A stretch of 64,000 bases of DNA from an uncultured Enterobacterales bacterium (GTDB lineage: Bacteria; Myxococcota_A; UBA796; CAJQPC01). This document shows positions 1 to 64,000 of this stretch, in pieces. Where the stretch lies: the NCBI GenBank assembly GCA_964501915.1, contig CAZCVP010000003.1, positions 19,259 to 83,258 on the forward strand. Reading direction: 5' to 3'. The position numbers and the translations under genes are program-made. Under the pieces are notes generated by a model. The model was not told the DNA's origin and did not search any database. It worked only from the letters and a program-made list of their open reading frames with translations. Numbering within the stretch: the first letter of the stretch is position 1; each line of letters starts with the position of its first letter.

Positions 1-46
1 CCCTGCTCCACCGACGTCACGATCGGCGGGTGAGCCGGAAGCCCCG

Positions 47-1096
47 TTGAGGCCCGAGCACCTCTCCCGGTTCCAGCCGGTCTGCCCCACATGCCGCCAG
101 GCCGGCCGGTCGCTGGACGTGCTGGAGCTGGGTCCGGTCGTGCGCGAGGTGGACGGCGACGTGATCGAGGGCGTGCTGCTCTGCCCCGAGCCCACGTGTC
201 GCAGGGAGCACCCCATCGTCGACGGCGTGCCGATCGTGGTGTCCGACATCCAGGCCTTCCTCACCAGCCAGCTCGACGCCATCCTGGCCCGGGAGGACCT
301 CTCCCACCGGACCCGGTCGATGCTCGGCGACGGCCTGGCAGGCGACGCCTGGTTCCACGCGGATCGCAACATCGTCAGCTCCTACGCCCGCAGCCACTAC
401 GCCTCCCCCCGAAGAGGGGTCATGGAGCTGCTCACCGCCGGCCTGGAGCTGCTCGGGAACCCTCCGAGCGGGCTCTGGCTCGACGCCGGGTGCTCGGTGG
501 GCCGCACCGCCTTCGAGCTCGCGGCCCGCACCGCTGAGCCCGTGCTGGCCGTCGATCTCAGCTTCTCGATGCTGCGGGTGGCCCGCCGGCTCCAGGTCCA
601 CGGCGAGACGAGGGTGCCCCTGCGTCGTGGGGGACTGGTCTGCGACGAGGTCCGGCTCACGGTGGAGACCCCCCACCGGGACCAGGTGAGCTTCTGGGCC
701 TGCGATGCCACCGCGCTGCCGTTTCCCAACGCTCGCTTCGACGGCGCCGTCAGCCTCAACGTCGTGGACTGCGTCCTGTCCCCGGTGACCCACCTCGCCG
801 AGCTGGGGCGGGTGCTCGTCCCCGGAGGAGCGGCGATCCTCACCACCCCCTACGACTGGACCGGCGGCGTGTCCCCGGTGGCCGGGTGGATCGGCGGCCA
901 CTCCCAGCGCTCCGAGAGCGGCGGGGACAGCGTGGTGGAGCTGCGTCGCCTGCTGTCGGAGGCCTCCCCGCCCGAGCTGGGCATCCGGCTCCGGCTGGAG
1001 TCGGACCGGGAGCGCATCCCCTGGCGCGTCCAGGTCCACGACCGCTCAGCGATGGACTACGAGGTCCACCTGGTGCTGGCCCGCTCCAGGGGGTGA
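47..1096 (+). CDS. Trm112-like zinc-ribbon / class I SAM-dependent methyltransferase fusion
   Basis: 349-aa ORF. The N-terminus has CPTC...CPEPTCRREHPIVDGVPIVV (Trm112/UPF0434-like Zn ribbon). This is followed by methyltransferase motif I (LWLDAGCSVGRTAFELA) and downstream FDGAVSLNVV / LVPGG elements. Confidence 0.8.
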   Translation: MRPEHLSRFQPVCPTCRQAGRSLDVLELGPVVREVDGDVIEGVLLCPEPTCRREHPIVDGVPIVVSDIQAFLTSQLDAILAREDLSHRTRSMLGDGLAGDAWFHADRNIVSSYARSHYASPRRGVMELLTAGLELLGNPPSGLWLDAGCSVGRTAFELAARTAEPVLAVDLSFSMLRVARRLQVHGETRVPLRRGGLVCDEVRLTVETPHRDQVSFWACDATALPFPNARFDGAVSLNVVDCVLSPVTHLAELGRVLVPGGAAILTTPYDWTGGVSPVAGWIGGHSQRSESGGDSVVELRRLLSEASPPELGIRLRLESDRERIPWRVQVHDRSAMDYEVHLVLARSRG

Positions 1097-2434
1097 TCAG
1101 GCCCGCCGGGCCAGCTCCCCGATGTGGTCCGTGGCCGCCGCCACCCGCTCGGCGGAGGCCGTGGGGTCCAGGCGGGCCCGGTAGCGGCGCTCTCGCAGCG
1201 TCGTGAGCTGATCATAGGCCTCGCGAATGTCGTCGGGGGACAGCCCGGGCAGCCGCAGGATCGACTGGCGGTGGTTGGCCTCGAGGTCCAGGTAGTCCTC
1301 GGGCAGGTAGCCCTCGGTGCGACAGACCTGGAAGAGGTGCGTGCCCGGGTAGGGGTAGAAGACGAAGTACCCGAAGTCGAGCACCTCGAGCTCGCTCGCC
1401 AGCGCCACCGTCTCCTGGAGCTCCTCGCGGGTCTCCCCCGGCAGGCCGAGCATGTAGTTGGCGGTGACCATGATGCCGGCCTCCCGGGTCCAGCGGAAGA
1501 CGTCCCGGAAGCGCTGGTTGCTCACCGGGCGCCGCATCACCTGGCGCCGGACCCGCTCGCTGCCGGCCTCCACGCCGTAGGTGATCTGCCTGCAGCCGGC
1601 CGCGGCGAGCATGCTCAGCAGCTCCTCGTTCACCGTCTCGACCCGAGCGTGCAGCGCGAACGGCGTGCCCAGCCGCTCCCCGTAGACCCGACAGAACTCC
1701 CTCACCCAGCCGTGGTGGATGGTGAAGGTGTCGTCGAGGAAGATGACGTAGGCGAGCTTGTCGGCGTCGCGGAGGACGAACAGCTCCTCCAGCACGCTGT
1801 CGTGGGAGCGGCGTCGACCGTAGCCTCCCCCCTCGGCCTGGTAGAGCTCGTCGTACATGCGAGCTCCGCAGTAGGTGCAGGGAAAGGGGCAGCCGCGCTG
1901 GGTGGCTACGTGGATCACGCCCGGACGCTCGTCGAGCAGGTCGCGGGCGACGAAGGGCAGGTCGTCCAGGGGCGCGAAGGGCGGCCGGAGCCTCGGTCTC
2001 GGGCCGCCGGGAAGCTGCAGGTTGGGCAGGCCCGCCGGGGATCGACCCGCCTCCAGGGCCTCCACGAGGTCCAGCAGCGGCCCCTCGCCTTCGCCGAGGC
2101 AGACGAAGTCGACACCGGGGTTGGCGAGCACCGCGTCGGGGGAGAAGGTCGGGTGGAGCCCGCCAGCCACCACCGGGACCGACACCCGCTGCCGCAGACT
2201 CCGCAACAGCCGGCGGGCCCGCTGCCACTGGCGGGTCGTGAGGGAGACGCCGATGAGGTCCGGGCCCAGGGCGGCGACCTGCGCGGCGACCTCGTCGGGG
2301 CCGGTGTCGAGGCCCACGCGGCGGAAGTGGACCTCGTGGCCGTGCGCCCTCAGGAACGCGGCCAACAGGCCCGGCCCGAAGGAGGCCAGCGCCCAGGAGC
2401 GCTCGGTGTCGATCTCCAGGAAGAGCACACGCAT
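1097..2434 (-). CDS. B12-binding-domain radical SAM protein (class B rSAM), paralog 1
   Basis: 445-aa ORF. It has an N-terminal Rossmann-like B12-binding region (RVLFLEIDTE..., PVVAGGLHPTF, VCLGEGE). The radical SAM cluster motif is CPFPCTYC (CxxxCxxC). The alternate-frame ORFs are Arg/Pro/Gly-rich junk. Confidence 0.85.
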   Translation of the reverse strand: MRVLFLEIDTERSWALASFGPGLLAAFLRAHGHEVHFRRVGLDTGPDEVAAQVAALGPDLIGVSLTTRQWQRARRLLRSLRQRVSVPVVAGGLHPTFSPDAVLANPGVDFVCLGEGEGPLLDLVEALEAGRSPAGLPNLQLPGGPRPRLRPPFAPLDDLPFVARDLLDERPGVIHVATQRGCPFPCTYCGARMYDELYQAEGGGYGRRRSHDSVLEELFVLRDADKLAYVIFLDDTFTIHHGWVREFCRVYGERLGTPFALHARVETVNEELLSMLAAAGCRQITYGVEAGSERVRRQVMRRPVSNQRFRDVFRWTREAGIMVTANYMLGLPGETREELQETVALASELEVLDFGYFVFYPYPGTHLFQVCRTEGYLPEDYLDLEANHRQSILRLPGLSPDDIREAYDQLTTLRERRYRARLDPTASAERVAAATDHIGELARRA

Positions 2435-2452
2435 CGGCTCAGCCTATGTCGA

Positions 2453-4483
2453 TCAGAGGTCCAGCGTCTCCGGGACCCAGTCGCCGCTGCCCTGGTCGAC
2501 CACCACGTGGATCCGCGGTCCCTCGAGCTGCAGGCTGCGCAGTCGGGGTGACGCGGTGCCCTGGCAGTCGGCCGAGGCTTCGCCGCCGAGCGAGCAGACG
2601 ACGGCCTCGCCCCGCTCGGCGTCCCAGGCCCCGAACACGACCTCGTGGCCGCGGGCCACGGGGGCGAGGTGGGGCAGGAGGGGCGGGATCTCGGCCGGCA
2701 CCTCGGTCTGTTGCCAGGTCCGGCCTCCGTCCGCCGAGCGGGCCCGCACGAGCCACGTGGTGTCCTGACCCTGGCCGACGGCCGCGACGTGCACGATGCC
2801 GTCGGTGTCCACCGAGAGGCTGGGGTGCTCGATGCGCCAGCTCCAGTCGTCGCCGGGAGCCTCCAGCTCCAGGCGGGACAGCGGCGACCAGGTCCCCGTC
2901 TCCAGCGAGAGTCGGGCCACGTAGAGCCGCCGCGCATGGCGGGACTCCCGCCCGGGCTCCCCGGCCGCCACCACCGCCACGATCTCGCTGCCGGCGCGGA
3001 CCGCCGTCACGTCGGTGGCGAAGCTCACGAGCACGTGCAGGTCCATCCGCTCCCAGGCGCCGTCGTGCCACCAGGCGGCTCGCAGGGCCTCGTCGCCCTC
3101 CTTGCCGCCGACGACGGTGCCCTCGGGGTTGTGGGACCACAGGGCCACGAGGCCTTCGTCGCCGTCCGAGAGCAGCGCCGGCCTCCAGTGCGGTGCGACC
3201 TCCGTCCAGGGCAGGGCCAGGTCCTCGACCGGACCGTCGCCGACCCGGGCGTGGCAGGCCGCCACCCAGGGGGCGGTGCTGGCGTCGGCATCCAGGGCCA
3301 TCGAGCGGTGGCAGAGCCAGTCCCGATCCCCGTCCTGCAGGCCCGCCAGGCCGCCGGCGAGCACCGCCTCCGGGGGACTGAGCCGCTCACCGTCCAGGCG
3401 GACCTCGCTCCGATGATCCCGGTCGTCCAGGAACACCACCTCGGCCACCGAGTCCTCCAGCACCACCCGCTCCGCCACGCCGGTGCGATCCACGGGCAGG
3501 TCCTGGCTGAAGAAGTCCCGGGCGACGCGTCCCTCGGCCCAGGGCAGGTCGATGTCCAGCAGGGCTGCGGCCGTCGGGGCCAGGTCCTCGAGCAGCAGGG
3601 GCGTGTCCAGAGCACGGTCCGCCTCGACCCCGGGGCCCATCACGAACCAGGGGATGCCGCGGCAGCCCAGGCAGGCGTCGCCGTGGCTCTGCCAGGGCGG
3701 ATCCGTCCCCGCCTCGTGGTGACGCCCGTGGTCGGAGACGACGAAGACCCAGGCGTCCTCCTGGGTGGCCCTGCGCTCGTAGAGCCAGGCGACGAAGTCC
3801 GGCAGGCGCTGGTCGAGGATCTCCAGGTGATCGGCGTAGGTGTGCTCGCCGACCCCGTGGGTGGCGCGATCGACCTGGTGGAGGTTGGCCACGAGCAGGG
3901 CCGGCTGGCGGCGGCTCACCAGGGTCTCCAGCACGTCGAAGACCACGTTGTCCTTGGTTCCCCCGCGCTCGACGTCCACGTCGGGGGCCTGGTCACCGAC
4001 GAGCCGGAAGTTGGCGCCCAGCTCGTAGCCCATGCCCGGAGTGTTGCTGCTGGCCATCGGCTGGACCAGCGACGCGTTGGCGGCAAAGGACACGCGCTGC
4101 TTGGAGATGCCCTTCTGGATCCTCAGCTCCTCGAAGATCGTCGGCAGCTCCGGGCGGTAGGCGCCGGGCTCGTCCAGGACCTCGTAGTTGCCGAAGGCCT
4201 GGCGCACGCCGCTGAGCATCGTGGCGTGGCCGGGCCCGGTCAGGGTGAGGCCGGCGGAGTGCACGTGGGTGGCCCGGGAGCCCTGGGGAACGAGCTGCTC
4301 CCAGGTCCGTGGCATCAGCTCCGACGGGGGGCCGTCGACCACCTGGGACCAGGTGTCCCCGAAGGACTCCTCGTCGCGGACCCCGTCGAGGACCAGCACG
4401 ACGACCCGCGGGCCGTCATAGGGACTGTGCTCCACGGCAGGCCGACAGCCGCCGAGCGCGATGGCAAGGAAGAGGCTCGTCAT
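2453..4483 (-). CDS. lipoprotein: alkaline-phosphatase-superfamily (phosphodiesterase/pyrophosphatase-like) domain plus BNR/sialidase-like C-terminal domain
   Basis: I placed the start at the internal ATG (4483), giving MTSLFLAIALGGC (lipobox). The longer 847-aa ORF N-terminus is Arg/Pro junk. AlkP-type motifs: VVLVLDGVRDE, HQVDRATHG, FVVSDHGRHH. The C-terminal half has a BNR motif (SADGGRTW). Confidence 0.7.
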   Translation of the reverse strand: MTSLFLAIALGGCRPAVEHSPYDGPRVVVLVLDGVRDEESFGDTWSQVVDGPPSELMPRTWEQLVPQGSRATHVHSAGLTLTGPGHATMLSGVRQAFGNYEVLDEPGAYRPELPTIFEELRIQKGISKQRVSFAANASLVQPMASSNTPGMGYELGANFRLVGDQAPDVDVERGGTKDNVVFDVLETLVSRRQPALLVANLHQVDRATHGVGEHTYADHLEILDQRLPDFVAWLYERRATQEDAWVFVVSDHGRHHEAGTDPPWQSHGDACLGCRGIPWFVMGPGVEADRALDTPLLLEDLAPTAAALLDIDLPWAEGRVARDFFSQDLPVDRTGVAERVVLEDSVAEVVFLDDRDHRSEVRLDGERLSPPEAVLAGGLAGLQDGDRDWLCHRSMALDADASTAPWVAACHARVGDGPVEDLALPWTEVAPHWRPALLSDGDEGLVALWSHNPEGTVVGGKEGDEALRAAWWHDGAWERMDLHVLVSFATDVTAVRAGSEIVAVVAAGEPGRESRHARRLYVARLSLETGTWSPLSRLELEAPGDDWSWRIEHPSLSVDTDGIVHVAAVGQGQDTTWLVRARSADGGRTWQQTEVPAEIPPLLPHLAPVARGHEVVFGAWDAERGEAVVCSLGGEASADCQGTASPRLRSLQLEGPRIHVVVDQGSGDWVPETLDL

Positions 4484-4560
4484 CCCGACCCCGGGGAAGT
4501 GGGGCGAACGATAGCCGAGGGCCCGGCGGGGCCGTGGTAACAACAGCGGGGAGGATCGCG

Positions 4561-5898
4561 GTGCGGGTCCTGTTCCTCGAGATCGACACCGAGGCCGACT
4601 GGGCGGTCGCCTCGATGGGTCCCGGCTGTGTGGGAGCCTTCCTGCGGCGAGGGGGCCACGAGGCCGGCCTGCTCCGGGCTCCCTACGGCACCAGCGCCGA
4701 GGCGCTGAGGTCCCGGGTCGTCGCGCACGAGCCCGACGTGCTGGCCCTGTCCTTGGTGTCCAAGCAGTGGCCCGAGGCCCGGCGCCTGGTGGCCGAGCTG
4801 CGACCGCTCCTCGAGCTGCCGGTGGTCGCCGGAGGACTCCACCCCACGTTCTCGCCGGAGCAGGTCCTGGCCAGCCCTGGCTTCGACTATGTCTGCCTCG
4901 GCGAGGGCGAAGAGCCGATGCTGGACCTGGTGGAGGCGCTGGCCGGCGGCGCACCCACCGCCGGCATCGCCAACATCTGGAAGGCCGGGGCCCCACGACC
5001 CGCGCTCCGGCCCCCGTTCGAGCCGATCGACGACTTCCCCTGGATGGCCCGGGACCTGCTCGACGAGAGGCCCGGCGTGATCCACATGTTCACGCAGCGC
5101 GGCTGCCCCTTCGACTGCACCTACTGCGCGGCTCGCACCTGGGCCGACCTCTACGAGGACAGCGGCGCCTCCTACGGCCGTCGCCGGTCGACCGGGGACG
5201 TGCTCGCCGAGCTGCGGTCGATCCGCGACAGCGGTCCTGTGGTCTGGGTGAGCTTCCTCGACGACACCTTCACGATCCACCAGGGCTGGCTGCGGGACTT
5301 CTGCGCCCGCTACCGGACCGAGATCGGGGTGGACTTCTCCGTGCTGGCTCGCGTGGAGACCGTGGACCAGCGCGGCATCGAGCGCCTCGCCGAAGCGGGC
5401 TGCAAGATGATCACCTACGGCATCGAGAGCGGCAGCTACCGCGTCCGCAAGCGCATCATGCACCGCCCGGCCACCAACGCCCGCATCGCCGACGTGATCC
5501 GTTGGACCCAGGAGGCGGGCATCCTGTCGATCTGCGGCTACATGCTCGGCCTGCCGGGCGAGACGCGGGACGACCTGGAGGCCACCCTCGACTTCGCGCG
5601 AGAGCTCAACGCCTACGACCTCGCCTGCTACGTCTTCTACCCCTTCCGGGGGACCGAGCTGCACCGGGTCTGCGAGCAGGAGGGCCTGCTGCCCCCGGAC
5701 TTCGACGACCTCCCCGCCAACCACCGGAGGTCGATCCTGAACCTGCCGGACCTCACACCCGAGGACATCGAAGACACCTACCAGCGCTTCGCAGCCCTGC
5801 GGCTCGAGACCTGGACGGCCCGCCTGGGCGAAGCGCCCGACAGCGCACACACAGGCGCGATCGCCGCCCATGTGGAGAAGATCGCGACCACGTTCTGA
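4561..5898 (+). CDS. B12-binding-domain radical SAM protein (class B rSAM), paralog 2
   Basis: GTG start at 4561, preceded by GGAGGA. The 445-aa product is collinear with the 1097-2434 product: VRVLFLEIDTE, PVVAGGLHPTFSP, LLDERPGVIH, TQRGCPFDCTYC, FLDDTFTIH, YMLGLPGETR. Confidence 0.85.
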   Translation: MRVLFLEIDTEADWAVASMGPGCVGAFLRRGGHEAGLLRAPYGTSAEALRSRVVAHEPDVLALSLVSKQWPEARRLVAELRPLLELPVVAGGLHPTFSPEQVLASPGFDYVCLGEGEEPMLDLVEALAGGAPTAGIANIWKAGAPRPALRPPFEPIDDFPWMARDLLDERPGVIHMFTQRGCPFDCTYCAARTWADLYEDSGASYGRRRSTGDVLAELRSIRDSGPVVWVSFLDDTFTIHQGWLRDFCARYRTEIGVDFSVLARVETVDQRGIERLAEAGCKMITYGIESGSYRVRKRIMHRPATNARIADVIRWTQEAGILSICGYMLGLPGETRDDLEATLDFARELNAYDLACYVFYPFRGTELHRVCEQEGLLPPDFDDLPANHRRSILNLPDLTPEDIEDTYQRFAALRLETWTARLGEAPDSAHTGAIAAHVEKIATTF

Positions 5899-5908
5899 CC
5901 GCTCCGGT

Positions 5909-7249
5909 TCAGAGGCCCTGCGGCGCCTCGTGGTCCACGAAGACCGCCGCCCGCTCGACCTCCTGCCTCATCCGCTCCACGAGGCAGCCCTTGCCGGGCA
6001 GGCCCTCGCTCATGCGGTCGGTCGCCTCGTGGGGATCCGTGGAGGCGTCGAAGAGCCTCCAGCGACCCGACCAGTCATAGAGCAGGCGCAGCTTGTCGCG
6101 CTCCAGCGACAGCCCGGGCGATCCCTCTGGGGAGTGGTGGAAGGAGAGCCGGTAGCGATCGGCGGGGGCGGTGCCGACGGGGACGCCGGTGAACCCGTCG
6201 CGGGGGGGCAGGTCCGCCGCCGCGAACAGCGTCGGCAAGAGGTCGATCGTGGAGACCGGACCCTCCCAGCGAAGCGGCTCCGACCCCGGCACCCGGATGG
6301 CGGCGATGCCCGCCAGCTCCTCGACGTGCAGGCTCTTGGCGTGGCGGAAGCGGTGGTGCTCCCAGAACTGCTCGCCGTGGTCGCTGAACAACGCCACGAC
6401 CGTGTGCTCGAGCGCCCCCCTCGCCTCCAGGTCGTCGAAGAGGCGGCCCAGGTGGTCGTCCAGGTCGCGGATCTCCCCGGCGTAGCGCACCTCGATGTGC
6501 TGGAGCACCAGCGCCTGGGTGTCGGCGTCGAGCAGGGGGTAGATGTCCTGGATGACGGAGACGTCGCCGGCGTCTCCGAGATCCCAGTCCAGCGGCTCCA
6601 GGTCCTCGAGGGCCTCCAGGTAGGCCTCCGGGGGGTCGTAGGGGTCGTGGGGCTCCACGTAGTGCAGGTGCAGCATCCAGGGCGCGTCGGGGGCCTGGGC
6701 CTCCAGGGTGTCGAGGGTCTCCAGGGCCGCCGTGTGGATGGCACCGGCGTCGAGCCCGAGGGCGCTGGCGTCCAGGTCGTGGCCGGCGCCGGTGGCGTAG
6801 CGGCGGCTCATGTAGGGGCTGGCCGAGACCAGGCCGGTGACGTAGCCCCCCTCGGACCACCAGACCGGCGCGAGCACGGTGTCGTCCGGCAGGCCCTTGT
6901 CCGGGGTGTTCGGTCGGATGTCGAGCCCCAGGTCGATGGCGGTCTGGCCGCCCTGGGCACAGGCCATCGCACCCAGGGTCCAATTCGAGCAGGACCGGAA
7001 GTCGTCGAAGCGGATCGCGCTCTCCAGGAAGCCGTCGAGGAAGGGGCTGACGTCGGTGCCGGCGTAGAGACCCACCCGGTCGCGCCGCAGGGTGTCGATG
7101 GAGATCACCAGCACGTCGTAGGGCTCGCCCTCCGAAGGCGACACGAGCGCCTCGCCCCCCTGGCCGACCACCTCGCAGGGGGTCGGGTGGGCGGTGTCCG
7201 AAGCGCCGCCCTGGCAGCCGAGGAGCGCGGTGAGCAGGAGCGGGATCAC
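5909..7249 (-). CDS. sulfatase-family (alkaline phosphatase superfamily) lipoprotein
   Basis: 446-aa ORF starting MIPLLLTALLGC (lipobox). Sulfatase-like blocks: VLVISIDTLRRDRVGLY and ALFSDHGEQFWEH. I did not see a canonical C/S-x-P-x-R formylglycine motif. Confidence 0.7.
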   Translation of the reverse strand: MIPLLLTALLGCQGGASDTAHPTPCEVVGQGGEALVSPSEGEPYDVLVISIDTLRRDRVGLYAGTDVSPFLDGFLESAIRFDDFRSCSNWTLGAMACAQGGQTAIDLGLDIRPNTPDKGLPDDTVLAPVWWSEGGYVTGLVSASPYMSRRYATGAGHDLDASALGLDAGAIHTAALETLDTLEAQAPDAPWMLHLHYVEPHDPYDPPEAYLEALEDLEPLDWDLGDAGDVSVIQDIYPLLDADTQALVLQHIEVRYAGEIRDLDDHLGRLFDDLEARGALEHTVVALFSDHGEQFWEHHRFRHAKSLHVEELAGIAAIRVPGSEPLRWEGPVSTIDLLPTLFAAADLPPRDGFTGVPVGTAPADRYRLSFHHSPEGSPGLSLERDKLRLLYDWSGRWRLFDASTDPHEATDRMSEGLPGKGCLVERMRQEVERAAVFVDHEAPQGL

Positions 7250-7270
7250 GAGAGGTCTCGGGTGCGGACG

Positions 7271-8101
7271 TCAGAACCGTCCGGTGATCCCGACCCCGTT
7301 GCCGCTGAAGTGGACGCGGGCGCCGCGCTCGCCGTCGGTGAGCTTGATGCCTGTCATGCTGGCCCCCAGCGCGATGTGGACCAGGCCCACGACCGCCACG
7401 CCGTGCAGGACCAGCTCCACGGTGTCGCCGGATCGACTCGCCGCGGCTTCGGCGGCGGCCGTGATCACGACGCCGGTGCCGAGCAGGCCGAGTCCCGTCA
7501 AGAACCAGGCCTCCTCGGAGCCGAAGAGCAGCACCAGCTCCACGCCGGAGTCCCAGTCGTCGTCGTAGGTGCCATGGCCCTTGTTGGCCTCGGGCTCCGG
7601 CGAGATCCGCACCGGGACCGAGGCCACCTGGCCGGAGAGAGCGCAGTCGTAGCGCCCGAGGGGGCCGTAGTGCACCGCCTGGACGAAGGACGGATCGCCG
7701 AGGAGCGTGTCCATGGCCTCGAGCCAGGTGGCTCGGGAGGCCTCGGCGGGATCCGGACCCACACCGCGGGACTCGGTCTGCCAGACCGGGTCGTTGCCGG
7801 GCACCATGAGGTGCCAGCGGACCCAGGCCGAGCAGTGGACCTGCCCCCGGCGCTCGGTGCAGCCGGAGGCTACGACCGTGGGACGCAGCCGCAGCTCGGC
7901 GGTGGAGTCCGGCTCGACGACGTGGCCGGCCTGCCGCATCCGGGAGGTCATGTCCCCCCGCCAGCCGGCGGGGATCTGGAGGCGGACTCCGTGCCCCTCC
8001 AGCTCGACCTGGGGAGACGCCAGGGCGACCGACGCGGTGTGGCCCGACTCGACCTCGATGGCCGCCGCCAGCGCGGCGCTCAGGGCGAACGTCCAGACCA
8101 C
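7271..8101 (-). CDS. hypothetical secreted/membrane protein
   Basis: 276-aa ORF with a hydrophobic N-terminus (MVWTFALSAALAAA), hydrophobic C-terminal segments and a terminal ...GITGRF. No recognisable domain. Coding is supported mainly by G/C-rich third positions. Confidence 0.45.
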   Translation of the reverse strand: MVWTFALSAALAAAIEVESGHTASVALASPQVELEGHGVRLQIPAGWRGDMTSRMRQAGHVVEPDSTAELRLRPTVVASGCTERRGQVHCSAWVRWHLMVPGNDPVWQTESRGVGPDPAEASRATWLEAMDTLLGDPSFVQAVHYGPLGRYDCALSGQVASVPVRISPEPEANKGHGTYDDDWDSGVELVLLFGSEEAWFLTGLGLLGTGVVITAAAEAAASRSGDTVELVLHGVAVVGLVHIALGASMTGIKLTDGERGARVHFSGNGVGITGRF

Positions 8102-8154
8102 CGACCGGCCCTCCTCCCCGCAGCGTAGCCGATTCCGCTAAGCTTCGGCCGCCG

Positions 8155-10944
8155 ATGCCCAAGCTCACTCGCCGTGGTTTTCTCAAGGCGGGCCTGGGGG
8201 TCTCTGCCGTCGCGGCAGGGAGCGCCCGGGCCCAGGACGACACCTCTCCGGCCCCCACGGCACCGGCAGAGGACGTCCGCGTCGACCTGTCCGTCAACGG
8301 GGAGGCCCACCGCCTGCTCGTCGACGCCGACACCACCGCCCTGGAGGTGGTCCGGGAGCACCTGGGGCTCACGGGCACCAAGCAGGCCTGCGGCCATGGA
8401 GCCTGTGGGGCCTGCGCCGTCCGCGTCGACGACACCCCGGTCTGTGCCTGCGTGCTGCCGGCGACGGCGCTGCACCGCACCGAGGTCACCACGATCGAAG
8501 GCCTCGGCACCACCGAAGCCCTGCACCCGGTCCAGGAGGCCTTCCTGTCCGAAGACGCCCTGCAGTGCGGCTTCTGCACGCCGGGCTTCGTGGTCGAGGC
8601 CACCGCCTTCTTCGATCGCTGGCGGGCCGAGCACGGGACCGCCGAGCCGACGACCGACCAGGTCGCCGACGCGCTCGCGGGCCACCTCTGCCGCTGCGGC
8701 GCCTATCCGGCCATCTACCGGGCCGTGCAGGGTGCCTGTGCCGGCCGCTTCGACGAGGGCCCGGCCGACCGGCCCCGCTACGACGGCCTGCCCAAGGTCA
8801 CCGGCGCGGCGAAGTACACCTTCGACATCCAGCTCGAAGGGCAGCTCGATGGACGCATCTTCCGCTCCACCCACGGCCACGGGATCGTCCGGAAGCTCGA
8901 CACCTCGGCGGCGGAGGCCCTCGACGGGGTGAAGGCCGTCGTCCCCCTGGCCGCGGTGGGCAACAAGGTCCGCTTCGCCGGACAGGAGCTCGTCGCCCTC
9001 GCCGCGGTGGACCACCGCACCCTCGACGCGGCCTGCGCGGCGATCGTGCTCGAGCTGGAGCCGCTGCCTGTCCTGGTCGGCTACGAGGCGGCCCTGGCAG
9101 AAGGGGCTCCGCTGATCTACCCGGAGAAGAAGCCCAACAAGGTGGCCCCCAGCGCCGCCGAGGGACCTCCTCTGCCGGCCGGCTGGCGCGGCAACCTGCG
9201 CGGTCCCCTCACCAGCTCGCTCCTGTCCCGGCCCCGGAAGGCCCGCAAGGTGCCGGCCAGGCTGGCGGAGGAGGGGCTGGTGCTCGAGCACACCCTCGAG
9301 ACCCAGGTCCAGATCCACACGGCACTGGAGACCCACGCCTGCGTGGCCCACTGGGAGTCCGCGGACCGCCTGACCGTCTACCTGTCCACCCAGAGCTGCA
9401 CGGACTCGGCCAACGACATCGCCGAGCTCTTCGGGCTGCCCCAGGAGAACGTGACGCTGCGTGCGGACTACGTCGGAGGTGGCTTCGGCGCCAAGGCCCT
9501 GGTCCAGCCCCACACCCGGGCCTGCATCGAGCTGGCCCGGTCCGCCGGGGCCCCGGTCCGCCTGGTGCTCTCCCGGGAGGAGGAGCTGGTGGTCGGCGGG
9601 CACCGTCCGGCGGAGCGCATGGACGGGCTGCTGGCCGTCGACGCCGACGGCCAGCCGGCCGCGATGAACCTCACCGCCCTGGCCGACTCCGGCGTGGCGG
9701 TCTCCAACAACATCGGCTTGCTGTGGCGCATCGCCTACCACCAGGTGCCGATGCACATCGAGGACTTCGACGTCGTCACCAACGGGCCACCGGGCAAGCC
9801 CTTCCGGGGCCCCGGCGGGCCCCAGGCCCACTGGTCCCTGGAGACCCTGATCGACGAGGCGGCCCTGGAGCTGGGAGAGGACCCGCTGGCGCTGCGCAAG
9901 CGCTGGGATCCCAACCCCCACCGCCAGCGGCTCTACGGCTGGGCCGAAGCGCTGCCGACCTGGTCCGGGCGCGGCCAGGTGGCCGCCGACACCGGTCGCT
10001 ACCGGCGCGGCGTCGGCCTCGCGGGCGCGGTGTGGTTCTACCTGGTCCAGCCCAGCACCGAGTGCCAGCTCACCGTGGGTCCCGACGGCATCGTGGTCTC
10101 CACGGCCTGCCAGGACATGGGCAACGGCTCGCGCAGCGTGCCCGCCTGGACCGCGGCCGAGGCCTTCGGCGTCACGCCCCAGGAGATCACGGTCCGCTTC
10201 GGCAACAGCCAGTACGTGACGGGCCCCCTCTCGGGCGGCTCGCGCACCACCGCGTCGCTGGCGCCGCCCGTCTGGGAGGCCTGCCAGCTCGCCATCGCCG
10301 ACCTGGTGGACTTCGCGGAGGCCCACTTCGGTCTCCAGGACGCCGCAGCGGGAGCCGGGGGGGTCCAGCACGCGGGCGGCCTGCTGGCCTGGGAGGAGGT
10401 GCTCCGCTCGGCACCGCGTCGGACCTACACGACGAAGCGGCAGCGGGACGAAGGGGGCTTCTTCATCCCCTTCGAGGTCGGCGGCTTCACCGTCGGCATG
10501 AGCATTCCCGGCGGCGTGCAGGTCACCGAGCTCACCGTCGACACCCGGCTCGGCCGGGTGGTGGTGGACAGGGTCCACCTCGGGCTGGCGGTGGGCCGCA
10601 TCCGGGTCCCGCCCCTGGCCCGCAGCCAGGTCGAGGGCGCCGTCATCCAGTCGACCAGCTACGCCCTCTACGAGGAGCGCCGGCTCGACCCCCTGACCGG
10701 CGTGAACCTCACCCACAACCTCGAGGACTACCGGCTGCTGGGCATCGGGGACACCCCGTCCATCGACGTGCACTTCGACGAGACGCCCTGGGAGCACGTG
10801 CCGAGCAAGGGCGTCGGCCTCTCCGAGCTGGCCACCATCCCCGGCCTGGCCTCGATCGCCAACGCCGTCCACCACGCCACCGGCTGGCGGCCCGAGACGA
10901 TGCCGCTGTCCATGGACCGCGTCCTGGCGGGGGTGACGACATGA
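8155..10944 (+). CDS. TAT-exported xanthine dehydrogenase/aldehyde oxidase family protein: fused 2Fe-2S subunit and molybdopterin-binding subunit
   Basis: 929-aa ORF. Twin-arginine signal: MPKLTRRGFLKAGLGVSAVAAG. 2Fe-2S motifs: CGHGACGACAV, CGFCTPGF, CRCGAY. A long aldehyde-oxidase/XDH Moco domain follows. Confidence 0.9.
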   Translation: MPKLTRRGFLKAGLGVSAVAAGSARAQDDTSPAPTAPAEDVRVDLSVNGEAHRLLVDADTTALEVVREHLGLTGTKQACGHGACGACAVRVDDTPVCACVLPATALHRTEVTTIEGLGTTEALHPVQEAFLSEDALQCGFCTPGFVVEATAFFDRWRAEHGTAEPTTDQVADALAGHLCRCGAYPAIYRAVQGACAGRFDEGPADRPRYDGLPKVTGAAKYTFDIQLEGQLDGRIFRSTHGHGIVRKLDTSAAEALDGVKAVVPLAAVGNKVRFAGQELVALAAVDHRTLDAACAAIVLELEPLPVLVGYEAALAEGAPLIYPEKKPNKVAPSAAEGPPLPAGWRGNLRGPLTSSLLSRPRKARKVPARLAEEGLVLEHTLETQVQIHTALETHACVAHWESADRLTVYLSTQSCTDSANDIAELFGLPQENVTLRADYVGGGFGAKALVQPHTRACIELARSAGAPVRLVLSREEELVVGGHRPAERMDGLLAVDADGQPAAMNLTALADSGVAVSNNIGLLWRIAYHQVPMHIEDFDVVTNGPPGKPFRGPGGPQAHWSLETLIDEAALELGEDPLALRKRWDPNPHRQRLYGWAEALPTWSGRGQVAADTGRYRRGVGLAGAVWFYLVQPSTECQLTVGPDGIVVSTACQDMGNGSRSVPAWTAAEAFGVTPQEITVRFGNSQYVTGPLSGGSRTTASLAPPVWEACQLAIADLVDFAEAHFGLQDAAAGAGGVQHAGGLLAWEEVLRSAPRRTYTTKRQRDEGGFFIPFEVGGFTVGMSIPGGVQVTELTVDTRLGRVVVDRVHLGLAVGRIRVPPLARSQVEGAVIQSTSYALYEERRLDPLTGVNLTHNLEDYRLLGIGDTPSIDVHFDETPWEHVPSKGVGLSELATIPGLASIANAVHHATGWRPETMPLSMDRVLAGVTT

Positions 10945-11876
10945 TCACCTTCCCCCGCACCATCGCCGAAGCCGCCGCCGCCACCGGGGAGCTCCGGGCC
11001 GGCGGCACCGACCTCACCCACCGCCGCCAGCGCGGGCTCGCGAGCGGCGACCTCGTGGACCTCCGCGAGTGCGCCGGCCTGAGCCTGCTGGGCTGGAAGG
11101 CCGAGGGCTTCTACACCGGAGCCCGGGTGACCGTGGCCCGGCTGGCCGCCGACGTGGACTGTCAGCGGGGCCTGCCCGGACTGGCCGCGGCGGCCGGCGG
11201 GCTGGCCACGCCGCAGCTTCGCGCCGTCGGCACCGTGGGGGGCAACCTGCTCCAGCAGGTGCGCTGCCCCTACTACCGGGCCCCGGAGCTGGTCTGCGCC
11301 CGCAAGGGGGGAGCGATGTGCCTGGCCCGCATGGGCGTGCACACCAACCACGTCATCTTCGAGCGCAGCCTGTGCGCGGCGCCCAGCGTGAGCACCCTGG
11401 CGGTGGCCCTCTCGGCCTACGACGCCCTGGTCCTCGTCGAGGGCCGGGAGCCGCTGACCCTGGACGAGCTCTACGCCAACAGCGCCGACCACACCCGCAT
11501 CTCCGTGCTGGAGCCCGGCGAGGTGCTGGTGGGTGTGGTCGTGCCGCGTCCGCCGGCCGGGGAGCGGGCCGCGACCTTCCGCAGCACCCACCGCTCGCGG
11601 GCCGAGTGGCCCGTGGTGGAGTGCACGGCCCGGATCGTCAGCGACGGCGTGGTGCGCTCGGCAGCGGTCGCCGTCGGCGCCGTGGCCCGGGTGCCCCTGA
11701 GGCTGCCCGCCGTCGAGCAGGCCCTGGTCGGCCAGGAGCCGACCGACGAGCGGCTCGCGGCGGCGGCGGCGCTCGCCACCGAAGGGGCGACACCCCTGCC
11801 GCAGACCGGCTGGAAGGTCCGGGTGCTGGCCGAGACCGTGCGCACCACCCTGGAACTGGCCCTGGGGAGGGCGTGA
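10941..11876 (+). CDS. xanthine dehydrogenase family FAD-binding subunit (CoxM/PaoB-like)
   Basis: The ATG at 10941 overlaps the upstream stop (ATGA). The product starts MITFPRTIAEAAAATGELRAGGTDL and contains LRAVGTVGGNL, typical of the FAD-binding PCMH-type medium subunit. Confidence 0.85.
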   Translation: MITFPRTIAEAAAATGELRAGGTDLTHRRQRGLASGDLVDLRECAGLSLLGWKAEGFYTGARVTVARLAADVDCQRGLPGLAAAAGGLATPQLRAVGTVGGNLLQQVRCPYYRAPELVCARKGGAMCLARMGVHTNHVIFERSLCAAPSVSTLAVALSAYDALVLVEGREPLTLDELYANSADHTRISVLEPGEVLVGVVVPRPPAGERAATFRSTHRSRAEWPVVECTARIVSDGVVRSAAVAVGAVARVPLRLPAVEQALVGQEPTDERLAAAAALATEGATPLPQTGWKVRVLAETVRTTLELALGRA

Positions 11877-12097
11877 TGGAGCTCTGTCGCTGGATGCGCT
11901 GGAAGACCTTCTACGGGCAGCTCTGGCAGACCCGGGCCGAGCTGGCGGCGATCTTCGCCACCAACGACGTGCCGTACCAGTGCCTGAAGACCTGCCAGGC
12001 CTGGGGGCCCGACGACGAGGTGGCCTCGCCGGAGTGCTGTGGTTCGCACAGGGTGTGCTTCGAGCCTTCGGCGAAGCTTCCGCGGGCGCAGTCGTAG
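11876..12097 (+). CDS. small Cys-rich hypothetical protein, translationally coupled to the XDH FAD subunit
   Basis: TGATG overlap with the upstream gene. The 73-aa product is MELCRWMRWKTFYG...PYQCLKTCQAWGPDDEVASPECCGSHRVCFE. No function is known to me. Confidence 0.5.
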   Translation: MELCRWMRWKTFYGQLWQTRAELAAIFATNDVPYQCLKTCQAWGPDDEVASPECCGSHRVCFEPSAKLPRAQS

Positions 12098-12645
12098 CGG
12101 TCCGAGGTGACGAACGTCCGCAAGTAGGACGATCGTCACCCACCTGGCCAGCAGCGGCGGTGAGGCGGGGTTCGTGAGACGTGCTCGTCCACGTGCACGT
12201 GGGACGTGAACCGCCCCTTCGATATGCGACGTGCGGGCGCAGCCCGTAGGTGTCGGAGGCAACCGAGAGAACCGCTCGGGACACCGCCAAGCCCATGCCC
12301 CACCTACTCGACGCCGGGCCGACTCGATGGCTGGGGCCGGAGGAGCAAGAGTTCCACTTGCATCTGCATCAACCTGCCGGGGGCGCGATCCCCCGAAGAC
12401 GCCTTCGCCGCGATCGGTGCGGAGATCAGCCCCCACCACGTGCCGCAGGCCGCCCCGTGGTGGGCAGCCACCCGCGGGGGTGGCCACAACAGGCATTCCC
12501 CGCTGCCCCCGTCCGAGGGGCAGCTACGGTCTGCTCGGTGCCTGGCGGCTGCGGCAGGCCAGAGTCGCAGCGACCATCCACTCGGCCTCGCCGGTGTCGG
12601 GACGACCAGGCGAACGACCTCCGACTGCTGACGTCCGAATACCGA

Positions 12646-12873
12646 CTACCGCCGAGCGGCCAGGAGCTCGCTCAGTGCCTCCTCAGCCTCTTCCTTCGGG
12701 AAACGGCTCCGCAGCATCTCGAAGCGGGAGCGCTGGTCCGCCACGGAGTCAACTGCCGCAGCTCGTGTCAGTGCGTACACCACGTACTGATTCATCGACA
12801 CACCTTCAGCCTCTGCCCGACGGCGGAGCTCATCGTGCAGGGACTCAGGCAGTCTCAAGGTCACGCGGGCCAT
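12646..12873 (-). CDS. HicB-like / ribbon-helix-helix antitoxin
   Basis: 75 aa: MARVTLRLPESLHDELRRRAEAEGVSMNQYVVYALT matches the RHH 'HicB family antitoxin' pattern. It overlaps the stop of the PIN gene by 13 nt. Confidence 0.75.
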   Translation of the reverse strand: MARVTLRLPESLHDELRRRAEAEGVSMNQYVVYALTRAAAVDSVADQRSRFEMLRSRFPKEEAEEALSELLAARR

Positions 12874-13289
12874 CCGGGCACCTCCTGATCAAGATCTTCA
12901 AGAAACTCATCCGGGGTCCGCACAACGATCCCCAGGCTCGCGCCAGCGGCCTTCAGGTCCTTCAGATTCCGAGTCACCACCACGGCCCCTGAGTTGTACG
13001 CCGCTTCCAGCACGAAGTCGTCGTCCGGGTCCGGGGACGCTGGCCTCACCCGGTAGTGGATCGGCACGAACTGCGCTCGGTCCAGCAGTGCTTGAAGGGC
13101 CTTCAGGGCCGCCGGGCCCTTCTTTGCTCCCAACTTGTTGGTCAGCACCTCCTCGTACTCGAGGGCCAGCGCTGTGGACACGCAGGGCACAAATCGCCGC
13201 TCGACCCAGGCGTCCATGACCTGGCTCGCTGCTGACAGCGATGTGAGACCCTCGAAGACCACGTTGGTGTCAACCACGGCGCGAATCAT
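12861..13289 (-). CDS. PIN-domain toxin (TIGR00305-like putative TA toxin component)
   Basis: I placed the start at MIRAVVDTNVV. PIN acidic motifs: VVDTNV, ALEYEEVL, DPDDDFVLEAAYNSGAVVVTRNLKDL. Confidence 0.8.
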   Translation of the reverse strand: MIRAVVDTNVVFEGLTSLSAASQVMDAWVERRFVPCVSTALALEYEEVLTNKLGAKKGPAALKALQALLDRAQFVPIHYRVRPASPDPDDDFVLEAAYNSGAVVVTRNLKDLKAAGASLGIVVRTPDEFLEDLDQEVPGWPA

Positions 13290-13374
13290 GACGTCATTAT
13301 AGCACCGCATACGGTGTCACTCATCCAGTACATTGGACGGGTCACCAGCCCAGTCGGGCCACAACCAGGTCACA

Positions 13375-14004
13375 TCACCCGCACCGCTTCTTCACCTCCG
13401 AGCCCGTCCACTCCACGCTGCTGACGACCAGGCACCAGGAGTCGGCCATCGCCTCGTCCCGGACGGCGATGAAGCGTTCCGCCCTCGACTCATCCTTGGT
13501 GACCAGCGCACCATCCAGGGTTGGCATGCGACCGCCTTTCCCGACCCACGCCGCCGCCTGCCGGCAGTCTCCAGACCTGCTGGTCACCAGGATGTCTCCG
13601 CGGATCCGGAGGACATCGTCGAAGTTCAGTTCCTCGGGGAGCCATGCGTAGAAGCGCGGGTCGCCGAAGCCGCGATCCCCCGCGATGATCACCCGGACGC
13701 CGGCCGGCACGGCATCGCCAAACCGGAGGAGCAACTCGTCCTCGATGTCATTCCACTTGTCGACGAGCCCCTTGACGGCCGCCAGACCGCGCCCGATGGC
13801 GTGGATGCTGAGCGCCGCGCTCTGGAGAGTCCCAGTCGTGGCGTTGGCGAGCGAAGCCACCCTGGCGGCGTGCATGTCCTGGCCGAAGAGCTCATCTACG
13901 AAGGCATGAGCCGGCTTGGGGGCCACCACCGGCTTCTCTCGCCGCCTTCGGCTTCGCTGCTGCCGCCTGCTCGTGCTCTTCTTCCGCTTCTTGCTGCTCG
14001 CCAT
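13375..14004 (-). mobile_element. IS4-family DDE transposase gene, apparently truncated (N-terminal part only)
   Basis: The product is MASSKKRKKSTSRRQQ...VASLANATTGTLQSAALSIHAIGRGLA...VIIAGDRGFGD. This resembles the N-terminal region and first catalytic Asp block of IS4-type transposases. The ORF ends after about 210 aa, and I found no terminal inverted repeats. Confidence 0.55.
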
Positions 14005-14184
14005 CGACCACCTCCCGGGACAGGTCGATGGGTTCCCATTGACCGCTACCAGATCCACAAGGACGGTCGTCCGAGGCGCTCAGAAGACGAGGGGATCACT
14101 CAGGACGAGCACCCGCCGGGGGACTGGGGGAGCTCGACGACGCCGGGACGCGAGGAACCCCGGTCCGGGGTTCACCGCACGCTG

Positions 14185-14742
14185 CTAGGACGGCCAACAC
14201 CTCCGGTGGTGGTCGACGATCTGGCGCGCCGACTCGAGCCACTCCGTGGGCAGGTCGGGCAGCGGCGTGTCCTCGCCGAACACCCGGTCCGCGAACGGCC
14301 CCTCGGCGCTCAGCAGCCCGGCCGTGATCTCCTCGGGGAAGAAGGTCCGGGCCTCGGGATGGCCGAGGCGGGCCGCCGTGGCGATCGAGGCGATGGCCAC
14401 CAGGTAGACCTGTCGCTCGGCGGTGTTCTCGGGGTCCGGCCCGGCGTCCAGGTAGAGGTTGGAAAAGCGCTCCCGGCCCCAGAGGTAGAGCGCCGGTGCA
14501 TGGCCCGCGTCGGCGGCCTCGCGGACGGCCTGGAGCCCCCACAGGTAGTCCCAGCCCACCGGGTGCTCGCCGACCATCGACGCCGCGATGAGCGCCTCCC
14601 CCTCCGCCAGCCGAGCGACGGGGTCCGGCGCGCCCCGCGGGCAGTCCGGCGGCAGCGCGGGGCCCACCACAGGAGGAGCCTCGGCCCGGGCCGCACAGGC
14701 GACCAGCAGACCGAGGGCGGGACCCGCCAGCAGACGTGACAT
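14185..14742 (-). CDS. hypothetical lipoprotein
   Basis: 185-aa ORF with MSRLLAGPALGLLVAC (lipobox). No recognised domain. Confidence 0.5.
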   Translation of the reverse strand: MSRLLAGPALGLLVACAARAEAPPVVGPALPPDCPRGAPDPVARLAEGEALIAASMVGEHPVGWDYLWGLQAVREAADAGHAPALYLWGRERFSNLYLDAGPDPENTAERQVYLVAIASIATAARLGHPEARTFFPEEITAGLLSAEGPFADRVFGEDTPLPDLPTEWLESARQIVDHHRRCWPS

Positions 14743-14791
14743 CGCGGCATCCTACCGCCACTTGCGCACCCCGACCGACACGGCCCGTCTC

Positions 14792-15010
14792 TCACCCCAC
14801 GCGATCGAAGGCCACGAGCCGCCGCCGGTCATCGGTCACGAGCCGAAAGGTGCCGAACACCCCGCTCGGCGTCACGTGCCGGCGCAACGCAGCAGCAGGG
14901 AAGGTGACGGTGCGGCCATCCACGCTCTCCGCGTGGACCTGTTGCGCCTCCCCCCGGTAGTACCTGAGCACCTCGTCCCGGGTCAGCCGGAGTCGCAGGG
15001 TGAGGGTCAT
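14792..15010 (-). CDS. DUF2835-like small protein
   Basis: 72 aa with the pattern ...LRYYRGEAQQVHAESVDGRTVTFPAAALRRHVTPSGVFGTFRL, which I recall for DUF2835. Confidence 0.55.
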   Translation of the reverse strand: MTLTLRLRLTRDEVLRYYRGEAQQVHAESVDGRTVTFPAAALRRHVTPSGVFGTFRLVTDDRRRLVAFDRVG

Positions 15011-15141
15011 GCCCCTCTGTCGGCCGGCCGGATCCGGTCCTTGAGGATCTCCACGCCGGCCCTGTGAGACCGAAACAGACGTTGGAGCGGCCCCGGAGGC
15101 CCGATCGGAATAGGAGCCGGTGTTCCGACACGGAGGTCCAC

Positions 15142-16815
15142 ATGGCCGGCATCAGCAACGACCAGCTCCTGCTTCAGCGCTTCTACAACCACGCCAAGAC
15201 CCGCCCCGGTGCGGTCTACATGCACCAGCCCCACGACGGCGGCCAGGTCACCACCTACTCCTGGGGCCAGGTGCTCGACCACGCCAGCCGCATGGCGAAC
15301 CACCTCAAGGGCCTGGAGCTGGAGCCCCAGTCCCACGTCGCGATCATCTCCAAGAACTGTGCCCAGTTCATCATCGCCGACCTCGCCATCTGGATGGCCG
15401 GCCACGTCTCGGTCGCCCTCTACCCGACCCTGAACGAGGAGACGGTGGCCTACATCCTCGACCACAGCGACGCGAAGCTGGTCTTCGTCGGCAAGCTCGA
15501 CACCTGGGACGAGGTCAAGAAGGGCGTGCCCGCCGACCTGCCCGCCATCGCCTTCCCCCAGGCCCCGCCCACCGACTACACCAAGTGGGACGACATCATC
15601 GCCAGCACCGAGCCCATCGAGGGCCAGCCGGTGCGCGACGCCGACGACCAGGCCCTGATCATCTACACCTCCGGCAGCACCGGTCAGCCCAAGGGCGTCA
15701 TCCACAGCTTCCGCACGATCACCACCCCCACGGTCGGCCTGGCGGAGATGCTGAACGTCAACCCGACGGACCGCACCCTGTCGTACCTGCCCCTGGCCCA
15801 CGGCATGGACCGCTGGCTGTCCGAGTGCCTCTCGCTCTACGCCGGCGGCCAGATCTTCTTCGCCGAGAGCCTCAAGACCTTCGTGAAGGACCTCGCCCGG
15901 GCCCGCCCGACGCTGTTCGCCTCCGTGCCGCGGCTCTGGCTCAAGTTCCAGCTCGGCGTCTTCGCCAAGATGCCCAAGAAGAAGCTCGACACCTTCCTCA
16001 AGATCCCGATCCTCTCCGGCATCGTGAAGAAGAAGATCCTCGGCAACCTCGGGCTGGACTGCGTGCGCTTCGCCGGCAGCGGCTCGGCGCCGATCCCCGC
16101 CGAGCTGCTCGCCTGGTACCGCAACCTCGGCCTCGAGCTGCTCGAGGGCTACGGCATGAGCGAGAACTTCAACTACAGCCACATCACGATGCCCGGCAAG
16201 GGCCGCCCCGGCTACATCGGCCATCCCTACGCCGACGTCGACTGCCGGCTGTCCGAGTCCGGCGAGATCGAGGTCAAGAGCCCCGGCACGATGGTCGGCT
16301 ACTACAAGGCCGACGACAAGACCGCCAAGGTGATGACCCCCGACGGCTACCTCAAGACCGGTGACCGCGGCGAGATCGACGACACCGGCCGCCTCCGCAT
16401 CACCGGCCGGGTGAAGGAGCTCTTCAAGACCTCCAAGGGCAAGTACGTCGCCCCGGCCCCGATCGAGAACCTGATCAACATCGACACCAACGTCGAGCTC
16501 TCCCTGGTGGCCGGCAACGGCCAGCCCGCCACCCACGCGGTCGTGCAGCTCGCCGAGGACCTGCTGCCGAAGCTCAAGGACGCGGCGGTCAAGGACCAGG
16601 TCACCAAGGCGCTGGAGGGCCTGCTCGATGACGTCAACGACAAGATCGAGGCCTTCGAGAAGCTCGGCTTCATCGTGGTCGCCAAGCAGCCCTGGACCAT
16701 CGAAGCCGGCCAGCTCACCCCCACCATGAAGATCCGCCGCGGCGCCATCGAGAGCCTCTACGCGGACAACATGGAGGAGTGGTACGGCAAGGGCCAGAAG
16801 GTGATCTGGGAGTAG
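15142..16815 (+). CDS. AMP-dependent synthetase/ligase (long-chain acyl-CoA synthetase-like)
   Basis: The ATG at 15142 is preceded by GGAGG. AMP-binding motifs: IIYTSGSTGQPKGV, GYGMSE, TGDRGEIDDTGRLRITGRVKELFKTSKGKYVAP. Confidence 0.9.
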   Translation: MAGISNDQLLLQRFYNHAKTRPGAVYMHQPHDGGQVTTYSWGQVLDHASRMANHLKGLELEPQSHVAIISKNCAQFIIADLAIWMAGHVSVALYPTLNEETVAYILDHSDAKLVFVGKLDTWDEVKKGVPADLPAIAFPQAPPTDYTKWDDIIASTEPIEGQPVRDADDQALIIYTSGSTGQPKGVIHSFRTITTPTVGLAEMLNVNPTDRTLSYLPLAHGMDRWLSECLSLYAGGQIFFAESLKTFVKDLARARPTLFASVPRLWLKFQLGVFAKMPKKKLDTFLKIPILSGIVKKKILGNLGLDCVRFAGSGSAPIPAELLAWYRNLGLELLEGYGMSENFNYSHITMPGKGRPGYIGHPYADVDCRLSESGEIEVKSPGTMVGYYKADDKTAKVMTPDGYLKTGDRGEIDDTGRLRITGRVKELFKTSKGKYVAPAPIENLINIDTNVELSLVAGNGQPATHAVVQLAEDLLPKLKDAAVKDQVTKALEGLLDDVNDKIEAFEKLGFIVVAKQPWTIEAGQLTPTMKIRRGAIESLYADNMEEWYGKGQKVIWE

Positions 16816-16825
16816 GGTCCGCCGC

Positions 16826-17245
16826 TCAGGCCTCGGCCACCTCGCGAAGCGGACCGGGAACGTCTCCCAGGGCTCCGATCAGCTCCACCAGCCCCTGGAG
16901 ACCTGCGGCCTGCCGGTCGTACTCCCAGCGCAGCAGGGCCAGGTGCCGGGCCAGCGCCGGCTCCAGCGTGGGGGGGATCTGTGCGAGAGCCTCGGCCCCG
17001 GCTCGCGCCAGCGCCGACCAGACCGCCGCGACGTCCTCCCAGTCCAGCAGCAGATCCTCCAGGAGCCCACACACGACCTCCGGCTCCACCCCGGCCGCGG
17101 CCGGGTCGGTGAGCACCTCCCCGAGGTCTCTCACCTGGCGCCAGAACTCCCCCGCGACGGCCAGGTAGCGCTTCAGGGCCTCGTCGAAGGCCTCGAAGCA
17201 CGACGTGGACAAGACGGCCAGGGCATCTCGGAGCGGATCACGCAC
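16826..17245 (-). CDS. hypothetical protein
   Basis: 139-aa acidic/helical ORF, convergent with the acyl-CoA synthetase gene. No recognisable motif. Confidence 0.4.
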   Translation of the reverse strand: MRDPLRDALAVLSTSCFEAFDEALKRYLAVAGEFWRQVRDLGEVLTDPAAAGVEPEVVCGLLEDLLLDWEDVAAVWSALARAGAEALAQIPPTLEPALARHLALLRWEYDRQAAGLQGLVELIGALGDVPGPLREVAEA

Positions 17246-17305
17246 GCGAACCTCGGTGGACAGGTCGACTACGTCGCCGGGCCCTTGCGCATTTCACCCG
17301 GGCAG

Positions 17306-18040
17306 TCAGTCCCCGAGGGCCAGCCACCAGTCGACGAGCTCCGAGGCCTCCTGGGCGCTGACGCCGTGTCCGCCGGGGTAGATGCGCACCTCCGGTGCCG
17401 GGTAGCCCGCCGCCTCCACGGCCTCTGCGTGGCCGTAGATCTCCTCCGGTGTGCGCAGGGTGTCGTCCTCGCCGGTGGAGAACCAGCCCGCTGTGCGGTT
17501 GTCCCCCATGCCGGTCGGGAACACGCCCCCGTGGAGGGAGGCATAGGCGATGAAGCGGTCGTCGTTGGTGGCCATGTAGGGCGCGCTGCTGGCCCCTCCG
17601 GAGAACCCGGTCCCCAGCACCCGGCCCTCGTCGATGTCCAGGCCGAGCGCCTCCGCCTCGTCCAGCAGCGCCAGGGTGTGGAGCATGTCCTCGGTGACCT
17701 CGCCGGCGTCGCCCACCTCCCAGGTCCACTCCCCGCTGGGGGACTGGCGAGAGTCCGGGGCGACGATCGCGAAGGACTGCTCGGCGGCGAGCTGCCGGAA
17801 TTGCACGACCTGCTGCGCCCCGTCGCCACCGGTGCCGTGGTAGCCGACCAGCACCGGCAGCGGACCCAGGTTCCAGCCCTCCGGCAGGTAGTAGGAGCCC
17901 GTGCGGCCGGCGGAATTGGTGGTCTCGAAGGTCCCCTCGAGCGCGGGCTCAGGGTCCGGCTCGGCGAAGGCCGTGTCCTCCGTCGCCGTGTCCTCCGGGG
18001 CCGGACAGCCGATGAAGGCCAGCAGTGCGAGGGTGGTCAT
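17306..18040 (-). CDS. alpha/beta-hydrolase (esterase/PHB-depolymerase-like) lipoprotein
   Basis: MTTLALLAFIGC lipobox. Nucleophile elbow GFSGG, plus LVGYHGTGGDG and a C-terminal ...YPGGHG block. Confidence 0.7.
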   Translation of the reverse strand: MTTLALLAFIGCPAPEDTATEDTAFAEPDPEPALEGTFETTNSAGRTGSYYLPEGWNLGPLPVLVGYHGTGGDGAQQVVQFRQLAAEQSFAIVAPDSRQSPSGEWTWEVGDAGEVTEDMLHTLALLDEAEALGLDIDEGRVLGTGFSGGASSAPYMATNDDRFIAYASLHGGVFPTGMGDNRTAGWFSTGEDDTLRTPEEIYGHAEAVEAAGYPAPEVRIYPGGHGVSAQEASELVDWWLALGD

Positions 18041-18081
18041 GTCCAGAGCGTACCGTCAGGGTGGTTAGGAGCCCACCCAGG

Positions 18082-19068
18082 ATGCGCCTGCTCCACCGAC
18101 GACGACCGCGCCTGGCTGCCGAGCTGATCACCGGTCACCGCACCGTGGACGAGGTCAAGACCGCGCGCCTGCTGGAGCGCCTCTACCACACCAGCCAGGA
18201 TCGCTCCTGGGACGGTCGCCAGGTCCTCAGCGAGCTGCTGGAGCAGCACGGGGCCATCGACCTGCCACCCCAGCAGCGACGAGCCCTGGGGCGCCTGTTC
18301 ACCATCGCCCTGGTCGGTGAGCTGGCCGCCTGGAAGGTGGCGGCGGCGATGGCGCTCGACCTGGACACGGTCGAAGCCCGCATGGCCGCCACCGCCCAGG
18401 CCCACGACGAGGCCCGGCACTTCTACGTGCTGCACGACTACCTGGGGCTGCTCGGCCACGAGCCGCAGCCCCTTCCCCCGGCCGTCGAGCGCGTCCTCGA
18501 CGAGGTGCTCAACACCCGGGACCCCGTGCGCCGTGTGCTCGGCATGGAGCTGATGGTGGAGCCGGTGGCCCTCACGCTCTATGCCCTCGTGCGGGAGAGC
18601 GGCCTGGAGCCGATCCTGGTCGACCTGCTGGCCTGGTTCGAGCGGGACGGCACCAGCCACCTGGTGCTGGGTCAGCGGCTGGTGCCACAGCTCATGGAGG
18701 CCTCCAGTCCCGCGCGCCGCCTCCGTCTCTTCGCCTGGCACGCCCGCATGGCGATGCTCCAGCTCGACAGCATGGTGGAGGTCGCCGACGACCTGGCCAC
18801 CCTCGGCTTCGACGTCCGCCAGGTGGTGCTGGAGGGTCAGCGCCGTCAGATGCAGGCCGCCCGGGAGCTCTTCCGCCTCGAAGGGGGGCCACTCCTCGGA
18901 CAGGACGCACTGGTCAACCTCGTCGAGGCCCGGATCCAGTGGCACTGGCCCGAGCAGCAGGCCCCCGACGACCTCGGTCGACGGGTCCGCCGCGCCGTGA
19001 ACGGCCTGGCCCGCGGCCCCGACCCGAGCCGGCGGGCGAGCCTCGTGGCGGCCCAGCCGAGCCTCTGA
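18082..19068 (+). CDS. ferritin-like (putative di-iron) domain protein
   Basis: I placed the start at MRLLHRRRP (18082). It has an ExxH motif in AHDEARHFYVLHDYL and a four-helix-bundle-like composition. Confidence 0.55.
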   Translation: MRLLHRRRPRLAAELITGHRTVDEVKTARLLERLYHTSQDRSWDGRQVLSELLEQHGAIDLPPQQRRALGRLFTIALVGELAAWKVAAAMALDLDTVEARMAATAQAHDEARHFYVLHDYLGLLGHEPQPLPPAVERVLDEVLNTRDPVRRVLGMELMVEPVALTLYALVRESGLEPILVDLLAWFERDGTSHLVLGQRLVPQLMEASSPARRLRLFAWHARMAMLQLDSMVEVADDLATLGFDVRQVVLEGQRRQMQAARELFRLEGGPLLGQDALVNLVEARIQWHWPEQQAPDDLGRRVRRAVNGLARGPDPSRRASLVAAQPSL

Positions 19069-19071
19069 TCG

Positions 19072-21198
<2,127 letters not shown>

Positions 21199-21244
21199 GG
21201 ATGTCCTCGCGAGCGCGCAGGGGATGGTACTGCTTCGAGCCCCC

Positions 21245-22795
21245 TCAGGTGACGAGGCAGCGCGGCAGCGCCTCTCGAAGCTGGCGACGTCCCCGCTCCG
21301 TGACCCGCGTTCCGACCAGCCTCAGGCTGCGCAGACCCGGGAGCAACCGCAGCGCCTTGGCCCCCTGGTCGCTCAGCCGGGTGCCCTCGAGGTTGAGGCT
21401 CTCGAGGTTGGAGAGCGTCATCAGGTGGCGCATGCCCTTGTCGGTCACGTGGGTGTTGGCCAGGTCCAGCGTGCGCAGGGCGTAGAGGTTCCCGAGCACG
21501 GGCAGCCCGAAGTCGTCGACCCGCGTGCCCCCCAGCTCCAGGCGCTCCAGCCGGCTCGCGCCTCGCAGGTGGAGCAGCCCCCCTCCCGTGGCGCGGGTGT
21601 TGCGGAGGTCGAGGCGCTCCAGATCGGGGAGGTCCGAGAGGCGAGACAGCCCCAGGTCCCCCACCTCGGTGTCGCAGAGGTTGACGTCGCGGAGCTTGCC
21701 CAGGAAGGCGGCGAAGTCCATCGCCTCGTCGTCGACGGCCGTGTGGCTGAGGTCCAGGGTCTTGAGCCCCGGGCAGTGGGACAGGGCGCTCAGGCCACGT
21801 CCACCGACCTGAGTGTGTTCCAGGGTCAGGACCTCCAGGTTGCTGAGAGCCGGGAGCAGCCCCACGCCCTTGTTCGTCACCCGGGTCCCGCCCAGGTAGA
21901 GCACCCGCAGGTTGCGCAGCGGACGCAGCGCGCCGACGCCGTCGTCGCCGACCTCGGTGCCCCCGAGGTGGAGGACCTGCAGTCGGCCGAGGTTCGCCAG
22001 GTACGCCAGCCCCCGATCCCCCACCTTGGCGTTGCACAGGGTCAGCTCGACCAGGCCCGCCAGGCGGGCGACCGCCATCAAGCCCTCCGCCGTGACGGTC
22101 TCGGGGAGCTCGAGGTGTTGGAGCAGGGGCTGGTGGACGAGGTAGCGGAGCCCCACGTCCGTGACCCTCGTGTCCTCGAGGTCCAGGCTCACCAGGGTGC
22201 CGAGCGCCGCGAGGTGCTTCAGGCCGGAGTCGCCCACGCGGGTCCCTTCCAGGCCCAGGAAGCGCAGGCCCGTCAGCCCGCCGAGGTGGACCATCGCCGA
22301 GTCCCCGACCCGGGACCAGCTCAGGTCGAGGAACTGGAGGTCCTGGAGCGGCTCGAGGTGGACGAGGCTGGTCGAGCGGACCTTGGTGCCCCCCAGGTCC
22401 AGCCGACGCAGGCGGCCGAGCCGGGTGAGATGGGCCAGCCCCGACCCGTTGATGCGCGTGGCCCGCAGCACGAGCTTGCGCAGGTGGACCAGCGGCGCCA
22501 GCTCGGCCAGCTCCGCGTCCTGGATGTCCGTGCTCGCCAGGTTCAGGGTCTGGAGGTGCTGCAGCGAGCCCAGGCAGCGCAGCTTCTCCGGCGTGAGCAT
22601 CATGCCCTGGAGCGTCAGGGCCTCCAGGCCGGGTAGCTGCCGGATGCCGTGCGAGAGCCCGTTCAGGGTCACGAAGGTCCCGGAGAGATCCAGCTCCCGC
22701 ACGTCGGTGCGACCACGCAGGGCGATCAGCTTCGCGTCGGTGTTGCCGGGGCCCGAGAGATCGAGCCGCGGGGTCTGGATCCAGGCGGTGTTCAC
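21245..22795 (-). CDS. leucine-rich repeat (RNI-like) protein, about 20 x 24-aa repeats
   Basis: Regular repeats of the form L..L.L..T.V.D.GL..L..L.. , for example LRFLGLEGTRVGDSGLKHLAALGT. The start is uncertain: a GTG at 22795 avoids overlap with the upstream gene, but the ORF extends to 22927. Confidence 0.75.
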   Translation of the reverse strand: MNTAWIQTPRLDLSGPGNTDAKLIALRGRTDVRELDLSGTFVTLNGLSHGIRQLPGLEALTLQGMMLTPEKLRCLGSLQHLQTLNLASTDIQDAELAELAPLVHLRKLVLRATRINGSGLAHLTRLGRLRRLDLGGTKVRSTSLVHLEPLQDLQFLDLSWSRVGDSAMVHLGGLTGLRFLGLEGTRVGDSGLKHLAALGTLVSLDLEDTRVTDVGLRYLVHQPLLQHLELPETVTAEGLMAVARLAGLVELTLCNAKVGDRGLAYLANLGRLQVLHLGGTEVGDDGVGALRPLRNLRVLYLGGTRVTNKGVGLLPALSNLEVLTLEHTQVGGRGLSALSHCPGLKTLDLSHTAVDDEAMDFAAFLGKLRDVNLCDTEVGDLGLSRLSDLPDLERLDLRNTRATGGGLLHLRGASRLERLELGGTRVDDFGLPVLGNLYALRTLDLANTHVTDKGMRHLMTLSNLESLNLEGTRLSDQGAKALRLLPGLRSLRLVGTRVTERGRRQLREALPRCLVT

Positions 22796-22805
22796 GGATC
22801 TGGAC

Positions 22806-23450
22806 TTACCACCAGATGGCCGCGTCTTCGAACCCCAGACCTTCGCAGGGGTCCACTTCGAACAGGATCGTGACCTCTCCGTAGGTCTGGCCGGTGACGT
22901 AGTCGGCCACCGTGGTGGTGAAGTCACCGCTGAAGGTCTGCTCGGTGAGGTCGTGGGTGAGCTCGGCGTCGCCCTGGTCGCTGGCGTAGCGGTCGAGGTG
23001 CTCCGGGCCGGCGTAGCTCATGCCGGTCTGGTGGCCGAAGCGCCCCTGGATCTCCCCGCTGCGGGCGTCGCGATCCCAGTCGGCGCCCGAGACGCGGAGC
23101 TCCGTGAAGCCGCCCTCCTGGACGAGGAACTCCAGCACGACCTGCCAGGACTCGGTCGGGAGGTGGGTGGCGAAGGCCTGTCGGGCCTCCGTCTCGAACT
23201 CCTCGGGGGTGAGCTCCTCGGCGGCGTAGGCCTCCTCCAGGGCGTCCTGGTCGGCGTGGTAGTCGAGCAGGGCCTGGCAGCCGTCCTCGAAGTCGGCCAG
23301 CACGACCCGGTACTGGGGGTGGACCGTGCCGTCGATGGAGACGTACTGGGTCCACCAGGCGCTGGCGATGGTGACCTCCGTGCCGTCGATGGCGCCGTCG
23401 ATCTCGTTGATCGGCTCGCAGGCCGTGAGCATGGCGAAGAGCGGGATCAC
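22806..23450 (-). CDS. hypothetical lipoprotein
   Basis: A GTG start at 23450 gives (M)IPLFAMLTAC (lipobox). The longer 534-aa ORF N-terminus is Arg/Pro junk. Acidic mature protein with no recognised domain. Confidence 0.55.
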   Translation of the reverse strand: MIPLFAMLTACEPINEIDGAIDGTEVTIASAWWTQYVSIDGTVHPQYRVVLADFEDGCQALLDYHADQDALEEAYAAEELTPEEFETEARQAFATHLPTESWQVVLEFLVQEGGFTELRVSGADWDRDARSGEIQGRFGHQTGMSYAGPEHLDRYASDQGDAELTHDLTEQTFSGDFTTTVADYVTGQTYGEVTILFEVDPCEGLGFEDAAIWW

Positions 23451-23488
23451 GCCGCCAACGTATCCCAGGAGGGTGGCATCATGCGCCC

Positions 23489-24847
23489 ATGCCGAGCGCC
23501 GCCGAAGCCAGCCATGCCACCAAGGGCCTGATCCGCCTGACCATGGCGTGCAACGAGCGCTGCCCCTTCTGCAACGTGCCGATGGAGGACTTCGGCGGCC
23601 GTCCGACCCCCGAGCCCGAGGTCGAGGGGTCGCTGGATGCCTTCGCCGAGGGCGGTGAGCGCACCGTGACGATCTCGGGCGGCGAGCCCACCCTGCTGCG
23701 CAGCCGCCTGCTGGCGACCGTGCGCAGCGCTCGAGGGCGTGGCCTGCCCTTCGTGGAGCTCCAGACCAACGCCATCCTGGTCGACGCCGACTACGCTCGG
23801 GCGCTCGCCGAGGCCGGCCTGACCTCCGCCTTCGTCTCCCTGCTCTCCCAGGACCCCGCCCACCACGACGCCCTCGCCGGCCTGGACGGCGCCTGGTCCC
23901 GCACCTTGTCGGGCATCGACCACCTGCTCGACGCCGGGGTCCGGGTGGCGCTGAACGTGGTCGTGGCGCGGCGAACGCAGGCGCTCCTGGCCGGCTACGT
24001 CGACTTCGTCGCCGACCGCCTGCCCCGGGTGGGCTCGATCTCCGTGTCGACGGTCCAGCCCCACGGCCGGGCGGCCACGGCGGTCGAGCTCTTGCCCGAC
24101 TACGCCGTGCTCGGACCGGAGGTGGAGCGAGCACGAGCTCGAGCTGCCCTCCACGGCATCGAGCTGTTGAACCCCTACTGCGGTCTGCCGGCCTGCGTGG
24201 GCTGGCAGGACGGCCTGGCCCACTGCGTCGAAGCCGTGGAGTCCCGCCTCGGCAGGAGCGGCCCCCAGGGCCTGGAGCAGGCCGGCAGCAAGTCCCACGG
24301 GGGCCCCTGTCGCCGCTGCGCCCTGCGTGCGCGGTGCGGCGGCGCCTGGCACGCCTACTGGACCCACCGCCAGGGGTCCGGGCTGGTGGCGCCGCTGCGG
24401 GTGGCCCCACCCTGGGAGCCCGGTGGCGAGGGCCAGCAGGTCGTCGCAGCGCCCGGCGGAGTCGGAGGGGAGACCTGGGCGCAGGTCGCGGCCGCGGAGG
24501 CGCCCGCCGTCTGGCTCCACACCGACCGCCTGGAGCCGGCGCAGGTCGCCGGGCTCCGCCAGCGGGGTGTCACCCACCTGGCCCTGGAGGGCCGGGCCAC
24601 CGACGTGCTGCGGACCCTCGGGGCGCTCGCGGCCGCCCAGAGAGACCACCTCCCCCAGGACCGGGTCCTCCCCTGGGTGTCGGTGGAGGCGCGCGACCTC
24701 GAGGCCCTCCTGCCCCTCGTGCAGCGCCTGGGCGCGGCCGGGGCCGTGGGGGTCGCCGTCCGCAGCGCCGATGCGCGGGGTCGCTCCCTGGTGGAGCGGG
24801 CGAGCGCCCTGGACCTGAGCCTGGAGCTGACGTGGCGGAGCCGCTGA
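23489..24847 (+). CDS. radical SAM protein with C-terminal auxiliary Cys motif and extra C-terminal domain (operon A, gene 1)
   Basis: 452 aa. Cluster motif CNERCPFC; ISGGEPTL (GGE motif); downstream GLPAC and CRRCALRARCGG (CxxCx5CxG). Confidence 0.85.
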   Translation: MPSAAEASHATKGLIRLTMACNERCPFCNVPMEDFGGRPTPEPEVEGSLDAFAEGGERTVTISGGEPTLLRSRLLATVRSARGRGLPFVELQTNAILVDADYARALAEAGLTSAFVSLLSQDPAHHDALAGLDGAWSRTLSGIDHLLDAGVRVALNVVVARRTQALLAGYVDFVADRLPRVGSISVSTVQPHGRAATAVELLPDYAVLGPEVERARARAALHGIELLNPYCGLPACVGWQDGLAHCVEAVESRLGRSGPQGLEQAGSKSHGGPCRRCALRARCGGAWHAYWTHRQGSGLVAPLRVAPPWEPGGEGQQVVAAPGGVGGETWAQVAAAEAPAVWLHTDRLEPAQVAGLRQRGVTHLALEGRATDVLRTLGALAAAQRDHLPQDRVLPWVSVEARDLEALLPLVQRLGAAGAVGVAVRSADARGRSLVERASALDLSLELTWRSR

Positions 24848-26031
24848 GGGTGCTGGTAGCGACGCCGCGGTCCCGGGGCCGGGTCCGCCTGGATCGCGCC
24901 GGTCCTTCCGAAGGCACCGATCCCCCGCTGCGGGACCTGCTGGCGGTCGAGGGGCCCCTCTGGGTCGGAGGGGGCGAGCCCACCCTGCGCCCCGACCTCC
25001 CAGCGCTCCTCGAGGCCCTGGGCGACCGACTCCTGGGGCTGCTGACGGACGGCCAGGCCCTGGTGAAGCCCGAGGCCTTCAGGCCCCTGCTGGAAGCCGG
25101 CCTGTCCCGGGTGCGCGTCCCCTTCCACAGCGCCCGGGCCGAGGCCCACGACTGGCTGGAGGGGCGGCCTGGCGCCCAGCGGCGAGCCTGGAGGGCTCTG
25201 CGGGTCGCCTGCGAGGCCGACCTCGAGGTGAGCGCGGAGGTGCTGCTGACCCGTCCCACCCTGCTCCACCTCGAGGCCACCTTGGGCCTGCTGGCCCGGC
25301 TGCCCCTGCGCCGGGTGGTCCTGCGGCTGCTCGAGGGCGACGCCCCCGGCTACCCCGCCACCGCGGCCCGGGTGGGCCTGATCGCCGAGCCCCTCCAGGC
25401 GGGCCTGGAGACGCTGCGTCGGGCCGGCTGCGACGTCGACTTCGAGGGCGTGCCGCGCTGTGTCGTCGAGGGCCTGGCCGTCCGTCGCACGCCGCGGCCG
25501 GTGTGGGTGGGCGTCGACGTCCCGGAGCCGCCGCCCCGCTCCACCGGCTGCGCGACCTGTCCGGCGGACGGCTCCTGTCCGGGCCCTTCGAGCGCCTACG
25601 TGGCGGCCTTCGGTCGCCAGGAGCTTCCGCGGGCTCCCCTCGAGAGCCAGCCTGTCGTGGTGCGCCTCCGAGAGGGCCTGAGCACCCGACACCTCCGGCA
25701 CCTGCTCGTCCAGGTCGCCTCCAGCGGAGCCCGTGCGCTGCGACTCGAAGGCCTGGACCACCCCCACGGCGCGGAGCTCCTCGGCGAGGCCCTGGCCCTG
25801 TGCTTCGAGCGGGTCGAGGTCAGCGGGCGGCTGGAGGCGGTGGCCGGCTGGAGCGACCGGGACCGCCTCCGTCTGCGTCGCGTCGACCACGTGGCGGCCC
25901 GCCGCCTGGGTCCCGACGCCGCGACCCACGACGCCAGGACCGGCCGGGTCGGGTCCTGGGAGGAGGCCGCCGCTCTGCTCCGGAAGCTGGCTGCCCAGGG
26001 CATCCCGACCTCTATTCAAGAGGATGCTTGA
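24832..26031 (+). CDS. radical-SAM-like protein lacking the CxxxCxxC motif (operon A, gene 2)
   Basis: The GTG at 24832 overlaps the upstream gene by 16 nt (alternative GTG at 24850). It keeps GGGEPTL, TDGQ and VRVPFHS blocks and the family tail (GVPRC and CATCPADGSCPG). No Cys triad is present in the N-terminal region. Confidence 0.6.
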   Translation: MAEPLRVLVATPRSRGRVRLDRAGPSEGTDPPLRDLLAVEGPLWVGGGEPTLRPDLPALLEALGDRLLGLLTDGQALVKPEAFRPLLEAGLSRVRVPFHSARAEAHDWLEGRPGAQRRAWRALRVACEADLEVSAEVLLTRPTLLHLEATLGLLARLPLRRVVLRLLEGDAPGYPATAARVGLIAEPLQAGLETLRRAGCDVDFEGVPRCVVEGLAVRRTPRPVWVGVDVPEPPPRSTGCATCPADGSCPGPSSAYVAAFGRQELPRAPLESQPVVVRLREGLSTRHLRHLLVQVASSGARALRLEGLDHPHGAELLGEALALCFERVEVSGRLEAVAGWSDRDRLRLRRVDHVAARRLGPDAATHDARTGRVGSWEEAAALLRKLAAQGIPTSIQEDA

Positions 26032-26082
26032 GTCCCGATCGGGTGGTCCCCCGGTCCCTGCCGACTACACTGCCGCCTGCGG

Positions 26083-27867
26083 ATGTCCGACCTCACCCAG
26101 GCGAAGCTCGACCGGGAGCGGATCGCCAACCGGCCCAAGCACTGGGTCCGGTTGGTGACCGCGTGCAACAACCGGTGCCTGTTCTGCCTGGACATGGACA
26201 CGCCGCGCAACGTCTACCTCTCGGAGGAGGAGATCCAGGCGGAGCTGCGCCGGGGACGGGAGGAGAAGGGTGCGGACAAGGTGATCCTCAGCGGGGGCGA
26301 GGCCAGCCTCCACCCCCTCTTCCCGGACCTGATCCGCTACGCCCACGACATCGGCTACACCCGCGTCCAGACCGTGACCAACGGCCTGCGCTACGCCGAC
26401 CGGGCCTTCTTCGACGCCGTCATCGAGGCCGGGCTGGACGAGATCACCTTCAGCCTGCACGGCCACACGGCCGAGCTGCACGACCACCTGGTCCAGACGC
26501 CCGGCAGCTACCGCAAGCTGATGAAGGGCCTGCTGCGGGCGCTCCGCGACGGTCGCCCGATCGTCAACGTGGACATCGTCATCAACCAGCAGAACGTGGC
26601 TCATGTGGCCGACATCGTCGGTCTGTGTGCCAAGCTGGGGGTGCGGGAGTTCGACCTGCTGCACGTGATCCCGCAGGCGGCGGCCTTCCGCAACCGTGAC
26701 CAGGTGTTCTACGACGTCCGCGAGCACCTGCCCCAGCTCCAGCGTGTCTTCGCGCTGAACCGCGAGGGCTTCTACATCTGGACCAACCGCTTCCCCGTCT
26801 CCTACCTGGAGGGCCTCGAGGACCTGATCCAGGACCCGCACAAGCTGCTGGACGAGGTCCACGGCCGCCGGTACCCGATCCGCCGCTACCTCGACCACGG
26901 CACGCCCCTGGAGTGTCGCGATCCGGAGCGCTGCCCGCACTGCTTCATCGAGCCCTTCTGCGACACCATGGACGACGTGGTGGAGGGCCTCCACCAGGGG
27001 ACTCACAGCGTCTGGGAGGCCGACCGGGTACCCGGGGAGCTGCCCTTCGGCTGCACTCGGCTCGGCTGGTCTTGCGACACGCCGCTGGAGATCCCCGAGC
27101 TGACCCCTGGCGTCGGCCTGCGCCTGCGGCTCTCCCAGCCGGCCGCGATCCCCTGGACGCTGCCCGATCCCACCACCCTGGTGCTGGCGACCCCCGCCGG
27201 GCTGGAGGCGGCCCTGGCGGCGCCGGTCCCGCCCTGGGTCGAGCTGGAGATCGCCCTCACCCAGGCCACGGCAGCCTGGCTGCTGGCGCACCGGGAGCGC
27301 ATCGCACCGGTGCTGGACCAGGTCCGCATCGACCAGCCGACCCACGAGCGCCTGGAGCAGGCGGTCGCCAGCGACGTCCGGGAGCCGCGGGCCTTCTTCC
27401 GGGAGCTGGACCTCCGGGTGCGGGTCTCGGGGCTGCCGGCCTGCCTGGCCCCCGACACGCGGCTGGTCGAGGCGCCGCGGGTCCTGGCGGCCGAGAGCTT
27501 CGACGGCGCAGGACGCCTCGACATCGAGGGGCTGGCACGGCACCACGTGGCGCGGGTCTATGGGGCCCGGTCGATCCGCTGCGACGAGTGCCGGGTGTCG
27601 GAGCGCTGCGACGGACTGCACATCAACGCCGTCCGAGACCAGGGGCTGGGGCAGCTCCAGCCCCTGCGCGACGGGTCCTGGGCCGAGGACGCCGCGCGAC
27701 AGCTCGAGGACCGCTGGCCCGTGCCGCCCGCCCGCGTCCGCCACGGGCGGCCACCCCAGGGGGCCCACCCGAGCCTTCCCGGACACCCCGAGCCCGGGCC
27801 GGCCCCCGAGGATCCCCTGGCCCGCAAGCGCGGCCTGCGTCGCTCCGACTTCCAGGTCGTCTCCTGA
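26083..27867 (+). CDS. radical SAM protein, long form (operon A, gene 3)
   Basis: 594 aa. Motifs: CNNRCLFC, LSGGEASL, a mid-protein CRDPERCPHCFIEPFC cluster, and a later GLPAC ... CDECRVSERCDG tail. The N-terminal about 200 aa is collinear with the 48396-49430 product. Confidence 0.85.
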   Translation: MSDLTQAKLDRERIANRPKHWVRLVTACNNRCLFCLDMDTPRNVYLSEEEIQAELRRGREEKGADKVILSGGEASLHPLFPDLIRYAHDIGYTRVQTVTNGLRYADRAFFDAVIEAGLDEITFSLHGHTAELHDHLVQTPGSYRKLMKGLLRALRDGRPIVNVDIVINQQNVAHVADIVGLCAKLGVREFDLLHVIPQAAAFRNRDQVFYDVREHLPQLQRVFALNREGFYIWTNRFPVSYLEGLEDLIQDPHKLLDEVHGRRYPIRRYLDHGTPLECRDPERCPHCFIEPFCDTMDDVVEGLHQGTHSVWEADRVPGELPFGCTRLGWSCDTPLEIPELTPGVGLRLRLSQPAAIPWTLPDPTTLVLATPAGLEAALAAPVPPWVELEIALTQATAAWLLAHRERIAPVLDQVRIDQPTHERLEQAVASDVREPRAFFRELDLRVRVSGLPACLAPDTRLVEAPRVLAAESFDGAGRLDIEGLARHHVARVYGARSIRCDECRVSERCDGLHINAVRDQGLGQLQPLRDGSWAEDAARQLEDRWPVPPARVRHGRPPQGAHPSLPGHPEPGPAPEDPLARKRGLRRSDFQVVS

Positions 27868-28997
27868 TGGCCAACCTCGGCTACGTCCAGCTCACCCGCA
27901 ACTGCCTCCAGCGGTGTCGCTTCTGCTCCAACCCCCCCACGGGGGTCGGCCTCGACGTCGACGGTCTCCACCACCTCATCGATCGCATGGCCGAGATGGA
28001 CTACGACGGCATCATCCTCACCGGCGGTGAGCCCAGCGCCTCGCCGCTGCTCTTCCCGGCGCTGGAGCGGGCCCGCGAGCGGGGGCTCACCAGCCGGATG
28101 ATCACCAACGGCCAGTACCTCGCCGAGCCGAAGTTCTTCCGGGCCTGCGTCGACGCGGGCCTGACGCATGTGCACCTGAGCCTGCACTCCTGGCGGCCAG
28201 CGGTGCACGACTTCATCACCCGCTACCCGGGGGCCCACGAGGCCCTCGTCGCGGCGCTGCGGCAGGTGCCGGCGCTGGGCATCACCGCCGACATCAACTG
28301 CGTCATCAACACCTACAACGCCGACCACCTCGACGAGAGCGTCGTCTGGCTCTGCGAGAGCTTCCCCTTCGTGCGGCACTTCGTCTGGAACCACATGGAT
28401 CCCGACGGCAACCGGGCCGAGGACAACCCCGACTGCGTCCCCCACCTCAGGGAATTCCTGGTCTCCCTGGAGCGGGCCATGGTCTACCTGGACGGCACGG
28501 GCCGCAGCTTCCGGGCCGAGCGGGTGCCCCTGTGCGCGATGCCGCGCTTCGGCTGGGCCTCCACCGAGACCCGCAAGATCGTCAAGGAGGAGGAGCGCTG
28601 CATCCACTTCCTCGACGGCAAGGGCTGGGTCCACCAGGTCGAGTTCCTGCACGGCAAGGCCGACGTGTGCGGGGACTGCTCCTACGACCCCATATGTGCC
28701 GGGCTCTACTCCATGGCCCGGTCCTTCGACGAGCGGGAGCTGAGCCCGATCTTCGAGCCGATCGGTCCCGTGGTGGAGCGGGTCCTCGGACATCCTGCCT
28801 CCCCCGAACTGCTGAGCCGGATCGAGGCTCGCCGGGGTCGGCGCTCCCCGACCGAACAGCCCACGGAGGCCCGACGAGCGGCCTGGCTGGCCCGTCCGAT
28901 GGCCTCTCCTCCGGACCTCGCAGCGGCTCCCGAAGCGGTTTCGGTGACCAGAGACCCCACGACATCTGCTAGAGTGCCCACGCGAGACCGTCCATGA
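27867..28997 (+). CDS. radical SAM protein (operon A, gene 4)
   Basis: TGATG overlap with the upstream gene. 376 aa. Motifs: CLQRCRFC, LTGGEPS, VPLCAMP and CGDCSYDPICAG tail. Confidence 0.85.
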   Translation: MANLGYVQLTRNCLQRCRFCSNPPTGVGLDVDGLHHLIDRMAEMDYDGIILTGGEPSASPLLFPALERARERGLTSRMITNGQYLAEPKFFRACVDAGLTHVHLSLHSWRPAVHDFITRYPGAHEALVAALRQVPALGITADINCVINTYNADHLDESVVWLCESFPFVRHFVWNHMDPDGNRAEDNPDCVPHLREFLVSLERAMVYLDGTGRSFRAERVPLCAMPRFGWASTETRKIVKEEERCIHFLDGKGWVHQVEFLHGKADVCGDCSYDPICAGLYSMARSFDERELSPIFEPIGPVVERVLGHPASPELLSRIEARRGRRSPTEQPTEARRAAWLARPMASPPDLAAAPEAVSVTRDPTTSARVPTRDRP

Positions 28998-31300
28998 CTG
29001 CTCTTCTCCTCTTCTCCTTGCTGGCCTGCCGTGACGATGGTCTCGTGGTCTACGAGACCCCTCCGATCGTCAGCATCGAGACCCCCGCGGACGGTTCCTC
29101 CTTCTACGAGGGCCAGGAGGTGCTCTTCACCGCCGTGGTCGCGTCGGGGGGCACGGCCTCCGTGACGGACCTCACCACGCGCTGGGTCGTCAACGACAGC
29201 CCCCTGTGCGACTCCACCGCCGTGCCCCCCGACGGTGTGGCGATCTGCACCGGAACGCTGGAGTCCGAGGGCGAGTACATCGTGCAGGTCAAGGCGGTCG
29301 ATCCCAGCGGTGCCACCGCCGAGGACTCGATCATCGTCTACGTCCAGTACAACAACCCGCCGACCGTCGAGATCCTCAGTCCGGCGGCGGGCGACGTCTT
29401 CGGTGTCGGCCAGCTCGTGGTGCTCGAGGCCCAGATCCTGGACCCCGAGGACGAGCCCACGAGCCTCCAGGTCGTCGTCGAGAGCAACGTCGAGGGTGTG
29501 CTCTCCGGTGTGCCCGAGAGTCCGTCGTCGGCTGGTGACTGGGCCGGTGGGACCCAGGACCTGACGGCGGGTTCCCACCTGCTCACCATCACGGCTTCGG
29601 ACTCCGTCGGCAAGACCGGCCAGGACACCGTCACGGTGCTGATGAACAACCGGCCGTCGGCGCCGACCGTGGCGATCGATCCCGGCAACCCCGTCTCCGA
29701 GGAGGCGCTGGTCGCGACCATCACCAGCCCGGCGATCGATCCCGAGGGCGACGCCATCACCCACCGCTACGACTGGTACGTGGACGGCAGCGTCTACAGC
29801 TCTTCGAACTCCCCCACCGTGCCCCTGGGTGTGGTCCAGCGCGGCGAGTACTGGGAGGTCCAGGTCTTCGCCAACGACGGCTACAGCGACTCGGCGCCCG
29901 GCTCCGACAGCGTCACCATCGGCAACAGCCCACCCAGCCTCGACTCCGTCACCATCACCCCGTCGGGAGCGGGGACCCTGGACGACCTCACCTGCACCCC
30001 GGTGGGCTGGCACGATCCCGAGGGCGACGCCGAGAGCTACGACTTCGTCTGGTACCACGACGGCACGGTCGACACCGACGAGACCACCGACTCCTTCCCC
30101 AACGAGAAGCACGCCAAGGGCGACGAGTTCCGCTGCGAGGTCACCCCTTCGGACACCTGGGCCATCGGTGACACCGTGTCCAGCTCCACCCTGACCATCC
30201 AGAACACCCCGCCCACCCAGCCCACGGTCATCATCGATCCCACGGCGCCGGAGCCCGAGGACAGCCTCTACTGCGACATCCTGACCGCTTCGACGGACGA
30301 CGACGACGACAGCATCAGCTACTACTACGCTTGGTACGTGAACGGCGTGCTGAACGCCGAGACCACGAATGTGCTCAGCGCCGACCAGACCGAGCACGGC
30401 GACACGATCGAGTGCGAGGTCATCCCCAACGACGGCGAGGACGACGGGACCGCGGGCACCTACGTGGTCAACATCACCGACGCCACGGCGCCGGATCCGC
30501 CCGTCCTGGACGACCCGGACCCCTACATCAACGAGGACAACCTCGACATCACCGGCACCTGCGAGGCCGGCTGCGACCTCACCTACTACTTCACCGACGC
30601 CACCGGTTCCTGGACCGAGGTCGGCACCTGCGAGAGCGACGGCACCCTGACGCTCCAGGTCTACCTGACCCGCGGCTACGAGACCACGGGCTACGCCACC
30701 TGCACCGACTCGGCGGGGAACACCTCGGGGAACTCGAACACGGTGACGATGCAGTCGTGTTCGGTGGAGGACACGTATGAGAACACGTCGGGGTATGGGG
30801 ACTCGGGGGCGAATGCGGTGAATGAGTGGAGTACGTTGACGGACGACGAGACCTCGACGGTCGAGACCATCACCGCCAACGCACTGACCTCCTCCGACGA
30901 GGACTGGTACGTGTTCTCGACGAACGACACGACGACCAGCAACGAGGAACAGTTCAACCTCCAGATCGACATGACGTCCGGCACGAGCACCTACAGCTTC
31001 GACGTCTACAAGGGCTCCCCGACCGGGGCCATCTGCACCGGCTCCGAGAAGAACTGCACGGGCTACGCGACCTCGTGCACCGAGTTCGAATTCTACAACG
31101 AAGACAACGCCATCACCCAGGACGGCGCCTCCTCGACCTACCACTCGACCGCCAGTCCTTCCTACCTGTGCGGTGACGCTGCCCAGAACGAGTGCCCCGA
31201 CTACTCCGATAGCTGGTACATCAAGGTCACGAGAAACGGAGGCGTCTCCGACTCCTGTGACCACTACGAGCTCGAAGTGAGCATGTCGGCCCGCCCATAG
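28994..31300 (+). CDS. large modular surface lipoprotein (Ig-like domains, 3 x about 92-aa DxDGD modules, Ig-like + PPC-like C-terminus)
   Basis: ATGA overlap with the upstream rSAM gene. MTALLLFSLLAC lipobox. The C-terminal region (TGTCEAGCDLTYYFTDATGSWTE ... TDSAGNTSG ... DEDWYVF ... WYIKV) is collinear with that of the 41655-46133 product. Confidence 0.8.
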   Translation: MTALLLFSLLACRDDGLVVYETPPIVSIETPADGSSFYEGQEVLFTAVVASGGTASVTDLTTRWVVNDSPLCDSTAVPPDGVAICTGTLESEGEYIVQVKAVDPSGATAEDSIIVYVQYNNPPTVEILSPAAGDVFGVGQLVVLEAQILDPEDEPTSLQVVVESNVEGVLSGVPESPSSAGDWAGGTQDLTAGSHLLTITASDSVGKTGQDTVTVLMNNRPSAPTVAIDPGNPVSEEALVATITSPAIDPEGDAITHRYDWYVDGSVYSSSNSPTVPLGVVQRGEYWEVQVFANDGYSDSAPGSDSVTIGNSPPSLDSVTITPSGAGTLDDLTCTPVGWHDPEGDAESYDFVWYHDGTVDTDETTDSFPNEKHAKGDEFRCEVTPSDTWAIGDTVSSSTLTIQNTPPTQPTVIIDPTAPEPEDSLYCDILTASTDDDDDSISYYYAWYVNGVLNAETTNVLSADQTEHGDTIECEVIPNDGEDDGTAGTYVVNITDATAPDPPVLDDPDPYINEDNLDITGTCEAGCDLTYYFTDATGSWTEVGTCESDGTLTLQVYLTRGYETTGYATCTDSAGNTSGNSNTVTMQSCSVEDTYENTSGYGDSGANAVNEWSTLTDDETSTVETITANALTSSDEDWYVFSTNDTTTSNEEQFNLQIDMTSGTSTYSFDVYKGSPTGAICTGSEKNCTGYATSCTEFEFYNEDNAITQDGASSTYHSTASPSYLCGDAAQNECPDYSDSWYIKVTRNGGVSDSCDHYELEVSMSARP
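29647..30478 (+). repeat. three tandem about 276-bp coding modules (about 92 aa each)
   Basis: Each module starts N(R/S/T)PP(S/T) and contains DPEGD/DDDDD...Y.(W)Y..G......GD...C.V.P.D. The modules are diverged at the DNA level. Confidence 0.7.
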
Positions 31301-33433
31301 ATGACCTCCCCGCACCCCTGTGCAACAGTCTGGTGCTCGGTCCTGCTCCTGGGGAGCGTCGGGACGCTCGACGTGTCCTGCATGCCCACCAAGGACGACT
31401 ACCTGAACCTGCGGGCCCACCTGGAAGACCTCGACGGCGACGGGGACCGCAACGAGCTCTACGGCGGTTCGGACTGCGATGACCAGGATCCAGACGTCCA
31501 CGGTGCGGGGATCGAGACCTGCGACGGCGTCGACCAGGACTGCGACGGAACGATCGACGAAGACGCCATCGACGCGACGACGTGGTTCGCGGACTCGGAC
31601 GGGGACGGGTTCGGGACGCCCGACCTCGCGTGGACGGCCTGCGAACAGCCCACCGGGTTCGTGACCGACGACTCGGACTGCGACGACGACGATGCAGCCC
31701 TGAACCCCGGGACCGTCTGGTTCGCCGACGGAGACGAGGACGGCTACGGGCTCGATGACTACACGACTCTTGGCTGCGAGCCTCCCCCCGGCTACTCCAG
31801 CACGCCCGGCGACTGCGACGACAGCGACGGGGAGGTGTACCCCGGTGCCGTCGAGGTGTGCGACGACCAGGACAACGACTGCGACGGCACGACAGACGGT
31901 GAAGACGCCGTCGACCGCACCACCTGGTACCGCGACGCCGATGGGGATGGCTATGGAGACGAGGAGGTCTCCGAGCTCACCTGTCCGCCAGGGGATGGCT
32001 GGACCGAGGTCCCCGGCGACTGCGACGAGTAACGCGAGGACATCAACCCAGCCGCCGAGGAGGTGTGCGAGGACCGCCGCGACGGTGACTGCGACGGCAC
32101 ACCGGCGGGCTGTGTTCCGACAGGCGTGGTGGGGGTCGACGAGGTGGCGTTTCCCATCCTGTCCCCCGTCGACACGGGCGGCGCGACCTTCACCGCCTGG
32201 GCCGCGCTCGACAACGGGACGTCTCCCGACGGACTGCTGCTGGGCATCTCCGATGGTGGCGGCTCCCTCTACCGCATCCACCACTGGGGCACTCCACCGA
32301 GCTCGATCACCTTGAGCGAGGCCGACCAGCTCCTGACCGGTGGTCCCGACAGCAGCTACTTCCCGGCCGCGATCACGACGATGCGAGACCTGGACGGGGA
32401 CGGCCGCGACGAGATCGGCGTCAGCGACAGCGGGACCGGGTCAGGCGCAGGCGCCGTCTACGTCTTCCAGAGTGGATGGTCCGGCGTACCGACGGTCGAT
32501 GACGCGGACTGGATCGTGCGCGGGGACCAGGCGAAGGACTACCTGGGCACTCGGGTGACCGCGGGCGACGTGCTGGACGGCGACGGCCAGGACGACCTCG
32601 TCGCCTCGGCCATCGGCGCCACGGGCGACCAGGACGGGGCGGGGGCTGTCTACGTCTTCGAGCTGGCGGAGCGAGGCGAGCTGGCCATCGGCGAGGCCGA
32701 CCTCACCGTCCACGGCGCCGTTGCAGGCGACGGAGCCGGTACGGCGGCCGTCGTGGCGGGCGACCTCGACGGAGACGGCTTCGACGACCTGGCGATCGGG
32801 TCACCGGGAGCGACCCTCGGCGGTTCGAACCCCATCGGCAGCGTCCAGATCATCCTCGGTGGCCGAGGGGGAGTGATCAGCGCCGTGGACGTCGACGCCA
32901 CCCTGGAGCCGGGTGAGGCCGCGGGACTGGGCAGTGGACTGGCTCCGGGAGGCGACACCAACGACGACGGCTAGGCCGACCTGCTCGTGGGAGCCACGGA
33001 CTACTCGGGCGTGGCTTCGCAAGCCGGGGTGGTGTTCGTCGTCCAGGGCCCCGTGACGGCCGGTGCACCGGATGACATGGCGGCGGGGAGCCTGCTCGGC
33101 GAGTCGCCCGGCGGCTTCTTCGGGACGCAGGTGACAGGCGGGGTGGACCTGGACGATGACGGTCATCCCGACGTCGCCGTCCACGAGCCCTACGCCGACG
33201 ACCCCGCGGTCTACCTCTTCCTGGGTCCCCTCGAAGGTGCTCGCCTGGCCTCTGGAGCCATGGCTCGCATCGAGGGCACGCCGACCAGTGGCGGCCTGGG
33301 ACCTGGGAGCGCGGCCACGCTGGTGCCGGACATGGACGGCGACAGCTACGGGGAGCTCCTCGTCCACGCACCTCGGTACGCAGACGGACTCGACCAGGCC
33401 GCCGTGTACATCATCGAGGGCTCGGGGATCTGA
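31301..33433 (+). pseudogene. metal-binding-motif (MopE-like DCDD...CDG.DNDCDG) / FG-GAP repeat protein gene interrupted by two in-frame stop codons
   Basis: Three ORFs (31301-32032, 32063-32974, 32987-33433) lie in the same frame. A TAA at 32030 falls inside a motif copy (GDCDE*REDINPAAEEVCEDRRDGDCDG). A TAG at 32972 falls inside an FG-GAP repeat (DTNDDG*ADLLVGA). There are no frameshifts. Confidence 0.7.
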
Positions 33434-33595
33434 CACTGCTGACCGGTCAGGTCGATGGCATCTCGCTTGCCCTCCGCCGCCCTGCCGACCCCGCCTCGCC
33501 TCGACGTGACTCGGCCACGCCAGCGGCTCCGCGTGGCCAACAGGACGGCGGATCGCGGCGCGATCCACTCGATCGACCTGACCGGTCAGCAGTGT
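33433..33595. repeat. perfect 24-bp inverted repeat pair separated by about 115 bp
   Basis: ACACTGCTGACCGGTCAGGTCGAT at 33433-33456. Its exact reverse complement ATCGACCTGACCGGTCAGCAGTGT is at 33572-33595. The pair starts directly after the stop codon at 33431-33433. Confidence 0.8.
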
Positions 33596-33741
33596 GACGA
33601 ACCCCCGACACCCCCCCTGTCGGAGGTTGACACCCCGACCCTTCCGGACCCGCCTCCCAGGCCGATCCAGCTCGTCTCGCCCCCCCCAGCTCCCCCGGCA
33701 CGGGCCTTGCTCTTCCGCCGGCTCCCCCCTGGAGGTGAGAC

Positions 33742-34038
33742 ATGGACGGAAGATGGCTGGCGTGGCTCCTGCTCCACGCCGGAACCCCCGAGATCCCCTA
33801 CGACGGCATCGACCAGGACCTGGACGGGTCCGACCTGGTCGACGTCGACGGCGACGGGCACGCCTCGATCCTCGTCGCCGGTGGCACCGACTGCGACGAC
33901 CGGCGCGCCTGGGTGAACCCGGACGCCTGGGACGCACCGCGAGACGGAGTGGACGCCGACTGCGACGGAGACGACCCCAATGGCCCGTTCGTTCGACCCC
34001 GGTGGCGACGCCGCGGGACGAGGAGGAGGCAGTCGTGA
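33742..34038 (+). CDS. small protein with one metal-binding-motif copy
   Basis: The ATG is preceded by GGAGGTG. The 98-aa product contains GTDCDDRRAWVNPDAWDAPRDGVDADCDGDD. Its stop overlaps the GTG start of the next gene (GTGA). Confidence 0.45.
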   Translation: MDGRWLAWLLLHAGTPEIPYDGIDQDLDGSDLVDVDGDGHASILVAGGTDCDDRRAWVNPDAWDAPRDGVDADCDGDDPNGPFVRPRWRRRGTRRRQS

Positions 34039-34934
34039 CCCCGGTAGCCTGGCACACCGTCGCCCACGCCCGCACCGGGCGACTCCCCCTCGACGCCCCG
34101 GACCAGGCGCTCTGGCTCTGGTCGCGGCTCCAGCTCCGGTACCCGAGCGCACTGGCCGCCACGCTGATGCCCAACCACCTGCACCTTGTGACGCCCGAGG
34201 AACCCGAGCCGCTGGCTCCCCTCCTCCGGACCTTCTCCCGGCAACACCACCTGGGCGAGACCTGGGACCTGGAGGGCCCCCCGGAACCCATCCTAGGCCT
34301 GGACAAGCTCGCCCGACAGCTCCGCTACGTCGAGCTGAACTCCTGCCGGCCCTTCCTCCACGAGGGACGGCGCTGGCGCCTCGTCGACGACCCGCTGTGC
34401 TGGCCCTGGACCACCCACCGCGACGTGGTGGGTGCCGTGGTTCGACCCTGGGTGACCTCGGAGCGGCTGTGCCAGCAACTGGGCTGGCCGGCCAAGGACT
34501 TCCTCGCCTCGTGGCATCGCTACGTGAGCGCGGACCGGTGGACCTCCCCTCAGGGCCAGGCGCTCCCGCGTCTGTTCGTGCCCGAACGCGGTGCCCTGCC
34601 GGACCTCGCCGACCTGAGCGACGCGACCTGCGCCGCGCTGCGATGCCTGCCCGAGGCCGTCCAGCGACGCGGCCCGGCCCGCGACCTCTTCCTCGACCTG
34701 GCACTCCTCGGCGGCTGGAACGACCTCGACCTCCTGGCCGAGGTCTGCGACGTCACCCAACGCACCCTCCAGCGGCACCGGCGGCGGCGGCAGCGCCCCG
34801 GACTGCTCGAGGCCCGCTTCTGCCTCGGCGACACACGCCTGCGCCTGCCCCCGGTGCGCCGGGCCGGCTGGCGGCCGGTCTCGGCGACGCTGAAGGCCAA
34901 CCCTGCGCACGCCCCGGCGCGAGTGTCGCTCTGA
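34035..34934 (+). CDS. IS200/IS605-like (RAYT-type) HUH Y1 transposase domain protein
   Basis: The GTG at 34035 follows AGGAGGAGG. HUH motif in LMPNHLHLV. Tyr motif region LRYVELNSCRP...DDPLCWPWTTHRD (compare Y..LNP.RAGL...WPWSS). The C-terminal segment is HTH-like. Confidence 0.7.
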   Translation: MTPVAWHTVAHARTGRLPLDAPDQALWLWSRLQLRYPSALAATLMPNHLHLVTPEEPEPLAPLLRTFSRQHHLGETWDLEGPPEPILGLDKLARQLRYVELNSCRPFLHEGRRWRLVDDPLCWPWTTHRDVVGAVVRPWVTSERLCQQLGWPAKDFLASWHRYVSADRWTSPQGQALPRLFVPERGALPDLADLSDATCAALRCLPEAVQRRGPARDLFLDLALLGGWNDLDLLAEVCDVTQRTLQRHRRRRQRPGLLEARFCLGDTRLRLPPVRRAGWRPVSATLKANPAHAPARVSL

Positions 34935-34993
34935 GCGACATTGGCGGGCCCACACGCCCTTGTGGAGACCTGAACGTCGCGCTGAGCGACATT
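34925..34993 (+). repeat. two direct copies of an 18-bp hairpin-containing (REP-like) element, 51 bp apart
   Basis: GTCGCTCTGAGCGACATT at 34925-34942 and GTCGCGCTGAGCGACATT at 34976-34993. Each has a GTCGC/GCGAC stem. The first copy spans the stop codon of the transposase-like gene. Confidence 0.6.
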
Positions 34994-35021
34994 CAGGGGC
35001 CGGCGTCGCCGCGGGGGGGCC

Positions 35022-36302
35022 TCAGGCGGCGCGGCGGCGGCGCCGCGCCACGACCAGCAACGTGAGCAAGGCGAACCCCGCGCCCGGCGCCGTCCCGCGG
35101 GTCCCGCAGCCGCACCAGCCCTCGACCTCGATGTCGCCGGGGTCGAAGCCGGGGCAGCGCTCGTCGATCTCCCAGTCGTCGTCTGCGTCGGCGGGCACGT
35201 CGTCCTCGCTGGCGTAGAGCCCGTCCCAGGTGACGGTCACCGTGTCTTCCAGGTCCCCCAGGGAGACCCGGACCACGGCCGACCGGGTCCCGTAGCTCTC
35301 CGACGGGGGGTCGCAGACGTCGAGGATCCAGGCGTAGTCGGCCTGGTAGCCCTCCTCGGTGGCGAAGGACTCGACCACCACGTCCCCCTCGTCGAGGTGC
35401 CAGGTGACGGGCGGACCGAACACGACCTCGCGCGCGGCGTCTCGGGCGACAGCCCGACCCCCAACGGGGGCCAGGCGCTCCCCGTCGGACTCGTCCCAGT
35501 CACCGATCCCGATCACCAGCTCGAGCTCGGTGATGTCGTCGACGTCCACGCCCACGAGCTGCCCGGCCACCCAGGTGTTGCCCGCGACCTCGAGCCCGAC
35601 CTGGACCTGGCCCCCGAGGGGCACGGCGACCCCGATCTGGGCCTCGCCCACCCGCTCGTGGTCCAGGGCGCTGCCGTCGAGGGTCTCGACCTGGAAGGAA
35701 CCGTCCTCGCTGTGCCAGCCCACTCCGGCGCCCCCCACACCCTGGAAGAGGGCCACGTCGATGGCCACCGGCGTCTCCGCCACGACCTGCGCCACCTCGT
35801 GGTCGGACAGCTTCCAGTCCGCCGGCCAGCCCACCTCGGAGACCGGCTCCAAGAGGTCCTCGGCGGCGTCCTCCAGGTGGCTGGAGAAGGCTCCGTGGAC
35901 ATCGATCGGGTCGACCACCGGCAGGGTCGAGGTGTCGCTGACGAAGGTGTCCGCCCAGTCCCCCTCGCACCCGGCCGGCTCCAGCTCGACGACGGCCTCA
36001 CCGGGACCGTCGAACCCGATGCAGCCGTCCTCGCCCACAGAGGCCGCGCCGCTGGCCCCCCACTCCAGGCAGGCCTCGGCCTCCTGGGCCCAGGCCGCCC
36101 GGTCCTCGTCCGTCTCGGGACATGCCTCCCCCAGGCAGGCCGCCGTGAGACAGGCGTGGGTCCCGGCCAGGATCGGCCCCCCCGCGTAGACACCGCCCGT
36201 CTCCAGGGTGAGGCCCGGATCGCCCAGGTCGTAGGCCCCCCCATCGCTGGCCCAGTGGTCCGTCTCGCAACCCGCTGCCAGCACGAGCAGCACTCCCAGC
36301 AT
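35022..36302 (-). CDS. lipoprotein with MYXO-CTERM-type C-terminal sorting signal
   Basis: MLGVLLVLAAGC lipobox. The C-terminus is ...EGWCGCGTRGTAPGAGFALLTLLVVARRRRRAA: a Cys-containing motif, a hydrophobic helix and an Arg cluster. Confidence 0.75.
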   Translation of the reverse strand: MLGVLLVLAAGCETDHWASDGGAYDLGDPGLTLETGGVYAGGPILAGTHACLTAACLGEACPETDEDRAAWAQEAEACLEWGASGAASVGEDGCIGFDGPGEAVVELEPAGCEGDWADTFVSDTSTLPVVDPIDVHGAFSSHLEDAAEDLLEPVSEVGWPADWKLSDHEVAQVVAETPVAIDVALFQGVGGAGVGWHSEDGSFQVETLDGSALDHERVGEAQIGVAVPLGGQVQVGLEVAGNTWVAGQLVGVDVDDITELELVIGIGDWDESDGERLAPVGGRAVARDAAREVVFGPPVTWHLDEGDVVVESFATEEGYQADYAWILDVCDPPSESYGTRSAVVRVSLGDLEDTVTVTWDGLYASEDDVPADADDDWEIDERCPGFDPGDIEVEGWCGCGTRGTAPGAGFALLTLLVVARRRRRAA

Positions 36303-36323
36303 GGCACCACCTCCAGCGCCATC

Positions 36324-38093
36324 CTACTCCCGAGAGCGACGCCGGGCCCTCACCTCTCCAGTGGTGGTGTGGAGCGCCTCGAAGATGTCGAAGGCCGGCA
36401 GGTCGACCCCGTCGCCGACGGCTGGCAGGTCCAGCTCCGCCACGACCGACCCGTCGTAGAACCGCCAGGTGAGCGAGTCCAGCTCCTCCTCGAAGGTGAA
36501 GGCGACCCGAGCCGGGCGACCGTCGGGGGCCACCTCCATGACCCGGGCCACCATGCCGGAGACCTCCACCCGCTCCCCCACCGCGAAGGGCGGGTCCATG
36601 GAACGGAGGATGCGCTCCCGCCACGTCCGCAGGAAGCCCCGCTCTGGCGTCAGCTCGACGGTGTGCTGGCTCGTCCGCTCCAGCCGAGCCGCCTCGAAGC
36701 CACTGTAGAGCAGGCGCAGGGACCCCGGGACGGCCTCCCCGGAGTAGGCCCGCATCGGGTGGGGGTAGTAGGTCACCACGTCGAAGGGCAGGTTCACCAG
36801 GACCACCGTCTGATCCGGCTCCGCCGGCATGGCGTCGGTGACCTGCATCGAGAGGCCTCCCAGGGCGGGAATGCCCTGGGCCCGCGTGGGGATCGCCAGC
36901 GGCGAGACCAGCCCGTGGAACACCAGCCAGACCCCGGCCAGCACCCCAGCCCCCCAACCGCCCCGGCCCTGGCGCCAGCTCTGGATGCAGAGGGCGATCA
37001 GGCCGAAGCCGCCCAGCGCCACCGGCGTCAACAGCCGGTCCTGGGGCACACCCGTCGCCAGCGGGATCGAGGTGATGGCCATGCCCAGGAAGAAGAAGCG
37101 GGCCTTGGGATCCAGCTTGATGCGGTCCGAGTAGGCCGCCCAGAGCCAGGCGAGCCAGAGGCCCGCGACCACCAGCATGATCGGCAGGGCGTCCGGGAAG
37201 ACCACGAGACCGTCCAGCGGGCTGGCCGCCAGGTGCCCCATGACGAGCACGGGGACCTGCGAGACCACCCGGGCGACGAAGTCCAGGGGCGCCATGACCG
37301 GGTCGAGGTAGTGACCCGAGCCCACCACGCCGTAGCCGAGCACCCGGTAGGCCACCCGCCAGGCGAGCACGACCCCCAGCGATGGCACGAGCGTGACCAG
37401 CCGCCGCGACAGTGGCCCTCGCTCCAGGCACAGGGCGTAGGCCACGAAGTAGCCGAACATCGCCACCCCCGCCTCGGCCGAGAGCACCGCGAAGACCAGC
37501 AGTCCGGGCGCCACGACGGCCCAGGTCCAGCCGCCTCCCTGGCGCCAGCGGTCGTGGGCCGCCACCGCGAGGGCCCCGAAGGCGGTCGCGATGAGCAGGT
37601 TGCGGCTGGCCACCCAGCCCACGGCGACCCCGTGCACGTCGTCGAAGGCGAAGAGGATGGCGGCCAGGCCCGCCACCCAGCCCACCCCGAGGACCTGGCG
37701 GTAGAAGGCGACACCGGCCCCCAGCATCGCCCCGTACCAGAGGAGCTGGTGGGCGTGGTGGCCCACCGGGTCCTTGCCGAAGACCTCGAAGTCCAGCCAG
37801 TGGGTGATCGAAGCCACGGGCCGCCAGAAGCAGAGGTGAAGGTCCGGGTGGGCCCACCAGGACAGCACACCCCTGTCCATCAGGCCCTGGCGGATCGTCG
37901 GGTCGTCGGGGAAGTAGCGGAACAGCGTCCAGGGTCCCCGCCAGTCTCCCCACAGTCCCTCGTGGGTCGCCCAGAGCAGGTAGTCGTCCGCCAGCAGCGG
38001 AGTCGTCAGGGAGCCGGAGGCCAGCACGACGGCCACCACCACGGCGGCCCAGGGCACCCAGGGCCTCGCCAACCTCGCGAGCAGACGGTCCAT
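36324..38093 (-). CDS. polytopic integral membrane protein with soluble C-terminal domain (possibly glycosyltransferase-39/ArnT-like)
   Basis: I placed the start at MDRLLARLARPWVPWAAVVVAVVL (38093). It has more than 10 hydrophobic segments, then a soluble domain of about 170 aa. The functional assignment is weak. Confidence 0.6.
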   Translation of the reverse strand: MDRLLARLARPWVPWAAVVVAVVLASGSLTTPLLADDYLLWATHEGLWGDWRGPWTLFRYFPDDPTIRQGLMDRGVLSWWAHPDLHLCFWRPVASITHWLDFEVFGKDPVGHHAHQLLWYGAMLGAGVAFYRQVLGVGWVAGLAAILFAFDDVHGVAVGWVASRNLLIATAFGALAVAAHDRWRQGGGWTWAVVAPGLLVFAVLSAEAGVAMFGYFVAYALCLERGPLSRRLVTLVPSLGVVLAWRVAYRVLGYGVVGSGHYLDPVMAPLDFVARVVSQVPVLVMGHLAASPLDGLVVFPDALPIMLVVAGLWLAWLWAAYSDRIKLDPKARFFFLGMAITSIPLATGVPQDRLLTPVALGGFGLIALCIQSWRQGRGGWGAGVLAGVWLVFHGLVSPLAIPTRAQGIPALGGLSMQVTDAMPAEPDQTVVLVNLPFDVVTYYPHPMRAYSGEAVPGSLRLLYSGFEAARLERTSQHTVELTPERGFLRTWRERILRSMDPPFAVGERVEVSGMVARVMEVAPDGRPARVAFTFEEELDSLTWRFYDGSVVAELDLPAVGDGVDLPAFDIFEALHTTTGEVRARRRSRE

Positions 38094-38192
38094 CCACACG
38101 CCGGGGAGTCTACGGGTTGGGTGCACTCCGGGGGCGTCAGCAGCGTGTCGAGGCGCCCTGGTGCGTGGTATGGTGCCCATCCGTCCTCCCCC

Positions 38193-38699
38193 ATGGACAG
38201 CCGCATGGATTCACGCCGAGACCTCATCAAGAAGCTCGCGGTCGGCGCAGCCGCCGTCACCGCCCTGCCCGCTCCCCGGGCACAGGCTGCACGCTTCGTG
38301 GAGTACCTGGCCCCGGGTCCGGACCCGACCTGGTTGATCGCCCCTCTGTCTGCCGGCGACGGCATCGGCCACGGGTGGAGGCTGCGCGGCATCTCGACCC
38401 CCCGCCGCGGAGCCGTGGTGCTGGACCTCGTGCACGAGACCCTGGCGCCGGTCCAGGTCCACCTCTGCGCCCACCGCGGAGCCCCAAAGGGCGTCGCCCA
38501 CAGCCACTTCCTCGACTTCGTGCTCATGGACGGAGGCCAGGGCGACCGGCGGACCGAGGAGTCCATCGGACGGGCCCTGCGAGCCCTGGCCCACACCGTC
38601 GCCCGCAACGAGCTGGCGGCCGAGTCCGATCCAGCCCTGCTCGGACGCCTGATGACCCACGGTGAGCGGGTCGAGCGCTTCGGCCCCGAGGCCCTCTGA
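38193..38699 (+). CDS. TAT-signal hypothetical protein, first gene of the HXS-like block
   Basis: MDSRMDSRRDLIKKLAVGAAAVTALPAPRAQA contains a twin-arginine motif (SRRDLIKK). Its stop overlaps the next start (TGATG). Confidence 0.6.
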   Translation: MDSRMDSRRDLIKKLAVGAAAVTALPAPRAQAARFVEYLAPGPDPTWLIAPLSAGDGIGHGWRLRGISTPRRGAVVLDLVHETLAPVQVHLCAHRGAPKGVAHSHFLDFVLMDGGQGDRRTEESIGRALRALAHTVARNELAAESDPALLGRLMTHGERVERFGPEAL

Positions 38700-39145
38700 T
38701 GGCGGAGGGCACGTCGGAGACATCCTCCCAGGAGCTGGTGTTCGAGACCGCTGAGCGGAGGGTCACCTTCGAGATCGACGAGGAGATCTACCCCCGCGAC
38801 GCGATCTACGGCGCGGCCTACCTCTTCATGGATCGCTGCTACCTCTTCCTGGGCCGCCCGGCGGATCGCATCGTGAGCGTGCAGCTCCGGACCCGGGGCG
38901 AGGCCGACGAGGAGACCCTGACGGAGCTGGCCGGCGAGTTCGCCAACGAGCTGCTCAACCAGGTCCTGCGCCTCCGCGTCGGCGAGGCCACCACCCGCAT
39001 CCGTGAGTACACCCTGGCCAAGGCCTTCTTCTCCGACCCCGGCCGCAGCACCATCGATGCCCTGCTGGCCGAGCTGGACGCCGAGGAGCTCGACGAGGAC
39101 CCCCTGGAGATCGAAGTGCCCTGGGAGACCTCCACGGATGGCTGA
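38699..39145 (+). CDS. HxsD-like protein
   Basis: 148 aa. The pattern IYPRDAIYGAAYLFMDRCY ... FANELLNQVLRLRVGEATTRIREYTLAKAFF resembles my recollection of His-Xaa-Ser system protein HxsD (TIGR03976, signature LLNDYxLRE followed by ...IR...AKAF). Not verified by search. Confidence 0.5.
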   Translation: MAEGTSETSSQELVFETAERRVTFEIDEEIYPRDAIYGAAYLFMDRCYLFLGRPADRIVSVQLRTRGEADEETLTELAGEFANELLNQVLRLRVGEATTRIREYTLAKAFFSDPGRSTIDALLAELDAEELDEDPLEIEVPWETSTDG

Positions 39146-39356
39146 GCTGACCTTCTCCCGCTCGCTCTACCGTCCCGATGCCGTCCAGACCGCCGCACGG
39201 ACCTTCGAGAAGCTGGCCCGTGTCGAGGTCCGGGTCGAGGAAGACCAGGTCGTGGTGGTCCTCGATGACCCCCACCCGGCCCTGGCCCACAAGCTGGCCG
39301 ACGAGCTGGCCAACCACGCCCTCCACCACACGATCGTCGCGGAGCGGGAGATCTAG
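39138..39356 (+). CDS. short HxsD-like paralog
   Basis: 8-nt overlap with the upstream gene. The 72-aa product is MAELTFSRSLYRPDAVQTAARTFEKLARVEV...LADELANHALHHTIVAEREI, which repeats the Y..DA...AA..F and EL.N.aL pattern of the preceding gene. Confidence 0.45.
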   Translation: MAELTFSRSLYRPDAVQTAARTFEKLARVEVRVEEDQVVVVLDDPHPALAHKLADELANHALHHTIVAEREI

Positions 39357-39503
39357 GAGGCGGCCAGGAGGGTGACGAACGTCCGCCACCCCCTGCCCGA
39401 CGCCCGTCACCCCCCGCGCGGTGAGACGCACGACGTCGCGGCTGCGGCAGCCCGGCACGGCGCTGGCACTCCGTCCCCCACGGACCCCAGCCCGGACACC
39501 GCC

Positions 39504-39965
39504 ATGCCCGCCATCGACCTCGAGCCCACCCTGGTCCTGCGGCCGATCCCCCCCGCGGACTCCCCCCGGGTCGCCGCCAGCTTCGACCCCCACGCCGGCG
39601 TCTACCAGCTCCACGTGCCGCGACCGCTCCATGCCGCCCCGTTCGCCATGACCCCGGCTGTGACCCGGTGGTTCCTGGATCGCCTCCTCCAGGTCCAGCA
39701 CCGCGGGCCCCGCCGTCACCTCGGCTGGCGGGGAGGCCGGGCGCTGGAGATCGCGACGGTCCACGAGCTCGGCAGCCCCATGATCCGGCTGCGACAGGTG
39801 GGACTGCCCCGCGCCGGGACCGGCTGGCAGCAGGAGCTGCGCTTCCCCGAGACCTGGCTGCTCGGCCTGCTGATCGCCCTGTCCCACGTCCACCAGAGGT
39901 GCAGCGAGGCCGGGACCGAGCGCCTCCCACAGCGACGGGGATCGGCGCTACCCTCGGCGCACTGA
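39504..39965 (+). CDS. hypothetical protein
   Basis: 153-aa ORF from the internal ATG, with strongly G/C-biased third positions. No recognisable motif, and the start is uncertain (the ORF extends to 39372). Confidence 0.4.
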   Translation: MPAIDLEPTLVLRPIPPADSPRVAASFDPHAGVYQLHVPRPLHAAPFAMTPAVTRWFLDRLLQVQHRGPRRHLGWRGGRALEIATVHELGSPMIRLRQVGLPRAGTGWQQELRFPETWLLGLLIALSHVHQRCSEAGTERLPQRRGSALPSAH

Positions 39966-39977
39966 CCCGGGAGGCCC

Positions 39978-41588
39978 ATGCCCGTCCACCCCGACATCGC
40001 CGGCACCGGAAGCATGGTGGCCGACGCCATCTACCTCACCTCCCGCATCATCGGCCCCGAGGAGAAGGCCCTGCTGCTGGCCCACGGTGACGGGGCCGCC
40101 GTGCATCGCTTCGTGGGGGGGGTGACCCTCAACCACCTGGGCTGGGCCCGGCTCCTGGGCCTGGAGGTCGCCATCTTCGGCAAGCAGGCCGACGACGAGG
40201 CGGGCCGCTTCCTCCGGGCCGGCATGGAACGGGCCGGCATCCGGGCCCACCTCGACCTGTCGGGCGGAGCCAGCTCCGAGGCCAACATCTTCGTGGCCCC
40301 GGACGGCGGCCGGGCGATCTACATGGCCCGCGGCGCCACCGGGGACTTCACACCGGAGGAGGTCGACGCGGACTTCGGCGAGCTGATCGACCAGGCGCCG
40401 ATGGTCACGACCGAGATCAGCCAGCTCCCGCTGGCGACGGTGAAGCGGGTCCTGGAGCGGGCCCGGGCCGCGGGCGCTCGGACCGTGGTCGACTTCGACG
40501 TGCCCCTGGTCGACGCCGTGCCGGCCCTCGGCAGCCGCGAGGAGCTGGAGGAGGTCCTGGGGCTGACCGACGTCCTCAAGCCGTCGCTGGCAGCCATGGA
40601 GGGCTTCGTCGACACGTCGTCTCCGGAGGCGACCGCGCGGGCGCTGGCGAGCACCTACGGGTGCCGCCTCGTGGCGATCACCGACGGCGAGCGGGGCTCC
40701 ACGGTGCTGGCCGGCGACACCCTGGCCCACGTGCCGAGCGTGGCGATCGAGGTCGTGGACACGACCGGCGCCGGAGACGCCTTCCTCGGCGGGTTCGTGG
40801 CCGGCCTCCGCCTCGGCCTGGACCCGGTCGCCGCCGCGCGCCTGGGCAATGCCTGCGGCGCCACCTGCTGCGAGCGCCTGGGGGCCTTCCCCGAAGACGC
40901 CGAAGCGTGCCGGGCCCGCATCCTCCAGCTCCACCAAGCCATGGGCGGACAGCCGCTCTGCATCGACGTGGTCGACACACCACCCCCCTCGTTGCCGGCC
41001 CTGGAGACCTTCTGCGAGACCGCCGCCACCGAGGTCTCGCTCACCACCCAGGACCTCGACCGCGCGGCCGTGGCCGCGGCGGCGGACCTGATCGCCGCCC
41101 GGAGAGCGCAAGGGAGCCGGGTCCACGTGACGGGAGTCGGCAAGCCGGCCTACGTCGCGGGCTACGTCGCCAGCCTGCTGTCGAGCACCGGCACACCGGC
41201 GACCTTCCTCCACGGCACCGAGGCCACCCACGGCAGCGTGGGCCAGCTCGAGCCAGGGGACGTGGTCATCGCGATCTCGAACAGCGGCGGGACCCGGCAG
41301 CTGGTGGCCTCGGCCCGGGCCGCGGTCGGACGAGGAGCCCACCTCGTCGCCGTCACCGGAGGCGCGGACTCCGAGCTGGCCGACCTCGCCGAGGTCGTGC
41401 TGCTCGCCTCCGTCGCCTCCGAAGGGGGGCCGCTGGGCCTGGCACCGCGGGCGAGCGTGCTGAACGAGCTGGTCGTGCTGATGGCCCTGTCGGTGGCCCT
41501 GCAGGAGCGACGCGGGCTCGATCGGGAGCAGTACCACGCCCGGCACCCGGCGGGGGCGCTGGGCACGGCGAGCGCCGGGCCGACCTGA
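39978..41588 (+). CDS. PfkB-family carbohydrate kinase fused to a SIS (sugar isomerase/phosphosugar-binding) domain
   Basis: 536 aa. Ribokinase-like motifs: GGVTLNH and VVDTTGAGDAFLGGF. The C-terminal SIS pattern is VHVTGVGKPAYVA...GDVVIAISNSGGT...LVAVTGG. Confidence 0.85.
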   Translation: MPVHPDIAGTGSMVADAIYLTSRIIGPEEKALLLAHGDGAAVHRFVGGVTLNHLGWARLLGLEVAIFGKQADDEAGRFLRAGMERAGIRAHLDLSGGASSEANIFVAPDGGRAIYMARGATGDFTPEEVDADFGELIDQAPMVTTEISQLPLATVKRVLERARAAGARTVVDFDVPLVDAVPALGSREELEEVLGLTDVLKPSLAAMEGFVDTSSPEATARALASTYGCRLVAITDGERGSTVLAGDTLAHVPSVAIEVVDTTGAGDAFLGGFVAGLRLGLDPVAAARLGNACGATCCERLGAFPEDAEACRARILQLHQAMGGQPLCIDVVDTPPPSLPALETFCETAATEVSLTTQDLDRAAVAAAADLIAARRAQGSRVHVTGVGKPAYVAGYVASLLSSTGTPATFLHGTEATHGSVGQLEPGDVVIAISNSGGTRQLVASARAAVGRGAHLVAVTGGADSELADLAEVVLLASVASEGGPLGLAPRASVLNELVVLMALSVALQERRGLDREQYHARHPAGALGTASAGPT

Positions 41589-41654
41589 GCGCGCTGGCGG
41601 GAGCGCCCGAAGCGCCGAACTCCGTGGTATCTTGCGCCTCCGAACCGGCCCTCC

Positions 41655-44600
41655 ATGACTCCTCTGTTCGCCCTTCTCCTGCTGGCCGGCTGCCCGGACC
41701 AGAACATCGGCCGCTACGTCGCGCCGCCCGTGGTGGCGATCGAGAACCCCAAAGAGGGCGACGAGCTCTACGAAGGCGTCTCCGTCGGCATGGTCGGCGT
41801 GGTCGCCGACGAGGCCTACTCGACCCGCCTCGACCAGCTCACCGTCCTGTGGCTGGTCAACAACGAGCGCGTCTGCGACGACGCCACCCTCGACGTCAGC
41901 GGTGTGACGGTCTGCGAGCACGTCTTCCCCGTCGGCGAGGCGGAGATCCTGCTCTCGGCGACCAACCCCGACGGCGAGGCCGACGACAGCACCGTGGTGG
42001 TGACCGTGCTGGCCAACGGCGCTCCCACCCTCGACATCGAAGCCCCCACCGCCGACAGCAGCTACTACAGCGACCACCTCGTCGAGCTGAAGGCCACCGT
42101 GAGCGACCCCGAGGACCCCTCGGAGGACCTCAGCGTCACGTGGGTGGGAGCCGGTCCCGACGAGTGGTCCGTCGACACGGACCCGACCAGCGACGGGACG
42201 GCACTGGGCTCGATCCACATGGAGAGCGGGGAGTGGTTCATCACCGCCACCGTCAAGGACACCGTGGGCCGGACCGCCCAGGACAGCGTGACCATCCTCG
42301 TGGGCGAGCCGAACAACCCGCCCGAGTGTGCCATCACCTCTCCGGAGAGCGGCTCCGGGGTCGCGGAGGGCAAGGCCACCTTCTTCGAGGGCACGGCCAG
42401 CGACGCCGACGTGGCCTCGGACATGCTGACCGCGGAGTGGAGCAGCGACCTCGACGGCCCGCTGGGAAGCTCCACCGTGCCGTCCGATGGCAACCTGACC
42501 TTCAGCGCCTCGTCGTTGTCCACCGGGGCCCACACCATCACGCTCCAGGTCGCCGACGAGGTCGGCACGACCTGCACCGACAACATCCAGTTCCTGGTCG
42601 GCACCCAGCCCTTCGTCACCATCACGGCTCCGACCTCCGGCGACACGTCGAACCAGGGCGACTCGGTGCTCTTCGAGGCCCTGGTCCAGGACCTGGACCA
42701 CGACCCCACCCTGGTGACCCTGAGCTGGTCGAGCACCCTGGACGGCGTCTTCAACGACCAGTCCGCCACCAGCGCCGGCGAGACCACCTTCACCACCCAG
42801 GCGCTGTCCGCCGGCGCCCACACCATCACCCTGTCCGCCATGGACCCCGAGGGCTTCACGGGCAGCGACTCGATCTCGTTCACGGTCAACGGGCTCCCGG
42901 ATCCCCCGGACGTGGAGATCACGCCCGACCCGGCGACCTCGGCCGACGACCTCAACGTGAGCATCGTCATCGACGCCATCGACCCCGAAGGCGACACGAT
43001 CACCTACGCCTACGCCTGGTACCAGGACGGCCTCGCGACCAGCCACACGAGCGGCTTGTTGCCCTCGTCCGCGACCACCCGCGGCGAGACATGGCGGGTC
43101 GACGTCACCCCGCACGACGGGCTCGGCACCGGCGATCCGGGCAGCGACACGGTGACCATCGAGAACGCTCCGCCCAGCATCGCGCTGGTCGCCCTGACCC
43201 CCGATCCGGCCGACGTCACCGACACCCTCACCTGCGCGGTGGTCGGCTCCAGCGATGCCGACGGCGACACCGTGACCCTGGCCTACGCCTGGACCGTCAG
43301 CGGCAGCACGATCTCCCACTCCAGCACGACCCTGAGCAGCGACTTCGCCAAGGGCGACACGGTCACCTGCACGGTCACCCCCACCGACGGCAGCGCCACC
43401 GGCACGCCGGTCACCTCCAACACGCTGACCATCGTCAACTCGGCGCCCAGCCTCACCAGCGTGAGCCTCACGCCGACCAGCCCCGGCGTCGGCGACACCC
43501 TCACCTGCACACCCAACGGCGCCTCGGACGCCGACGGCGACGCCATCTCCTACGCCACCGCCTGGACGGTCGGCGGGGTCACGATCAAGTCCACCGGTGA
43601 GACCCTCACCTCGCCGGACTTCGCCAGGGGCGACGAGGTGTACTGCACCGTCACGCCGACCGACGGCACCGACGCCGGCACGGCGGTCGACTCGAACACC
43701 GTCACCATCGGCAACACCGCCCCCGAGCTCAGCGAGGCCTCCCTGTCCCCGGACCCGGCCTACGAGGCCGACACCGTCGTCTGCACGCCGGGATCGTCCA
43801 GCGACGCCGACGGCGACAGCGTCACCTACACCTATGCCTGGACGATCGACGGCGGCAGCACCTCCGCCACCTCGAGCAGCCTCACGGGCAGCGACTTCGA
43901 CAAGGGAGACGACGTCGTCTGCCTCGTCACCCCCAGCGACGGCACCGACGACGGCACCACCGTCTCCACCTCGGCCCTCACCATCTCCAACACGCCGCCG
44001 AGCGTGGCCAGCGCGTCGATCTCCCCGTCCACCGCCTACGTCGACGACCTGCTCTCGGTCTCGACGAGCGGCTGGAGCGACGACGACGGCGACACGGAGT
44101 CCTACCTCTACCAGTGGTACGTCAACAGCTCTCCGGTGTCGGGCGCGACCGTGAGCACCTTCTCCGGCAGCTTCGAGAAGGGCGACGTCGTCGAGGTGAT
44201 GGTCACCCCCTACGACGGCACGGACAGCGGCACCGCGGTGACGGCCTCCGCGGTGACCATCTCCAACTCGGCGCCGACGATCGACAGCGTGAGCCTCACC
44301 CCGACCAGCGCCACGGAGTCCAGCACCCTGACCTGTAGCGCCAACGGCACCGACGACGCCGACGGCGACAGCGTGAGCGAGTCCATCACCTGGTCGCTGA
44401 ACGGCGTCACCATCTCGGCCACGAGCACCACCCTCGACGGCGGGGACTTCTCCAAGGGCGACGAGGTGGTCTGCACGATCACCCCCGACGACGGCACGGA
44501 CACCGGGACGGCGGTGGACAGCAACACGGTCACCATCGCCAACACCCCACCCGTGCTGTCCAGCGTGACGCTCGGTCCGGACCCGGCCTATGAGAGCGAC

Positions 44601-46133
44601 ACCCTGACCTGCTCCCCCGGCTCCGACAGCGACGCCGACGGCGACGCCATCGCCCACACCTACGCCTGGGACGTCTCCGGGACCCCGCTGTCGGTCACCA
44701 GCACCACCCTGACCGGGTCCTACTTCACCAGGGGCGACTCGGTGAGCTGCACCATCACGCCGGACGACGGCGAGGACACGGGCACCTCCGTCAGCTCCAA
44801 CTCGATCACGATCTCCAACACGCCCCCCTCCGGCACCAGCGTCTCGATCAGCCCCACCAACCCGCTGGTCGACGACACCCTCACCGCCTCGGCGACCGGC
44901 TGGAGCGACGCCGACGGCGACAGCGAGGGCTGGCTCTACCAGTGGACCGTCAACAGCAGCGACGTCTCCGGGGCGACCTCGAGCGGCCTGGCCGGCGCCT
45001 TCTCCAAGGGCGACTCGGTGACGGTCACCGCCTGGCCCTGGGACGGCACCGACGCCGGCTCGGCGATCACCTCGTCCGCCGTCACCATCGGCAACACGGC
45101 GCCGACGGACCCCGTCATCTCGATCAGTCCGTCGAGCCCCGAGCCCGACGACGACCTGACCTGCACCCTGTCGACCTCCAGCACCGACGCCGACGGCGAC
45201 AGCCTCAGCTACACCTACGTCTGGGACCAGAACGCCGTCGTCACCAGCTACACCACCAACACCGTGCCCAGCAGCGCCACCGCCCACGGCGACACCTGGG
45301 GCTGCTGCGTCTACGCCAGCGACGGCACCGACACCTCGGCCACGGTCTGCGAGACGGTCAACGTCTCCGACAACACCGCGCCGAGCGCACCCACCATCAG
45401 CAGCATCGACGCCTACCGCAACGAGGCCGACGTCGACCTGTCCGGGTCCTGCGAGGCGAGCTGCAGCCTGGTCTTCTACCTCTCCGACAGCACGGGCTCG
45501 TGGACCGAGTCGGCGACCTGCTCCTCGTCGTCCACCTTCAGCCACACCTCGTACCTGACCCGGGGCGACGACACCGACATCTTCGCCACCTGCGAGGACA
45601 CGGCCGGCAACGTCTCCGGGGCCTCGAACACCGTCACCACCCAGGTCTGCGACCCGGAGGACATCTTCGACGGCTCGAGCTTCTCCAGCGGCTACGGAGA
45701 CAGCGAGTCCAGCCCCGTCGACTACTGGGGCACACTGAACGACGACGGGAGCGTGCTCATCGAGATCGACGGCAACATCGTGTCGACGGGCGACGAGGAC
45801 TGGTTCGTCATCCACACCAACGACTCCGTCTACGGCCTCGGCTCCGGCTCGCCCACCTACGACTTCTACCTGCTGATGTCCGACGGCGTGGGGACCTACG
45901 CCTTCTACGTCTACAAGGACTCCGTCGGCTCTTCCACCCTGGAGTGCTCCGGCGAGACCGACGGCTACGACGAATTCGAATTCTACGACGCCCGCACGAG
46001 CTGCGGCACCACCGCGACCGACTACGACTGCAGCTACAAGGACCTCTCCCACGACTGGTACATCGAGGTCGTTCGCGACCCGAGCGTGTCAGCGTCGTGC
46101 CAGGGGTATACACTGGAAATCACCAACGGCTGA
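41655..46133 (+). CDS. giant modular surface lipoprotein (Ig-like domains, about 9 x 92-aa DxDGD modules, Ig-like + PPC-like C-terminus)
   Basis: 1492 aa. MTPLFALLLLAGC lipobox. The N-terminal region (PPVVAIENPKEGDELYEG...) and the C-terminal region (SGSCEASCSLVFYLSDSTGSWTE...EDTAGNVSG...DEDWFVI...WYIEV) are collinear with the 28994-31300 product. Confidence 0.85.
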   Translation: MTPLFALLLLAGCPDQNIGRYVAPPVVAIENPKEGDELYEGVSVGMVGVVADEAYSTRLDQLTVLWLVNNERVCDDATLDVSGVTVCEHVFPVGEAEILLSATNPDGEADDSTVVVTVLANGAPTLDIEAPTADSSYYSDHLVELKATVSDPEDPSEDLSVTWVGAGPDEWSVDTDPTSDGTALGSIHMESGEWFITATVKDTVGRTAQDSVTILVGEPNNPPECAITSPESGSGVAEGKATFFEGTASDADVASDMLTAEWSSDLDGPLGSSTVPSDGNLTFSASSLSTGAHTITLQVADEVGTTCTDNIQFLVGTQPFVTITAPTSGDTSNQGDSVLFEALVQDLDHDPTLVTLSWSSTLDGVFNDQSATSAGETTFTTQALSAGAHTITLSAMDPEGFTGSDSISFTVNGLPDPPDVEITPDPATSADDLNVSIVIDAIDPEGDTITYAYAWYQDGLATSHTSGLLPSSATTRGETWRVDVTPHDGLGTGDPGSDTVTIENAPPSIALVALTPDPADVTDTLTCAVVGSSDADGDTVTLAYAWTVSGSTISHSSTTLSSDFAKGDTVTCTVTPTDGSATGTPVTSNTLTIVNSAPSLTSVSLTPTSPGVGDTLTCTPNGASDADGDAISYATAWTVGGVTIKSTGETLTSPDFARGDEVYCTVTPTDGTDAGTAVDSNTVTIGNTAPELSEASLSPDPAYEADTVVCTPGSSSDADGDSVTYTYAWTIDGGSTSATSSSLTGSDFDKGDDVVCLVTPSDGTDDGTTVSTSALTISNTPPSVASASISPSTAYVDDLLSVSTSGWSDDDGDTESYLYQWYVNSSPVSGATVSTFSGSFEKGDVVEVMVTPYDGTDSGTAVTASAVTISNSAPTIDSVSLTPTSATESSTLTCSANGTDDADGDSVSESITWSLNGVTISATSTTLDGGDFSKGDEVVCTITPDDGTDTGTAVDSNTVTIANTPPVLSSVTLGPDPAYESDTLTCSPGSDSDADGDAIAHTYAWDVSGTPLSVTSTTLTGSYFTRGDSVSCTITPDDGEDTGTSVSSNSITISNTPPSGTSVSISPTNPLVDDTLTASATGWSDADGDSEGWLYQWTVNSSDVSGATSSGLAGAFSKGDSVTVTAWPWDGTDAGSAITSSAVTIGNTAPTDPVISISPSSPEPDDDLTCTLSTSSTDADGDSLSYTYVWDQNAVVTSYTTNTVPSSATAHGDTWGCCVYASDGTDTSATVCETVNVSDNTAPSAPTISSIDAYRNEADVDLSGSCEASCSLVFYLSDSTGSWTESATCSSSSTFSHTSYLTRGDDTDIFATCEDTAGNVSGASNTVTTQVCDPEDIFDGSSFSSGYGDSESSPVDYWGTLNDDGSVLIEIDGNIVSTGDEDWFVIHTNDSVYGLGSGSPTYDFYLLMSDGVGTYAFYVYKDSVGSSTLECSGETDGYDEFEFYDARTSCGTTATDYDCSYKDLSHDWYIEVVRDPSVSASCQGYTLEITNG
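42891..45368 (+). repeat. about nine tandem 276-bp coding modules (about 92 aa each)
   Basis: The modules begin N(A/S/T)(A/P)P and carry L(T)C....SDADGD...Y.Y.W...G..........F.KGD.V.C.VTP.DG.D.G. The protein-level periodicity is clear, but the DNA copies are diverged. Confidence 0.75.
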
Positions 46134-46141
46134 GCTCGACC

Positions 46142-46408
46142 ATGGCCCGACACGACGACCACAACGACGACGTCCCGGAGATCCCGGCGCTCGATCGCAA
46201 GCCCACCCAGTTCCTACAGAAGCAGGAGCTGGGACAGGTGAACGAAGAGCCCTCGCCGTCGCTGCTGCTGTTGCAGGCGGCCGACTCCCTGGAGCTCGAC
46301 CCGGACATGCTGGACCGGAACGCTCCGTTCCCGAACCTGCTGGCGACACACTGCTCGCATGGCTCCCACGGCTCCCACGGCTCCCACGGCTCCCACGGCC
46401 AGTGGTAG
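46142..46408 (+). CDS. His-Gly-Ser repeat peptide (HxsA-like candidate precursor)
   Basis: 88 aa: MARHDDHNDDVPEIPALDRKPTQFLQKQELGQVNEEPSPSLLLLQAADSLELDPDMLDRNAPFPNLLATHCSHGSHGSHGSHGSHGQW. It starts 8 nt after the lipoprotein stop and ends 6 nt before the first rSAM gene. Confidence 0.7.
   Translation: MARHDDHNDDVPEIPALDRKPTQFLQKQELGQVNEEPSPSLLLLQAADSLELDPDMLDRNAPFPNLLATHCSHGSHGSHGSHGSHGQW
46358..46399 (+). repeat. 9-bp tandem repeat (CAY GGC TCC) x4 plus a partial copy, encoding (His-Gly-Ser)n
   Basis: catggctcc cacggctcc cacggctcc cacggctcc cacggc, read directly from the sequence. Confidence 0.9.
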
Positions 46409-46414
46409 GCGCCG

Positions 46415-47419
46415 GTGGGTGAGGCCCACCGCGAGCGCCCCCCGGTCGGTCAGCTCGTCCTCACCGTCACACGCGGCTGCAACTACCGCTGCAGCTACTG
46501 CCCGACCGCGAAGGAGGGCTGGCCGAGCCTGACGACCGCGGACGCCGTCCACGCCGTCACGCTCTTCGCCGAGCGCTACGGCGGCGGAGACGTCAAGCTC
46601 TTCGGCGGCGAGCCCCTGCTGGAGCCGGAGGTCGTGGACGCCGCCATCGAGCGCTCGGTCGCGGAGCCGCGCATCCGGCGGATCTACCTGTCGACCAACG
46701 GCCTGGCCCTGGACGAGGGCTGGCTGGAGCGGCTGCGGAGGACCCCCAAGCTCGTCCTGACGCTCTCGCTGGACGGCTCCCCCGAGGACCACCGCCGCTT
46801 CCGGCGGGCCCTGCCCGGAGTGGCCGACAGCTACGACCGGGTGCTCGCCCTGCGGCCGCTGTTGCTCCAGACGCCCCGGGTGGTGGTGACGCAGACCGTG
46901 CCGCCCGCCTCGGCGGAGCGCGGCGCCGCGAACTTCAAGCATCTTCTTGATCTCGGCTTCAGGCGCTTCAACCTGCTTCCTGGGTACTTCATGCCCTGGA
47001 GGTCGGCCCAGCTCGGCGCCCTGCGCACCTCCCTCGCAGGCATCGGAGACGCGGTCATCGGCCTCTGGCGGGCCGGCGAGCGGGTCTACGTGCGCAACCT
47101 CTTCACACGAGCGCCGACGCCCTTCTTCAACACGGGCCTGGTGGTCGACAGCGATCGCACGATCCACCCGAGCAACGTCGGCCTGAGCGGCGCCCTGGAC
47201 GAGCTCCGAGACCGGACCCGGGTGGGCACGCTCGACGAGCCGCCGGCGCCCGAGGTGCTCGCCGAAGGGGCACACCGCGTCAACGCCCTGCTCGCCGAGA
47301 GCCTGCCGGACGGTGTCTGGCGGAGCACCCTGGCGGTCGACGCCGAGCTGACCCGCCTCGTGGAGCGCCTCTACCCGGAGTTCTTCGCCTGGCGCCAACG
47401 CCGCCGCGGTGCGGCATGA
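46415..47419 (+). CDS. radical SAM protein (block B, gene 1; candidate HXS maturase)
   Basis: GTG start. 334 aa. Motifs: CNYRCSYC and FGGEPLL. It has no additional Cys residues, so no auxiliary-cluster tail. Confidence 0.8.
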   Translation: MGEAHRERPPVGQLVLTVTRGCNYRCSYCPTAKEGWPSLTTADAVHAVTLFAERYGGGDVKLFGGEPLLEPEVVDAAIERSVAEPRIRRIYLSTNGLALDEGWLERLRRTPKLVLTLSLDGSPEDHRRFRRALPGVADSYDRVLALRPLLLQTPRVVVTQTVPPASAERGAANFKHLLDLGFRRFNLLPGYFMPWRSAQLGALRTSLAGIGDAVIGLWRAGERVYVRNLFTRAPTPFFNTGLVVDSDRTIHPSNVGLSGALDELRDRTRVGTLDEPPAPEVLAEGAHRVNALLAESLPDGVWRSTLAVDAELTRLVERLYPEFFAWRQRRRGAA

Positions 47420-48399
47420 GGCCGGGAGCCACCCCCTGGCTCCACCCGGACGGCCGGGTGATGCGCCGCCTGGAGCTCCACCTCACCTACACCTGTCCCG
47501 AGCGGTGCGTGTTCTGCTCCGAGCAGCACCGGATGGAGCGCTACGAGGCCTTCCCGGTGACCTGGGGCCGGGTGGCGACGGTGCTGCGCACGATGGCCGG
47601 CCGCGGCGTCGAGGCGGTCCACCTGACGGGGGGAGAGCCGACCCTCCACCCGAAGTTCGTCGAAGTCTGCGCCCTGGCGAAGAAGCTGGGGCTGCGGACC
47701 TCGATCGGCACCATCGGTACCCGACTGAGTCGGGAGGACTTCGCTCGCCGCGCCCTGCCGGTGCTGGACGAGGCCCTGTTCAGCCTCCACGGACCGACCG
47801 CAGAGGTCCACGATCCGCTGGTCGGCCGGGCGGGCAGCTTCGAGCGCGTGGTCCGGGCGATCGAGACCTGCCGCGGCCTCGACCCCGACTTCGACGTCTT
47901 CGTGAACACGGTGCTCACACCGACGAACGTGGAGCAGCTCGGCGACACCGTCGAGCTGGCCGAGGGCCTCGGTGCCCGCCTCATCGTCGTGTCGAACACC
48001 ACGCCGGAGGGCGGGGCCGAGGACCGCTACGAGGAGCTGGCGATCCCGCTGGAGCGCCTGGCCGCCGTCCTGCCGATCGCCGCGAAGCGGGCCCGACAGG
48101 CCGTCGTGCGCTTCTTCGGGGTGCCGATGTGCCTCCTGGGAGAGTCCTGGGCCCTGTCCAACGACCTCCACTGGGATCCACGGGTCACCGTGGAGTGGCA
48201 GAGCCGGCCCGGCAAGGTGGCCTTCGACGGCATCTACAACTGGGACCCGGGCCGCAAGCGTACCCACGTGGAAGTGTGTGAGCGCTGCGACCGGAGGGGG
48301 ATCTGCTTCGGGGTCTTTCGGGCCTACCGGGCGAAATTCGGCTCCGCGGGCCTGGTGGCGACGACGACCCACTCCGCAGGGGCTACTCTGACCCCGTGA
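47416..48399 (+). CDS. radical SAM protein with CxxCx5CxG tail (block B, gene 2; candidate HXS maturase)
   Basis: ATGA overlap with the upstream gene. 327 aa. Motifs: CPERCVFC, LTGGEPTL, GVPMC, CERCDRRGICFG. Confidence 0.85.
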   Translation: MRPGATPWLHPDGRVMRRLELHLTYTCPERCVFCSEQHRMERYEAFPVTWGRVATVLRTMAGRGVEAVHLTGGEPTLHPKFVEVCALAKKLGLRTSIGTIGTRLSREDFARRALPVLDEALFSLHGPTAEVHDPLVGRAGSFERVVRAIETCRGLDPDFDVFVNTVLTPTNVEQLGDTVELAEGLGARLIVVSNTTPEGGAEDRYEELAIPLERLAAVLPIAAKRARQAVVRFFGVPMCLLGESWALSNDLHWDPRVTVEWQSRPGKVAFDGIYNWDPGRKRTHVEVCERCDRRGICFGVFRAYRAKFGSAGLVATTTHSAGATLTP

Positions 48400-49430
48400 C
48401 CGCACCGACTCCGACCGCCGACAAGTCCCGCCTCTTCGAGGTCCAGCGAGACCGCCGGGTCAACGTGGAGATCAACGTCGGCAAGGCCTGCAACAACAAG
48501 TGCGTCTTCTGCCTCGACGGGCTGCCGAAGAGAGAGGACCGCTCCTTCATCTCCCTCGAAGACATGAAGGCCGAGCTGGAGCGCTTCTACGCCGAGGGGG
48601 CCCGCTCCGTCGGCTTCCTCGGGGGAGAGCCGACCACCTTCCCCAAGCTCCCTCACTCCATCGCCCACGCCCGGGACCTCGGCTACACGCGCATCGCCAT
48701 CGCCACCAACGGCACCCGGCTGCGCCTGCCCCACTACACCGAGCGGCTGCTGGAGGCCGGGCTCACCCGGGTGACGGTCAGCACCCACGGCCACACACGA
48801 CAGCTCGAGGACCGGCTGACCCGCGTGCCGGGCAACTTCGAGAAGAAGCGCCAGGCCCTGGAGCTGCTGGTGGCGGCCCGCGACGCCGGACGGCTCGTGG
48901 ACAACGTCTCCGTGAACATCGTGGTCAACGGCTGGAACTACGAGGTCCTGCCGAAGATGCTGAGGTACTTCTACAGCCTGGGCATCGATGACGTGCGGGC
49001 GAACTTCATCCGCACCGAGGGCTACGCCGAAGACGATCCCACGCTCACGCCGACCTATCGCGAGGTCGTGCCGGTGCTGGTGAAGACGGTCCTGCTCAAC
49101 GAGTTCCACTGGAAGAAGAACTTCACCTTTGGTGGCTTCCCGGTGTGCGTGCTGCCGCTGGAGCTGATCGGAAACTGGCGTCTCGCCCAGCGCTACATCG
49201 GCGAGTTCCGGGACCTGGACACCAACTGCTCCATCCGAGCCGAGGGCGACCACGGGGTCGCCACCGAGAGCGGTGGTCGTGCCCGCTTCAACTGGCAGGA
49301 CCGCAAGCGCCACGACCTCAAGCACCACCTCGAGACCTGCCGCGGCTGCCGCTACAGCGAGGTCTGCGAGGGGGTCTGGGGCTACTACCTCGGGGCCCAC
49401 GGCGAAGGGGAGTTCGCCGCGATCCCCTGA
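48396..49430 (+). CDS. radical SAM protein with CxxCx5CxG tail (block B, gene 3)
   Basis: GTGA overlap with the upstream gene. 344 aa. Motifs: CNNKCVFC, LGGEPTT, GFPVC, CRGCRYSEVCEG. It is collinear with the N-terminal part of the 26083-27867 product. Confidence 0.85.
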   Translation: MTAPTPTADKSRLFEVQRDRRVNVEINVGKACNNKCVFCLDGLPKREDRSFISLEDMKAELERFYAEGARSVGFLGGEPTTFPKLPHSIAHARDLGYTRIAIATNGTRLRLPHYTERLLEAGLTRVTVSTHGHTRQLEDRLTRVPGNFEKKRQALELLVAARDAGRLVDNVSVNIVVNGWNYEVLPKMLRYFYSLGIDDVRANFIRTEGYAEDDPTLTPTYREVVPVLVKTVLLNEFHWKKNFTFGGFPVCVLPLELIGNWRLAQRYIGEFRDLDTNCSIRAEGDHGVATESGGRARFNWQDRKRHDLKHHLETCRGCRYSEVCEGVWGYYLGAHGEGEFAAIP

Positions 49431-49445
49431 GGCCGTGTCCCTGGG

Positions 49446-50471
49446 CTACTTGTTGGCCTCGACGCGGGCCTTGGCGATCTTGCGCAGCTCGATGAGCAGC
49501 TCCCTCTTGCGCTCGTAGGTCTGGGGGGTCGCTTCGCCGTTGTTGATCTTCTTCTGGATCCTGCGCAGCGCGACCGCGATCTCCCCGGACCTGGGGGTCC
49601 AGGGCTGCTGACGAGCGACCTCCTGCTTGGCCCACAGCATGATGCGCTTGTTGGCGGCCTTCACCTGCGCGGCGTCGCCATCGGCGCGCCCCGCGACCCA
49701 CTTGTTGATGGCCGCGATGAGCTTCTTGGCTCCGATGCGCTCCTCGGCGTCGTCGTCCTGCTGGGCGGGCTTCTTGCCACCGGCGCCGCCGGAGCTGGCG
49801 GCCGCCTGCTGGCCACCGCCGCTGGAGGAAGCCGCGGCGCCCTGGCCGCCGCGGGTGTCTTCGCGGACCTCCTGGACGTCCTCGGCACGCTCCTCCTTGG
49901 ACCGCTGCAGCTCACGTCGGGCGATGCCCTGGAGCTCTCGGAGCAGCTCGCTCTTCTGGCTGTAGAGGGGCGCCTGGGCCGTGCCGTTGTCGAAGCGCGG
50001 CTGGATCTGCCGCAGCTCGCGGGCGATGGCGCGGGTCCGGGCCGCCTCTCCCTTGGCCGCCTGGGCGTCCCGCCGGTCATCCGCCGCATCCCGCTTGTCG
50101 TCCCCGGGCCGGGTGGCGTCATCGTCGGTCGCGGACCGATGGGCCTCCTCGCGGGACTCCTGGACCTCGCCCACGTCCTCCGCGAGCTCCTGGCGGATCC
50201 AGCGGGCGAGGCGATCATCCGCCTGCCGCTCCAGCGCCCTGTTGTCGTTCTTGCGGGCCCTGTGCCAGTCCTCGACGATGTCGTTGAGCTTTGCCAGGTC
50301 GACCCGGTCGTCCTGGAGGTCCTGCTGGCTGTCCGCCAGCTCGGCCCTGTCCTCCTGGACCTCGGTGGGCTGCGGCTCGGCCGCAGGCTCGGGCGGCGGG
50401 GGCTTGGGCCCACAGGCCAGGGTGATGAACACGAAGGCCGCGAAGCCCCCTCCCAGAATCGTACCTCGCAT
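49446..50471 (-). CDS. charged coiled-coil lipoprotein, hypothetical
   Basis: I placed the start at MRGTILGGGFAAFVFITLAC (ATG preceded by AGGAG). It is highly charged and Gln/Arg/Asp-rich. A module (IA.ELR.IQ...NG.A....Y..K.ELL.EL..IA) is duplicated internally. Confidence 0.6.
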   Translation of the reverse strand: MRGTILGGGFAAFVFITLACGPKPPPPEPAAEPQPTEVQEDRAELADSQQDLQDDRVDLAKLNDIVEDWHRARKNDNRALERQADDRLARWIRQELAEDVGEVQESREEAHRSATDDDATRPGDDKRDAADDRRDAQAAKGEAARTRAIARELRQIQPRFDNGTAQAPLYSQKSELLRELQGIARRELQRSKEERAEDVQEVREDTRGGQGAAASSSGGGQQAAASSGGAGGKKPAQQDDDAEERIGAKKLIAAINKWVAGRADGDAAQVKAANKRIMLWAKQEVARQQPWTPRSGEIAVALRRIQKKINNGEATPQTYERKRELLIELRKIAKARVEANK

Positions 50472-50602
50472 GGCGTCTCCTTGGTTGGACCGCGCGATCC
50501 AAACACTGCGCACCGGACCTCGCAAGTGGTCCGGACGCCGGCGTGGGCCTGCGAGAGCGGCGAGGCCACCGGTGGTAGCCTGGATCGAACCCGAGGCATC
50601 GC

Positions 50603-52393
<1,791 letters not shown>

Positions 52394-52404
52394 CCGGAGC
52401 TCGC

Positions 52405-53577
52405 TCAGCCCTCGTGCAGGGCCTCCAGGGCCCGCAGCAGCCGCTCACCGACCGCCGTGGGGCGAGCCTTCGCGCTGAGGGTCGCCAGCCCACGGGCGTT
52501 GGCGGCGCATACCTCCTCGCGCCGTCGCGCGAAGTGCGGGCTGCGAGAGATGGGGTGGTCGGTGGCGGCCAGGCAGGCGTGCATCCGGGCCACCGGCACG
52601 AAGGCGTGGACCGCCAGGAGCACACCCATCAGCGGGCGCAGGTCCGGACGCACCGGCGACTCGGTCCACTCGGAGTGCCCGTTGTGCAGCACCGGGTCGA
52701 GCCAGGACAACAGGTTCAGCTTGCTGTGCTGGGCCTCGTGGACGATGGCCTCGGCGAGGGTCAGGGGCTCCGGGTGGAGGGTCAGCCAGGCGATGCCCGG
52801 CGCCTCCCGGTAGCTCGCGCTGAGGTGCCGCTCGGGCTCGTACCCCACCGGCACGAGCCGTTCGAGGCTCCACGTCCGCTCCTCGGCCCAGGTCGGCAGG
52901 CCGAGCCGCACCAGCTCCAGCGCACCGCCCAGGGCAGCGGTCCACTGGCCCGGGGAACGACCCCCGAGGTCGACGTGGTTGCCGGCCTTGTCCGGGTGGG
53001 CCTCGACCGCCGACAGGGGGTGGGTGTCGAGCACGGTGAGGTGGAGGTCATCGAGGACGGCGTGGTACGGCGCCAGACCGCCCGGGTGCGGGAGGTGCGC
53101 CAGGCTCCCGTCGGCGAGGCGCAGCTCGACGCCCGCTGGATCGCACACCATGCCGCGGGCCGGCGGATCGAAGGTCCAGGCTCGGCCGAGTCGAGGCACG
53201 GCCAGGCGGCGGACCGGGTGGTCCCAGCGCACGGCCTCCCTCGGTGGGCTGGCGAGGGCGCCGAGCAGGTTGGGCACGGCCTCCGCGATGCGCTCGGCGG
53301 GATCGGTCACCCCACTCGCCACGCACAGGAGGTGTGGGAGCACGTCCGGCGCCCCGATCGCCCCGAGCACCGGGCCGGGACGGTCGCGGAGGGCCTCGAG
53401 GAGCCAGCCCTGGAAGCGAAGCAGCGGACGGGACACCGGACCTTCGACCCGAGCCGTGGCCAGGGTGCGGACGGCGAGCAGCCGGACCTTGTGCCGCAGC
53501 GTGCGCACCGTGGCCTCCCCAGGCGCCGGCACCACCAGGAATCCGCTCTCGACCACCGACCCTCCCACTCGGTCCAT
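52405..53577 (-). CDS. HEXXH-motif domain protein (TIGR04267-like putative peptide-modifying enzyme)
   Basis: 390 aa with AIVHEAQHSKLN (HExxH followed by ...KL) in the C-terminal third. Overall size and architecture match my recollection of the 'HEXXH motif domain' family. Not verified. Confidence 0.55.
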   Translation of the reverse strand: MDRVGGSVVESGFLVVPAPGEATVRTLRHKVRLLAVRTLATARVEGPVSRPLLRFQGWLLEALRDRPGPVLGAIGAPDVLPHLLCVASGVTDPAERIAEAVPNLLGALASPPREAVRWDHPVRRLAVPRLGRAWTFDPPARGMVCDPAGVELRLADGSLAHLPHPGGLAPYHAVLDDLHLTVLDTHPLSAVEAHPDKAGNHVDLGGRSPGQWTAALGGALELVRLGLPTWAEERTWSLERLVPVGYEPERHLSASYREAPGIAWLTLHPEPLTLAEAIVHEAQHSKLNLLSWLDPVLHNGHSEWTESPVRPDLRPLMGVLLAVHAFVPVARMHACLAATDHPISRSPHFARRREEVCAANARGLATLSAKARPTAVGERLLRALEALHEG

Positions 53578-53630
53578 CGCGGAGGAGGGCCTATCCCGGC
53601 CACCTCCCGGGGGACTCGATAGGGGGGCCC

Positions 53631-54326
53631 ATGCCCACCGCCATCGTCACCGGCGCCACCCGTGGCCTCGGCCGCGCCCTGGCCCTCGAGCTCGCCCAGG
53701 ACGGCTACCACGTCCTCGGCACCGGCGTGAACCCCGACCGGGTCTCGACACTGGCCGAACACGCCCGGTCCCTGCCCCTCGACGCCCTCCGCTCGGACAC
53801 CACCGACCCGGAGGCCAACGCTGCCCTGGCGGCGCGGGTCGCCGCGACCGGCGTGGACGTGCTGGTGCTCAACGCGGGCGTGCTCGGACCCCGCAGCCTG
53901 CTCGAGGAGACCCCCCTGGAGGACTTCGAGCGCGTGCTGCAGGTCAACACCACCGGTCCCTTCGACCTGACCGCCCGCCTGGTGCCTCACCTGCGCCCCG
54001 GTGCCGCCGTGATCTTCGTGAGCAGCGGGGTCGGGGTCGTCGGTCGGGCGCGCTGGAGCGCCTACTGTGTCTCCAAGTGGGGTGTGGAAGCCCTCGGCCG
54101 CATCTATGCCGAAGAGCTCCGAGACCGCGGCGTGCGGGTCTTCGTGGTCGATCCCGGCGGGATGCGCACCGAGATGCGGGCCGCGGCCTACCCCGAAGAG
54201 GACCCGGGCTCCCTCATCCGCCCCGAAGACAACCTGGCGGTGTTCCGCTGGCTCATCCAGCACGCGCCGCTGTCGGCGACCGGTCAGCGATACCGGGCCC
54301 AGTCCTTCTCGCCACCGACCGGATGA
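53631..54326 (+). CDS. short-chain dehydrogenase/reductase (SDR)
   Basis: MPTAIVTGATRGLGRALA (TGxxxGxG), NAG, and the catalytic YCVSK (YxxxK). Confidence 0.85.
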   Translation: MPTAIVTGATRGLGRALALELAQDGYHVLGTGVNPDRVSTLAEHARSLPLDALRSDTTDPEANAALAARVAATGVDVLVLNAGVLGPRSLLEETPLEDFERVLQVNTTGPFDLTARLVPHLRPGAAVIFVSSGVGVVGRARWSAYCVSKWGVEALGRIYAEELRDRGVRVFVVDPGGMRTEMRAAAYPEEDPGSLIRPEDNLAVFRWLIQHAPLSATGQRYRAQSFSPPTG

Positions 54327-55989
54327 GCTGACTCTCCAGGTCGTCGACCTCACGGTCCCAGTGGCGCATCAGCTCCGCGAGGTGGCCGTTCCCGAAGTCG
54401 AAGCGGAGCCCGGCCGCCTCGAAGAGCCCCCTCAGATCGCGGGTCCAGCCGAGCGACATCGCCAGTCGCAGCCGCGCCAGCACACCCGTCGGGTCGGTGC
54501 GGTACCGGACCCAGAGCTGCAGCGCCCCGACGAGGGCCACCGTGTACGGAAGCTGACCGAAGGGGTCGCGCAACAGGCTGGTGTGGGCCAGGTAGCCCCG
54601 CCCACGGGGGCGCTCCAGGCCAGACCAGTCGAGATCCCCGTCGAAGCGATGACCGAGCTCGGTCCAGGCCGCCTCGCGGGCCCGGGGTCCGTTGTGGGGG
54701 TGATCGTGGAGCCAGAACTGGAAGAGCTCCACGCGGGCCAGCCCGGCCAGGAGCCGAACCACCCGGCCCAGGGCCCTCAAGCGAGCCGCGATCGCGTCCT
54801 CCTGGCCATAGACCGCCCCCTCCAGGTGCTCGCTGCCGATGAGCTCGAGGGTGTGGGCGACCACCTCGGCGAAGGCCACGGGGGCGCTGCGGTTCCAGAC
54901 CAGTCGCTGGTAGCGGTGGGAGAGCGCGTGGAAGGCGTGTCCGCCTTCGTGCAGCACCTTCACGACATCGCGGTGGCGGCCGGTGAAGGGGACGCGGATG
55001 ACCGGCAGCCCTCCCTGTCCCGTGCCCTGCCAGGCCCTCCTGGACCTGGACCGTCCACTCCCGAAGTCGACCTGGCCGTGCTCCAGCAAGGCCTCGAACC
55101 AGGTGCCGAAGCCCGGGTGGACGCGGCGGAAGGCATCACGGCAGCGACGACTGAGCGCGGCCGGATCCCGGAGAGGGGTGAGCTTCCCGCCCGGCTCGAG
55201 CCGGTCGTCCCAGGGCCTCAGGCTGCGCACGCCGGTGGACCGCCTCACGAGGTCCTGCCAGCGACGAAGCCGCGGGATGGCCGAGCGGGCGATCGACTCC
55301 ATCAGGCCACGGGCCTCGTGCGGACCCCAGCCATGGCTGCTCTGCTCCAGCCAGCGGAACTCCGGGTAGGTGGCGAGGCCTGCGGTCCTCGCCAGCTCGC
55401 TGCGCACGCCGAGCGCTTCGTCGAGCAGGCTGTCCAGGCGGCGTCGGTCCTGCCGCTGGCGGGTCTCCAGGGCCCACCAGGCCTCCTCACGACGGCCCGG
55501 GCTGCCCCCTTCCAGCATCCGGTCGACGACGCCGAGGGGCAGGCGCTGTCCGCGGAAGACCAGGTGCGGGTCCCGCCGCAGCAGGTCCAGCTCCACCACG
55601 ATCGCCGACTCCTGGGCCCGCAGGAGCTGGAGCTCCGGCGCCTCGAGATCGACCTCCGTGCGCACCCGACGCAGCAGGACGCCGAACTCCTCGCTCGGGA
55701 GCTGCCGCGCCGAGGGGTGTTCCACGAGCCGACGGGCGAGACGTCGGTGGAGTGGCTGGAGTTCCTGTGACACCCGCCGGGCGGCCTCCAGGCGCTCGCG
55801 GTGGGGACCGCGGCGGCCTCGCCACCAGTCGCGGACCTGGCCCATCCAGGCTCCCCAGTCCACGACCCAGGACTCCAGCTCGGCCGCACCCGGCAGCGGC
55901 CGCTTCAACAGCTCCTCACCCCGGCCGTGAAGCGCGAGTGTGGGCGCGGATGCTGCGCCCGAGACGGACCCTGGGAAGGGAGGTGCCAC
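54253..55989 (-). CDS. M3-family oligoendopeptidase (PepF-like)
   Basis: 578 aa with the zinc motif VLHEGGHAFH (HExxH) in an M3-like context. The start is uncertain. The 3' end overlaps the SDR gene convergently by 74 nt. Confidence 0.7.
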   Translation of the reverse strand: MAPPFPGSVSGAASAPTLALHGRGEELLKRPLPGAAELESWVVDWGAWMGQVRDWWRGRRGPHRERLEAARRVSQELQPLHRRLARRLVEHPSARQLPSEEFGVLLRRVRTEVDLEAPELQLLRAQESAIVVELDLLRRDPHLVFRGQRLPLGVVDRMLEGGSPGRREEAWWALETRQRQDRRRLDSLLDEALGVRSELARTAGLATYPEFRWLEQSSHGWGPHEARGLMESIARSAIPRLRRWQDLVRRSTGVRSLRPWDDRLEPGGKLTPLRDPAALSRRCRDAFRRVHPGFGTWFEALLEHGQVDFGSGRSRSRRAWQGTGQGGLPVIRVPFTGRHRDVVKVLHEGGHAFHALSHRYQRLVWNRSAPVAFAEVVAHTLELIGSEHLEGAVYGQEDAIAARLRALGRVVRLLAGLARVELFQFWLHDHPHNGPRAREAAWTELGHRFDGDLDWSGLERPRGRGYLAHTSLLRDPFGQLPYTVALVGALQLWVRYRTDPTGVLARLRLAMSLGWTRDLRGLFEAAGLRFDFGNGHLAELMRHWDREVDDLESQLIRSVARRTGPGIADRSPTAARAG

Positions 55990-56149
55990 GGCGTGCCTGC
56001 CGGGCCGGGGCTGGGGGGCCCGACCTCCCGATCCTACCGGAGGGCAGCCCGGGACCAGACATCAACTGCCGCTGTGCGGCGTACGAGGCCGCACCTGGGC
56101 GAGATCGATCCCCGTCCCGCCACGGCGCGCGCCAGCGTGCCGCCCGCGC

Positions 56150-57871
56150 CTAGCGGTGGATGTCCACCTGCTGGCTCGTCGCGAGGTCCTGGACGATGGA
56201 CTGCTCTCCGTCGGGCCAGGTGATCACGAGCCGGTCGACGAGGGGCTCGCTGCCGAGACCGAAGTGGGCCTCCGGCAAGATCGAGGACGAGAGGTTGGTG
56301 CCCCCGATCTGGATGGTCCGGGTCAGCGAGAGCTCGCCCGCCTGGACCTCCAGGCGGGCACCGACAGCGTCGACGTTCGGCGCTGGCTGGTGCAGCCTCA
56401 CCCTCAGCCACGCCCGCTCGTCGCACCGGGCCAGGTAGATCCGAGCGGGGGCGTCGAGGAAGCGCTTGACGAGGTCGAGGAAGCCGTCGCCGTTGAGGTC
56501 GACCGCCGCGAAGCCCATGCCGATGAAGCCGTCGCCGAGGTCCCAGTCGTCGGCGACCTGGACGAAGCGGCCGTCCTCGTCCTGGAGCCAGAGACCGTCG
56601 GGCTGCTCCTCGGGGTTGGTTCCCGGGGGGTTCTCCCCGAGGCCGGGTGCCATGCCGAAGGCGACGATGGCGTCCAGCCGACCGTCGTTGTCGACATCGG
56701 CCAGCTCCGTCCCCCAGGCCACATACCGGTCGTTCTCGCCCAGGCTCAGCCCCCGGGACAGCGCCGTGTCCACGTAGACGCCGTCCGGTGCGGACTCGAA
56801 GAGCGCCATCTCGGACCACGAGCTGACGAGCATGTCGGGCAGGCCATCCCCGTTGACGTCTCCCACGCCGAGACCCATGCCCTGGAGGGCCTTGCCGGTG
56901 CCTGAAGACTCCGAGATGTCCGTCCAGACCGGCTCCTGGTCGGCCGCGTCGTTGCGCAGCAGGACATTGGGGATGGCGAAGGTGCCGAAGTCGTTGACCA
57001 GGTAGAGGTCGAGGTCGCCGTCCAGGTCCAGGTCGTGCAGCCCCGGGGCGAAGGTGTAGCCACGCATCATGTGGGGCCTCATCACGTCGCCACGGTCGAC
57101 GAAGCTGCCGTCGCCGACCCCCAGGTAGAACTCGTTCGGATCACCGACGCCGAGGGGGTTCCCCTCCTCGTTCGGCGGGGCGGCCGGGACCTCCTCGCCG
57201 GTGTCCTCCTGTCGGGCCCGGCTGAAGTGGGCTCCGATGAACAGGTCGAGCACGCCGTCCCCGTTGACGTCCCCCCAGGTGCTGCCGATGGACCCGAAGC
57301 GCTCCTGCTGGAGGCCGGCGTCCTCCTTCGCGGTGAAGGTCCCCGTCCCGTCATTGAGCCAGATGGCGTTGGGTTCCCCCCGGTTGACAGCCAGGACGTC
57401 GAGGTCCCCGTCGTCGTCGACGTCGGCGGCCGAAGCGGCCTCCGTGCGGTCCCCGTTCTCCGGGAGGCGGCCCTCGACGCGCCTGTACGTGCCCTCGGCG
57501 GTACCGAGAAAGAGCTCGTCCTGGCCCACGTTGGGCAGCAGGATGTCCAGCCGGCCGTCGCCGTCGAAGTCGGCCACCACCACCCCCTGCCCGTACTCCA
57601 CGCTCCCCGGATCGACGAAGGCCGCCTGCTGCTCCCAGTCGGGCCCTCCGCTGGTCAGCTCCATCGGCCCGCTGGCTCGCAGCTCCGGGCTCGCACAGGT
57701 GACCACGCCCTGCTCCACCACCGTGACACCACCCGCCCGCCAGGTGTCCCCGCTGTCGGTCGAGGCGGAGTCCCCCGTGTGGCTCGCTGTCGTGGCCACG
57801 GAGTCCTGGGCGCTGTCGAGGTCTGTGCTGCCCCGGCAGGCCAGCAGCACCAGGAGGGGTGAAGCGGTCAT
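56150..57871 (-). CDS. CRTAC1-family lipoprotein (FG-GAP/VCBS repeats + ASPIC/UnbV C-terminal domain)
   Basis: MTASPLLVLLAC lipobox. Repeated DFDGDGRLDIL / DVDDDGDLDVL / DVNGDGVLDLF / DLDLDGDLDLY / DVNGDGLPDML / DVDNDGRLDAI / DLNGDGFLDLV. C-terminal ...RIGARLEVQAG...GGTNLSS (UnbV-like). Confidence 0.8.
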   Translation of the reverse strand: MTASPLLVLLACRGSTDLDSAQDSVATTASHTGDSASTDSGDTWRAGGVTVVEQGVVTCASPELRASGPMELTSGGPDWEQQAAFVDPGSVEYGQGVVVADFDGDGRLDILLPNVGQDELFLGTAEGTYRRVEGRLPENGDRTEAASAADVDDDGDLDVLAVNRGEPNAIWLNDGTGTFTAKEDAGLQQERFGSIGSTWGDVNGDGVLDLFIGAHFSRARQEDTGEEVPAAPPNEEGNPLGVGDPNEFYLGVGDGSFVDRGDVMRPHMMRGYTFAPGLHDLDLDGDLDLYLVNDFGTFAIPNVLLRNDAADQEPVWTDISESSGTGKALQGMGLGVGDVNGDGLPDMLVSSWSEMALFESAPDGVYVDTALSRGLSLGENDRYVAWGTELADVDNDGRLDAIVAFGMAPGLGENPPGTNPEEQPDGLWLQDEDGRFVQVADDWDLGDGFIGMGFAAVDLNGDGFLDLVKRFLDAPARIYLARCDERAWLRVRLHQPAPNVDAVGARLEVQAGELSLTRTIQIGGTNLSSSILPEAHFGLGSEPLVDRLVITWPDGEQSIVQDLATSQQVDIHR

Positions 57872-57923
57872 CTCGGTCGGCCCATCGTAGCGCCGGCTCA
57901 GCCGGGAAGGGGGCGTCGCTGCC

Positions 57924-58130
57924 TCAGTAGTGGGGGGGGACCTCGTCCAGGGGTGAGTTGGCCGCCCCGGGGCTCGCCTCGACCTGCTTGCGGAGCGCTG
58001 CGACCTCCCGGTTCAGGGTGTCGATGAGGTCCGCGTGGGCTCGGGTGACATCGTCGAGTTGCCGCAGCAGGTCCTCCTGGAAGGCGAGGCGGATCTCGAG
58101 CTCCTGGATGTGCTGGGCGACATCGTCCAC
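57924..58130 (-). CDS. slyX: SlyX family protein
   Basis: The GTG at 58130 follows GGAGGAGG. The 68-aa product is ...IQELEIRLAFQEDLLRQLDDVTRAHADLIDTLNREVAALRKQVE, matching the SlyX coiled-coil pattern. Confidence 0.65.
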   Translation of the reverse strand: MDDVAQHIQELEIRLAFQEDLLRQLDDVTRAHADLIDTLNREVAALRKQVEASPGAANSPLDEVPPHY

Positions 58131-58157
58131 GGGGCCTCCTCCGGCATAGGACGCTGC

Positions 58158-58865
58158 ATGCGTATCCTCATCACCGGTGCCGAGTCCTCGCTGGCGAGGG
58201 TGCTCGCCCGGCGTCTCTGTCGCGAGCACCCGGTGCTCAGCCTCGGGGTCGAGGTCCCAGGGGCCGTGCCGGTCGAGGGCGGCCTCCGGGATTCCCGGCC
58301 ACTGAGGCGGGCCCTGGAGGGCGTGCAGGTGGTCCTGCACGTCGCGGTCACTCCCGCCGGGGTCCTGCTGCCCTCCGCCCACCGGGAGGGCGTGAGACGG
58401 GTGGTCTGGATCGGCGAGGACCTGCCGAGCGAGCCAGGCCCGGTGCCCCTGGTGCAGCTCGTGCCAGCCCTCACGCTCGGGCCCCCTCCCCCGTCGGGGC
58501 CCCACGCCCTGGTGCGGGCCCTCCTCGAGGGGCGGATCGACGCCACCCCCACGGGCCGTCTCTCCTTCGTCGACGTGCGCGACGTCGGGGCCGCCGTCGA
58601 AGCCGCGATGTCCCGCGACGTGGTGGGCGAGCGCCTCGGTCTGGCGGCCGCGACCTGGAGCCTGGCCGACTTCTTCGCCACCCTGGCCGAGCTCGCCGAT
58701 CGCCCGGCGCCCGTGGTCGACGGGCGCCCCTGGACGCCTGGCGTGCACGCGCCCGTGCTGGACCCCGCCGTGCTCCCCCTCCAGGTGGCGAGCTCTCGCG
58801 CCACCGAGGCCCTCGGGTGGTGGACCCGGTCCCCGGTGCGCACCCTCGCCGACAGCCTGGGTTAG
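58158..58865 (+). CDS. NAD(P)-binding Rossmann-fold (epimerase/dehydratase-like) protein, divergent
   Basis: It starts MRILITGAESSLARVLARRL (a degenerate GxxGxxG), and the C-terminal part resembles NAD-dependent epimerases. Weak call. Confidence 0.5.
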   Translation: MRILITGAESSLARVLARRLCREHPVLSLGVEVPGAVPVEGGLRDSRPLRRALEGVQVVLHVAVTPAGVLLPSAHREGVRRVVWIGEDLPSEPGPVPLVQLVPALTLGPPPPSGPHALVRALLEGRIDATPTGRLSFVDVRDVGAAVEAAMSRDVVGERLGLAAATWSLADFFATLAELADRPAPVVDGRPWTPGVHAPVLDPAVLPLQVASSRATEALGWWTRSPVRTLADSLG

Positions 58866-58874
58866 CCCCAAGGC

Positions 58875-59711
58875 ATGAGGATCGGCATCGGAGTCACCGT
58901 GCTCGCCCTGGCCCTGCCAGCGGCTGCGGCGAAGTTCCGGACCAGCAAGGCCACGGACGAGGAGCTGGTCGCACAGCTCGGCCTCGAAGGCCCCGAAGTC
59001 CGGCTGGAGATCGTGGCCGAGCTCGGAGAGCGGGGCCTGGTGTCGAGCTGTCCCGTCCTCACCCAGCGGGTGAAGACCGATGACCACCAGGGGGTGCGCT
59101 CGCTGGCGCTGGACACCCTGGAGGCCATGTCCTGCCCGGAGCTGCTCCACGCCGCCCAGACCGCGGTCCGGAGCGACCCCACGCCGAGCAACCGCATGCA
59201 GGCGCTGGACCTGGCCCGGCGCCAGGGCGATCCGCAGCAGCTCCAGCTCTACGCCGATGTGCTCGCCCACGACACCGCTGCCCAGGTCCGTCACCGCGCC
59301 CTGGGCCTGGCGATCGAGACGCGGCTGCCGGGGGTGGAGGCGCTCTACCGCGAGGCCCTGCGAGACGACTACTCGGAGGTCGTGCGCGACGCCGCCCTGG
59401 AGCTGGTCCTGCTCCAGGACGAGGAGGCTCGCCAGGCCCTGTTCGAGGAGGTGCCCACCCTGCGGGCCCTCGACCGGGAGGTGGTCATGGAGGCCTGGAA
59501 GGGTCGGCCCCTGCACGGCGACACCGGGTACCTGCTGGCCTGCCTCGACGACAGCCACCTGCCCGTGGCGCTGGCGGCCGCCGCGGCCCTGGCGACCCTG
59601 GGAGACCCGAAGGCACTGCCCGCCCTGAGGACCCAGGCCCAGCGGGAGCGGGACAAGGACGTTCGCAAGGCCCTGGAGCGGACCATCGAGACCCTGGAGG
59701 ATGGTCCATGA
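58875..59711 (+). CDS. secreted HEAT-repeat protein, paralog 1
   Basis: Signal peptide MRIGIGVTVLALALPAAAA. Repeated ...VR..A...L..(L/M)..PE(L)L... helical pairs (PBS-lyase HEAT-like). Confidence 0.65.
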   Translation: MRIGIGVTVLALALPAAAAKFRTSKATDEELVAQLGLEGPEVRLEIVAELGERGLVSSCPVLTQRVKTDDHQGVRSLALDTLEAMSCPELLHAAQTAVRSDPTPSNRMQALDLARRQGDPQQLQLYADVLAHDTAAQVRHRALGLAIETRLPGVEALYREALRDDYSEVVRDAALELVLLQDEEARQALFEEVPTLRALDREVVMEAWKGRPLHGDTGYLLACLDDSHLPVALAAAAALATLGDPKALPALRTQAQRERDKDVRKALERTIETLEDGP

Positions 59712-60583
59712 AGACGGAGTGGATGATCGCCGGCGCGCTGCTGCTGGCCCTGCCGGCCCAGGCGGCGCGGTTCAAGGCGTCCGACGCCACCGGGACCGAG
59801 CTGGTGGCCTGCCTCTCGGAGCAGAAGGACGCCACCAAGCGGGACTGTCTCGACGAGATCGCGAACCGTCGCCTGGGCCAGGCCAGCCCCCAGGTGTCGG
59901 CACTGATCGACAGCGCCGACGAGGACGTGCGGGTCGACGCCCTCGCCACCCTGGAGAAGCTGGGCGCGCCGGAGCTCCTCCCTGCGGCCCACCAGGTCGC
60001 CCTGAGCGACGAGGTCGTGGGAAACCGGTCCAAGGCGCTGCGCATCATCGAGCTCTACGGGGGCGCGGACTCCTCCGGTGTGGTCGGCCAGGTCATCGCC
60101 GAGGACAGCGAAGCGAGCATCCGCCGCAAGGCGGTGGTGATCGCCGGCAAGAAGGGCTGGTCGGACCTGGAGTCCGTGATCCTGGAGCGTGGCCTCACCG
60201 ACCCCGACCCCGACGTGAACATCGAGGCCGCCCGGGCGGTCGTGGCCTTCGGCAACCCCGAGGGCCGGGGGCCGATCCACCAGCTCCTCCTGGAGAGTCC
60301 CGACCCCCGGACCCGGGAGTGGGTCGTGCGGGCCATCGAGAACAGACCGCTGGCGGTGGACCGGGACCCCTTGATCCGTGCCCTCGACGACTCGGCACCC
60401 CACGTGGCCCGGCACGCCGCACGAGCCCTGCGGGGGCTGGGCGACCCCTCGGTTGCGCCGATCCTGCGGGACAAGGCGATGGACGTCCGCGATCCAGCCG
60501 TGGCCGAGGAGTTCTCGGAGGCCGCCCAGCACCTGGAGCTGATGGGCCCCGCGGCCGCCCCGGCGGAAGGGGGAGGCATCTGA
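59708..60583 (+). CDS. secreted HEAT-repeat protein, paralog 2
   Basis: ATGA overlap with paralog 1. Signal MKTEWMIAGALLLALPAQA. The mature N-terminus ARFKASDATGTELVACL parallels AKFRTSKATDEELVAQL of paralog 1. Confidence 0.65.
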   Translation: MKTEWMIAGALLLALPAQAARFKASDATGTELVACLSEQKDATKRDCLDEIANRRLGQASPQVSALIDSADEDVRVDALATLEKLGAPELLPAAHQVALSDEVVGNRSKALRIIELYGGADSSGVVGQVIAEDSEASIRRKAVVIAGKKGWSDLESVILERGLTDPDPDVNIEAARAVVAFGNPEGRGPIHQLLLESPDPRTREWVVRAIENRPLAVDRDPLIRALDDSAPHVARHAARALRGLGDPSVAPILRDKAMDVRDPAVAEEFSEAAQHLELMGPAAAPAEGGGI

Positions 60584-61092
60584 GCCCGCTCCGGCTCTCC
60601 GCGGCCGTCGTCGAGGCCCTCTTCACCGAGGCGACCACCTGCTGGCCCCGGGAGGCCTGCGGCGTGGTCGTGGGCCGACCGGCGGACCCGGAGAGCTGGC
60701 GCTTCGAGCGCTTCGACAACCTGGTGGACAGGCTCCACGCGGTGGATCCGGAGCGCCACCCTCGAGACGCCCGCACCGCCTTCGCCCTGGACGGCCTGAA
60801 GCTCCAGCGCCTGCTCGACGACTGCGCCGAGCGAGCGGAGGAGCTGGTGGCCATCGCCCACTCCCACCCGGAGTTCCCGGCCTACTTCTCGGCGACGGAC
60901 CAGGCGGCGGCCGCCCCCTTCGGCGCCCCCAGCTACCCGGAGGCCACGCAGCTCGTGGTCTCGGTGTTCGGGGGCGAGGTCCGCGAGGTCAAGGGCTTCT
61001 CCTGGCAGGAGGGCGACTGGGTGGAGCACCCACTCGCCGGACTCCCGGAGCTGCCTGGGGCTCCGGCCGGCGCGAAGCCGCTCGAGGGATAG
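60580..61092 (+). CDS. JAMM/MPN (Mov34) family metalloprotease-like protein
   Basis: EACGVVVG (catalytic Glu context) and HSHPEFPAYFSATD (HxHx7SxxD JAMM motif). The start is uncertain: the only in-frame candidate upstream of the EACG motif is a CTG after GGGGGAGG. Confidence 0.65.
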   Translation: MSPLRLSAAVVEALFTEATTCWPREACGVVVGRPADPESWRFERFDNLVDRLHAVDPERHPRDARTAFALDGLKLQRLLDDCAERAEELVAIAHSHPEFPAYFSATDQAAAAPFGAPSYPEATQLVVSVFGGEVREVKGFSWQEGDWVEHPLAGLPELPGAPAGAKPLEG

Positions 61093-61098
61093 CCAGCC

Positions 61099-61545
61099 AT
61101 GGCGCCCAACCCCCTGTGGGCCGAAGCGGGACCCGACGACCACCGCTGCGACGACTGCACCTGGCACTACCGGGGAGGTCGGGGCCGAGCCGTCGACCGC
61201 TGTCGCCGCCACGGCGACCAGCGTCTCGAACCGGCCTGGCCCGCCTGCGCCGCCTGGACGGCTCCCCTGGACTGCGCCGACTGCGGTGCCTGCTGCCGCG
61301 AGGCCTACCACGCCGTGGAGGTCTCCCAGAGGGACCCGGTCCGCAGGAGCCACCCCGAGCTCCTGGTGCGGGTCGACGGTCGCTGGCAGATCCGCCGGGA
61401 GGGCCCCCGCTGCGCCGGCCTGGTGGGCGAGCCGGGCACCTTCACCTGCAGGATCTACGAGGAGCGACCCCGCACCTGTCGCGACTTCGAGCGCGGGAGC
61501 GCGAACTGCGTGGACGCCCGCACCCGGATCGGGCTCACGCCCTGA
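61099..61545 (+). CDS. YkgJ-family (UPF0153) cysteine-cluster protein
   Basis: 148 aa with CADCGACC (CxxCxxCC) plus the downstream C...C..C pattern (CRIYEERPRTCRDF). Confidence 0.7.
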   Translation: MAPNPLWAEAGPDDHRCDDCTWHYRGGRGRAVDRCRRHGDQRLEPAWPACAAWTAPLDCADCGACCREAYHAVEVSQRDPVRRSHPELLVRVDGRWQIRREGPRCAGLVGEPGTFTCRIYEERPRTCRDFERGSANCVDARTRIGLTP

Positions 61546-62865
61546 TCACCCCTCGAAGGCCCGGTCGGTGATCTCCAGCCCGCGATCGATGATCTCGAAG
61601 CCGTGGCTCAGCTCGTCCTCGGTGATGACCAGCGGCGGGTTGGCCATGAAGCTGCCCCAGCGGACGAAGGTGAACAGGCCCTGGTCGCGGAAGAAGGCGC
61701 CGAGCTCCTTCATGGCCGGGTGGGTGCCGTTGTAGGGCGCGATCGACTCCCCGGCGCTGTTCTTCTGCACGTCGATCATGCCGAACATGCCGATGCAGCG
61801 GTACTCCCGCATCGAGGGGTGCTTCGCCTGGAGCCGATCCAGCTCGGCCCGCATCACGGACTCCATCTTGGCGGCCCGCTCGACCAGGCCCTCCTCCTCC
61901 ATGACATCGATGACGGCCAGGGCCGTGGCCAGGCCCACCGGGTGGGAGTTGTAGGTCAGGCCACCCCAGAAGGTGTTCTCGCGGAAGTGGTCGGCGATCT
62001 CGTCGCGCAGCCCCACGGCGCCGAGGGGGGCGTAGGAGCTTGTCAGGCCCTTGGCCATGCTCACGAGGTCGGGGACGATGCCGGCGTGCTCGAAGGCGAA
62101 CCACTTGCCGGTGCGGCCGAAGCCACACATGACCTCGTCGCAGATGAGCAGGATGCCGTGCCGGTCGAGCAGCTCGCGCAGTCCCTGGAGGTAGCCGGGC
62201 GGCGGCGGCAGGACCCCGTTGGTGCCGGTGACCGTCTCGATGATCATCGCGGCGATGGTGTGGCCGCCTTCGTAGTCGATGACCTCTTCGAGGTACTCGA
62301 GGTTGCGGCGAGCCTGCTCCTCGGGCGTGTCGCCGAAGGAGACCTTGTAGGGGCGGGGGTCCAGCACCCGGACGTGGCCCGGAGGTCCCGGCTCGTTGGC
62401 CCAGCGCCGCGGATCCCCGGTCACCTGCATCATCAGGTTGGTAGCCCCGTGGTAGCTGCGGTACCGGCTGAGGATCTTGTGGCGACCGGTGAACAGACGA
62501 GCGGCACGGATGGCGTTCTCGTTGGCCTCTGCACCGCCGAGGGTGAAGAAGAAGGTGTTGATGTCGCCCGGCACCAGGCTGGCCAGCTTGCGACCCAGCT
62601 CGGCGCGGACGCGGGTGGCGCTGTGGGGGAAGGCGTAGACCAGCTCGTCGAGCTGGGCCTTCATCGCGGCGATGACCTTGGGGTGGCCGTGGCCGATGTT
62701 CACCGACATGAGCTGGCTGTTGAAGTCCAGGATGCGCTCGCCGTCCAGGCCATGGAGCCAGACGCCCTCGGCCCCGCCGATGGGCAAGGGGGCGACCGCG
62801 TCTCTCGGGGCCCAGTTGAAGAGGGTGTGGCGCTTGCAGAGCTCGACGATCTCGGCCGTTTCCAT
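61546..62865 (-). CDS. class III (omega) pyridoxal-phosphate-dependent aminotransferase
   Basis: I placed the start at METAEIVELCKRH. Motifs: FTLGGAEANENAIR, LICDEVMCGFGRTG, and SMAKGLTS (PLP-Lys). Confidence 0.9.
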   Translation of the reverse strand: METAEIVELCKRHTLFNWAPRDAVAPLPIGGAEGVWLHGLDGERILDFNSQLMSVNIGHGHPKVIAAMKAQLDELVYAFPHSATRVRAELGRKLASLVPGDINTFFFTLGGAEANENAIRAARLFTGRHKILSRYRSYHGATNLMMQVTGDPRRWANEPGPPGHVRVLDPRPYKVSFGDTPEEQARRNLEYLEEVIDYEGGHTIAAMIIETVTGTNGVLPPPPGYLQGLRELLDRHGILLICDEVMCGFGRTGKWFAFEHAGIVPDLVSMAKGLTSSYAPLGAVGLRDEIADHFRENTFWGGLTYNSHPVGLATALAVIDVMEEEGLVERAAKMESVMRAELDRLQAKHPSMREYRCIGMFGMIDVQKNSAGESIAPYNGTHPAMKELGAFFRDQGLFTFVRWGSFMANPPLVITEDELSHGFEIIDRGLEITDRAFEG

Positions 62866-63071
62866 CGCTGACTCCAGGTCGGACTTCGAGCCTAATGGGG
62901 GCTCGACGGGCCGGCTATGCTGCGTCGCATGAACGAGGCTGACTGGCTCCGCAAGCGCTGGAAGCACCGCTTCCGCGGCTGCTCCGTGCTCCCGGCGGTG
63001 GTGCTGCTGGGCGCCGGGCTCGCGGCCCTGGTGAGCTGGCTGGCCTGACAGCGGCGAGCACCGCAGCGGGC

Positions 63072-64000
63072 TCAGGAGGGGGCGCTGGCCTGCTGGGGGA
63101 GCCTGCCGAGCACCAGGACCGTGGCCAGGCAGGCGGCGGCGCCGAGGATCAGGCAGAGCCACAGCGGCGCTCCCAGCCCGATCGGCAAGGTGCCGGCGAG
63201 GACGCTGATGATGCCGGTGGCCATGGCATAGGGGAGCTGGGTGCGCACGTGGGCCACGTGATCGCACTCGGTCCCCAGGCTGCTGAGCACCGTGGTGTCG
63301 GAGATCGGCGAGCAGTGGTCGCCCCAGCAGGCCCCGGACAGCACGGCGCCGACGGAGGCGAAGGCGATGGGCATGCTGTCGGGCGCCACGGCGAAGGTGA
63401 GGGGCACGACCATCGGCATCAGGATGCCCATGGTGCCGAAGCTGGTGCCGGTGGCGAAGGCGCACAGGGCCGCGACACAGAAGACGAGGGTCGGCAGCCA
63501 GACCGGGGAGAGGCTGCCCTCCAGCACGCTGACGAGGTAGCCGGCCGCCTGGAGCTCGCCCATGGCCGCGCCGAGTGCCCAGGCCAGGAACAGGATGATC
63601 AGGGCGTCGAAGAGCGCCCCCATGCCGTGGACCGCAGCGTCGAAGGCCTCCCTGGGGTCCAGCGCCCGCTGGACGATGGCGATGGCGATGGCCAGGATGA
63701 CCGCCGCCAGCGAGGCCCGCAGCATGGCGTCGTAGCCGTCGGCGTTGCCCAGGATCTCGAAGACCCGCGCACCGGGCTCCGAAGCCGCGACGCCCTGGGA
63801 CCAGAGGTCCCTGCCGGCCACGCCCAGGAGCGCCGCGATGGGCAGGATCGCCAGCCAGATGCGGCTCGGGGGCATGCGCTCGGCGGCCTCGGCCTCCGCG
63901 GCGAGCTCGTGACCCACGGACTCCTCGGCCTGGAGCATCGCCCCGAAGTCCCGCCCGGTCCAGGCCACGACGCCGACGAAGAGGATCGTGAACACGCTGT
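63072..64000 (-). CDS. NhaC-family Na+/H+ antiporter, C-terminal part (gene runs off the window)
   Basis: The polytopic hydrophobic ORF is open to the window edge. It has a conserved GDHCSPISDTTVLSS block typical of the NhaC family. Confidence 0.7.
   Translation of the reverse strand, partial: SVFTILFVGVVAWTGRDFGAMLQAEESVGHELAAEAEAAERMPPSRIWLAILPIAALLGVAGRDLWSQGVAASEPGARVFEILGNADGYDAMLRASLAAVILAIAIAIVQRALDPREAFDAAVHGMGALFDALIILFLAWALGAAMGELQAAGYLVSVLEGSLSPVWLPTLVFCVAALCAFATGTSFGTMGILMPMVVPLTFAVAPDSMPIAFASVGAVLSGACWGDHCSPISDTTVLSSLGTECDHVAHVRTQLPYAMATGIISVLAGTLPIGLGAPLWLCLILGAAACLATVLVLGRLPQQASAPS

What the first reader, a model, noticed from the sequence alone, without database searches (positions are those of the whole stretch)
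23489..33433. Second, paralogous multi-radical-SAM operon coupled to a paralogous lipoprotein but with no visible precursor peptide
Seen:
- Four consecutive + strand genes (23489-24847, 24832-26031, 26083-27867, 27867-28997) are linked by overlaps or a 51-bp gap.
- The last of them overlaps (ATGA) the start of a 768-aa lipoprotein gene. That gene abuts the metal-binding-motif/FG-GAP gene, with TAG immediately followed by ATG.
- All four enzymes share the same tail signature seen in block B: GLPAC...CRRCALRARCGG; GVPRC...CATCPADGSCPG; GLPAC...CDECRVSERCDG; VPLC...CGDCSYDPICAG.
- The 26083 product is collinear over its first about 200 aa with the 48396 product.
- I found no His-Xaa-Ser repeat ORF or other short repeat peptide in or next to this operon.

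Inference: there are at least three possibilities. The operon may act in trans on the HGS peptide encoded 17 kb away. Its substrate may be the co-encoded lipoprotein or FG-GAP protein. Or its precursor may be too short or atypical for me to see.

Counting the two B12-rSAM genes, the window holds nine rSAM-fold genes in 64 kb. That is an unusual density.
Basis: partly seen in the sequence, partly recalled or inferred. Interest (0 to 1): 0.75.

Follow-up and report, generated by a model that had tools for sequence, protein, structure and literature searches.

The report
Half of an expanded His-Xaa-Ser system
The four radical-SAM genes are not an orphan operon: they are one half of a large, conserved myxobacterial gene system built around a His-Gly-Ser repeat peptide encoded 17 kb away, an elaborate and so far undescribed relative of the recently characterised HXS antiphage system.

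Summary
Four tightly linked radical-SAM-fold genes (g1-g4, 23489-28997) are translationally coupled to a 768-aa Ig-like lipoprotein gene, and the operon has no precursor. Three amendments apply. g2 is a conserved pseudo-enzyme with no CxxxCxxC motif (0 of 59 orthologs have one). g3 carries two Cys-rich tails. The MopE/FG-GAP "gene" has two in-frame stop codons.

Comparative genomics settles the interpretation. In 99 related loci, g2-g3-g4 usually sit beside a Tat-signal protein (F7), HxsD, a small HxsD-like ORF (x73), a true HxsB, an HxsA4-type (His-Gly-Ser)n precursor, block B's three radical-SAM genes and an HExxH hydroxylase. The precursor lies 0.9-8.2 kb from g2-g4 in relatives and 17 kb away in the window. 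Operon A and block B are therefore two parts of one system, pushed apart by lineage-specific insertions. The short and long lipoprotein paralogs are recurrent members too.

None of the seven radical-SAM paralogs reaches a curated family cutoff (best weak hits: HxsC, HxsC4, PapB). I found no paper describing this architecture. The window copy lacks HxsB.

Verdict: a new, much expanded variant of the known His-Xaa-Ser system. Its chemistry and biological role are unknown.

The parts
23489..24847 (+). g1: HxsC-like radical SAM enzyme (452 aa). CNERCPFC cluster motif, CRRCALRARCG auxiliary-cluster tail, and an extra C-terminal domain of about 170 aa.
   Evidence: Pfam PF04055 E 4.9e-19. Best NCBIfam hit HxsC TIGR03977 at 85 bits against a cutoff of 268. 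Motifs. Orthologs 50-67% identical in relatives.
24832..26031 (+). g2: pseudo-radical-SAM protein (399 aa). It has an rSAM-fold core with a GGEP box but no CxxxCxxC, and keeps the CATCPADGSCP tail. It lacks the 80-130 aa C-terminal extension seen in many orthologs.
   Evidence: Pfam match only from profile position 50. 0 of 59 orthologs have CxxxCxxC upstream of the GGE box. C-terminal extension in relatives shown. Frame supported by GC3.
26083..27867 (+). g3: HxsC/HxsC4-like radical SAM enzyme (594 aa) with two Cys-rich tails (aa 284 and aa 500) and a confidently folded extra C-terminal half. It is the most conserved gene of the module.
   Evidence: Pfam E 1.8e-20. HxsC4 98 bits against cutoff 500. 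More than 120 full-length homologs at 55-72% identity. AF2 pLDDT 87.9. Foldseek matches only the core: BlsE, SkfB, viperin, SuiB.
27867..28997 (+). g4: HxsC-like radical SAM enzyme (376 aa). CLQRCRFC motif and CGDCSYDPICA tail. Its start overlaps the g3 stop (TGATG), and its stop overlaps the lipoprotein start (ATGA).
   Evidence: Pfam E 1.8e-18. HxsC 81.5 bits against cutoff 268. It follows g3 in 56 of 64 loci. Junctions.
28994..31300 (+). Short Ig-like lipoprotein (768 aa, lipobox LLFSLLAC), a recurrent accessory member of the system.
   Evidence: Big_6/PKD/Big_7 hits. Paralog of the 1492-aa protein, E 2e-89. Orthologs lie directly after g4 and/or directly before F7-HxsD in many loci.
31301..33433 (+). 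MopE-motif/FG-GAP gene, interrupted by in-frame TAA (32030) and TAG (32972). Probably a pseudogene. Related MopE/FG-GAP genes are frequent neighbours of the system.
   Evidence: Pfam hits. Collinear alignment with an intact 706-aa ortholog. MopE/FG-GAP genes next to lipo768 orthologs.
38193..38699 (+). F7: conserved Tat-signal protein (about 165 aa; MDSRRDLIKKLAVGAAAV...). Its stop overlaps the HxsD start.
   Evidence: 42% identical to the L009 ortholog. Signal and junction. Followed by HxsD in 18 of 25 loci. Pfam TAT_signal (weak) on the L107 ortholog.
38699..39145 (+). HxsD, the His-Xaa-Ser system protein.
   Evidence: TIGR03976 62.3 bits against cutoff 50.
39138..39353 (+). x73: small HxsD-like ORF (71 aa), conserved between HxsD and HxsB in relatives. 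In the window the HxsB gene that should follow it is absent.
   Evidence: tblastn 49-53% identity to L107/L108 and hits in more than 20 loci. Coordinates.
41655..46133 (+). Long Ig-like lipoprotein paralog (1492 aa). Long paralogs recur inside related clusters.
46142..46402 (+). HxsA-type precursor (87 aa): a leader with a KPTQFLQ box and an LLLLQAADSLELDP box, then the core HCS(HGS)4HGQW.
   Evidence: The leader is homologous to those of L023, L011 and L108. Weak hits to HxsA/A2/A3/A4, all below cutoff.
46415..47419 (+). Br1: short HxsB/PapB-like radical SAM enzyme without a Cys-rich tail.
47416..48399 (+). Br2: HxsC/HxsC4-like radical SAM enzyme with a tail motif.
48396..49430 (+). Br3: HxsC4-like radical SAM enzyme (153 bits against cutoff 500) with a tail motif.
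52405..53577 (-). aKG-HExxH-type peptide beta-hydroxylase-domain protein. In many relatives it is divergent directly upstream of g1 or g2.
   Evidence: TIGR04267 91.7 bits against cutoff 40. Synteny.

Best explanation
g1-g4 are accessory maturases of an expanded His-Xaa-Ser (Hxs) system, not a self-contained operon. The full system, as seen contiguous in relatives, comprises:
- an HExxH hydroxylase;
- g1, g2 (pseudo-rSAM), g3 and g4;
- usually a short Ig-like lipoprotein;
- a Tat-signal protein (F7);
- HxsD and a small HxsD-like protein (x73);
- HxsB;
- an HxsA4-type precursor (leader plus (His-Gly-Ser)n, ending HGQW or HGSW);
- three more rSAM enzymes (Br1-3);
- often a long Ig-like lipoprotein.

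In the window lineage the same collinear order is stretched to about 30 kb (23489-53577) by insertions between the lipoprotein and F7 and between x73 and HxsA. HxsB is missing.

**Shown here:** membership of one conserved gene neighbourhood; the identities of HxsD, of HxsB and HxsA4 in relatives, and of HExxH; and the pseudo-enzyme status of g2.

**Inferred:** the HxsC-like enzymes g1, g3 and g4, each with a SAM cluster plus an auxiliary-cluster tail, carry out radical modifications on the HGS-repeat core in the cytoplasm. This is by analogy with HxsB, HxsC and HxsD acting on HxsA. The leader is probably presented by HxsD/x73, and g2 probably acts as a non-catalytic partner of g3. The product then acts in the cell envelope together with the Tat-exported F7 and the lipoproteins.
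For: **Synteny in genome loci.** HExxH(-) g1 g2 g3 g4 F7 HxsD HxsB HxsA Br1 Br2 are contiguous in L005. Equivalent orders occur in L006, L008, L009, L010, L011 and L013.

**99 loci mapped.**
- g4 follows g3 in 56 of 64 loci, and g2 precedes g3 in 52 of 68.
- 15 of 18 loci with at least 5 kb on both sides carry other system parts.
- In 22 loci with both, HxsA lies 0.9-8.2 kb from g2-g4 (median 3.5 kb), against 17.1 kb in the window.

**Curated-model hits.**
- Window HxsD 62.3 bits against cutoff 50, and HExxH 91.7 against 40.
- Relatives' HxsB 459.8 against 370, and HxsA4 192.6 against 55.
- Best NCBIfam hits of g1 and g4 are HxsC; of g3, Br2 and Br3, HxsC4.

**Tree.** Each paralog group is monophyletic. 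g1-g4, Br2 and Br3 fall on the HxsC side, and Br1 falls with HxsB.

**Precursor.** The window's leader is homologous to those of L023, L011 and L108.

**No alternative precursor in operon A**.

**Known biochemistry.** Canonical HxsB, HxsC and HxsD mature HxsA, and HxsC binds HxsD (PMC13128918).
Against: - There is no biochemical or genetic evidence for any of these proteins. Activity on HxsA is inferred from gene neighbourhood and distant homology only.
- None of g1-g4 or Br1-3 reaches the HxsC or HxsC4 cutoff.
- The window's HxsA is below all four HxsA model cutoffs.
- The window lacks HxsB, which is essential in the canonical system, both within the window and within about 10 kb and about 6 kb beyond its two ends.
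- Three loci (L073, L084, L085) have g2-g3 alone, with no Hxs parts within 7-10 kb.
- All loci were retrieved through g3, mostly from fragmentary metagenomes, so the co-occurrence figures are lower bounds from a biased sample.
- The NJ tree has no support values.
Confidence: 0.75

Rival explanations
1. g1-g4 act on the co-encoded Ig-like lipoprotein(s), or on the MopE/FG-GAP protein, instead of or in addition to the HGS peptide. The lipoprotein is then the true substrate, modified in the cytoplasm before export.
For: - g4 and the lipoprotein are translationally coupled by ATGA.
- A lipo768 ortholog follows g4 in 9 of 45 loci and precedes F7-HxsD in 6 of 9.
- Short and long paralogs are both embedded in related clusters, and MopE/FG-GAP genes recur nearby.
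Against: - Many clusters keep g2-g3-g4 with no lipoprotein gene nearby. In soil-type loci Br2 follows g4 in 11 of 45 cases.
- In L107 and L108 the lipoprotein sits next to F7-HxsD and well away from g1-g4. It tracks the Hxs core rather than the g module.
- A folded multi-Ig lipoprotein with a signal peptide is an atypical rSAM substrate (general knowledge).
- The MopE/FG-GAP gene is broken in the window.
Confidence: 0.12
2. The module makes or matures a small molecule or cofactor (a MoaA-, BlsE- or PqqE-like role) and is only co-located with the Hxs genes.
For: - The closest solved structures and sequences for g3 include the small-molecule enzyme BlsE and GDGT-MAS.
- g2-g3 occur alone in L073, L084 and L085.
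- A PfkB-SIS sugar kinase/isomerase fusion sits inside the window cluster.
Against: - No curated cofactor family is approached. MoaA, AhbD and PqqE score at most about 70 bits against cutoffs of 230-500.
- The best family hits are HxsC and HxsC4.
- Physical linkage to precursor, HxsD and HxsB persists across several different gene orders.
- PfkB-SIS is not found in the relatives' clusters.
- Peptide maturases such as SkfB and SuiB are equally close structural matches.
Confidence: 0.05
3. In this particular organism the system is decaying. g1-g4 are leftovers of a once-complete Hxs cluster and no longer make a product.
For: - HxsB is absent.
- The precursor has the fewest repeats seen: 5, against 9-49 in complete relatives.
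- g2 lacks the C-terminal extension present in its nearest relatives.
- The adjacent MopE/FG-GAP gene has two in-frame stops.
- The cluster is interrupted by unrelated genes.
Against: - All seven rSAM-fold genes, HxsD, x73, F7, HxsA and HExxH are intact ORFs with strong coding GC3. Catalytic Cys motifs are preserved in six of the seven.
- Canonical HxsA also has only five repeats (PMC13128918).
- Short g2 forms also occur in L007, L011 and L012.
- HxsB could lie elsewhere in the genome.
Confidence: 0.15

Closest known systems
Canonical HXS (His-Xaa-Ser) system HxsD-HxsB-HxsC-HxsA: predicted by Haft & Basu 2011 as cited in PMC9062424, and shown to be an antiphage system in PMC13128918 (Nat Commun 2026)
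   Same: - A precursor with tandem His-Xaa-Ser repeats.
- An HxsD protein that passes the curated model.
- HxsB in relatives that passes the curated model.
- HxsC-like rSAM enzymes as the nearest family for g1, g3, g4, Br2 and Br3.
- Probable cytoplasmic maturation followed by action in the envelope.
   Different: - The canonical system has four genes and two rSAM enzymes. This one has about 13-15 genes and 7-8 rSAM-fold proteins, including a conserved pseudo-rSAM.
[quoted passage not shown] Here the precursor is a leader plus 5-49 uniform HGS repeats ending in GQW or GSW.
- Extra conserved parts here: an HExxH hydroxylase, a Tat-signal protein, a second HxsD-like ORF, and short and long Ig-like lipoproteins.
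- Canonical systems are 99.7% in Pseudomonadota and often on mobile DNA. This one is in uncultured Myxococcota-type MAGs and marine or soil metagenomes.
- No paralog reaches the HxsC cutoff.
- The window copy lacks HxsB.
NCBIfam 'variant 4' models HxsA4 (NF038313) and HxsC4 (NF038332, 'rSAM_rare_HxsC4')
   Same: Relatives' precursors are bona fide HxsA4 (L005: 192.6 bits against cutoff 55). Br3, Br2 and g3 have HxsC4 as their best hit.
   Different: The window's precursor scores 28.9 bits against cutoff 55. The best HxsC4 score is 153 against cutoff 500, so none is a member. No paper in the searchable library mentions HxsA4 or HxsC4. The g1-g4, F7, x73 and lipoprotein components have no curated family.
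Multi-enzyme rSAM RiPP clusters with twitch/SPASM maturases (for example SkfB and SuiB; PapB-type ranthipeptide maturases)
   Same: The N-terminal rSAM core plus a C-terminal Cys-rich auxiliary-cluster motif. SkfB and SuiB are among the nearest structural matches for g3. Br1's best model hit is PapB. The precursor is organised as leader plus core.
   Different: All scores are far below the family cutoffs. There is no RRE-type N-terminal domain on g1-g4. The number of paralogous rSAM genes devoted to one simple tripeptide-repeat core is unusual.

Membership tests
His-Xaa-Ser (HXS) system, canonical HxsABCD | Precursor HxsA with tandem His-Xaa-Ser repeats (TIGR03979) | tested here: inconclusive
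   The repeat motif is present: HCS(HGS)4HGQW at 46349-46402. The peptide scores 31.8 bits against a cutoff of 121.65. It is 87 aa with no Pfam domain, so it lacks the larger HxsA architecture.
His-Xaa-Ser (HXS) system, canonical HxsABCD | HxsD protein (TIGR03976) | tested here: met
   Window 38666-39145 scores 62.3 bits against cutoff 50. The L005 ortholog scores 55.8.
His-Xaa-Ser (HXS) system, canonical HxsABCD | HxsB rSAM/SPASM maturase (TIGR03978) | tested here: not met
   tblastn with a bona fide HxsB finds no ortholog in the window; the best hit is Br1 at E 0.011. No further rSAM gene lies within about 10 kb and about 6 kb beyond the window ends. The feature is met in relatives: L009 scores 459.8 bits against cutoff 370.
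His-Xaa-Ser (HXS) system, canonical HxsABCD | HxsC rSAM maturase (TIGR03977) | tested here: not met
   g1 85.1, g3 79.1, g4 81.5, g2 27.9, Br2 66.9 and Br3 57.0 bits against a cutoff of 267.9. Relatives' orthologs are also below it. HxsC or HxsC4 is nevertheless the best-scoring family.
His-Xaa-Ser (HXS) system, canonical HxsABCD | Compact four-gene order HxsD-HxsB-HxsC-HxsA (99.6% of systems, PMC13128918) | tested here: not met
   The window order is g1 g2 g3 g4 lipo ... F7 HxsD x73 ... HxsA Br1 Br2 Br3 ... HExxH. Relatives have F7 HxsD x73 HxsB HxsA Br1-3. A canonical locus is shown for comparison.
His-Xaa-Ser (HXS) system, canonical HxsABCD | Antiphage activity through a periplasmic matured HxsA | not testable with these tools
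   PADLOC (2023) has no Hxs models; it returned only generic viperin-core similarity.
NCBIfam HxsA4/HxsC4 variant | Precursor matches HxsA4 (NF038313, cutoff 55) | tested here: not met
   The window peptide scores 28.9 bits, and the full-length 87-aa form has no hit at 1e-20. The L005 relative scores 192.6 bits, which meets the cutoff. Leader homology between the window and relatives is visible by alignment.
NCBIfam HxsA4/HxsC4 variant | An rSAM enzyme matching HxsC4 (NF038332, cutoff 500) | tested here: not met
   Best score in the window is Br3 at 153.1 bits. g3 scores 98.4 and Br2 80.7. Relatives score 83-144 bits.
Radical SAM superfamily (PF04055) | Core domain plus a CxxxCxxC [4Fe-4S]/SAM motif | tested here: met
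   Met for g1, g3 and g4 (and Br1-3): Pfam E 1e-18 to 1e-23 with the motif present. Not met for g2: partial domain only, no motif, and 0 of 59 orthologs have one.
SPASM/twitch-type rSAM (auxiliary Fe-S cluster domain) | C-terminal Cys-rich motif binding one or more auxiliary clusters | tested here: inconclusive
   A CxxCxxxxxC tail with an upstream G(L/V)PxC is present in g1-g4, Br2 and Br3. The nearest structures, BlsE and SkfB, are twitch-type enzymes. No SPASM Pfam model hit was returned. Cluster binding is not testable here.
aKG-HExxH-type peptide beta-hydroxylase (TIGR04267 domain) | Domain model above cutoff | tested here: met
   Window 52405-53577(-) scores 91.7 bits against cutoff 40.

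The most novel reading that the evidence does not exclude
A machine of about 15 genes with 7-8 rSAM-fold proteins installs several different radical (and hydroxyl) modifications along a poly(His-Gly-Ser) peptide. The product would be a heavily cross-linked, possibly metal- or DNA-binding polymer that is exported and works with dedicated Tat-exported and Ig-like lipoprotein partners. That would amount to a new class of rSAM-made envelope structure, or phage-entry barrier, in Myxococcota. It would also include a conserved pseudo-rSAM subunit (g2) acting as a scaffold for g3.
Probability: 0.3. Interest if true: 0.8.

Novelty: new variant of a known kind. Interest (0 to 1): 0.6.

Why it matters
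The four-gene HXS system was only assigned a function (blocking phage DNA entry) in 2026. Its radical chemistry, a +8 Da change on one HxS repeat, is still unsolved.

This finding shows that a much larger relative exists outside Pseudomonadota. It has a minimal precursor (leader plus pure HGS repeats), five to six HxsC-like enzymes, a conserved catalytically dead rSAM paralog, a hydroxylase and dedicated envelope proteins.

This gives enzymologists a simpler, repetitive substrate and a natural series of paralogs for working out what HxsC-type enzymes do. It also gives phage-defence researchers a candidate envelope-level system in myxobacteria.

It also illustrates a practical point. An apparently orphan rSAM operon can be one half of a system split by lineage-specific insertions, and synteny in relatives can reunite the halves.

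Tried and rejected
1. **Hidden precursor in operon A.** I ran a six-frame HxS scan, Tandem Repeats Finder and a small-ORF scan with a conservation filter. Nothing was found. The 350-500 bp 'gaps' between g2 and g3 in relatives turned out to be a C-terminal extension of g2, not a small gene.

2. **Known cofactor pathway.** NCBIfam gives only weak sub-cutoff hits to MoaA, AhbD, PqqE and NirJ. Rejected.

3. **Known defence system.** PADLOC returns only generic rSAM-core similarity to viperins and nothing for HxsD or F7.

4. **HxsB hiding in the window or just outside.** tblastn at E up to 50 and contig extension at both ends found none. The 197-aa ORF after x73 (39372-39965) shows no similarity to HxsB.

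5. **Function of g3's C-terminal half.** The AF2 model is confident, but Foldseek against the PDB only matched the N-terminal rSAM core. The PDB profile search gave the same result.

6. **Recent duplication of block B.** Rejected. Paralogs are 21-30% identical, whereas each has orthologs at 50-78% identity in other genomes.

7. **Literature on this variant.** Searches for HxsA4, HxsC4 or HGS-repeat strings returned no paper.

8. **Gene calling.** My first GC3-based gene caller missed g2, g4 and F7. Gene maps were therefore based on tblastn with reference proteins.

Full report
**1. Checking the observation**

The window is about 71% G+C, so raw ORF lists are full of shadow ORFs. Third-position GC analysis supports the four + strand genes. 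It places the frame switch from g1 to g2 at about 24850.

All four products match Pfam Radical_SAM at E 8e-11 to 2e-20.
- g1 and g2 overlap by 16 nt.
- g2 and g3 are separated by 51 nt.
- g3/g4 share TGATG.
- g4 and the lipoprotein share ATGA.
- The lipoprotein and the MopE gene read TAG-ATG.

The Cys-rich tails are present in all four. g3 and the 48396 product are 39% identical over 173 residues. The 768-aa and 1492-aa lipoproteins are true paralogs at 38-39% identity, E 2e-89.

Four details need amending:
- g2 has no CxxxCxxC and matches the rSAM profile only from position 50.
- g3 has two tail motifs.
- Br1 (46415-47419) has no tail motif.
- The MopE/FG-GAP 'gene' is one reading frame with in-frame TAA (32030) and TAG (32972). 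It aligns collinearly with an intact 706-aa ortholog.

**2. No precursor in the operon**

- The only peptide with two or more H-x-S repeats in six frames of the whole window is at 46349-46393.
- No tandem repeat in 22.5-39.2 kb could encode a repeat peptide.
- Upstream of g1 a divergent lipoprotein-like gene (about 22806-23450, minus strand) leaves only about 40 bp.
- A small-ORF scan of 22.8-35.1 kb leaves three candidates outside genes, and none is conserved in any related locus.

**3. What the enzymes resemble**

None of g1-g4 reaches any NCBIfam cutoff. The best hits are HxsC for g1 and g4 (85 and 81.5 bits against a cutoff of 268) and HxsC4 for g3 (98 against 500). Cofactor families such as MoaA, AhbD and PqqE score lower still.

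Block B contains:
- a bona fide HxsD (62.3 bits against cutoff 50);
- an HExxH peptide-hydroxylase domain protein (91.7 against 40);
- three further rSAM genes whose best hits are PapB, HxsC4 and HxsC4, all below cutoff.

The HGS peptide hits HxsA, HxsA2, HxsA3 and HxsA4 only weakly.

**4. Relatives**

g3 has more than 1300 detectable homologs. The top 120 are all full-length and 55-72% identical, mostly from Myxococcota-type MAGs. I fetched 19 loci from genomes and 80 from metagenomes through g3. I mapped all system components onto them with tblastn and a repeat-pattern search.

The typical order is:

HExxH(-) g1 g2 g3 g4 [short lipoprotein] F7 HxsD x73 HxsB HxsA Br1 Br2 Br3

This appears in, for example, L005, L022, L033, L067, L078, L082, L094 and L097.

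A second arrangement puts HxsB-HxsA-Br1-3 a few kb upstream of HExxH(-) g1-g4 (L002, L003, L011, L012).

A soil type has HxsA(-) F7(-) divergent from g2 g3 g4 Br2 g3' with one or two HxsD-HxsB pairs (L039, L051, L052, L063, L075, L076).

Curated models confirm the key identities. The protein between HxsD and HxsA in relatives is a true HxsB (459.8 bits against 370). L005's precursor is a true HxsA4 (192.6 against 55).

Co-occurrence figures:
- g4 follows g3 in 56 of 64 loci, and g2 precedes g3 in 52 of 68.
- 15 of 18 loci with at least 5 kb on both sides carry other system parts.
- In 22 loci with both, the precursor lies 0.9-8.2 kb (median 3.5 kb) from g2-g4, against 17.1 kb in the window.

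There are exceptions. L073, L084 and L085 carry g2-g3 alone.

**5. The window's arrangement**

The window is collinear with the typical order, with three differences:
- (a) About 7 kb is inserted between the lipoprotein and F7. This comprises the broken MopE/FG-GAP gene, an unclear 1.6 kb stretch and two minus-strand genes.
- (b) Between x73 and HxsA, a 197-aa unknown ORF, a PfkB-SIS fusion and the long lipoprotein stand where HxsB should be.
- (c) Two genes are inserted between Br3 and HExxH.

These follow.

F7 (38193-38699) has a classic twin-arginine signal, and its stop overlaps the HxsD start. x73 (39138-39353) overlaps the HxsD stop. Both couplings are conserved in relatives.

HxsB is absent from the window and from about 10 kb and about 6 kb beyond its two ends.

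**6. The lipoproteins**

Full-length orthologs of the 768-aa protein occur in many lineages, and there is a second size class of about 1220-1490 aa.

In four independently inspected genomes the short form lies immediately upstream of F7-HxsD-x73-HxsB-HxsA-Br1-3. The long form is embedded in the same cluster. MopE/FG-GAP genes are frequent neighbours.

In the mapped loci a lipo768 ortholog follows g4 in 9 of 45 cases and is followed by F7 in 6 of 9. The lipoproteins are therefore dedicated accessory members. Many clusters lack them, so they are unlikely to be the obligatory substrate of g1-g4.

**7. Anatomy of the paralogs**

In a distance tree each of g1, g2, g3, g4, Br1, Br2, Br3 and HxsB forms its own clade on a long stem. 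Br1 groups with HxsB. The others fall on the side of canonical HxsC, taken from an Aeromonas plasmid locus. The tree has no support values.

Orthologs are 50-78% identical across genomes, whereas paralogs are 21-30% identical. The duplications are therefore old, and operon A is not a copy of block B.

g2 is a conserved pseudo-enzyme: 0 of 59 orthologs have CxxxCxxC. They share an R..G.LD motif in its place. Many carry an extra C-terminal Cys-rich extension that the window's g2 lacks.

The AF2 model of g3 is confident (pLDDT 87.9). Only its N-terminal core finds structural relatives (BlsE, SkfB, viperin, SuiB), and the sequence profile search agrees.

**8. Precursors**

Twenty-three HxsA-type peptides were collected. 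Each has:
- a 40-80 aa leader with a K(K/T)Pxx(F/Y)L box;
- a second acidic or hydrophobic box;
- a core H(C/M/L/A)S followed by (H[G/A]S)n, ending HGQW (marine and myxobacterial types) or HGSW (soil type).

Repeat numbers are 9-49 in complete relatives and 5 in the window. The window's leader is closest to those of L023, L011 and L108.

**9. Comparison with what is known**

The canonical HXS system is four genes (HxsD-HxsB-HxsC-HxsA), and 99.7% of examples are in Pseudomonadota. [quoted passage not shown] HxsB, HxsC and HxsD are needed for N-terminal processing and for a +8 Da modification on SHRSS. HxsC binds HxsD. The matured protein blocks phage DNA entry from the periplasm (PMC13128918).

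The system here shares the repeat motif, HxsD, HxsB (in relatives) and HxsC-like enzymes. It differs in size, precursor architecture, accessory genes and taxon.

NCBIfam has HxsA2, HxsA3, HxsA4 and HxsC4 models, so curators knew of variants. No searchable paper mentions them or HGS-repeat peptides, and none of the seven paralogs fits any model. PADLOC (2023) has nothing relevant.

**10. Mechanism and confidence**

Shown: operon A belongs to the same conserved gene system as the HGS precursor, HxsD and block B.

Inferred, with confidence of about 0.6-0.7: g1, g3 and g4 carry out radical modifications on the HGS core. HxsD/x73 handle the leader, and g2 acts as a non-catalytic partner. The product then acts in the envelope with F7 and the lipoproteins.

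Whether the role is antiphage defence, as for canonical HXS, is open. The high conservation and the stable chromosomal synteny look less like a mobile defence island, but this is only an impression.

In the window organism the missing HxsB, the short repeat tract, the truncated g2 and the broken MopE/FG-GAP gene raise the possibility of partial decay.

**11. Verdict**

This is a new, much expanded variant of a known kind, of moderate to high interest for rSAM/RiPP enzymology and for phage-defence biology.

Noticed in passing
window 31301-33433 (+): The MopE-motif/FG-GAP gene is one reading frame interrupted by in-frame TAA (32030) and TAG (32972). The intact 706-aa ortholog in L109 has Ser and Tyr at those positions. 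This is either a pseudogene or an assembly or consensus error.
   Followed up: yes
window 39145-46142: HxsB, which sits between x73 and HxsA in relatives, is missing. In its place are a 197-aa ORF of unknown function (39372-39965), a PfkB kinase-SIS isomerase fusion (39978-41588) and the 1492-aa lipoprotein. No HxsB lies within about 10 kb and about 6 kb beyond the window ends.
   Followed up: yes
window 39138-39353 (+); L107:13195-13416; L108:13251-13469: A small ORF of about 71-73 aa (x73) with an HxsD-like C-terminal motif (L.DE..N..L) is conserved between HxsD and HxsB in more than 20 loci. It overlaps both neighbours' stop and start codons. It is an apparently unannotated second HxsD-like component.
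   Followed up: partly
window 38193-38699 (+): A conserved Tat-signal protein (F7, about 165 aa, no Pfam or NCBIfam family) always lies just upstream of HxsD. It contains conserved His and Cys residues. It might export the matured peptide or bind it in the periplasm.
   Followed up: partly
L015:2318-10001, L019:7640-10001, L020, L109:1-7081: In the window's nearest relatives, 2.4-7.4 kb of unrelated genes (Ser/Thr kinase, CotH, a queuosine-synthesis-like gene, an SDR) are inserted between g2 and g3. The window has no insertion but has a g2 that lacks its C-terminal extension. The g2/g3 junction looks like a rearrangement hot spot.
   Followed up: partly
window 33594-34934 (+): An ORF in the poorly coding 33.4-35.0 kb stretch contains 'MPNHLHLV', reminiscent of the HxH motif of IS200/RAYT-type Y1 transposases. 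No Pfam or NCBIfam hit was obtained, so this is only a hint that the insertion between the lipoprotein and F7 is of mobile origin.
   Followed up: partly
They are unrelated to the Hxs-type system.
   Followed up: partly
L039, L051, L052, L063, L075, L076: Soil-type clusters have no g1. They carry extra short paralogs after g4 (a Br2-like gene, a short g3-like gene and sometimes a short g4-like gene) and one or two HxsD-HxsB pairs. Their precursors start HMS or HLS and end HGSW instead of HGQW.
   Followed up: partly
L005:16247-16879: One precursor carries 49 H-x-S repeats (223 aa). NCBIfam also gives it weak collagen-like adhesin hits, purely because of the Gly-X-Y-like periodicity. Repeat number varies 10-fold between lineages.
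   Followed up: no
window 22806-23450 (-): A small lipoprotein-like gene (...IPLFAMLTAC...) is divergent from g1, with only about 40 bp between the start codons. It is conserved with the LRR protein and S46 peptidase genes only in the closest relatives (L001, L019, L096). In more distant relatives this position is held by the HExxH hydroxylase gene.
   Followed up: partly
L073, L084, L085: g2-g3 pairs occur with no g4 and no Hxs component within 7-10 kb. This suggests that g2-g3 is the tightest functional unit and can be encoded away from the rest of the system.
   Followed up: partly
window 35022-36302 (-): A weak MYXO-CTERM sorting-domain hit (18.7 bits against cutoff 20) at the C-terminus, consistent with a Myxococcota origin for the window.
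   Followed up: no

Follow-up and report, generated by a model that had tools for sequence, protein, structure and literature searches.

The gene block

The window (the whole stretch of 64,000 nucleotides that was analysed) carries between positions 38193 and 49430 of its + strand ten co-directional and tightly packed genes, all of which a preliminary description had listed from their open reading frames and which were confirmed here with their overlaps and gaps. These genes, together with two further features of the same region, are the following:

38193..38699, + strand: Tat-signal protein, 168 aa (164 aa from 38205), first gene of the cluster; TIGR01409 19.6 bits, cutoff 16.7
38699..39145, + strand: HxsD, 148 aa; TIGR03976 62.6 bits, cutoff 50
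39138..39356, + strand: HxsD_rel, 72 aa; NF038315 59.1 bits, cutoff 41
39345..40000, no strand: HxsB-loss site, 655 bp in place of the 1553 bp that the HxsB gene occupies in sister lineages
39372..39965, + strand: hypothetical protein, 197 aa (153 aa from 39504); GC3 0.90, coding-like
39978..41588, + strand: fusion of a PfkB sugar kinase and a SIS sugar-phosphate isomerase, 536 aa; PF00294 136.5 bits, PF01380 60.5 bits
41655..46133, + strand: lipoprotein, 1492 aa; LLLAGC lipobox, Ig-like domains, nine DADGD repeats of ~92 aa, Cys-rich C-terminal domain
46142..46408, + strand: HxsA4-type precursor peptide, 88 aa; acidic leader of 69 aa, then HCS(HGS)4-HGQW
46349..46399, + strand: 9-bp tandem repeat CACGGCTCC, 5.7 copies, encoding the HGS array
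46415..47419, + strand: radical SAM enzyme rSAM1, 334 aa, with a peptide-maturase-type core
47416..48399, + strand: rSAM2, 327 aa, HxsC-like
48396..49430, + strand: rSAM3, 344 aa, HxsC4-like

The first gene may start at 38205 (P0128) and the hypothetical gene at 39504, as in the gene call of locus L001. Stop and start codons are fused as TGATG between the Tat protein and HxsD, as ATGA between rSAM1 and rSAM2 and as GTGA between rSAM2 and rSAM3, whilst HxsD and HxsD_rel overlap by 8 nt (ATG at 39138). The remaining gaps measure 12 nt (hypothetical gene to PfkB), 66 nt (PfkB to lipoprotein), 8 nt (lipoprotein to peptide) and 6 nt (peptide to rSAM1), and a consensus scan of the + strand from 37900 to 49800 found no terminator-like sites. 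An assembly from another metagenome contains the block at 99.85% identity and diverged relatives keep it in synteny, so this arrangement is not a matter of chance. The block is probably a genuine operon, whose radical SAM enzymes are predicted to modify a small His-Gly-Ser repeat peptide.

The precursor peptide and its family

The 88-aa peptide ends in THCSHGSHGSHGSHGSHGQW and has no signal peptide. In its native form it reaches 30.1 bits on the HxsA4 model (cutoff 55), a shortfall due to its short array, since lengthening the array in silico raises the score to 100.5 bits. The orthologue in locus L088, with 97% amino acid identity to the window peptide (93-97% for L088 and L006), scores 79 bits at full length. 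Comparison of gene neighbourhoods recovered this small open reading frame in the relatives, where it is the most constrained gene of the block, with dN/dS of 0.04-0.075 versus 0.18-0.46 for the other genes. The number of His-Xaa-Ser units, on the other hand, is hypervariable, from 2 to 62 and even inside one population: there are 5 in the window, 2 in L001 and L002 and 16 in both sister lineages, with a family median of 15-16.

HxsD (the product starting at 38699) and HxsD_rel pass their curated cutoffs, as do the peptides and HxsB proteins of the relatives, whereas the three radical SAM enzymes and the native peptide of the window stay below every curated cutoff of the His-Xaa-Ser (HXS) systems. 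The earlier proposal of an HXS-like system is thus borne out by the two small proteins and by a peptide orthologous to bona fide HxsA4. With a probability of roughly 0.75, the block would derive, in a form specific to its lineage, from the HxsA4-type branch of HXS, a family of maturation systems with radical SAM enzymes. This branch is an HXS subtype widespread in uncultured Myxococcota and already modelled by NCBIfam as HxsA4 (NF038313), HxsD_rel (NF038315) and HxsC4 (NF038332), models that exist as annotation only, a full-text literature search having found no papers that name them.

The usual order of the subtype is Tat protein, HxsD, HxsD_rel, HxsB, HxsA4 and then three further radical SAM genes, so four such enzymes are the norm. 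About 30 loci seeded on rSAM3 keep this eight-gene order. Of the peptide-seeded loci, 22 have enough flank and 19 of these carry HxsB upstream, whilst rSAM1 directly follows the peptide in 27 of 51. What had been described as three radical SAM enzymes instead of two is therefore a set of four without HxsB. The duplicated HxsD-like gene does exist, as the HxsD and HxsD_rel pair, but it is not displaced: upstream of HxsB is its standard place, and its distance of ~7 kb results from a clade-wide insertion of PfkB(-SIS) and lipoprotein genes.

The Tat protein heads the cluster in about 30 relatives and its RR pair is nearly invariant across 44 homologues. Its AF2 model (pLDDT 85.5) shows a fold that matches nothing known, with no structural neighbour found in the PDB, and its conserved residues are P, G, D, M, T, E, R and one near-invariant H. 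HxsD is modelled as a small alpha+beta fold (AF2, pLDDT 88.2) with the Rpb11/RpoL and Pcc1 assembly subunits, and not a PqqD-type RRE, as nearest PDB neighbours. HxsD_rel is a distant HxsD paralogue (E 5.5e-4 over 70 columns when aligned by hhalign to the HxsD family).

Loss of HxsB

The window lineage has lost by deletion the SPASM-type enzyme HxsB, which normally completes the set of four, so that three radical SAM enzymes are left in the block. In blastn comparisons, window positions 36452-39344 match positions 1292-4196 of L088 and the match resumes from 40001 of the window and 5750 of L088 onward, so that the junction is precise. The L088 enzyme scores 498.9 bits on TIGR03978 (cutoff 370); an HxsB HMM detected no relic at the loss site, and HxsB was not found anywhere within about 80 kb.

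In the HXS system of E. coli all four genes are essential, hxsB included (PMC13128918), and the absence of HxsB may therefore impair a cluster. The loss of this gene and the shrinkage of the repeat array, down to the 5 units of the window against the 16 of its sisters, would fit an inactive remnant heading for decay, as would the loss of the cluster's other genes in the nearest rSAM3 relatives. This reading seems unlikely, because the nine remaining open reading frames are all intact, dN/dS stays between 0.04 and 0.46, and no single gene is accelerated on the window branch, where the HXS genes are no longer-branched than flanking control genes. Moreover, HxsB is also absent from a second lineage (L074), which keeps a 15-unit peptide with all the other genes, and peptides of 3-4 units adjoin HxsB elsewhere. 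In the window lineage, the HxsB step would be either missing, supplied from elsewhere or carried out by rSAM1.

The radical SAM enzymes and the inserted genes

Each of the three enzymes has a CX3CX2C motif and matches PF04055 (70, 82.9 and 80.2 bits for rSAM1, rSAM2 and rSAM3), and none reaches the HxsB or HxsC cutoffs. Judging from their conserved cysteines, rSAM2 and rSAM3 are HxsC-like enzymes equipped for an auxiliary cluster, and rSAM1 has the SAM cluster only. The conserved cysteines of rSAM1 are just C22, C26 and C29, none of the auxiliary-cluster type; its best NCBIfam match is PapB (75 bits, cutoff 340), and it scores 27 bits on HxsB (cutoff 370), to which it aligns by hhalign with a score of 100.7 over 240 columns. 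rSAM2 has four further cysteines (C239, C288, C291 and C297) that do not vary across 41 sequences, and its scores on HxsC4 (80.7 bits) and HxsC (66.9 bits, cutoff 267.9) are both below cutoff. In rSAM3, five further cysteines are invariant (C251, C278, C315, C318 and C324), HxsC gives 57 bits against the same 267.9, and HxsC4, a narrow 'exception' model linked to HXS, comes nearest among the curated models with 153 bits over the full length (cutoff 500).

Solitary homologues of rSAM3 account for about a third of loci, those of the two nearest relatives among them; rSAM3 stands alone in L003 and L007 and in two mostly-solo clades. In L003, which has downstream genes in common with the window, synteny breaks off 16 nt before rSAM3 begins, and in L006 an insertion of about 900 bp separates rSAM2 from rSAM3. 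These data leave some room, though we consider it doubtful, for rSAM3 being independent of HxsA4, with PfkB-SIS and the hypothetical gene as passengers. However, >40 diverged loci retain rSAM1, rSAM2 and rSAM3 in this sequence, stop codons commonly overlapping the next start codon; the same order recurs in peptide-seeded loci, and the curated model nearest to rSAM3 is itself linked to HXS.

The genes between HxsD_rel and the peptide are less uniform. In the immediate clade of the window, PfkB(-SIS) and the giant lipoprotein are inserted between HxsB and HxsA4; PfkB(-SIS) is found in four lineages only and takes the place between HxsB and the lipoprotein just in this clade (L085/L006, L087 and L088), L088 having no SIS half. 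PfkB-SIS was most likely added within the clade, and its relevance is uncertain. A giant lipoprotein and a kinase/isomerase fusion had been reported inside the block, and both are present, but the lipoprotein is no intruder, since it is an expanded paralogue of a lipoprotein of ~770 aa that flanks the cluster in many relatives. The hypothetical protein had no family matches in profile searches and is homologous to a 160-aa open reading frame after HxsB in L085 (tblastx, 38% over 71 aa, E 1.5e-13).

Wider neighbourhood and possible roles

The surroundings of the block include these features:

23489..28997, + strand: four consecutive HxsC-like radical SAM genes (452, 395, 594 and 377 aa); PF04055, with HxsC or HxsC4 among the best NCBIfam matches, all below cutoff
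28994..31300, + strand: lipoprotein, 768 aa, 47% identical over its full length to a 772-aa protein of L004
31301-32032: protein with the PF11617 'putative metal-binding motif', in a separate gene string
52405..53577, - strand: aKG-HExxH-type peptide beta-hydroxylase, 390 aa; TIGR04267 91.7 bits, cutoff 40

Except for the PF11617 gene, these form a conserved wider neighbourhood of four further HxsC-like enzymes, a paralogous lipoprotein and a hydroxylase. In most relatives, orthologues of the four enzymes lie <10 kb from the HxsA4 cluster and that of the hydroxylase adjoins this second radical SAM cluster. The 768-aa lipoprotein is the orthologue of one found directly upstream of the Tat gene in relatives.

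By analogy with the HXS system of E. coli, the strongly conserved leader would dock on a cytoplasmic complex of HxsD/HxsD_rel and radical SAM enzymes, HxsC-like enzymes would modify the His and/or Ser side chains of each HGS unit, and the product may work alongside the Tat-exported protein and the lipoprotein in the cell envelope. Neither an exporter nor a leader peptidase is encoded in the block, and it is the neighbouring genes that suggest the envelope destination.

The matured (HGS)n peptide might have the role of its canonical counterpart, that is, an envelope anti-phage effector that blocks phage DNA entry. HxsD, the HxsB of the relatives and the HxsC-like enzymes are homologous to a proven defence system (PMC13128918), the cluster is present or absent among close relatives (L003 and L007), and hypervariable repeat numbers and envelope partner proteins point in the same direction. 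This role is conceivable, yet we regard it as tentative: HxsA4 carries no signal peptide, peptidoglycan-binding domain or basic residues besides His, the first two being needed for defence by canonical HxsA; PADLOC yields only weak generic viperin matches; purifying selection on the leader is very strong; and the stable synteny with lipoprotein, radical SAM and hydroxylase genes across diverged Myxococcota is unlike that of a mobile defence island.

A poly-His peptide could also serve, once modified, as a periplasmic metal chelator, metallochaperone or metallophore precursor. One-third of its core is histidine, Tat export is typical of cofactor-loaded proteins, and PF11617 proteins occur nearby in the window and in L005, L085, L016 and L022. 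However, such proteins are abundant in Myxococcota generally, and the one at 31301-32032, the sole metal-motif protein near the block, belongs to another gene string, so the metal-related hint of the preliminary description remains speculation. Profile searches found no metal transporter or regulator within the block, the conserved residues of the Tat protein do not resemble a classical metal site, and simple metal binding by poly-His would need no four to eight radical SAM enzymes, all of which makes a metal role improbable.

Comparison with known systems

The PqqA/D/E and MftA/B/C systems resemble the block in encoding a small peptide alongside a small accessory protein and one or more radical SAM enzymes, and in having their modified residues at the C-terminus, where modification of the window peptide is predicted. 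On the other hand, HxsD is modelled with an Rpb11/Pcc1-like alpha+beta fold instead of the winged-helix RRE of the PqqD type, and the window enzymes are below the cutoffs of the PqqE and MftC models. The triceptides (three-residue cyclophanes), whose radical SAM/SPASM maturases HaaB and HtkB act on His motifs (PMC11499958), are similar in their leader-plus-core substrates and in their repeated three-residue motifs with an aromatic or His first residue, on which SPASM-type enzymes act, and HxsB shares with them neighbours of the PapB, CcpM and SCIFF types. Nevertheless, these enzymes are not orthologues of those in the HXS systems, whose scores on the GrrM, FxsB, YhhB and AmcB models lie far below cutoff, the window has no SPASM enzyme, and the sole change measured for HXS is +8 Da, as opposed to the -2 Da of a cross-link.

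Canonical HXS (HxsA/B/C/D; TIGR03976-03979), taken as uncharacterised in the preliminary description, has since been described as an anti-phage system, 99.7% of whose members are found in Pseudomonadota (Li et al., Nat Commun 2026; PMC13128918). The E. coli system, as shown in 2026, blocks phage DNA entry; its HxsC binds HxsD, a +8 Da change was detected on the S-H-R-S-S repeat, and canonical HxsA combines a signal peptide, a peptidoglycan-binding domain and repeats enriched in basic residues (PMC13128918). The block shares with it an HxsD above the TIGR03976 cutoff, HxsC-like enzymes with a C-terminal auxiliary-cluster motif, a substrate with tandem His-Xaa-Ser units, true HxsB in the sister lineages and a gene context suggestive of the envelope. 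It differs in its short leader peptide substrate with (HGS)n-HGQW, in the HxsD pair, the three extra radical SAM enzymes (four in total), the Tat protein and the lipoprotein of the HxsA4 family, in a gene order other than D-B-C-A, in its Myxococcota host and in the absence of HxsB from the window.

The block also resembles the NCBIfam HxsA4, HxsD_rel and HxsC4 models: although the window peptide and rSAM3 fall short of their cutoffs, HxsD_rel exceeds its own, the peptides of the relatives pass HxsA4 over their full length and rSAM3 aligns with HxsC4 from end to end. The HxsA4 subtype itself is already catalogued, and what is peculiar to the window is the clean loss of HxsB together with a short repeat array.

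Gene content of the block

Ten open reading frames fill positions 38193-49430 of the + strand with a coding-type codon bias (GC3 0.82-0.97, in a window of about 72% G+C), and ORF and family scans bore out the gene string of the preliminary description in its ORFs, junctions and gene contents. A consensus scan detected no terminator-like site on the + strand of the block, whose features are, in gene order:

First gene of the block, + strand: Tat-signal protein (TIGR01409, 19.6 bits, cutoff 16.7), with a TGATG junction to HxsD
38699-39145, + strand: HxsD (TIGR03976, 62.6 bits, cutoff 50), with an 8-nt overlap with HxsD_rel
+ strand: HxsD_rel (NF038315, 59.1 bits, cutoff 41)
+ strand: hypothetical protein, no family match in the family scans
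+ strand: fusion of PfkB and SIS (family scans)
+ strand: lipoprotein of 1492 aa, with an LLLAGC lipobox and nine repeats of about 92 aa
+ strand: peptide of 88 aa, C-terminal end THCSHGSHGSHGSHGSHGQW
+ strand: radical SAM enzyme rSAM1 (PF04055, CX3CX2C), with an ATGA junction to rSAM2
+ strand: rSAM2 (PF04055, CX3CX2C), with a GTGA junction to rSAM3
+ strand: rSAM3 (PF04055, CX3CX2C)
+ strand: remaining junctions of the block, gaps of 6-66 nt

Relation to the HXS system

The block had been read as an HXS-like system of non-canonical architecture. Among its products, only the two HxsD-type proteins pass the curated thresholds of the HXS models, including that of the gene at 38699 proposed as HxsD, and none of the three rSAMs reaches the cutoff for HxsB or HxsC. 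The best score for HxsB (TIGR03978, cutoff 370 bits) in the whole window is 27 bits, given by rSAM1, which lies closest to the SPASM-type peptide maturase core (PapB, 75 bits). With HxsC (TIGR03977, cutoff 267.9 bits), rSAM2 and rSAM3 score 66.9 and 57 bits, and both are, judged by sequence, HxsC homologues outside the HxsC equivalog. The peptide, whose N-terminus is acidic and without a hydrophobic signal, and in which no Pfam domain was found, matches HxsA (TIGR03979, 31.9 bits, cutoff 121.65) in a stretch confined to the repeat, and through the repeat only it also matches HxsA4 (NF038313, 30.1 bits, cutoff 55) and HxsA2 (21.3 bits, cutoff 48). Finally, with HxsC4 (NF038332, cutoff 500 bits) rSAM3 aligns end to end and reaches 153 bits, and rSAM2 reaches 80.7 bits; HxsC4 is a model narrower than the clade, because relatives with a genuine HxsA4 also reach only about 159 bits.

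The order Tat protein, HxsD, HxsD_rel, hypothetical protein, PfkB-SIS, lipoprotein, HxsA4 and three rSAMs is not that of canonical HXS (PMC13128918). Nor does it match the order of the Myxococcota HxsA4 loci (Tat protein, HxsD, HxsD_rel, HxsB, HxsA4, rSAM1, rSAM2 and rSAM3), with respect to which the window lacks HxsB only and has three additional genes between HxsD_rel and HxsA4. The block is assigned to the HxsA4 subtype by orthology, not by the score of its peptide. The HXS-like reading stands for a relative of HXS, and not for the canonical system, whose HxsA, HxsB and HxsC are all missing at cutoff and whose gene order is different.

Distribution and organization of HxsA4 loci

More than 470 homologues of rSAM3 were found (55-83% identity), and the at least 403 rSAM3-seeded loci in species-representative genomes come nearly all from MAGs labelled Myxococcota, Deltaproteobacteria or Polyangiaceae. 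Around 30 loci with enough flanking sequence show, in this order, the Tat protein, HxsD, HxsD_rel, an rSAM of about 495 aa, a small peptide and rSAM1 to rSAM3. The rSAM of about 495 aa is a genuine HxsB (490-504 bits, cutoff 370) and the small peptide a genuine HxsA4 (87.5-99.3 bits, cutoff 55), and therefore the subtype is already catalogued by NCBIfam; a literature search for HxsA4, HxsC4 or HGSHGSHGS found no paper naming them, and the subtype so far consists of annotation models only. An independent scan of metagenomes seeded with the peptide (80 loci) gave the same picture, with HxsB upstream of the peptide in 19 of the 22 loci with enough flank, and with rSAM1 as the next gene after the peptide in 27 of 51 and a lipoprotein gene in 4 of 51.

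Variant architectures occur among the peptide-seeded metagenome loci (L134, L136, L146, L117; L100, L116; L124; L141, L151), where a lipoprotein gene may follow immediately on the peptide or on rSAM3, two peptide genes share a contig (L124), and some arrays reach 55-62 HxS units. More distant relatives of rSAM3 (41-45%) lie in rSAM-rich clusters of Elusimicrobia MAGs (L075-L081), where the peptides end in (HGS)n-HGAW or -HGQW and HxsD and HxsB are additionally present in one locus, L081. The subtype is thus not confined to Myxococcota. Several Myxococcota-type contigs of about 70% G+C (L006, L007, L025, L032, L038, L047 and L060) were deposited as MAGs of 'uncultured Enterobacterales', 'Klebsiella sp.' or 'Klebsiella pneumoniae', labels that look wrong or like placeholders.

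The association of rSAM3 with the other genes has exceptions. About one third of the rSAM3-seeded loci have rSAM3 standing alone, among them the two nearest relatives, L003 (83%) and L007 (79%), and therefore its tie to HxsA4 is strong, not obligate. Synteny of L003 with the window begins 16 nt before the rSAM3 start codon, and the downstream genes are syntenic. In this L003 locus (7787-9680), the whole block from the Tat protein to rSAM2 is replaced by genes for an ABC transporter, a GH1 protein and a GyrI-like protein.

A clade-wide insertion and the loss of HxsB

The loci of the window's own clade, L085/L086 (on the same contig as L006), L087 and L088, were reached through homologues of the Tat protein and share an upstream membrane protein of about 590 aa. 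Their gene order is Tat protein, HxsD, HxsD_rel, HxsB (499 aa), PfkB(-SIS), a lipoprotein of 1489-2045 aa, HxsA4, rSAM1 and rSAM2. PfkB(-SIS) and a giant lipoprotein thus lie within the block throughout the clade, and it is this insertion of kinase/isomerase and lipoprotein genes that separates HxsD from the peptide by 7 kb, a distance previously taken as a displacement of the HxsD-like genes. The idea of three rSAMs instead of two must also be revised, as the usual set of the relatives is HxsB plus rSAM1 to rSAM3, and the window has this set minus HxsB. The kinase gene of L088 (5733-6764) encodes PfkB only (343 aa) and is missing the SIS half present in the window, L085 and L087.

The place of the missing gene can be delimited by DNA collinearity with L088, whose HxsB scores 498.9 bits: window positions 36452-39344 correspond to L088 1292-4196, and those from 40001 on to L088 from 5750 on. 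Where L088 has its HxsB gene of 1553 bp, the window therefore has only 655 bp. This segment contains the hypothetical ORF, a homologue of a 160-aa ORF that follows HxsB in L085. That the hypothetical gene could be a degraded HxsB was considered and rejected, as an HMM of 32 HxsB sequences, run with filters off over all three + frames of 39340-39990, gave a best E of 3, and the product matches the post-HxsB ORF of L085. Over the whole window, tblastn with HxsB gave generic rSAM-core matches only, and an HMM search found no HxsB in the flanks (left flank 9.95 kb, right flank 6.6 kb). The deletion is real: the same gene order recurs in L002 and L001, both assembled from other metagenomes, with L001 identical at 99.85% over a stretch of 17.9 kb. 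A second, independent lineage without HxsB, and without any insertion, is L074 (6608-10987), where 47 nt occupy the HxsB place in a set composed of Tat protein, HxsD, HxsD_rel, a 15-unit peptide and rSAM1 to rSAM3.

Relaxed selection after the loss of HxsB was also rejected: in the three-taxon comparison of dN, the branch of the window is about twice as long for the HXS genes and equally so for the control genes, and the HXS genes are not accelerated beyond their flanking controls.

The precursor peptide and its repeat array

Peptides of the family share an N-terminal motif (K/R)KPxxF(L/M)Q, in most cases also SLLLLQA...LDLDP...LDR, and a core H(C/A)S(HGS)n with an invariant terminal HGQW. The leader motifs are kept across the family and the peptide ends 6 nt before rSAM1, an arrangement of a leader-plus-core precursor with a conserved leader beside rSAM maturases, as in RiPP-like systems. 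Pairwise dN/dS against L088, L087 and L085/L006 is 0.18-0.46 for the other genes and 0.04-0.075 for the peptide, with amino acid identities of 63-83% and 93-97%, respectively, which makes the peptide the most constrained gene of the block. The small ORF is therefore not only present in relatives, as the preliminary description would need, but strongly conserved.

The array itself is highly variable. The window has five HxS units (46349-46399), L001 (10001-10240) and L002 have two, the same leader of 69 aa is followed by 16 in both sister lineages, and the peptide-seeded metagenome loci range from 3 to 62 (median 16). A synthetic test sequence of the window peptide with 14 units reaches 100.5 bits with HxsA4, and the L088 orthologue (97% amino acid identity to the window peptide) 79 bits; the sub-threshold score of the native peptide is thus explained by its short array alone. 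The difference between five units in the window and two in two JGI assemblies arises inside one 99.85%-identical population, and would be either real slippage of the 9-bp repeat or repeat collapse in short-read assembly. The only distant peptide match, P0002 (an ENA contig of 956 bp), ends in ...SHGSHLSLIHI, a C-terminus that is a sequencing artefact, because LSLIHI translates the Nextera adaptor CTGTCTCTTATACACATC.

Putative maturation enzymes and partner proteins

Cysteine conservation was scored across 41 clusters. Only the SAM-cluster cysteines of rSAM1 are conserved; rSAM2 adds four invariant cysteines (C239, C288, C291 and C297) and rSAM3 five (C251, C278, C315, C318 and C324), in each case a pattern compatible with a single auxiliary Fe-S cluster like that of E. 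coli HxsC (PMC13128918). In profile comparisons, rSAM2 and rSAM3 group with the other HxsC-like rSAMs of the window (scores of 150-250), and rSAM1 is, modestly, the paralogue nearest HxsB. Its designation as an HxsB paralogue, 'B-prime', was set aside as weakly supported, given hhalign values of 100.7 over 240 columns with HxsB and 99.3 over 136 columns with an HxsC-like paralogue. The missing extra cysteine of rSAM1 (V316 in the window) was rejected as a sign of decay, since several lineages that keep HxsB have the same substitution.

HxsD and HxsD_rel are remote paralogues (hhalign E of 5.5e-4). AF2 models HxsD with confidence (pLDDT 88.2) as a small alpha+beta domain accompanied by helices, with the Rpb11/RpoL and Pcc1 assembly subunits as nearest PDB neighbours, and this predicted adaptor-like fold, of the Rpb11/Pcc1 type, would fit the reported HxsC-HxsD complex and led us to reject an RRE of the PqqD type. 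A NapD-like chaperone was rejected as well (NapD match to HxsD_rel of 16.6 bits, cutoff 28). For the Tat protein, modelled with a pLDDT of 85.5, Foldseek returned no neighbour (best E 1.1, TM < 0.3) and no PDB sequence was matched in a profile search (E of 0.42 or higher).

The wider neighbourhood

Further genes of the window may belong with the block:

23489-28997, + strand: second rSAM string of four HxsC-like genes, directly upstream of the 768-aa lipoprotein
28994-31300, + strand: lipoprotein of 768 aa, paralogue of the lipoprotein of 1492 aa, with full-length identity of 47% to a protein of the relative L004
31301-32032: PF11617 'putative metal-binding motif' protein, after the 768-aa lipoprotein
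32063-32974: FG-GAP protein, after the PF11617 protein
52405-53577, - strand: aKG-HExxH-type peptide beta-hydroxylase (TIGR04267, 91.7 bits, cutoff 40)

In most relatives, no more than 10 kb separates the HxsA4 cluster from orthologues of these four rSAMs and of the hydroxylase, and therefore the block first described is part of a larger conserved set. In L004 and other relatives, the counterpart of the 768-aa lipoprotein immediately precedes the Tat gene. Hydroxylases of the aKG-HExxH class are used in RiPP tailoring (PMC12636437), and in relatives this gene adjoins the second rSAM cluster, which makes its product a candidate for an additional tailoring step in the same pathway. A precursor peptide that could serve the second rSAM string was looked for at 22900-23520, and no candidate emerged.

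At the left end of the window, two genes for B12-binding radical SAM proteins of 445 aa each (1097-2434, - strand, and about 4560-5898, + strand) are interleaved with sulfatase/phosphodiesterase genes and adjoined by a methyltransferase (Pfam, gene calls of L178), with a PAAR gene nearby, just outside the window. This B12-binding radical SAM/sulfatase group is a separate cluster.

Proposed pathway and comparison with known systems

The chemistry and product of HXS had been described as uncharacterised, which no longer holds for the canonical system: work in E. coli has described an HxsC-HxsD complex, rSAM-dependent processing, a change of +8 Da on SHRSS and a periplasmic effector (PMC13128918). 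By analogy, the conserved leader would carry the (HGS)n core to a complex of HxsD/HxsD_rel and rSAMs, the HxsC-like enzymes would change the His and/or Ser of each unit, and the product would act in the envelope together with the Tat protein and the lipoprotein. The rSAM cyclophane synthases HaaB and HtkB, which link His C2 to a residue two positions away (PMC11499958), offer a chemical precedent for a His-Xaa-Ser unit, keeping in mind that the measured +8 Da is not that of a simple cross-link. The peptide has no signal peptide, no peptidoglycan-binding domain and no basic residues, which speaks against a mechanism simply copied from that of E. coli. Its end use may be phage defence, metal handling or something else, and a search for defence-system signatures with PADLOC gave only weak pVip (viperin-like) matches to rSAM cores.

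A more far-reaching and rather improbable reading is that the HxsA4 neighbourhood of Myxococcota forms a single pathway, with up to eight rSAMs (HxsB, rSAM1 to rSAM3 and the four HxsC-like paralogues), the aKG-HExxH hydroxylase, the Tat protein with its unmatched fold and the repeat-expanding lipoproteins. It would turn a poly(His-Gly-Ser) peptide into a polymer or cofactor of the envelope, of a new kind, heavily cross-linked or oxidised and serving something other than phage defence. If so, the window and L074 would be natural HxsB knock-outs, and rSAM1 could replace the SPASM enzyme or the latter would be dispensable.

The anti-phage activity of canonical HXS, by blocking of DNA entry, is a very recent finding (PMC13128918), and a solution of the rSAM chemistry behind the +8 Da on one repeat is still awaited. 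A far simpler substrate is available in the HxsA4 branch, where a soluble leader peptide carries up to 62 identical HGS units; with the richer enzyme set and natural HxsB-less variants of this branch, the chemistry of each enzyme could be separable by co-expression and mass spectrometry. HXS-type maturation is not restricted to Pseudomonadota, and here it appears to act on another type of substrate and to have a Tat protein and a lipoprotein as partners, which bears on the question of whether 'HXS' always means phage defence. The full architecture of the subtype appears to be new to description, and so do its natural HxsB-less variants and its association with lipoproteins, a Tat protein, a hydroxylase and additional rSAMs.

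By its sequence, the locus would work like an HXS or RiPP maturation system. With canonical HXS it shares an HxsD at cutoff and differs in having no HxsA, HxsB or HxsC at cutoff and another gene order; moreover, the canonical HxsA effector has a signal peptide and a peptidoglycan-binding domain, whereas the window peptide has neither. The triceptide (three-residue cyclophane) systems use an rSAM/SPASM synthase of the XyeB/GrrM/FxsB/HaaB type, whereas the window is without a SPASM enzyme and matches the GrrM, FxsB, YhhB and AmcB models with 28-58 bits against cutoffs of 310-445.

What the first reader, a model, noticed from the sequence alone, without database searches (positions are those of the whole stretch)
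46142..46408. 88-aa candidate precursor with an acidic leader and a C-terminal (His-Gly-Ser)n core encoded by a 9-bp microsatellite
Seen: the ORF sits in an 8-nt / 6-nt sandwich between the lipoprotein stop and the first rSAM start. The leader is acidic (MARHDDHNDDVPEIPALD...LELDPDMLDRNAPFPNLL). The last 20 residues are THC-SHG-SHG-SHG-SHG-SHG-QW. The core is encoded by catggctcc followed by three perfect cacggctcc units and a partial copy (46358-46399).

Inference: the leader/core organisation and the position directly upstream of rSAM genes are typical of RiPP precursors. The perfect 9-bp tandem repeat could also expand or contract by slippage in units of one HGS triplet. That would give strain-to-strain core-length variation without any frameshift.
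Basis: partly seen in the sequence, partly recalled or inferred. Interest (0 to 1): 0.8.

Follow-up and report, generated by a model that had tools for sequence, protein, structure and literature searches.

The report
Short His-Gly-Ser repeat precursor (HxsA4 type)
The 88-codon gene is real: it encodes a small peptide with a His-Gly-Ser repeat tail that belongs to an already catalogued but never studied branch (HxsA4) of the radical-SAM "His-Xaa-Ser" systems, here with an unusually short repeat tract and without one of the usual enzymes.

Summary
The ORF, the 8-nt and 6-nt gaps, the 9-bp array at 46349-46399 and the three radical-SAM (rSAM) genes downstream are all there.

The ORF is a real gene. 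Forty-three genome loci and 35 metagenome loci, mostly labelled Myxococcota, carry the same small gene in the same frame. All of them end in H[C/A]S-H[G/A]S-(HGS)n-HG-QW. Against the sister species, the leader has 24 synonymous and 5 non-synonymous codon changes. The repeat units use 64 different 9-mers, yet 92% of them encode HGS.

Relatives, including the sister ortholog, pass NCBIfam NF038313 (HxsA4). The window's copy scores 30 against a cut-off of 55 because its array has only 5 units; the family median is 15-16 and the range is 3-58.

Bona fide HxsD and HxsD-like genes lie 7 kb upstream. All 33 other relatives with enough upstream flank, L079 excepted, have a true HxsB directly before the precursor. 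The 64-kb window has none.

An otherwise identical 20-kb contig differs only by loss of three perfect 9-bp units. This fits slippage, but collapse of the repeat during assembly is not excluded.

The function is untested. The only studied Hxs system, in E. coli, is an anti-phage system. This is a new member of a known kind, of moderate interest.

The parts
46142..46408 (+). Precursor gene (88 aa), HxsA4 class. Leader is aa 1-69 (46142-46348); the H-x-S core plus HGQW is aa 70-88 (46349-46405); stop at 46406-46408.
   Evidence: Translation. Ortholog alignment with conserved LPxLxRxPxxFLQxxE, LLLLxA..DP and H[C/A]SH[G/A]S...HGQW. Leader against sister L005: 24 synonymous and 5 non-synonymous codon differences, with differences by codon position 6/2/25. 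NF038313 score 30.1 for the window and 69.4 for sister L005.
46349..46399 (+). 9-bp tandem array CACGGCTCC encoding H-x-S units: HCS, then HGS x4, then a partial HG.
   Evidence: TRF period 9, 5.7 copies, score 81. The three perfect units 46367-46393 are exactly what is missing in L002 and L003.
46415..47419 (+). rSAM enzyme R1 (334 aa). It has only the CxxxCxxC cluster and no auxiliary-cluster cysteines.
   Evidence: Pfam Radical_SAM 70 bits. Best NCBIfam hit is PapB at 75 bits against a cut-off of 340; HxsB scores 27 bits. Cysteine conservation in 40 orthologs. It follows the precursor in 51 loci.
47416..48399 (+). rSAM enzyme R2 (327 aa), HxsC-like, with four further conserved Cys (C239, C288, C291, C297).
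   Evidence: NCBIfam HxsC4 80.7 bits and HxsC TIGR03977 66.9 bits, both below their cut-offs. Cysteines. 26% identical to R3 over the full length. ATGA overlap with R1.
48396..49430 (+). rSAM enzyme R3 (344 aa), HxsC4-like, with five further conserved Cys (C251, C278, C315, C318, C324).
   Evidence: NCBIfam NF038332 HxsC4 153 bits over the full length, against a cut-off of 500. 473 database homologs with E<=1e-10 and 418 genome loci. Cysteines.
38699..39145 (+). HxsD (148 aa).
   Evidence: NCBIfam TIGR03976 62.6 bits, above the cut-off of 50. Precomputed Pfam PF27806 HxsD. Conserved upstream of the precursor in relatives. AF2 model pLDDT 85.9.
39138..39356 (+). HxsD-like protein (72 aa).
   Evidence: NCBIfam NF038315 59 bits, above the cut-off of 41. 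Overlaps the end of HxsD by 8 nt. Conserved next to HxsD in relatives.
38193..38699 (+). Tat-signal protein of unknown fold (168 aa). It is conserved immediately before HxsD.
   Evidence: TIGR01409 Tat signal 19.6 bits, above the cut-off of 16.7. Conserved position. 16 homologs with invariant H90, C92, D108, M112 and others. AF2 pLDDT 80.5 with no PDB fold match.
41655..46133 (+). Giant lipoprotein (1492 aa) with Ig-like/PKD repeats. Its stop lies 8 nt before the precursor. Homologs flank the cluster in at least 9 relatives.
   Evidence: Lipobox in the translation. Pfam Big_7 and PKD. Homologs lie directly upstream of the Tat protein in L007, L009, L011, L018, L040, L058, L064, L072 and L079.

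Best explanation
The ORF is a genuine, translated precursor peptide of the HxsA4 class of His-Xaa-Ser (Hxs) radical-SAM systems. Its acidic N-terminal part of about 69 aa carries the family's conserved motifs and most likely serves as the recognition (leader) region. Its C-terminal H-C-S/(H-G-S)4/H-G-Q-W tail is the substrate.

Inferred maturation. The three translationally coupled rSAM enzymes directly downstream are R1, HxsC-like R2 and HxsC4-like R3. Helped by the HxsD and HxsD-like proteins encoded 7 kb upstream, they install a covalent modification on each S-H-x-S unit. This is by analogy with the +8 Da change mapped to SHRSS in E. coli HxsA. The product is then released or exported to act in the cell envelope as a multivalent His array, together with the co-conserved Tat-exported protein and the surface lipoprotein.

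Array length. The array evolves by in-frame gain and loss of 9-bp units. This lineage has a very short array (5 units, or 2 in a sister contig). It has also lost the HxsB enzyme that nearly all relatives keep directly upstream of the precursor.

Shown: the gene is real, it belongs to this family, the cluster composition, the variation in array length and the absence of HxsB.

Inferred: which enzyme modifies what, the chemistry, export, and the biological role.
For: The gene is real.
- The same frame and the same C-terminus occur in 43 genome loci and 35 metagenome loci.
- The leader has 24 synonymous against 5 non-synonymous codon changes relative to L005.
- Of 624 repeat units, 576 encode HGS while using 64 different 9-mers and both serine codon families (TCN 471, AGY 152).

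Family.
- Relatives score 69-143 bits on NF038313 HxsA4, cut-off 55.
- The window's leader is 55-59% identical to those of L007, L011 and L079.
- HxsD passes TIGR03976 and the HxsD-like protein passes NF038315.
- R2 and R3 match HxsC and HxsC4 over nearly their full length with E 1e-15 to 1e-45.

Conserved cluster.
- The order Tat protein, HxsD, HxsD-like, HxsB, precursor, R1, R2, R3 is seen in relatives.
- Start and stop codons overlap by 4 nt between R1 and R2 and between R2 and R3.

Precedent.
- In E. coli, HxsB, HxsC and HxsD are all needed to mature HxsA.
- A +8 Da modification maps to one HxS repeat there (PMC13128918).

Slippage.
- L002 is identical to the window over 20,267 aligned nt apart from one 27-nt gap.
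Against: - The window's own peptide fails every curated HxsA cut-off: HxsA4 30.1 against 55 and HxsA 31.9 against 121.65.
- HxsB is essential in E. coli, yet it is absent from the whole 64-kb window.
- R1-R3 do not reach the HxsC or HxsC4 cut-offs.
- R3-family genes also occur alone in 17 of 68 assessable loci, without any precursor. R3 may therefore have another substrate.
- No protease or transporter is evident in the cluster.
- The peptide has no signal peptide, no peptidoglycan-binding domain and no basic residues apart from His. This differs from E. coli HxsA, so its role may differ.
- The HxsD model does not show a PqqD-type leader-binding fold.
- No expression or chemical data exist.
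Confidence: 0.8

Rival explanations
1. The product has the same identity but works as an anti-phage effector like E. coli HXS. The matured His-repeat peptide sits in the periplasm and blocks entry of phage DNA.
For: The only experimentally studied Hxs system is a broad anti-phage system whose HxS repeats are each essential (PMC13128918). The HxsD and HxsC-like components are shared. Rapidly changing repeat number would suit an arms race.
Against: - The peptide lacks the signal peptide, the peptidoglycan-binding domain and the basic residues that the E. coli model relies on.
- No PADLOC hit appears apart from generic viperin-like rSAM similarity.
- The cluster keeps the same gene order in dozens of the fetched, mostly Myxococcota-labelled, loci rather than appearing in varied defence islands.
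- That paper found 99.7% of HxsA in Pseudomonadota and 99.8% of systems with just four genes.
Confidence: 0.3
2. The product has the same identity but is a metal-binding peptide, a metallophore or periplasmic metal buffer. The modified (His-Gly-Ser)n array chelates Ni, Zn or Cu and works with the Tat-exported protein.
For: The array holds 5-58 regularly spaced imidazoles plus a conserved first-unit Cys (27 of 47 non-HGS units are HCS). The co-conserved Tat protein has invariant His, Cys and Met residues. A free-running repeat number suits a capacity function.
Against: No metal transporter, TonB receptor or metal regulator was seen in the conserved cluster. The Tat protein's model matches no known metalloprotein fold. 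Nothing was tested directly.
Confidence: 0.3
3. The array is a multi-core precursor. It is cut into n identical small molecules derived from a modified tripeptide, for example a cofactor, so repeat number only sets the yield.
For: After the HxsC-type families, R2's next-best family hits include PqqE and the mycofactocin maturase MftC, enzymes that make small cofactors from peptides. Repeat number is unconstrained, from 3 to 58. An M3 oligoendopeptidase-like gene lies 5 kb downstream.
Against: Those hits lie far below their cut-offs, and the same rSAM core matches many other families. The M3 gene is not conserved with the cluster; it is seen only in L002 (the window's own population) and the sister L005. 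The invariant C-terminal HGQW and the distinct first unit suggest that one intact product is read from end to end.
Confidence: 0.1
4. The ORF is spurious: a GC-rich intergenic microsatellite that happens to be open.
For: No Pfam hit. No recognisable Shine-Dalgarno or promoter signal. At 71% GC, many false ORFs occur.
Against: The ORF is conserved in frame in 78 loci. Synonymous differences dominate (24 against 5; codon positions 6/2/25), and serine codons switch between TCN and AGY while HGS is kept.
Confidence: 0.02

Closest known systems
HxsA4, 'His-Xaa-Ser repeat protein HxsA4' (NCBIfam NF038313), with HxsD-like NF038315
   Same: Peptide of about 80-180 aa with the conserved leader motifs and a C-terminal H-x-S array ending in HGQW. 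Orthologs, including sister L005 with a 93% identical leader, pass the model's cut-off. The neighbouring HxsD-like protein passes NF038315.
   Different: The window's peptide scores only 30.1 bits against the cut-off of 55, because it has 5 units where the family median is 15-16. No paper on HxsA4 was found. The companion model 'HxsC4' (NF038332, cut-off 500) is not reached by any rSAM tested here; the best score is 153 bits.
Canonical HXS anti-phage system of E. coli and Klebsiella: HxsD-HxsB-HxsC-HxsA (TIGR03976-03979; Haft and Basu 2011, cited as ref. 22 of PMC13128918; Li et al. 2026, PMC13128918)
   Same: A target with tandem His-Xaa-Ser repeats, an HxsD protein that passes the curated cut-off, and rSAM enzymes homologous to HxsC that carry a C-terminal Cys cluster. 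In most relatives a true HxsB (489 bits against a cut-off of 370) sits next to the precursor.
   Different: - The E. coli target covers at least residues 1-214, with a signal peptide, a peptidoglycan-binding domain and 5 basic HxS repeats. Here it is an 88-aa acidic-leader peptide with H-G-S units at its C-terminus.
- The gene order is different.
- Three extra or divergent rSAMs replace the single HxsC.
- There are two HxsD paralogs plus a Tat protein and a lipoprotein.
- HxsB is absent from this window.
- The relatives fetched here come almost only from MAGs labelled Myxococcota, Deltaproteobacteria, Polyangiaceae or Elusimicrobia, or from mostly marine metagenomes. The canonical system is 99.7% Pseudomonadota.
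Repeat-motif rSAM RiPPs such as triceptides (three-residue cyclophanes, including His-containing HaaB and HtkB products)
   Same: A short motif repeated in a C-terminal core, with rSAM enzymes encoded alongside. His side chains can be cross-linked by such enzymes (abstract of PMC11499958).
   Different: R1-R3 match the cyclophane-forming families only weakly: FxsB 29 bits and YhhB 28 bits for R1. None of the three matched a Pfam SPASM domain. The chemistry is unknown. The reported +8 Da in E. coli HxsA is not the -2 Da expected for a simple cross-link; that expectation is my own knowledge.

Membership tests
HxsA4 (NCBIfam NF038313) | Whole-protein score at or above the curated cut-off of 55 bits | tested here: not met
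   The window peptide scores 30.1 bits, and only aa 69-88 align. The shortfall tracks array length: L058 with 6 units scores 34.5, while L005, L011, L018, L029, L045, L055 and L081 with 9-35 units score 69-143.
HxsA4 (NCBIfam NF038313) | Orthology to proteins that pass the model: same leader motifs, same C-terminal HGQW, same neighbours | tested here: met
   The leader has 67 of 72 codons identical at protein level to L005, which passes at 69.4 bits. It is 55-59% identical to L007, L011 and L079. R1-R2-R3 follow the gene in all of them.
His-Xaa-Ser (Hxs) system | Target protein with tandem His-Xaa-Ser repeats (HxsA, TIGR03979, cut-off 121.65) | tested here: inconclusive
   Five H-x-S units are present. 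The TIGR03979 score is 31.9 bits (E 1e-7), far below the cut-off. The motif is shared, but the protein is not an equivalog of HxsA.
His-Xaa-Ser (Hxs) system | HxsB rSAM/SPASM maturase (TIGR03978, cut-off 370) encoded with the target | tested here: not met
   tblastn of four HxsB orthologs against the whole window finds only weak similarity to rSAM cores (best E 2.5e-4, on R1). R1 scores 27 bits on TIGR03978. All 33 other relatives with enough upstream flank, L079 excepted, carry HxsB at 489-491 bits where tested. Whether HxsB lies elsewhere in this genome cannot be seen from 64 kb.
His-Xaa-Ser (Hxs) system | HxsC rSAM maturase (TIGR03977, cut-off 267.9) | tested here: not met
   R2 scores 66.9 bits and R3 57.0 bits, aligned over profile positions 22-256 of 292. 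They are homologous paralogs with conserved C-terminal Cys, not equivalogs.
His-Xaa-Ser (Hxs) system | HxsD (TIGR03976, cut-off 50) | tested here: met
   Window 38699-39142 scores 62.6 bits. The precomputed Pfam assignment is PF27806 HxsD. The sequence contains ELLNQVLRLR, which resembles the LLNDYxLRE motif.
His-Xaa-Ser (Hxs) system | Anti-phage activity through a periplasmic, peptidoglycan-anchored effector | not testable with these tools
   The peptide gives no Pfam domain hit, so no peptidoglycan-binding domain, and no N-terminal hydrophobic signal-like stretch is apparent by eye. There are no PADLOC hits beyond generic viperin-like similarity. Activity needs an experiment.
RiPP precursor (generic) | Leader/core layout next to modifying enzymes, with the leader conserved and the core carrying the modified motif | tested here: met
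RiPP precursor (generic) | PqqD-like RiPP recognition element, leader peptidase and exporter in the cluster | tested here: not met
   The HxsD model (pLDDT 85.9) resembles Rpb11/Pcc1-type dimerisation modules (E about 1e-3, TM 0.4-0.55), not a winged-helix RRE. No peptidase or transporter lies in the conserved block.

The most novel reading that the evidence does not exclude
This lineage, and independently L079, runs an Hxs-type maturation pathway without HxsB, the enzyme that is essential in E. coli. If so, the R1-R2-R3 trio is a self-sufficient maturation machine of its own kind. Its product would then be a length-polymorphic, polymer-like modified (His-Gly-Ser)n peptide whose activity scales with repeat number, and whose length can change between otherwise identical genomes (2 against 5 units with 0 substitutions in 20 kb).
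Probability: 0.25. Interest if true: 0.65.

Novelty: new member of a known kind. Interest (0 to 1): 0.45.

Why it matters
The chemistry of the Hxs modification is still unsolved. The one experimental study could not reconstitute it and saw only a +8 Da change on one repeat of an insoluble protein.

HxsA4 peptides are small and acidic, and they carry 5-58 near-identical S-H-G-S units. Each modification would therefore be multiplied many times in a mass spectrum or NMR sample. That makes this family, and especially short natural arrays like this one, a convenient substrate for working out what Hxs rSAM enzymes do.

The natural HxsB-less clusters offer a built-in genetic test of which enzyme is needed for which step. 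The family is also widespread in the fetched, mostly uncultured (MAG and metagenome) Myxococcota-type genomes. It shows that automated annotation misses short-array members.

Tried and rejected
Searches that found nothing useful:
- Pfam on the precursor gave no hit.
- PADLOC gave only generic viperin-like rSAM hits.
- Rfam on the whole window gave no hit.
- The promoter and terminator scan of 38-50.7 kb was uninformative.
- PDB sequence searches with the Tat protein, R1 and R3 gave only distant rSAM cores.
- The exact-pattern scan of metagenome contigs for this population's allele returned 0, so no further alleles of the same strain could be collected.
- No paper on HxsA4 or SHG/HGS-repeat rSAM peptides was found.
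- Haft and Basu 2011 is not held in the library.

Structure models:
- The Tat protein gave a good AF2 model (pLDDT 80.5) but no PDB fold match (best E = 1).
- I modelled HxsD expecting a PqqD-like RRE. It resembles Rpb11/Pcc1 modules instead, and only weakly.

Ideas tested and dropped:
- That the 153-aa ORF at 39504-39965 is a remnant of HxsB. There is no similarity.
- That the Elusimicrobia rSAMs define the 'HxsC4' model. None of them passes its cut-off.
- The spurious-ORF idea, rejected on the comparative evidence.

Full report
**1. The observation**

- Window 46142-46408 (+) is an ATG-initiated ORF of 88 codons: MARHDDHNDDVPEIPALDRKPTQFLQKQELGQVNEEPSPSLLLLQAADSLELDPDMLDRNAPFPNLLAT-HCS-HGS-HGS-HGS-HGS-HG-QW*.
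- The upstream ORF 41655-46133 encodes a 1492-aa lipoprotein (lipobox LLLAGC; Big_7 and PKD repeats). It ends 8 nt before the ATG.
- A GTG-initiated rSAM ORF starts 6 nt after the stop.
- TRF scores it 81 (period 9, 5.7 copies). That is the top tandem array in the window.
- Three rSAM ORFs follow, at 46415-47419, 47416-48399 and 48396-49430. Their start and stop codons overlap by 4 nt, and each has CxxxCxxC and a Pfam Radical_SAM hit.

**2. The gene is real**

A genome-collection scan with an alignment of the third rSAM (R3) found 418 relatives, and 79 loci were fetched. A metagenome scan with R1 added 73 more loci.

- In 43 genome loci and 35 metagenome loci with readable arrays, a small ORF in the same position and frame ends in H[C/A]S-H[G/A]S-(HGS)n-HG-QW. 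The ending is AW in Elusimicrobia.
- Leaders share LPxLxRxPxxFLQxxE, LLLLxA...DP and LA-x-H.
- Against the sister species (L005; R3 82% identical), the first 72 codons differ at 29 codons, 24 synonymous and 5 non-synonymous. Nucleotide differences fall 6/2/25 on codon positions 1/2/3.
- Across 624 repeat units in the genome loci there are 64 different 9-mers, yet 576 units encode HGS. The rest are mostly first-unit HCS or HAS.
- Serine is written with both TCN (471) and AGY (152) codons. Only selection on the peptide explains this pattern.

**3. What family it belongs to**

Precursor.
- NCBIfam gives weak, sub-threshold hits for the window peptide to all four His-Xaa-Ser repeat models: HxsA 31.9, HxsA4 30.1, A2 21.3 and A3 15.2 bits.
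- Its orthologs pass the curated cut-off of NF038313, 'His-Xaa-Ser repeat protein HxsA4'. They score 69.4 (L005), 73.5, 79, 92, 96, 118 and 143 bits against a cut-off of 55.
- Another short-array member, L058 with 6 units, scores 34.5. The window peptide therefore fails only because its array is short.

HxsD proteins.
- Seven kb upstream, 38699-39145 passes TIGR03976 HxsD (62.6 against 50).
- The overlapping ORF 39138-39356 passes NF038315, 'HxsD-like protein' (59 against 41).
- The ORF just before them, 38193-38699, has a twin-arginine signal.

rSAM enzymes.
- R3 matches 'HxsC4' NF038332 over its full length, but at 153 bits against a cut-off of 500.
- R2 matches HxsC4 (81 bits) and HxsC (67 bits).
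- R1 matches PapB-type enzymes best (75 bits) and HxsB only at 27 bits.
- R2 and R3 are full-length paralogs, 26% identical.
- Each carries 4-5 further conserved Cys, whereas R1 has only the SAM-cluster Cys.

**4. The conserved cluster and what is missing here**

A tblastn map of the window's genes onto the loci shows the common order: [giant lipoprotein] - Tat protein - HxsD - HxsD-like - a gene of about 500 aa - precursor - R1 - R2 - R3.

- The 500-aa gene is a bona fide HxsB (TIGR03978, 489-491 bits against a cut-off of 370).
- HxsB is present directly before the precursor in all 33 relatives with enough upstream flank other than L079.
- Two lineages lack it there:
  - the window lineage (window, L001-L003 and sister L005), where a 153-aa ORF, a PfkB/SIS gene and the lipoprotein occupy the space;
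  - L079, where the HxsD-like gene abuts the precursor.
- L079's leader is closer to that of HxsB-bearing L011 than to the window's, so the two losses look independent.
- No HxsB is detectable anywhere in the 64-kb window. Whether one lies elsewhere in the genome cannot be told.
- R3-family genes also occur on their own in 17 of 68 assessable loci, one of them 79% identical to the window's R3. R3's tie to the precursor is therefore strong but not exclusive.

**5. Repeat-number variation**

- Complete arrays have 5-35 units in the genome loci, with a median of 15.
- In the metagenome loci they have 3-58 units, with a median of 16. The window's 5 units are near the bottom of the range.
- Two JGI contigs from other samples (L002, L003) carry the identical leader but only 2 units (P0001, 79 aa).
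- L002 aligns to the window over 20,267 columns with 0 mismatches and one 27-nt gap. The gap removes exactly the three perfect CACGGCTCC units.
- This is what replication slippage would produce. It would imply a repeat mutation rate far above the substitution rate.
- Caveats:
  - L001 and L003 end 170 and 78 nt after the ORF.
  - At least 25 contigs in the two scans start inside the array, and two more have N-runs inside it.
  - Short-read assemblers evidently struggle here, so any single count may be wrong.
- The large between-species range also includes contigs whose names suggest long-read assemblies, such as L007 (18 units) and L074 (7 units), so that range is probably real.

**6. How it most likely works**

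The only experimental work on any Hxs system is Li et al. 2026 (PMC13128918).

- HxsC binds HxsD.
- A +8 Da modification maps to the SHRSS repeat, and every HxS repeat is essential.
- The system blocks phage DNA entry.
- The chemistry is unresolved and in-vitro reconstitution failed.

By homology, I infer the following for this locus.

- The peptide's H-x-S units are modified by the adjacent HxsC-like rSAMs, with the HxsD paralogs as partners.
- The conserved acidic leader mediates recognition.
- The HxsD model (pLDDT 85.9) is a beta-beta-alpha-beta-beta-alpha module that weakly resembles Rpb11/Pcc1 dimerisation domains. It is not a PqqD-type RRE. This fits an adaptor role better than a classical leader-binding domain.
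- The co-conserved Tat-exported protein and the Ig/PKD lipoprotein point to an envelope-related role. The Tat protein has invariant H90, C92, D108, M112, E123, H156 and others, and no known fold.

What the product does cannot be decided. Possible roles are anti-phage barrier, metal binding, or something else. The peptide lacks the signal peptide, the peptidoglycan-binding domain and the basic residues of E. coli HxsA. The cluster also keeps the same gene order across dozens of the fetched, mostly Myxococcota-labelled, loci rather than looking island-like.

**7. Novelty and verdict**

- The peptide class already has a curated NCBIfam model, and the parent system is described, so this is a new member of a known kind.
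- What is new is modest but concrete:
  - a short-array member that escapes automated naming;
  - an HxsB-less cluster in at least two lineages;
  - three rSAM partners that no curated model names;
  - direct evidence for extreme in-frame variation of repeat number, including within one near-clonal population.
- No paper on HxsA4 was found.
- Interest is 0.45. The family offers a tractable substrate for solving the Hxs chemistry, but the finding itself fits an existing frame.

Noticed in passing
window 23489-27867 (+) and 28994-31300 (+): A second set of rSAM genes. It comprises 23489-24847 (452 aa, CNERCPFC), an rSAM-like ORF at about 24870-26031 with no CxxxCxxC seen, and 26083-27867 (594 aa, CNNRCLFC, 39% identical to R3 over the core). 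A lipoprotein follows whose N-terminus resembles that of the 1492-aa lipoprotein. No repeat peptide was found beside them.
   Followed up: partly
window 52408-53556 (-): An aKG-HExxH-type peptide beta-hydroxylase (TIGR04267, 91.7 bits against a cut-off of 40). In many relatives its homolog lies downstream of the Hxs4 cluster, next to 2-3 further R2/R3-like rSAM paralogs. This suggests a second peptide-modification cluster nearby.
   Followed up: partly
L006:2979-4010; also L016, L031, L032, L042, L047, L048, L052 and others: R3-family rSAM genes, 57-79% identical to the window's R3, stand alone without a precursor, R1 or R2. In L006 the neighbours are a 486-aa and a 416-aa ORF. R3 may have a role outside the Hxs4 cluster.
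   Followed up: partly
window 38193-38699 (+): A Tat-signal protein conserved immediately before HxsD. Its AF2 model is confident (pLDDT 80.5) but matches no fold in the PDB. Invariant residues include H90, C92, D108, M112, G114, G115, E123, N139, E140, H156, E158 and R159.
   Followed up: yes
L080:221-601, L081:6526-7065, L083:1-210 (contigs labelled Elusimicrobia): HxsA4-type peptides occur outside Myxococcota. They have a hydrophobic, signal-like segment in the leader (AAAVLGIVGTAML...ALAQS), 16-35 units in the two complete arrays (L083's 20 is a truncated, minimum count), and AW instead of QW at the C-terminus of two of the three (L081, L083). L081 has HxsB plus four further rSAM genes.
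   Followed up: partly
L119 and L124: Two separate HxsA4-type precursor genes on one short metagenome contig. L124, for example, has arrays of 22 and 27 units with different leaders.
   Followed up: no
window 39504-41588 (+): A 153-aa ORF with no family hit and a PfkB-kinase/SIS fusion gene occupy the place where relatives have HxsB. They are not seen in the clusters of other lineages.
   Followed up: partly
window 1097-2434 (-): Another rSAM gene (445 aa) with its CxxxCxxC motif at residue 181, which suggests an N-terminal extra domain. It was not examined.
   Followed up: no
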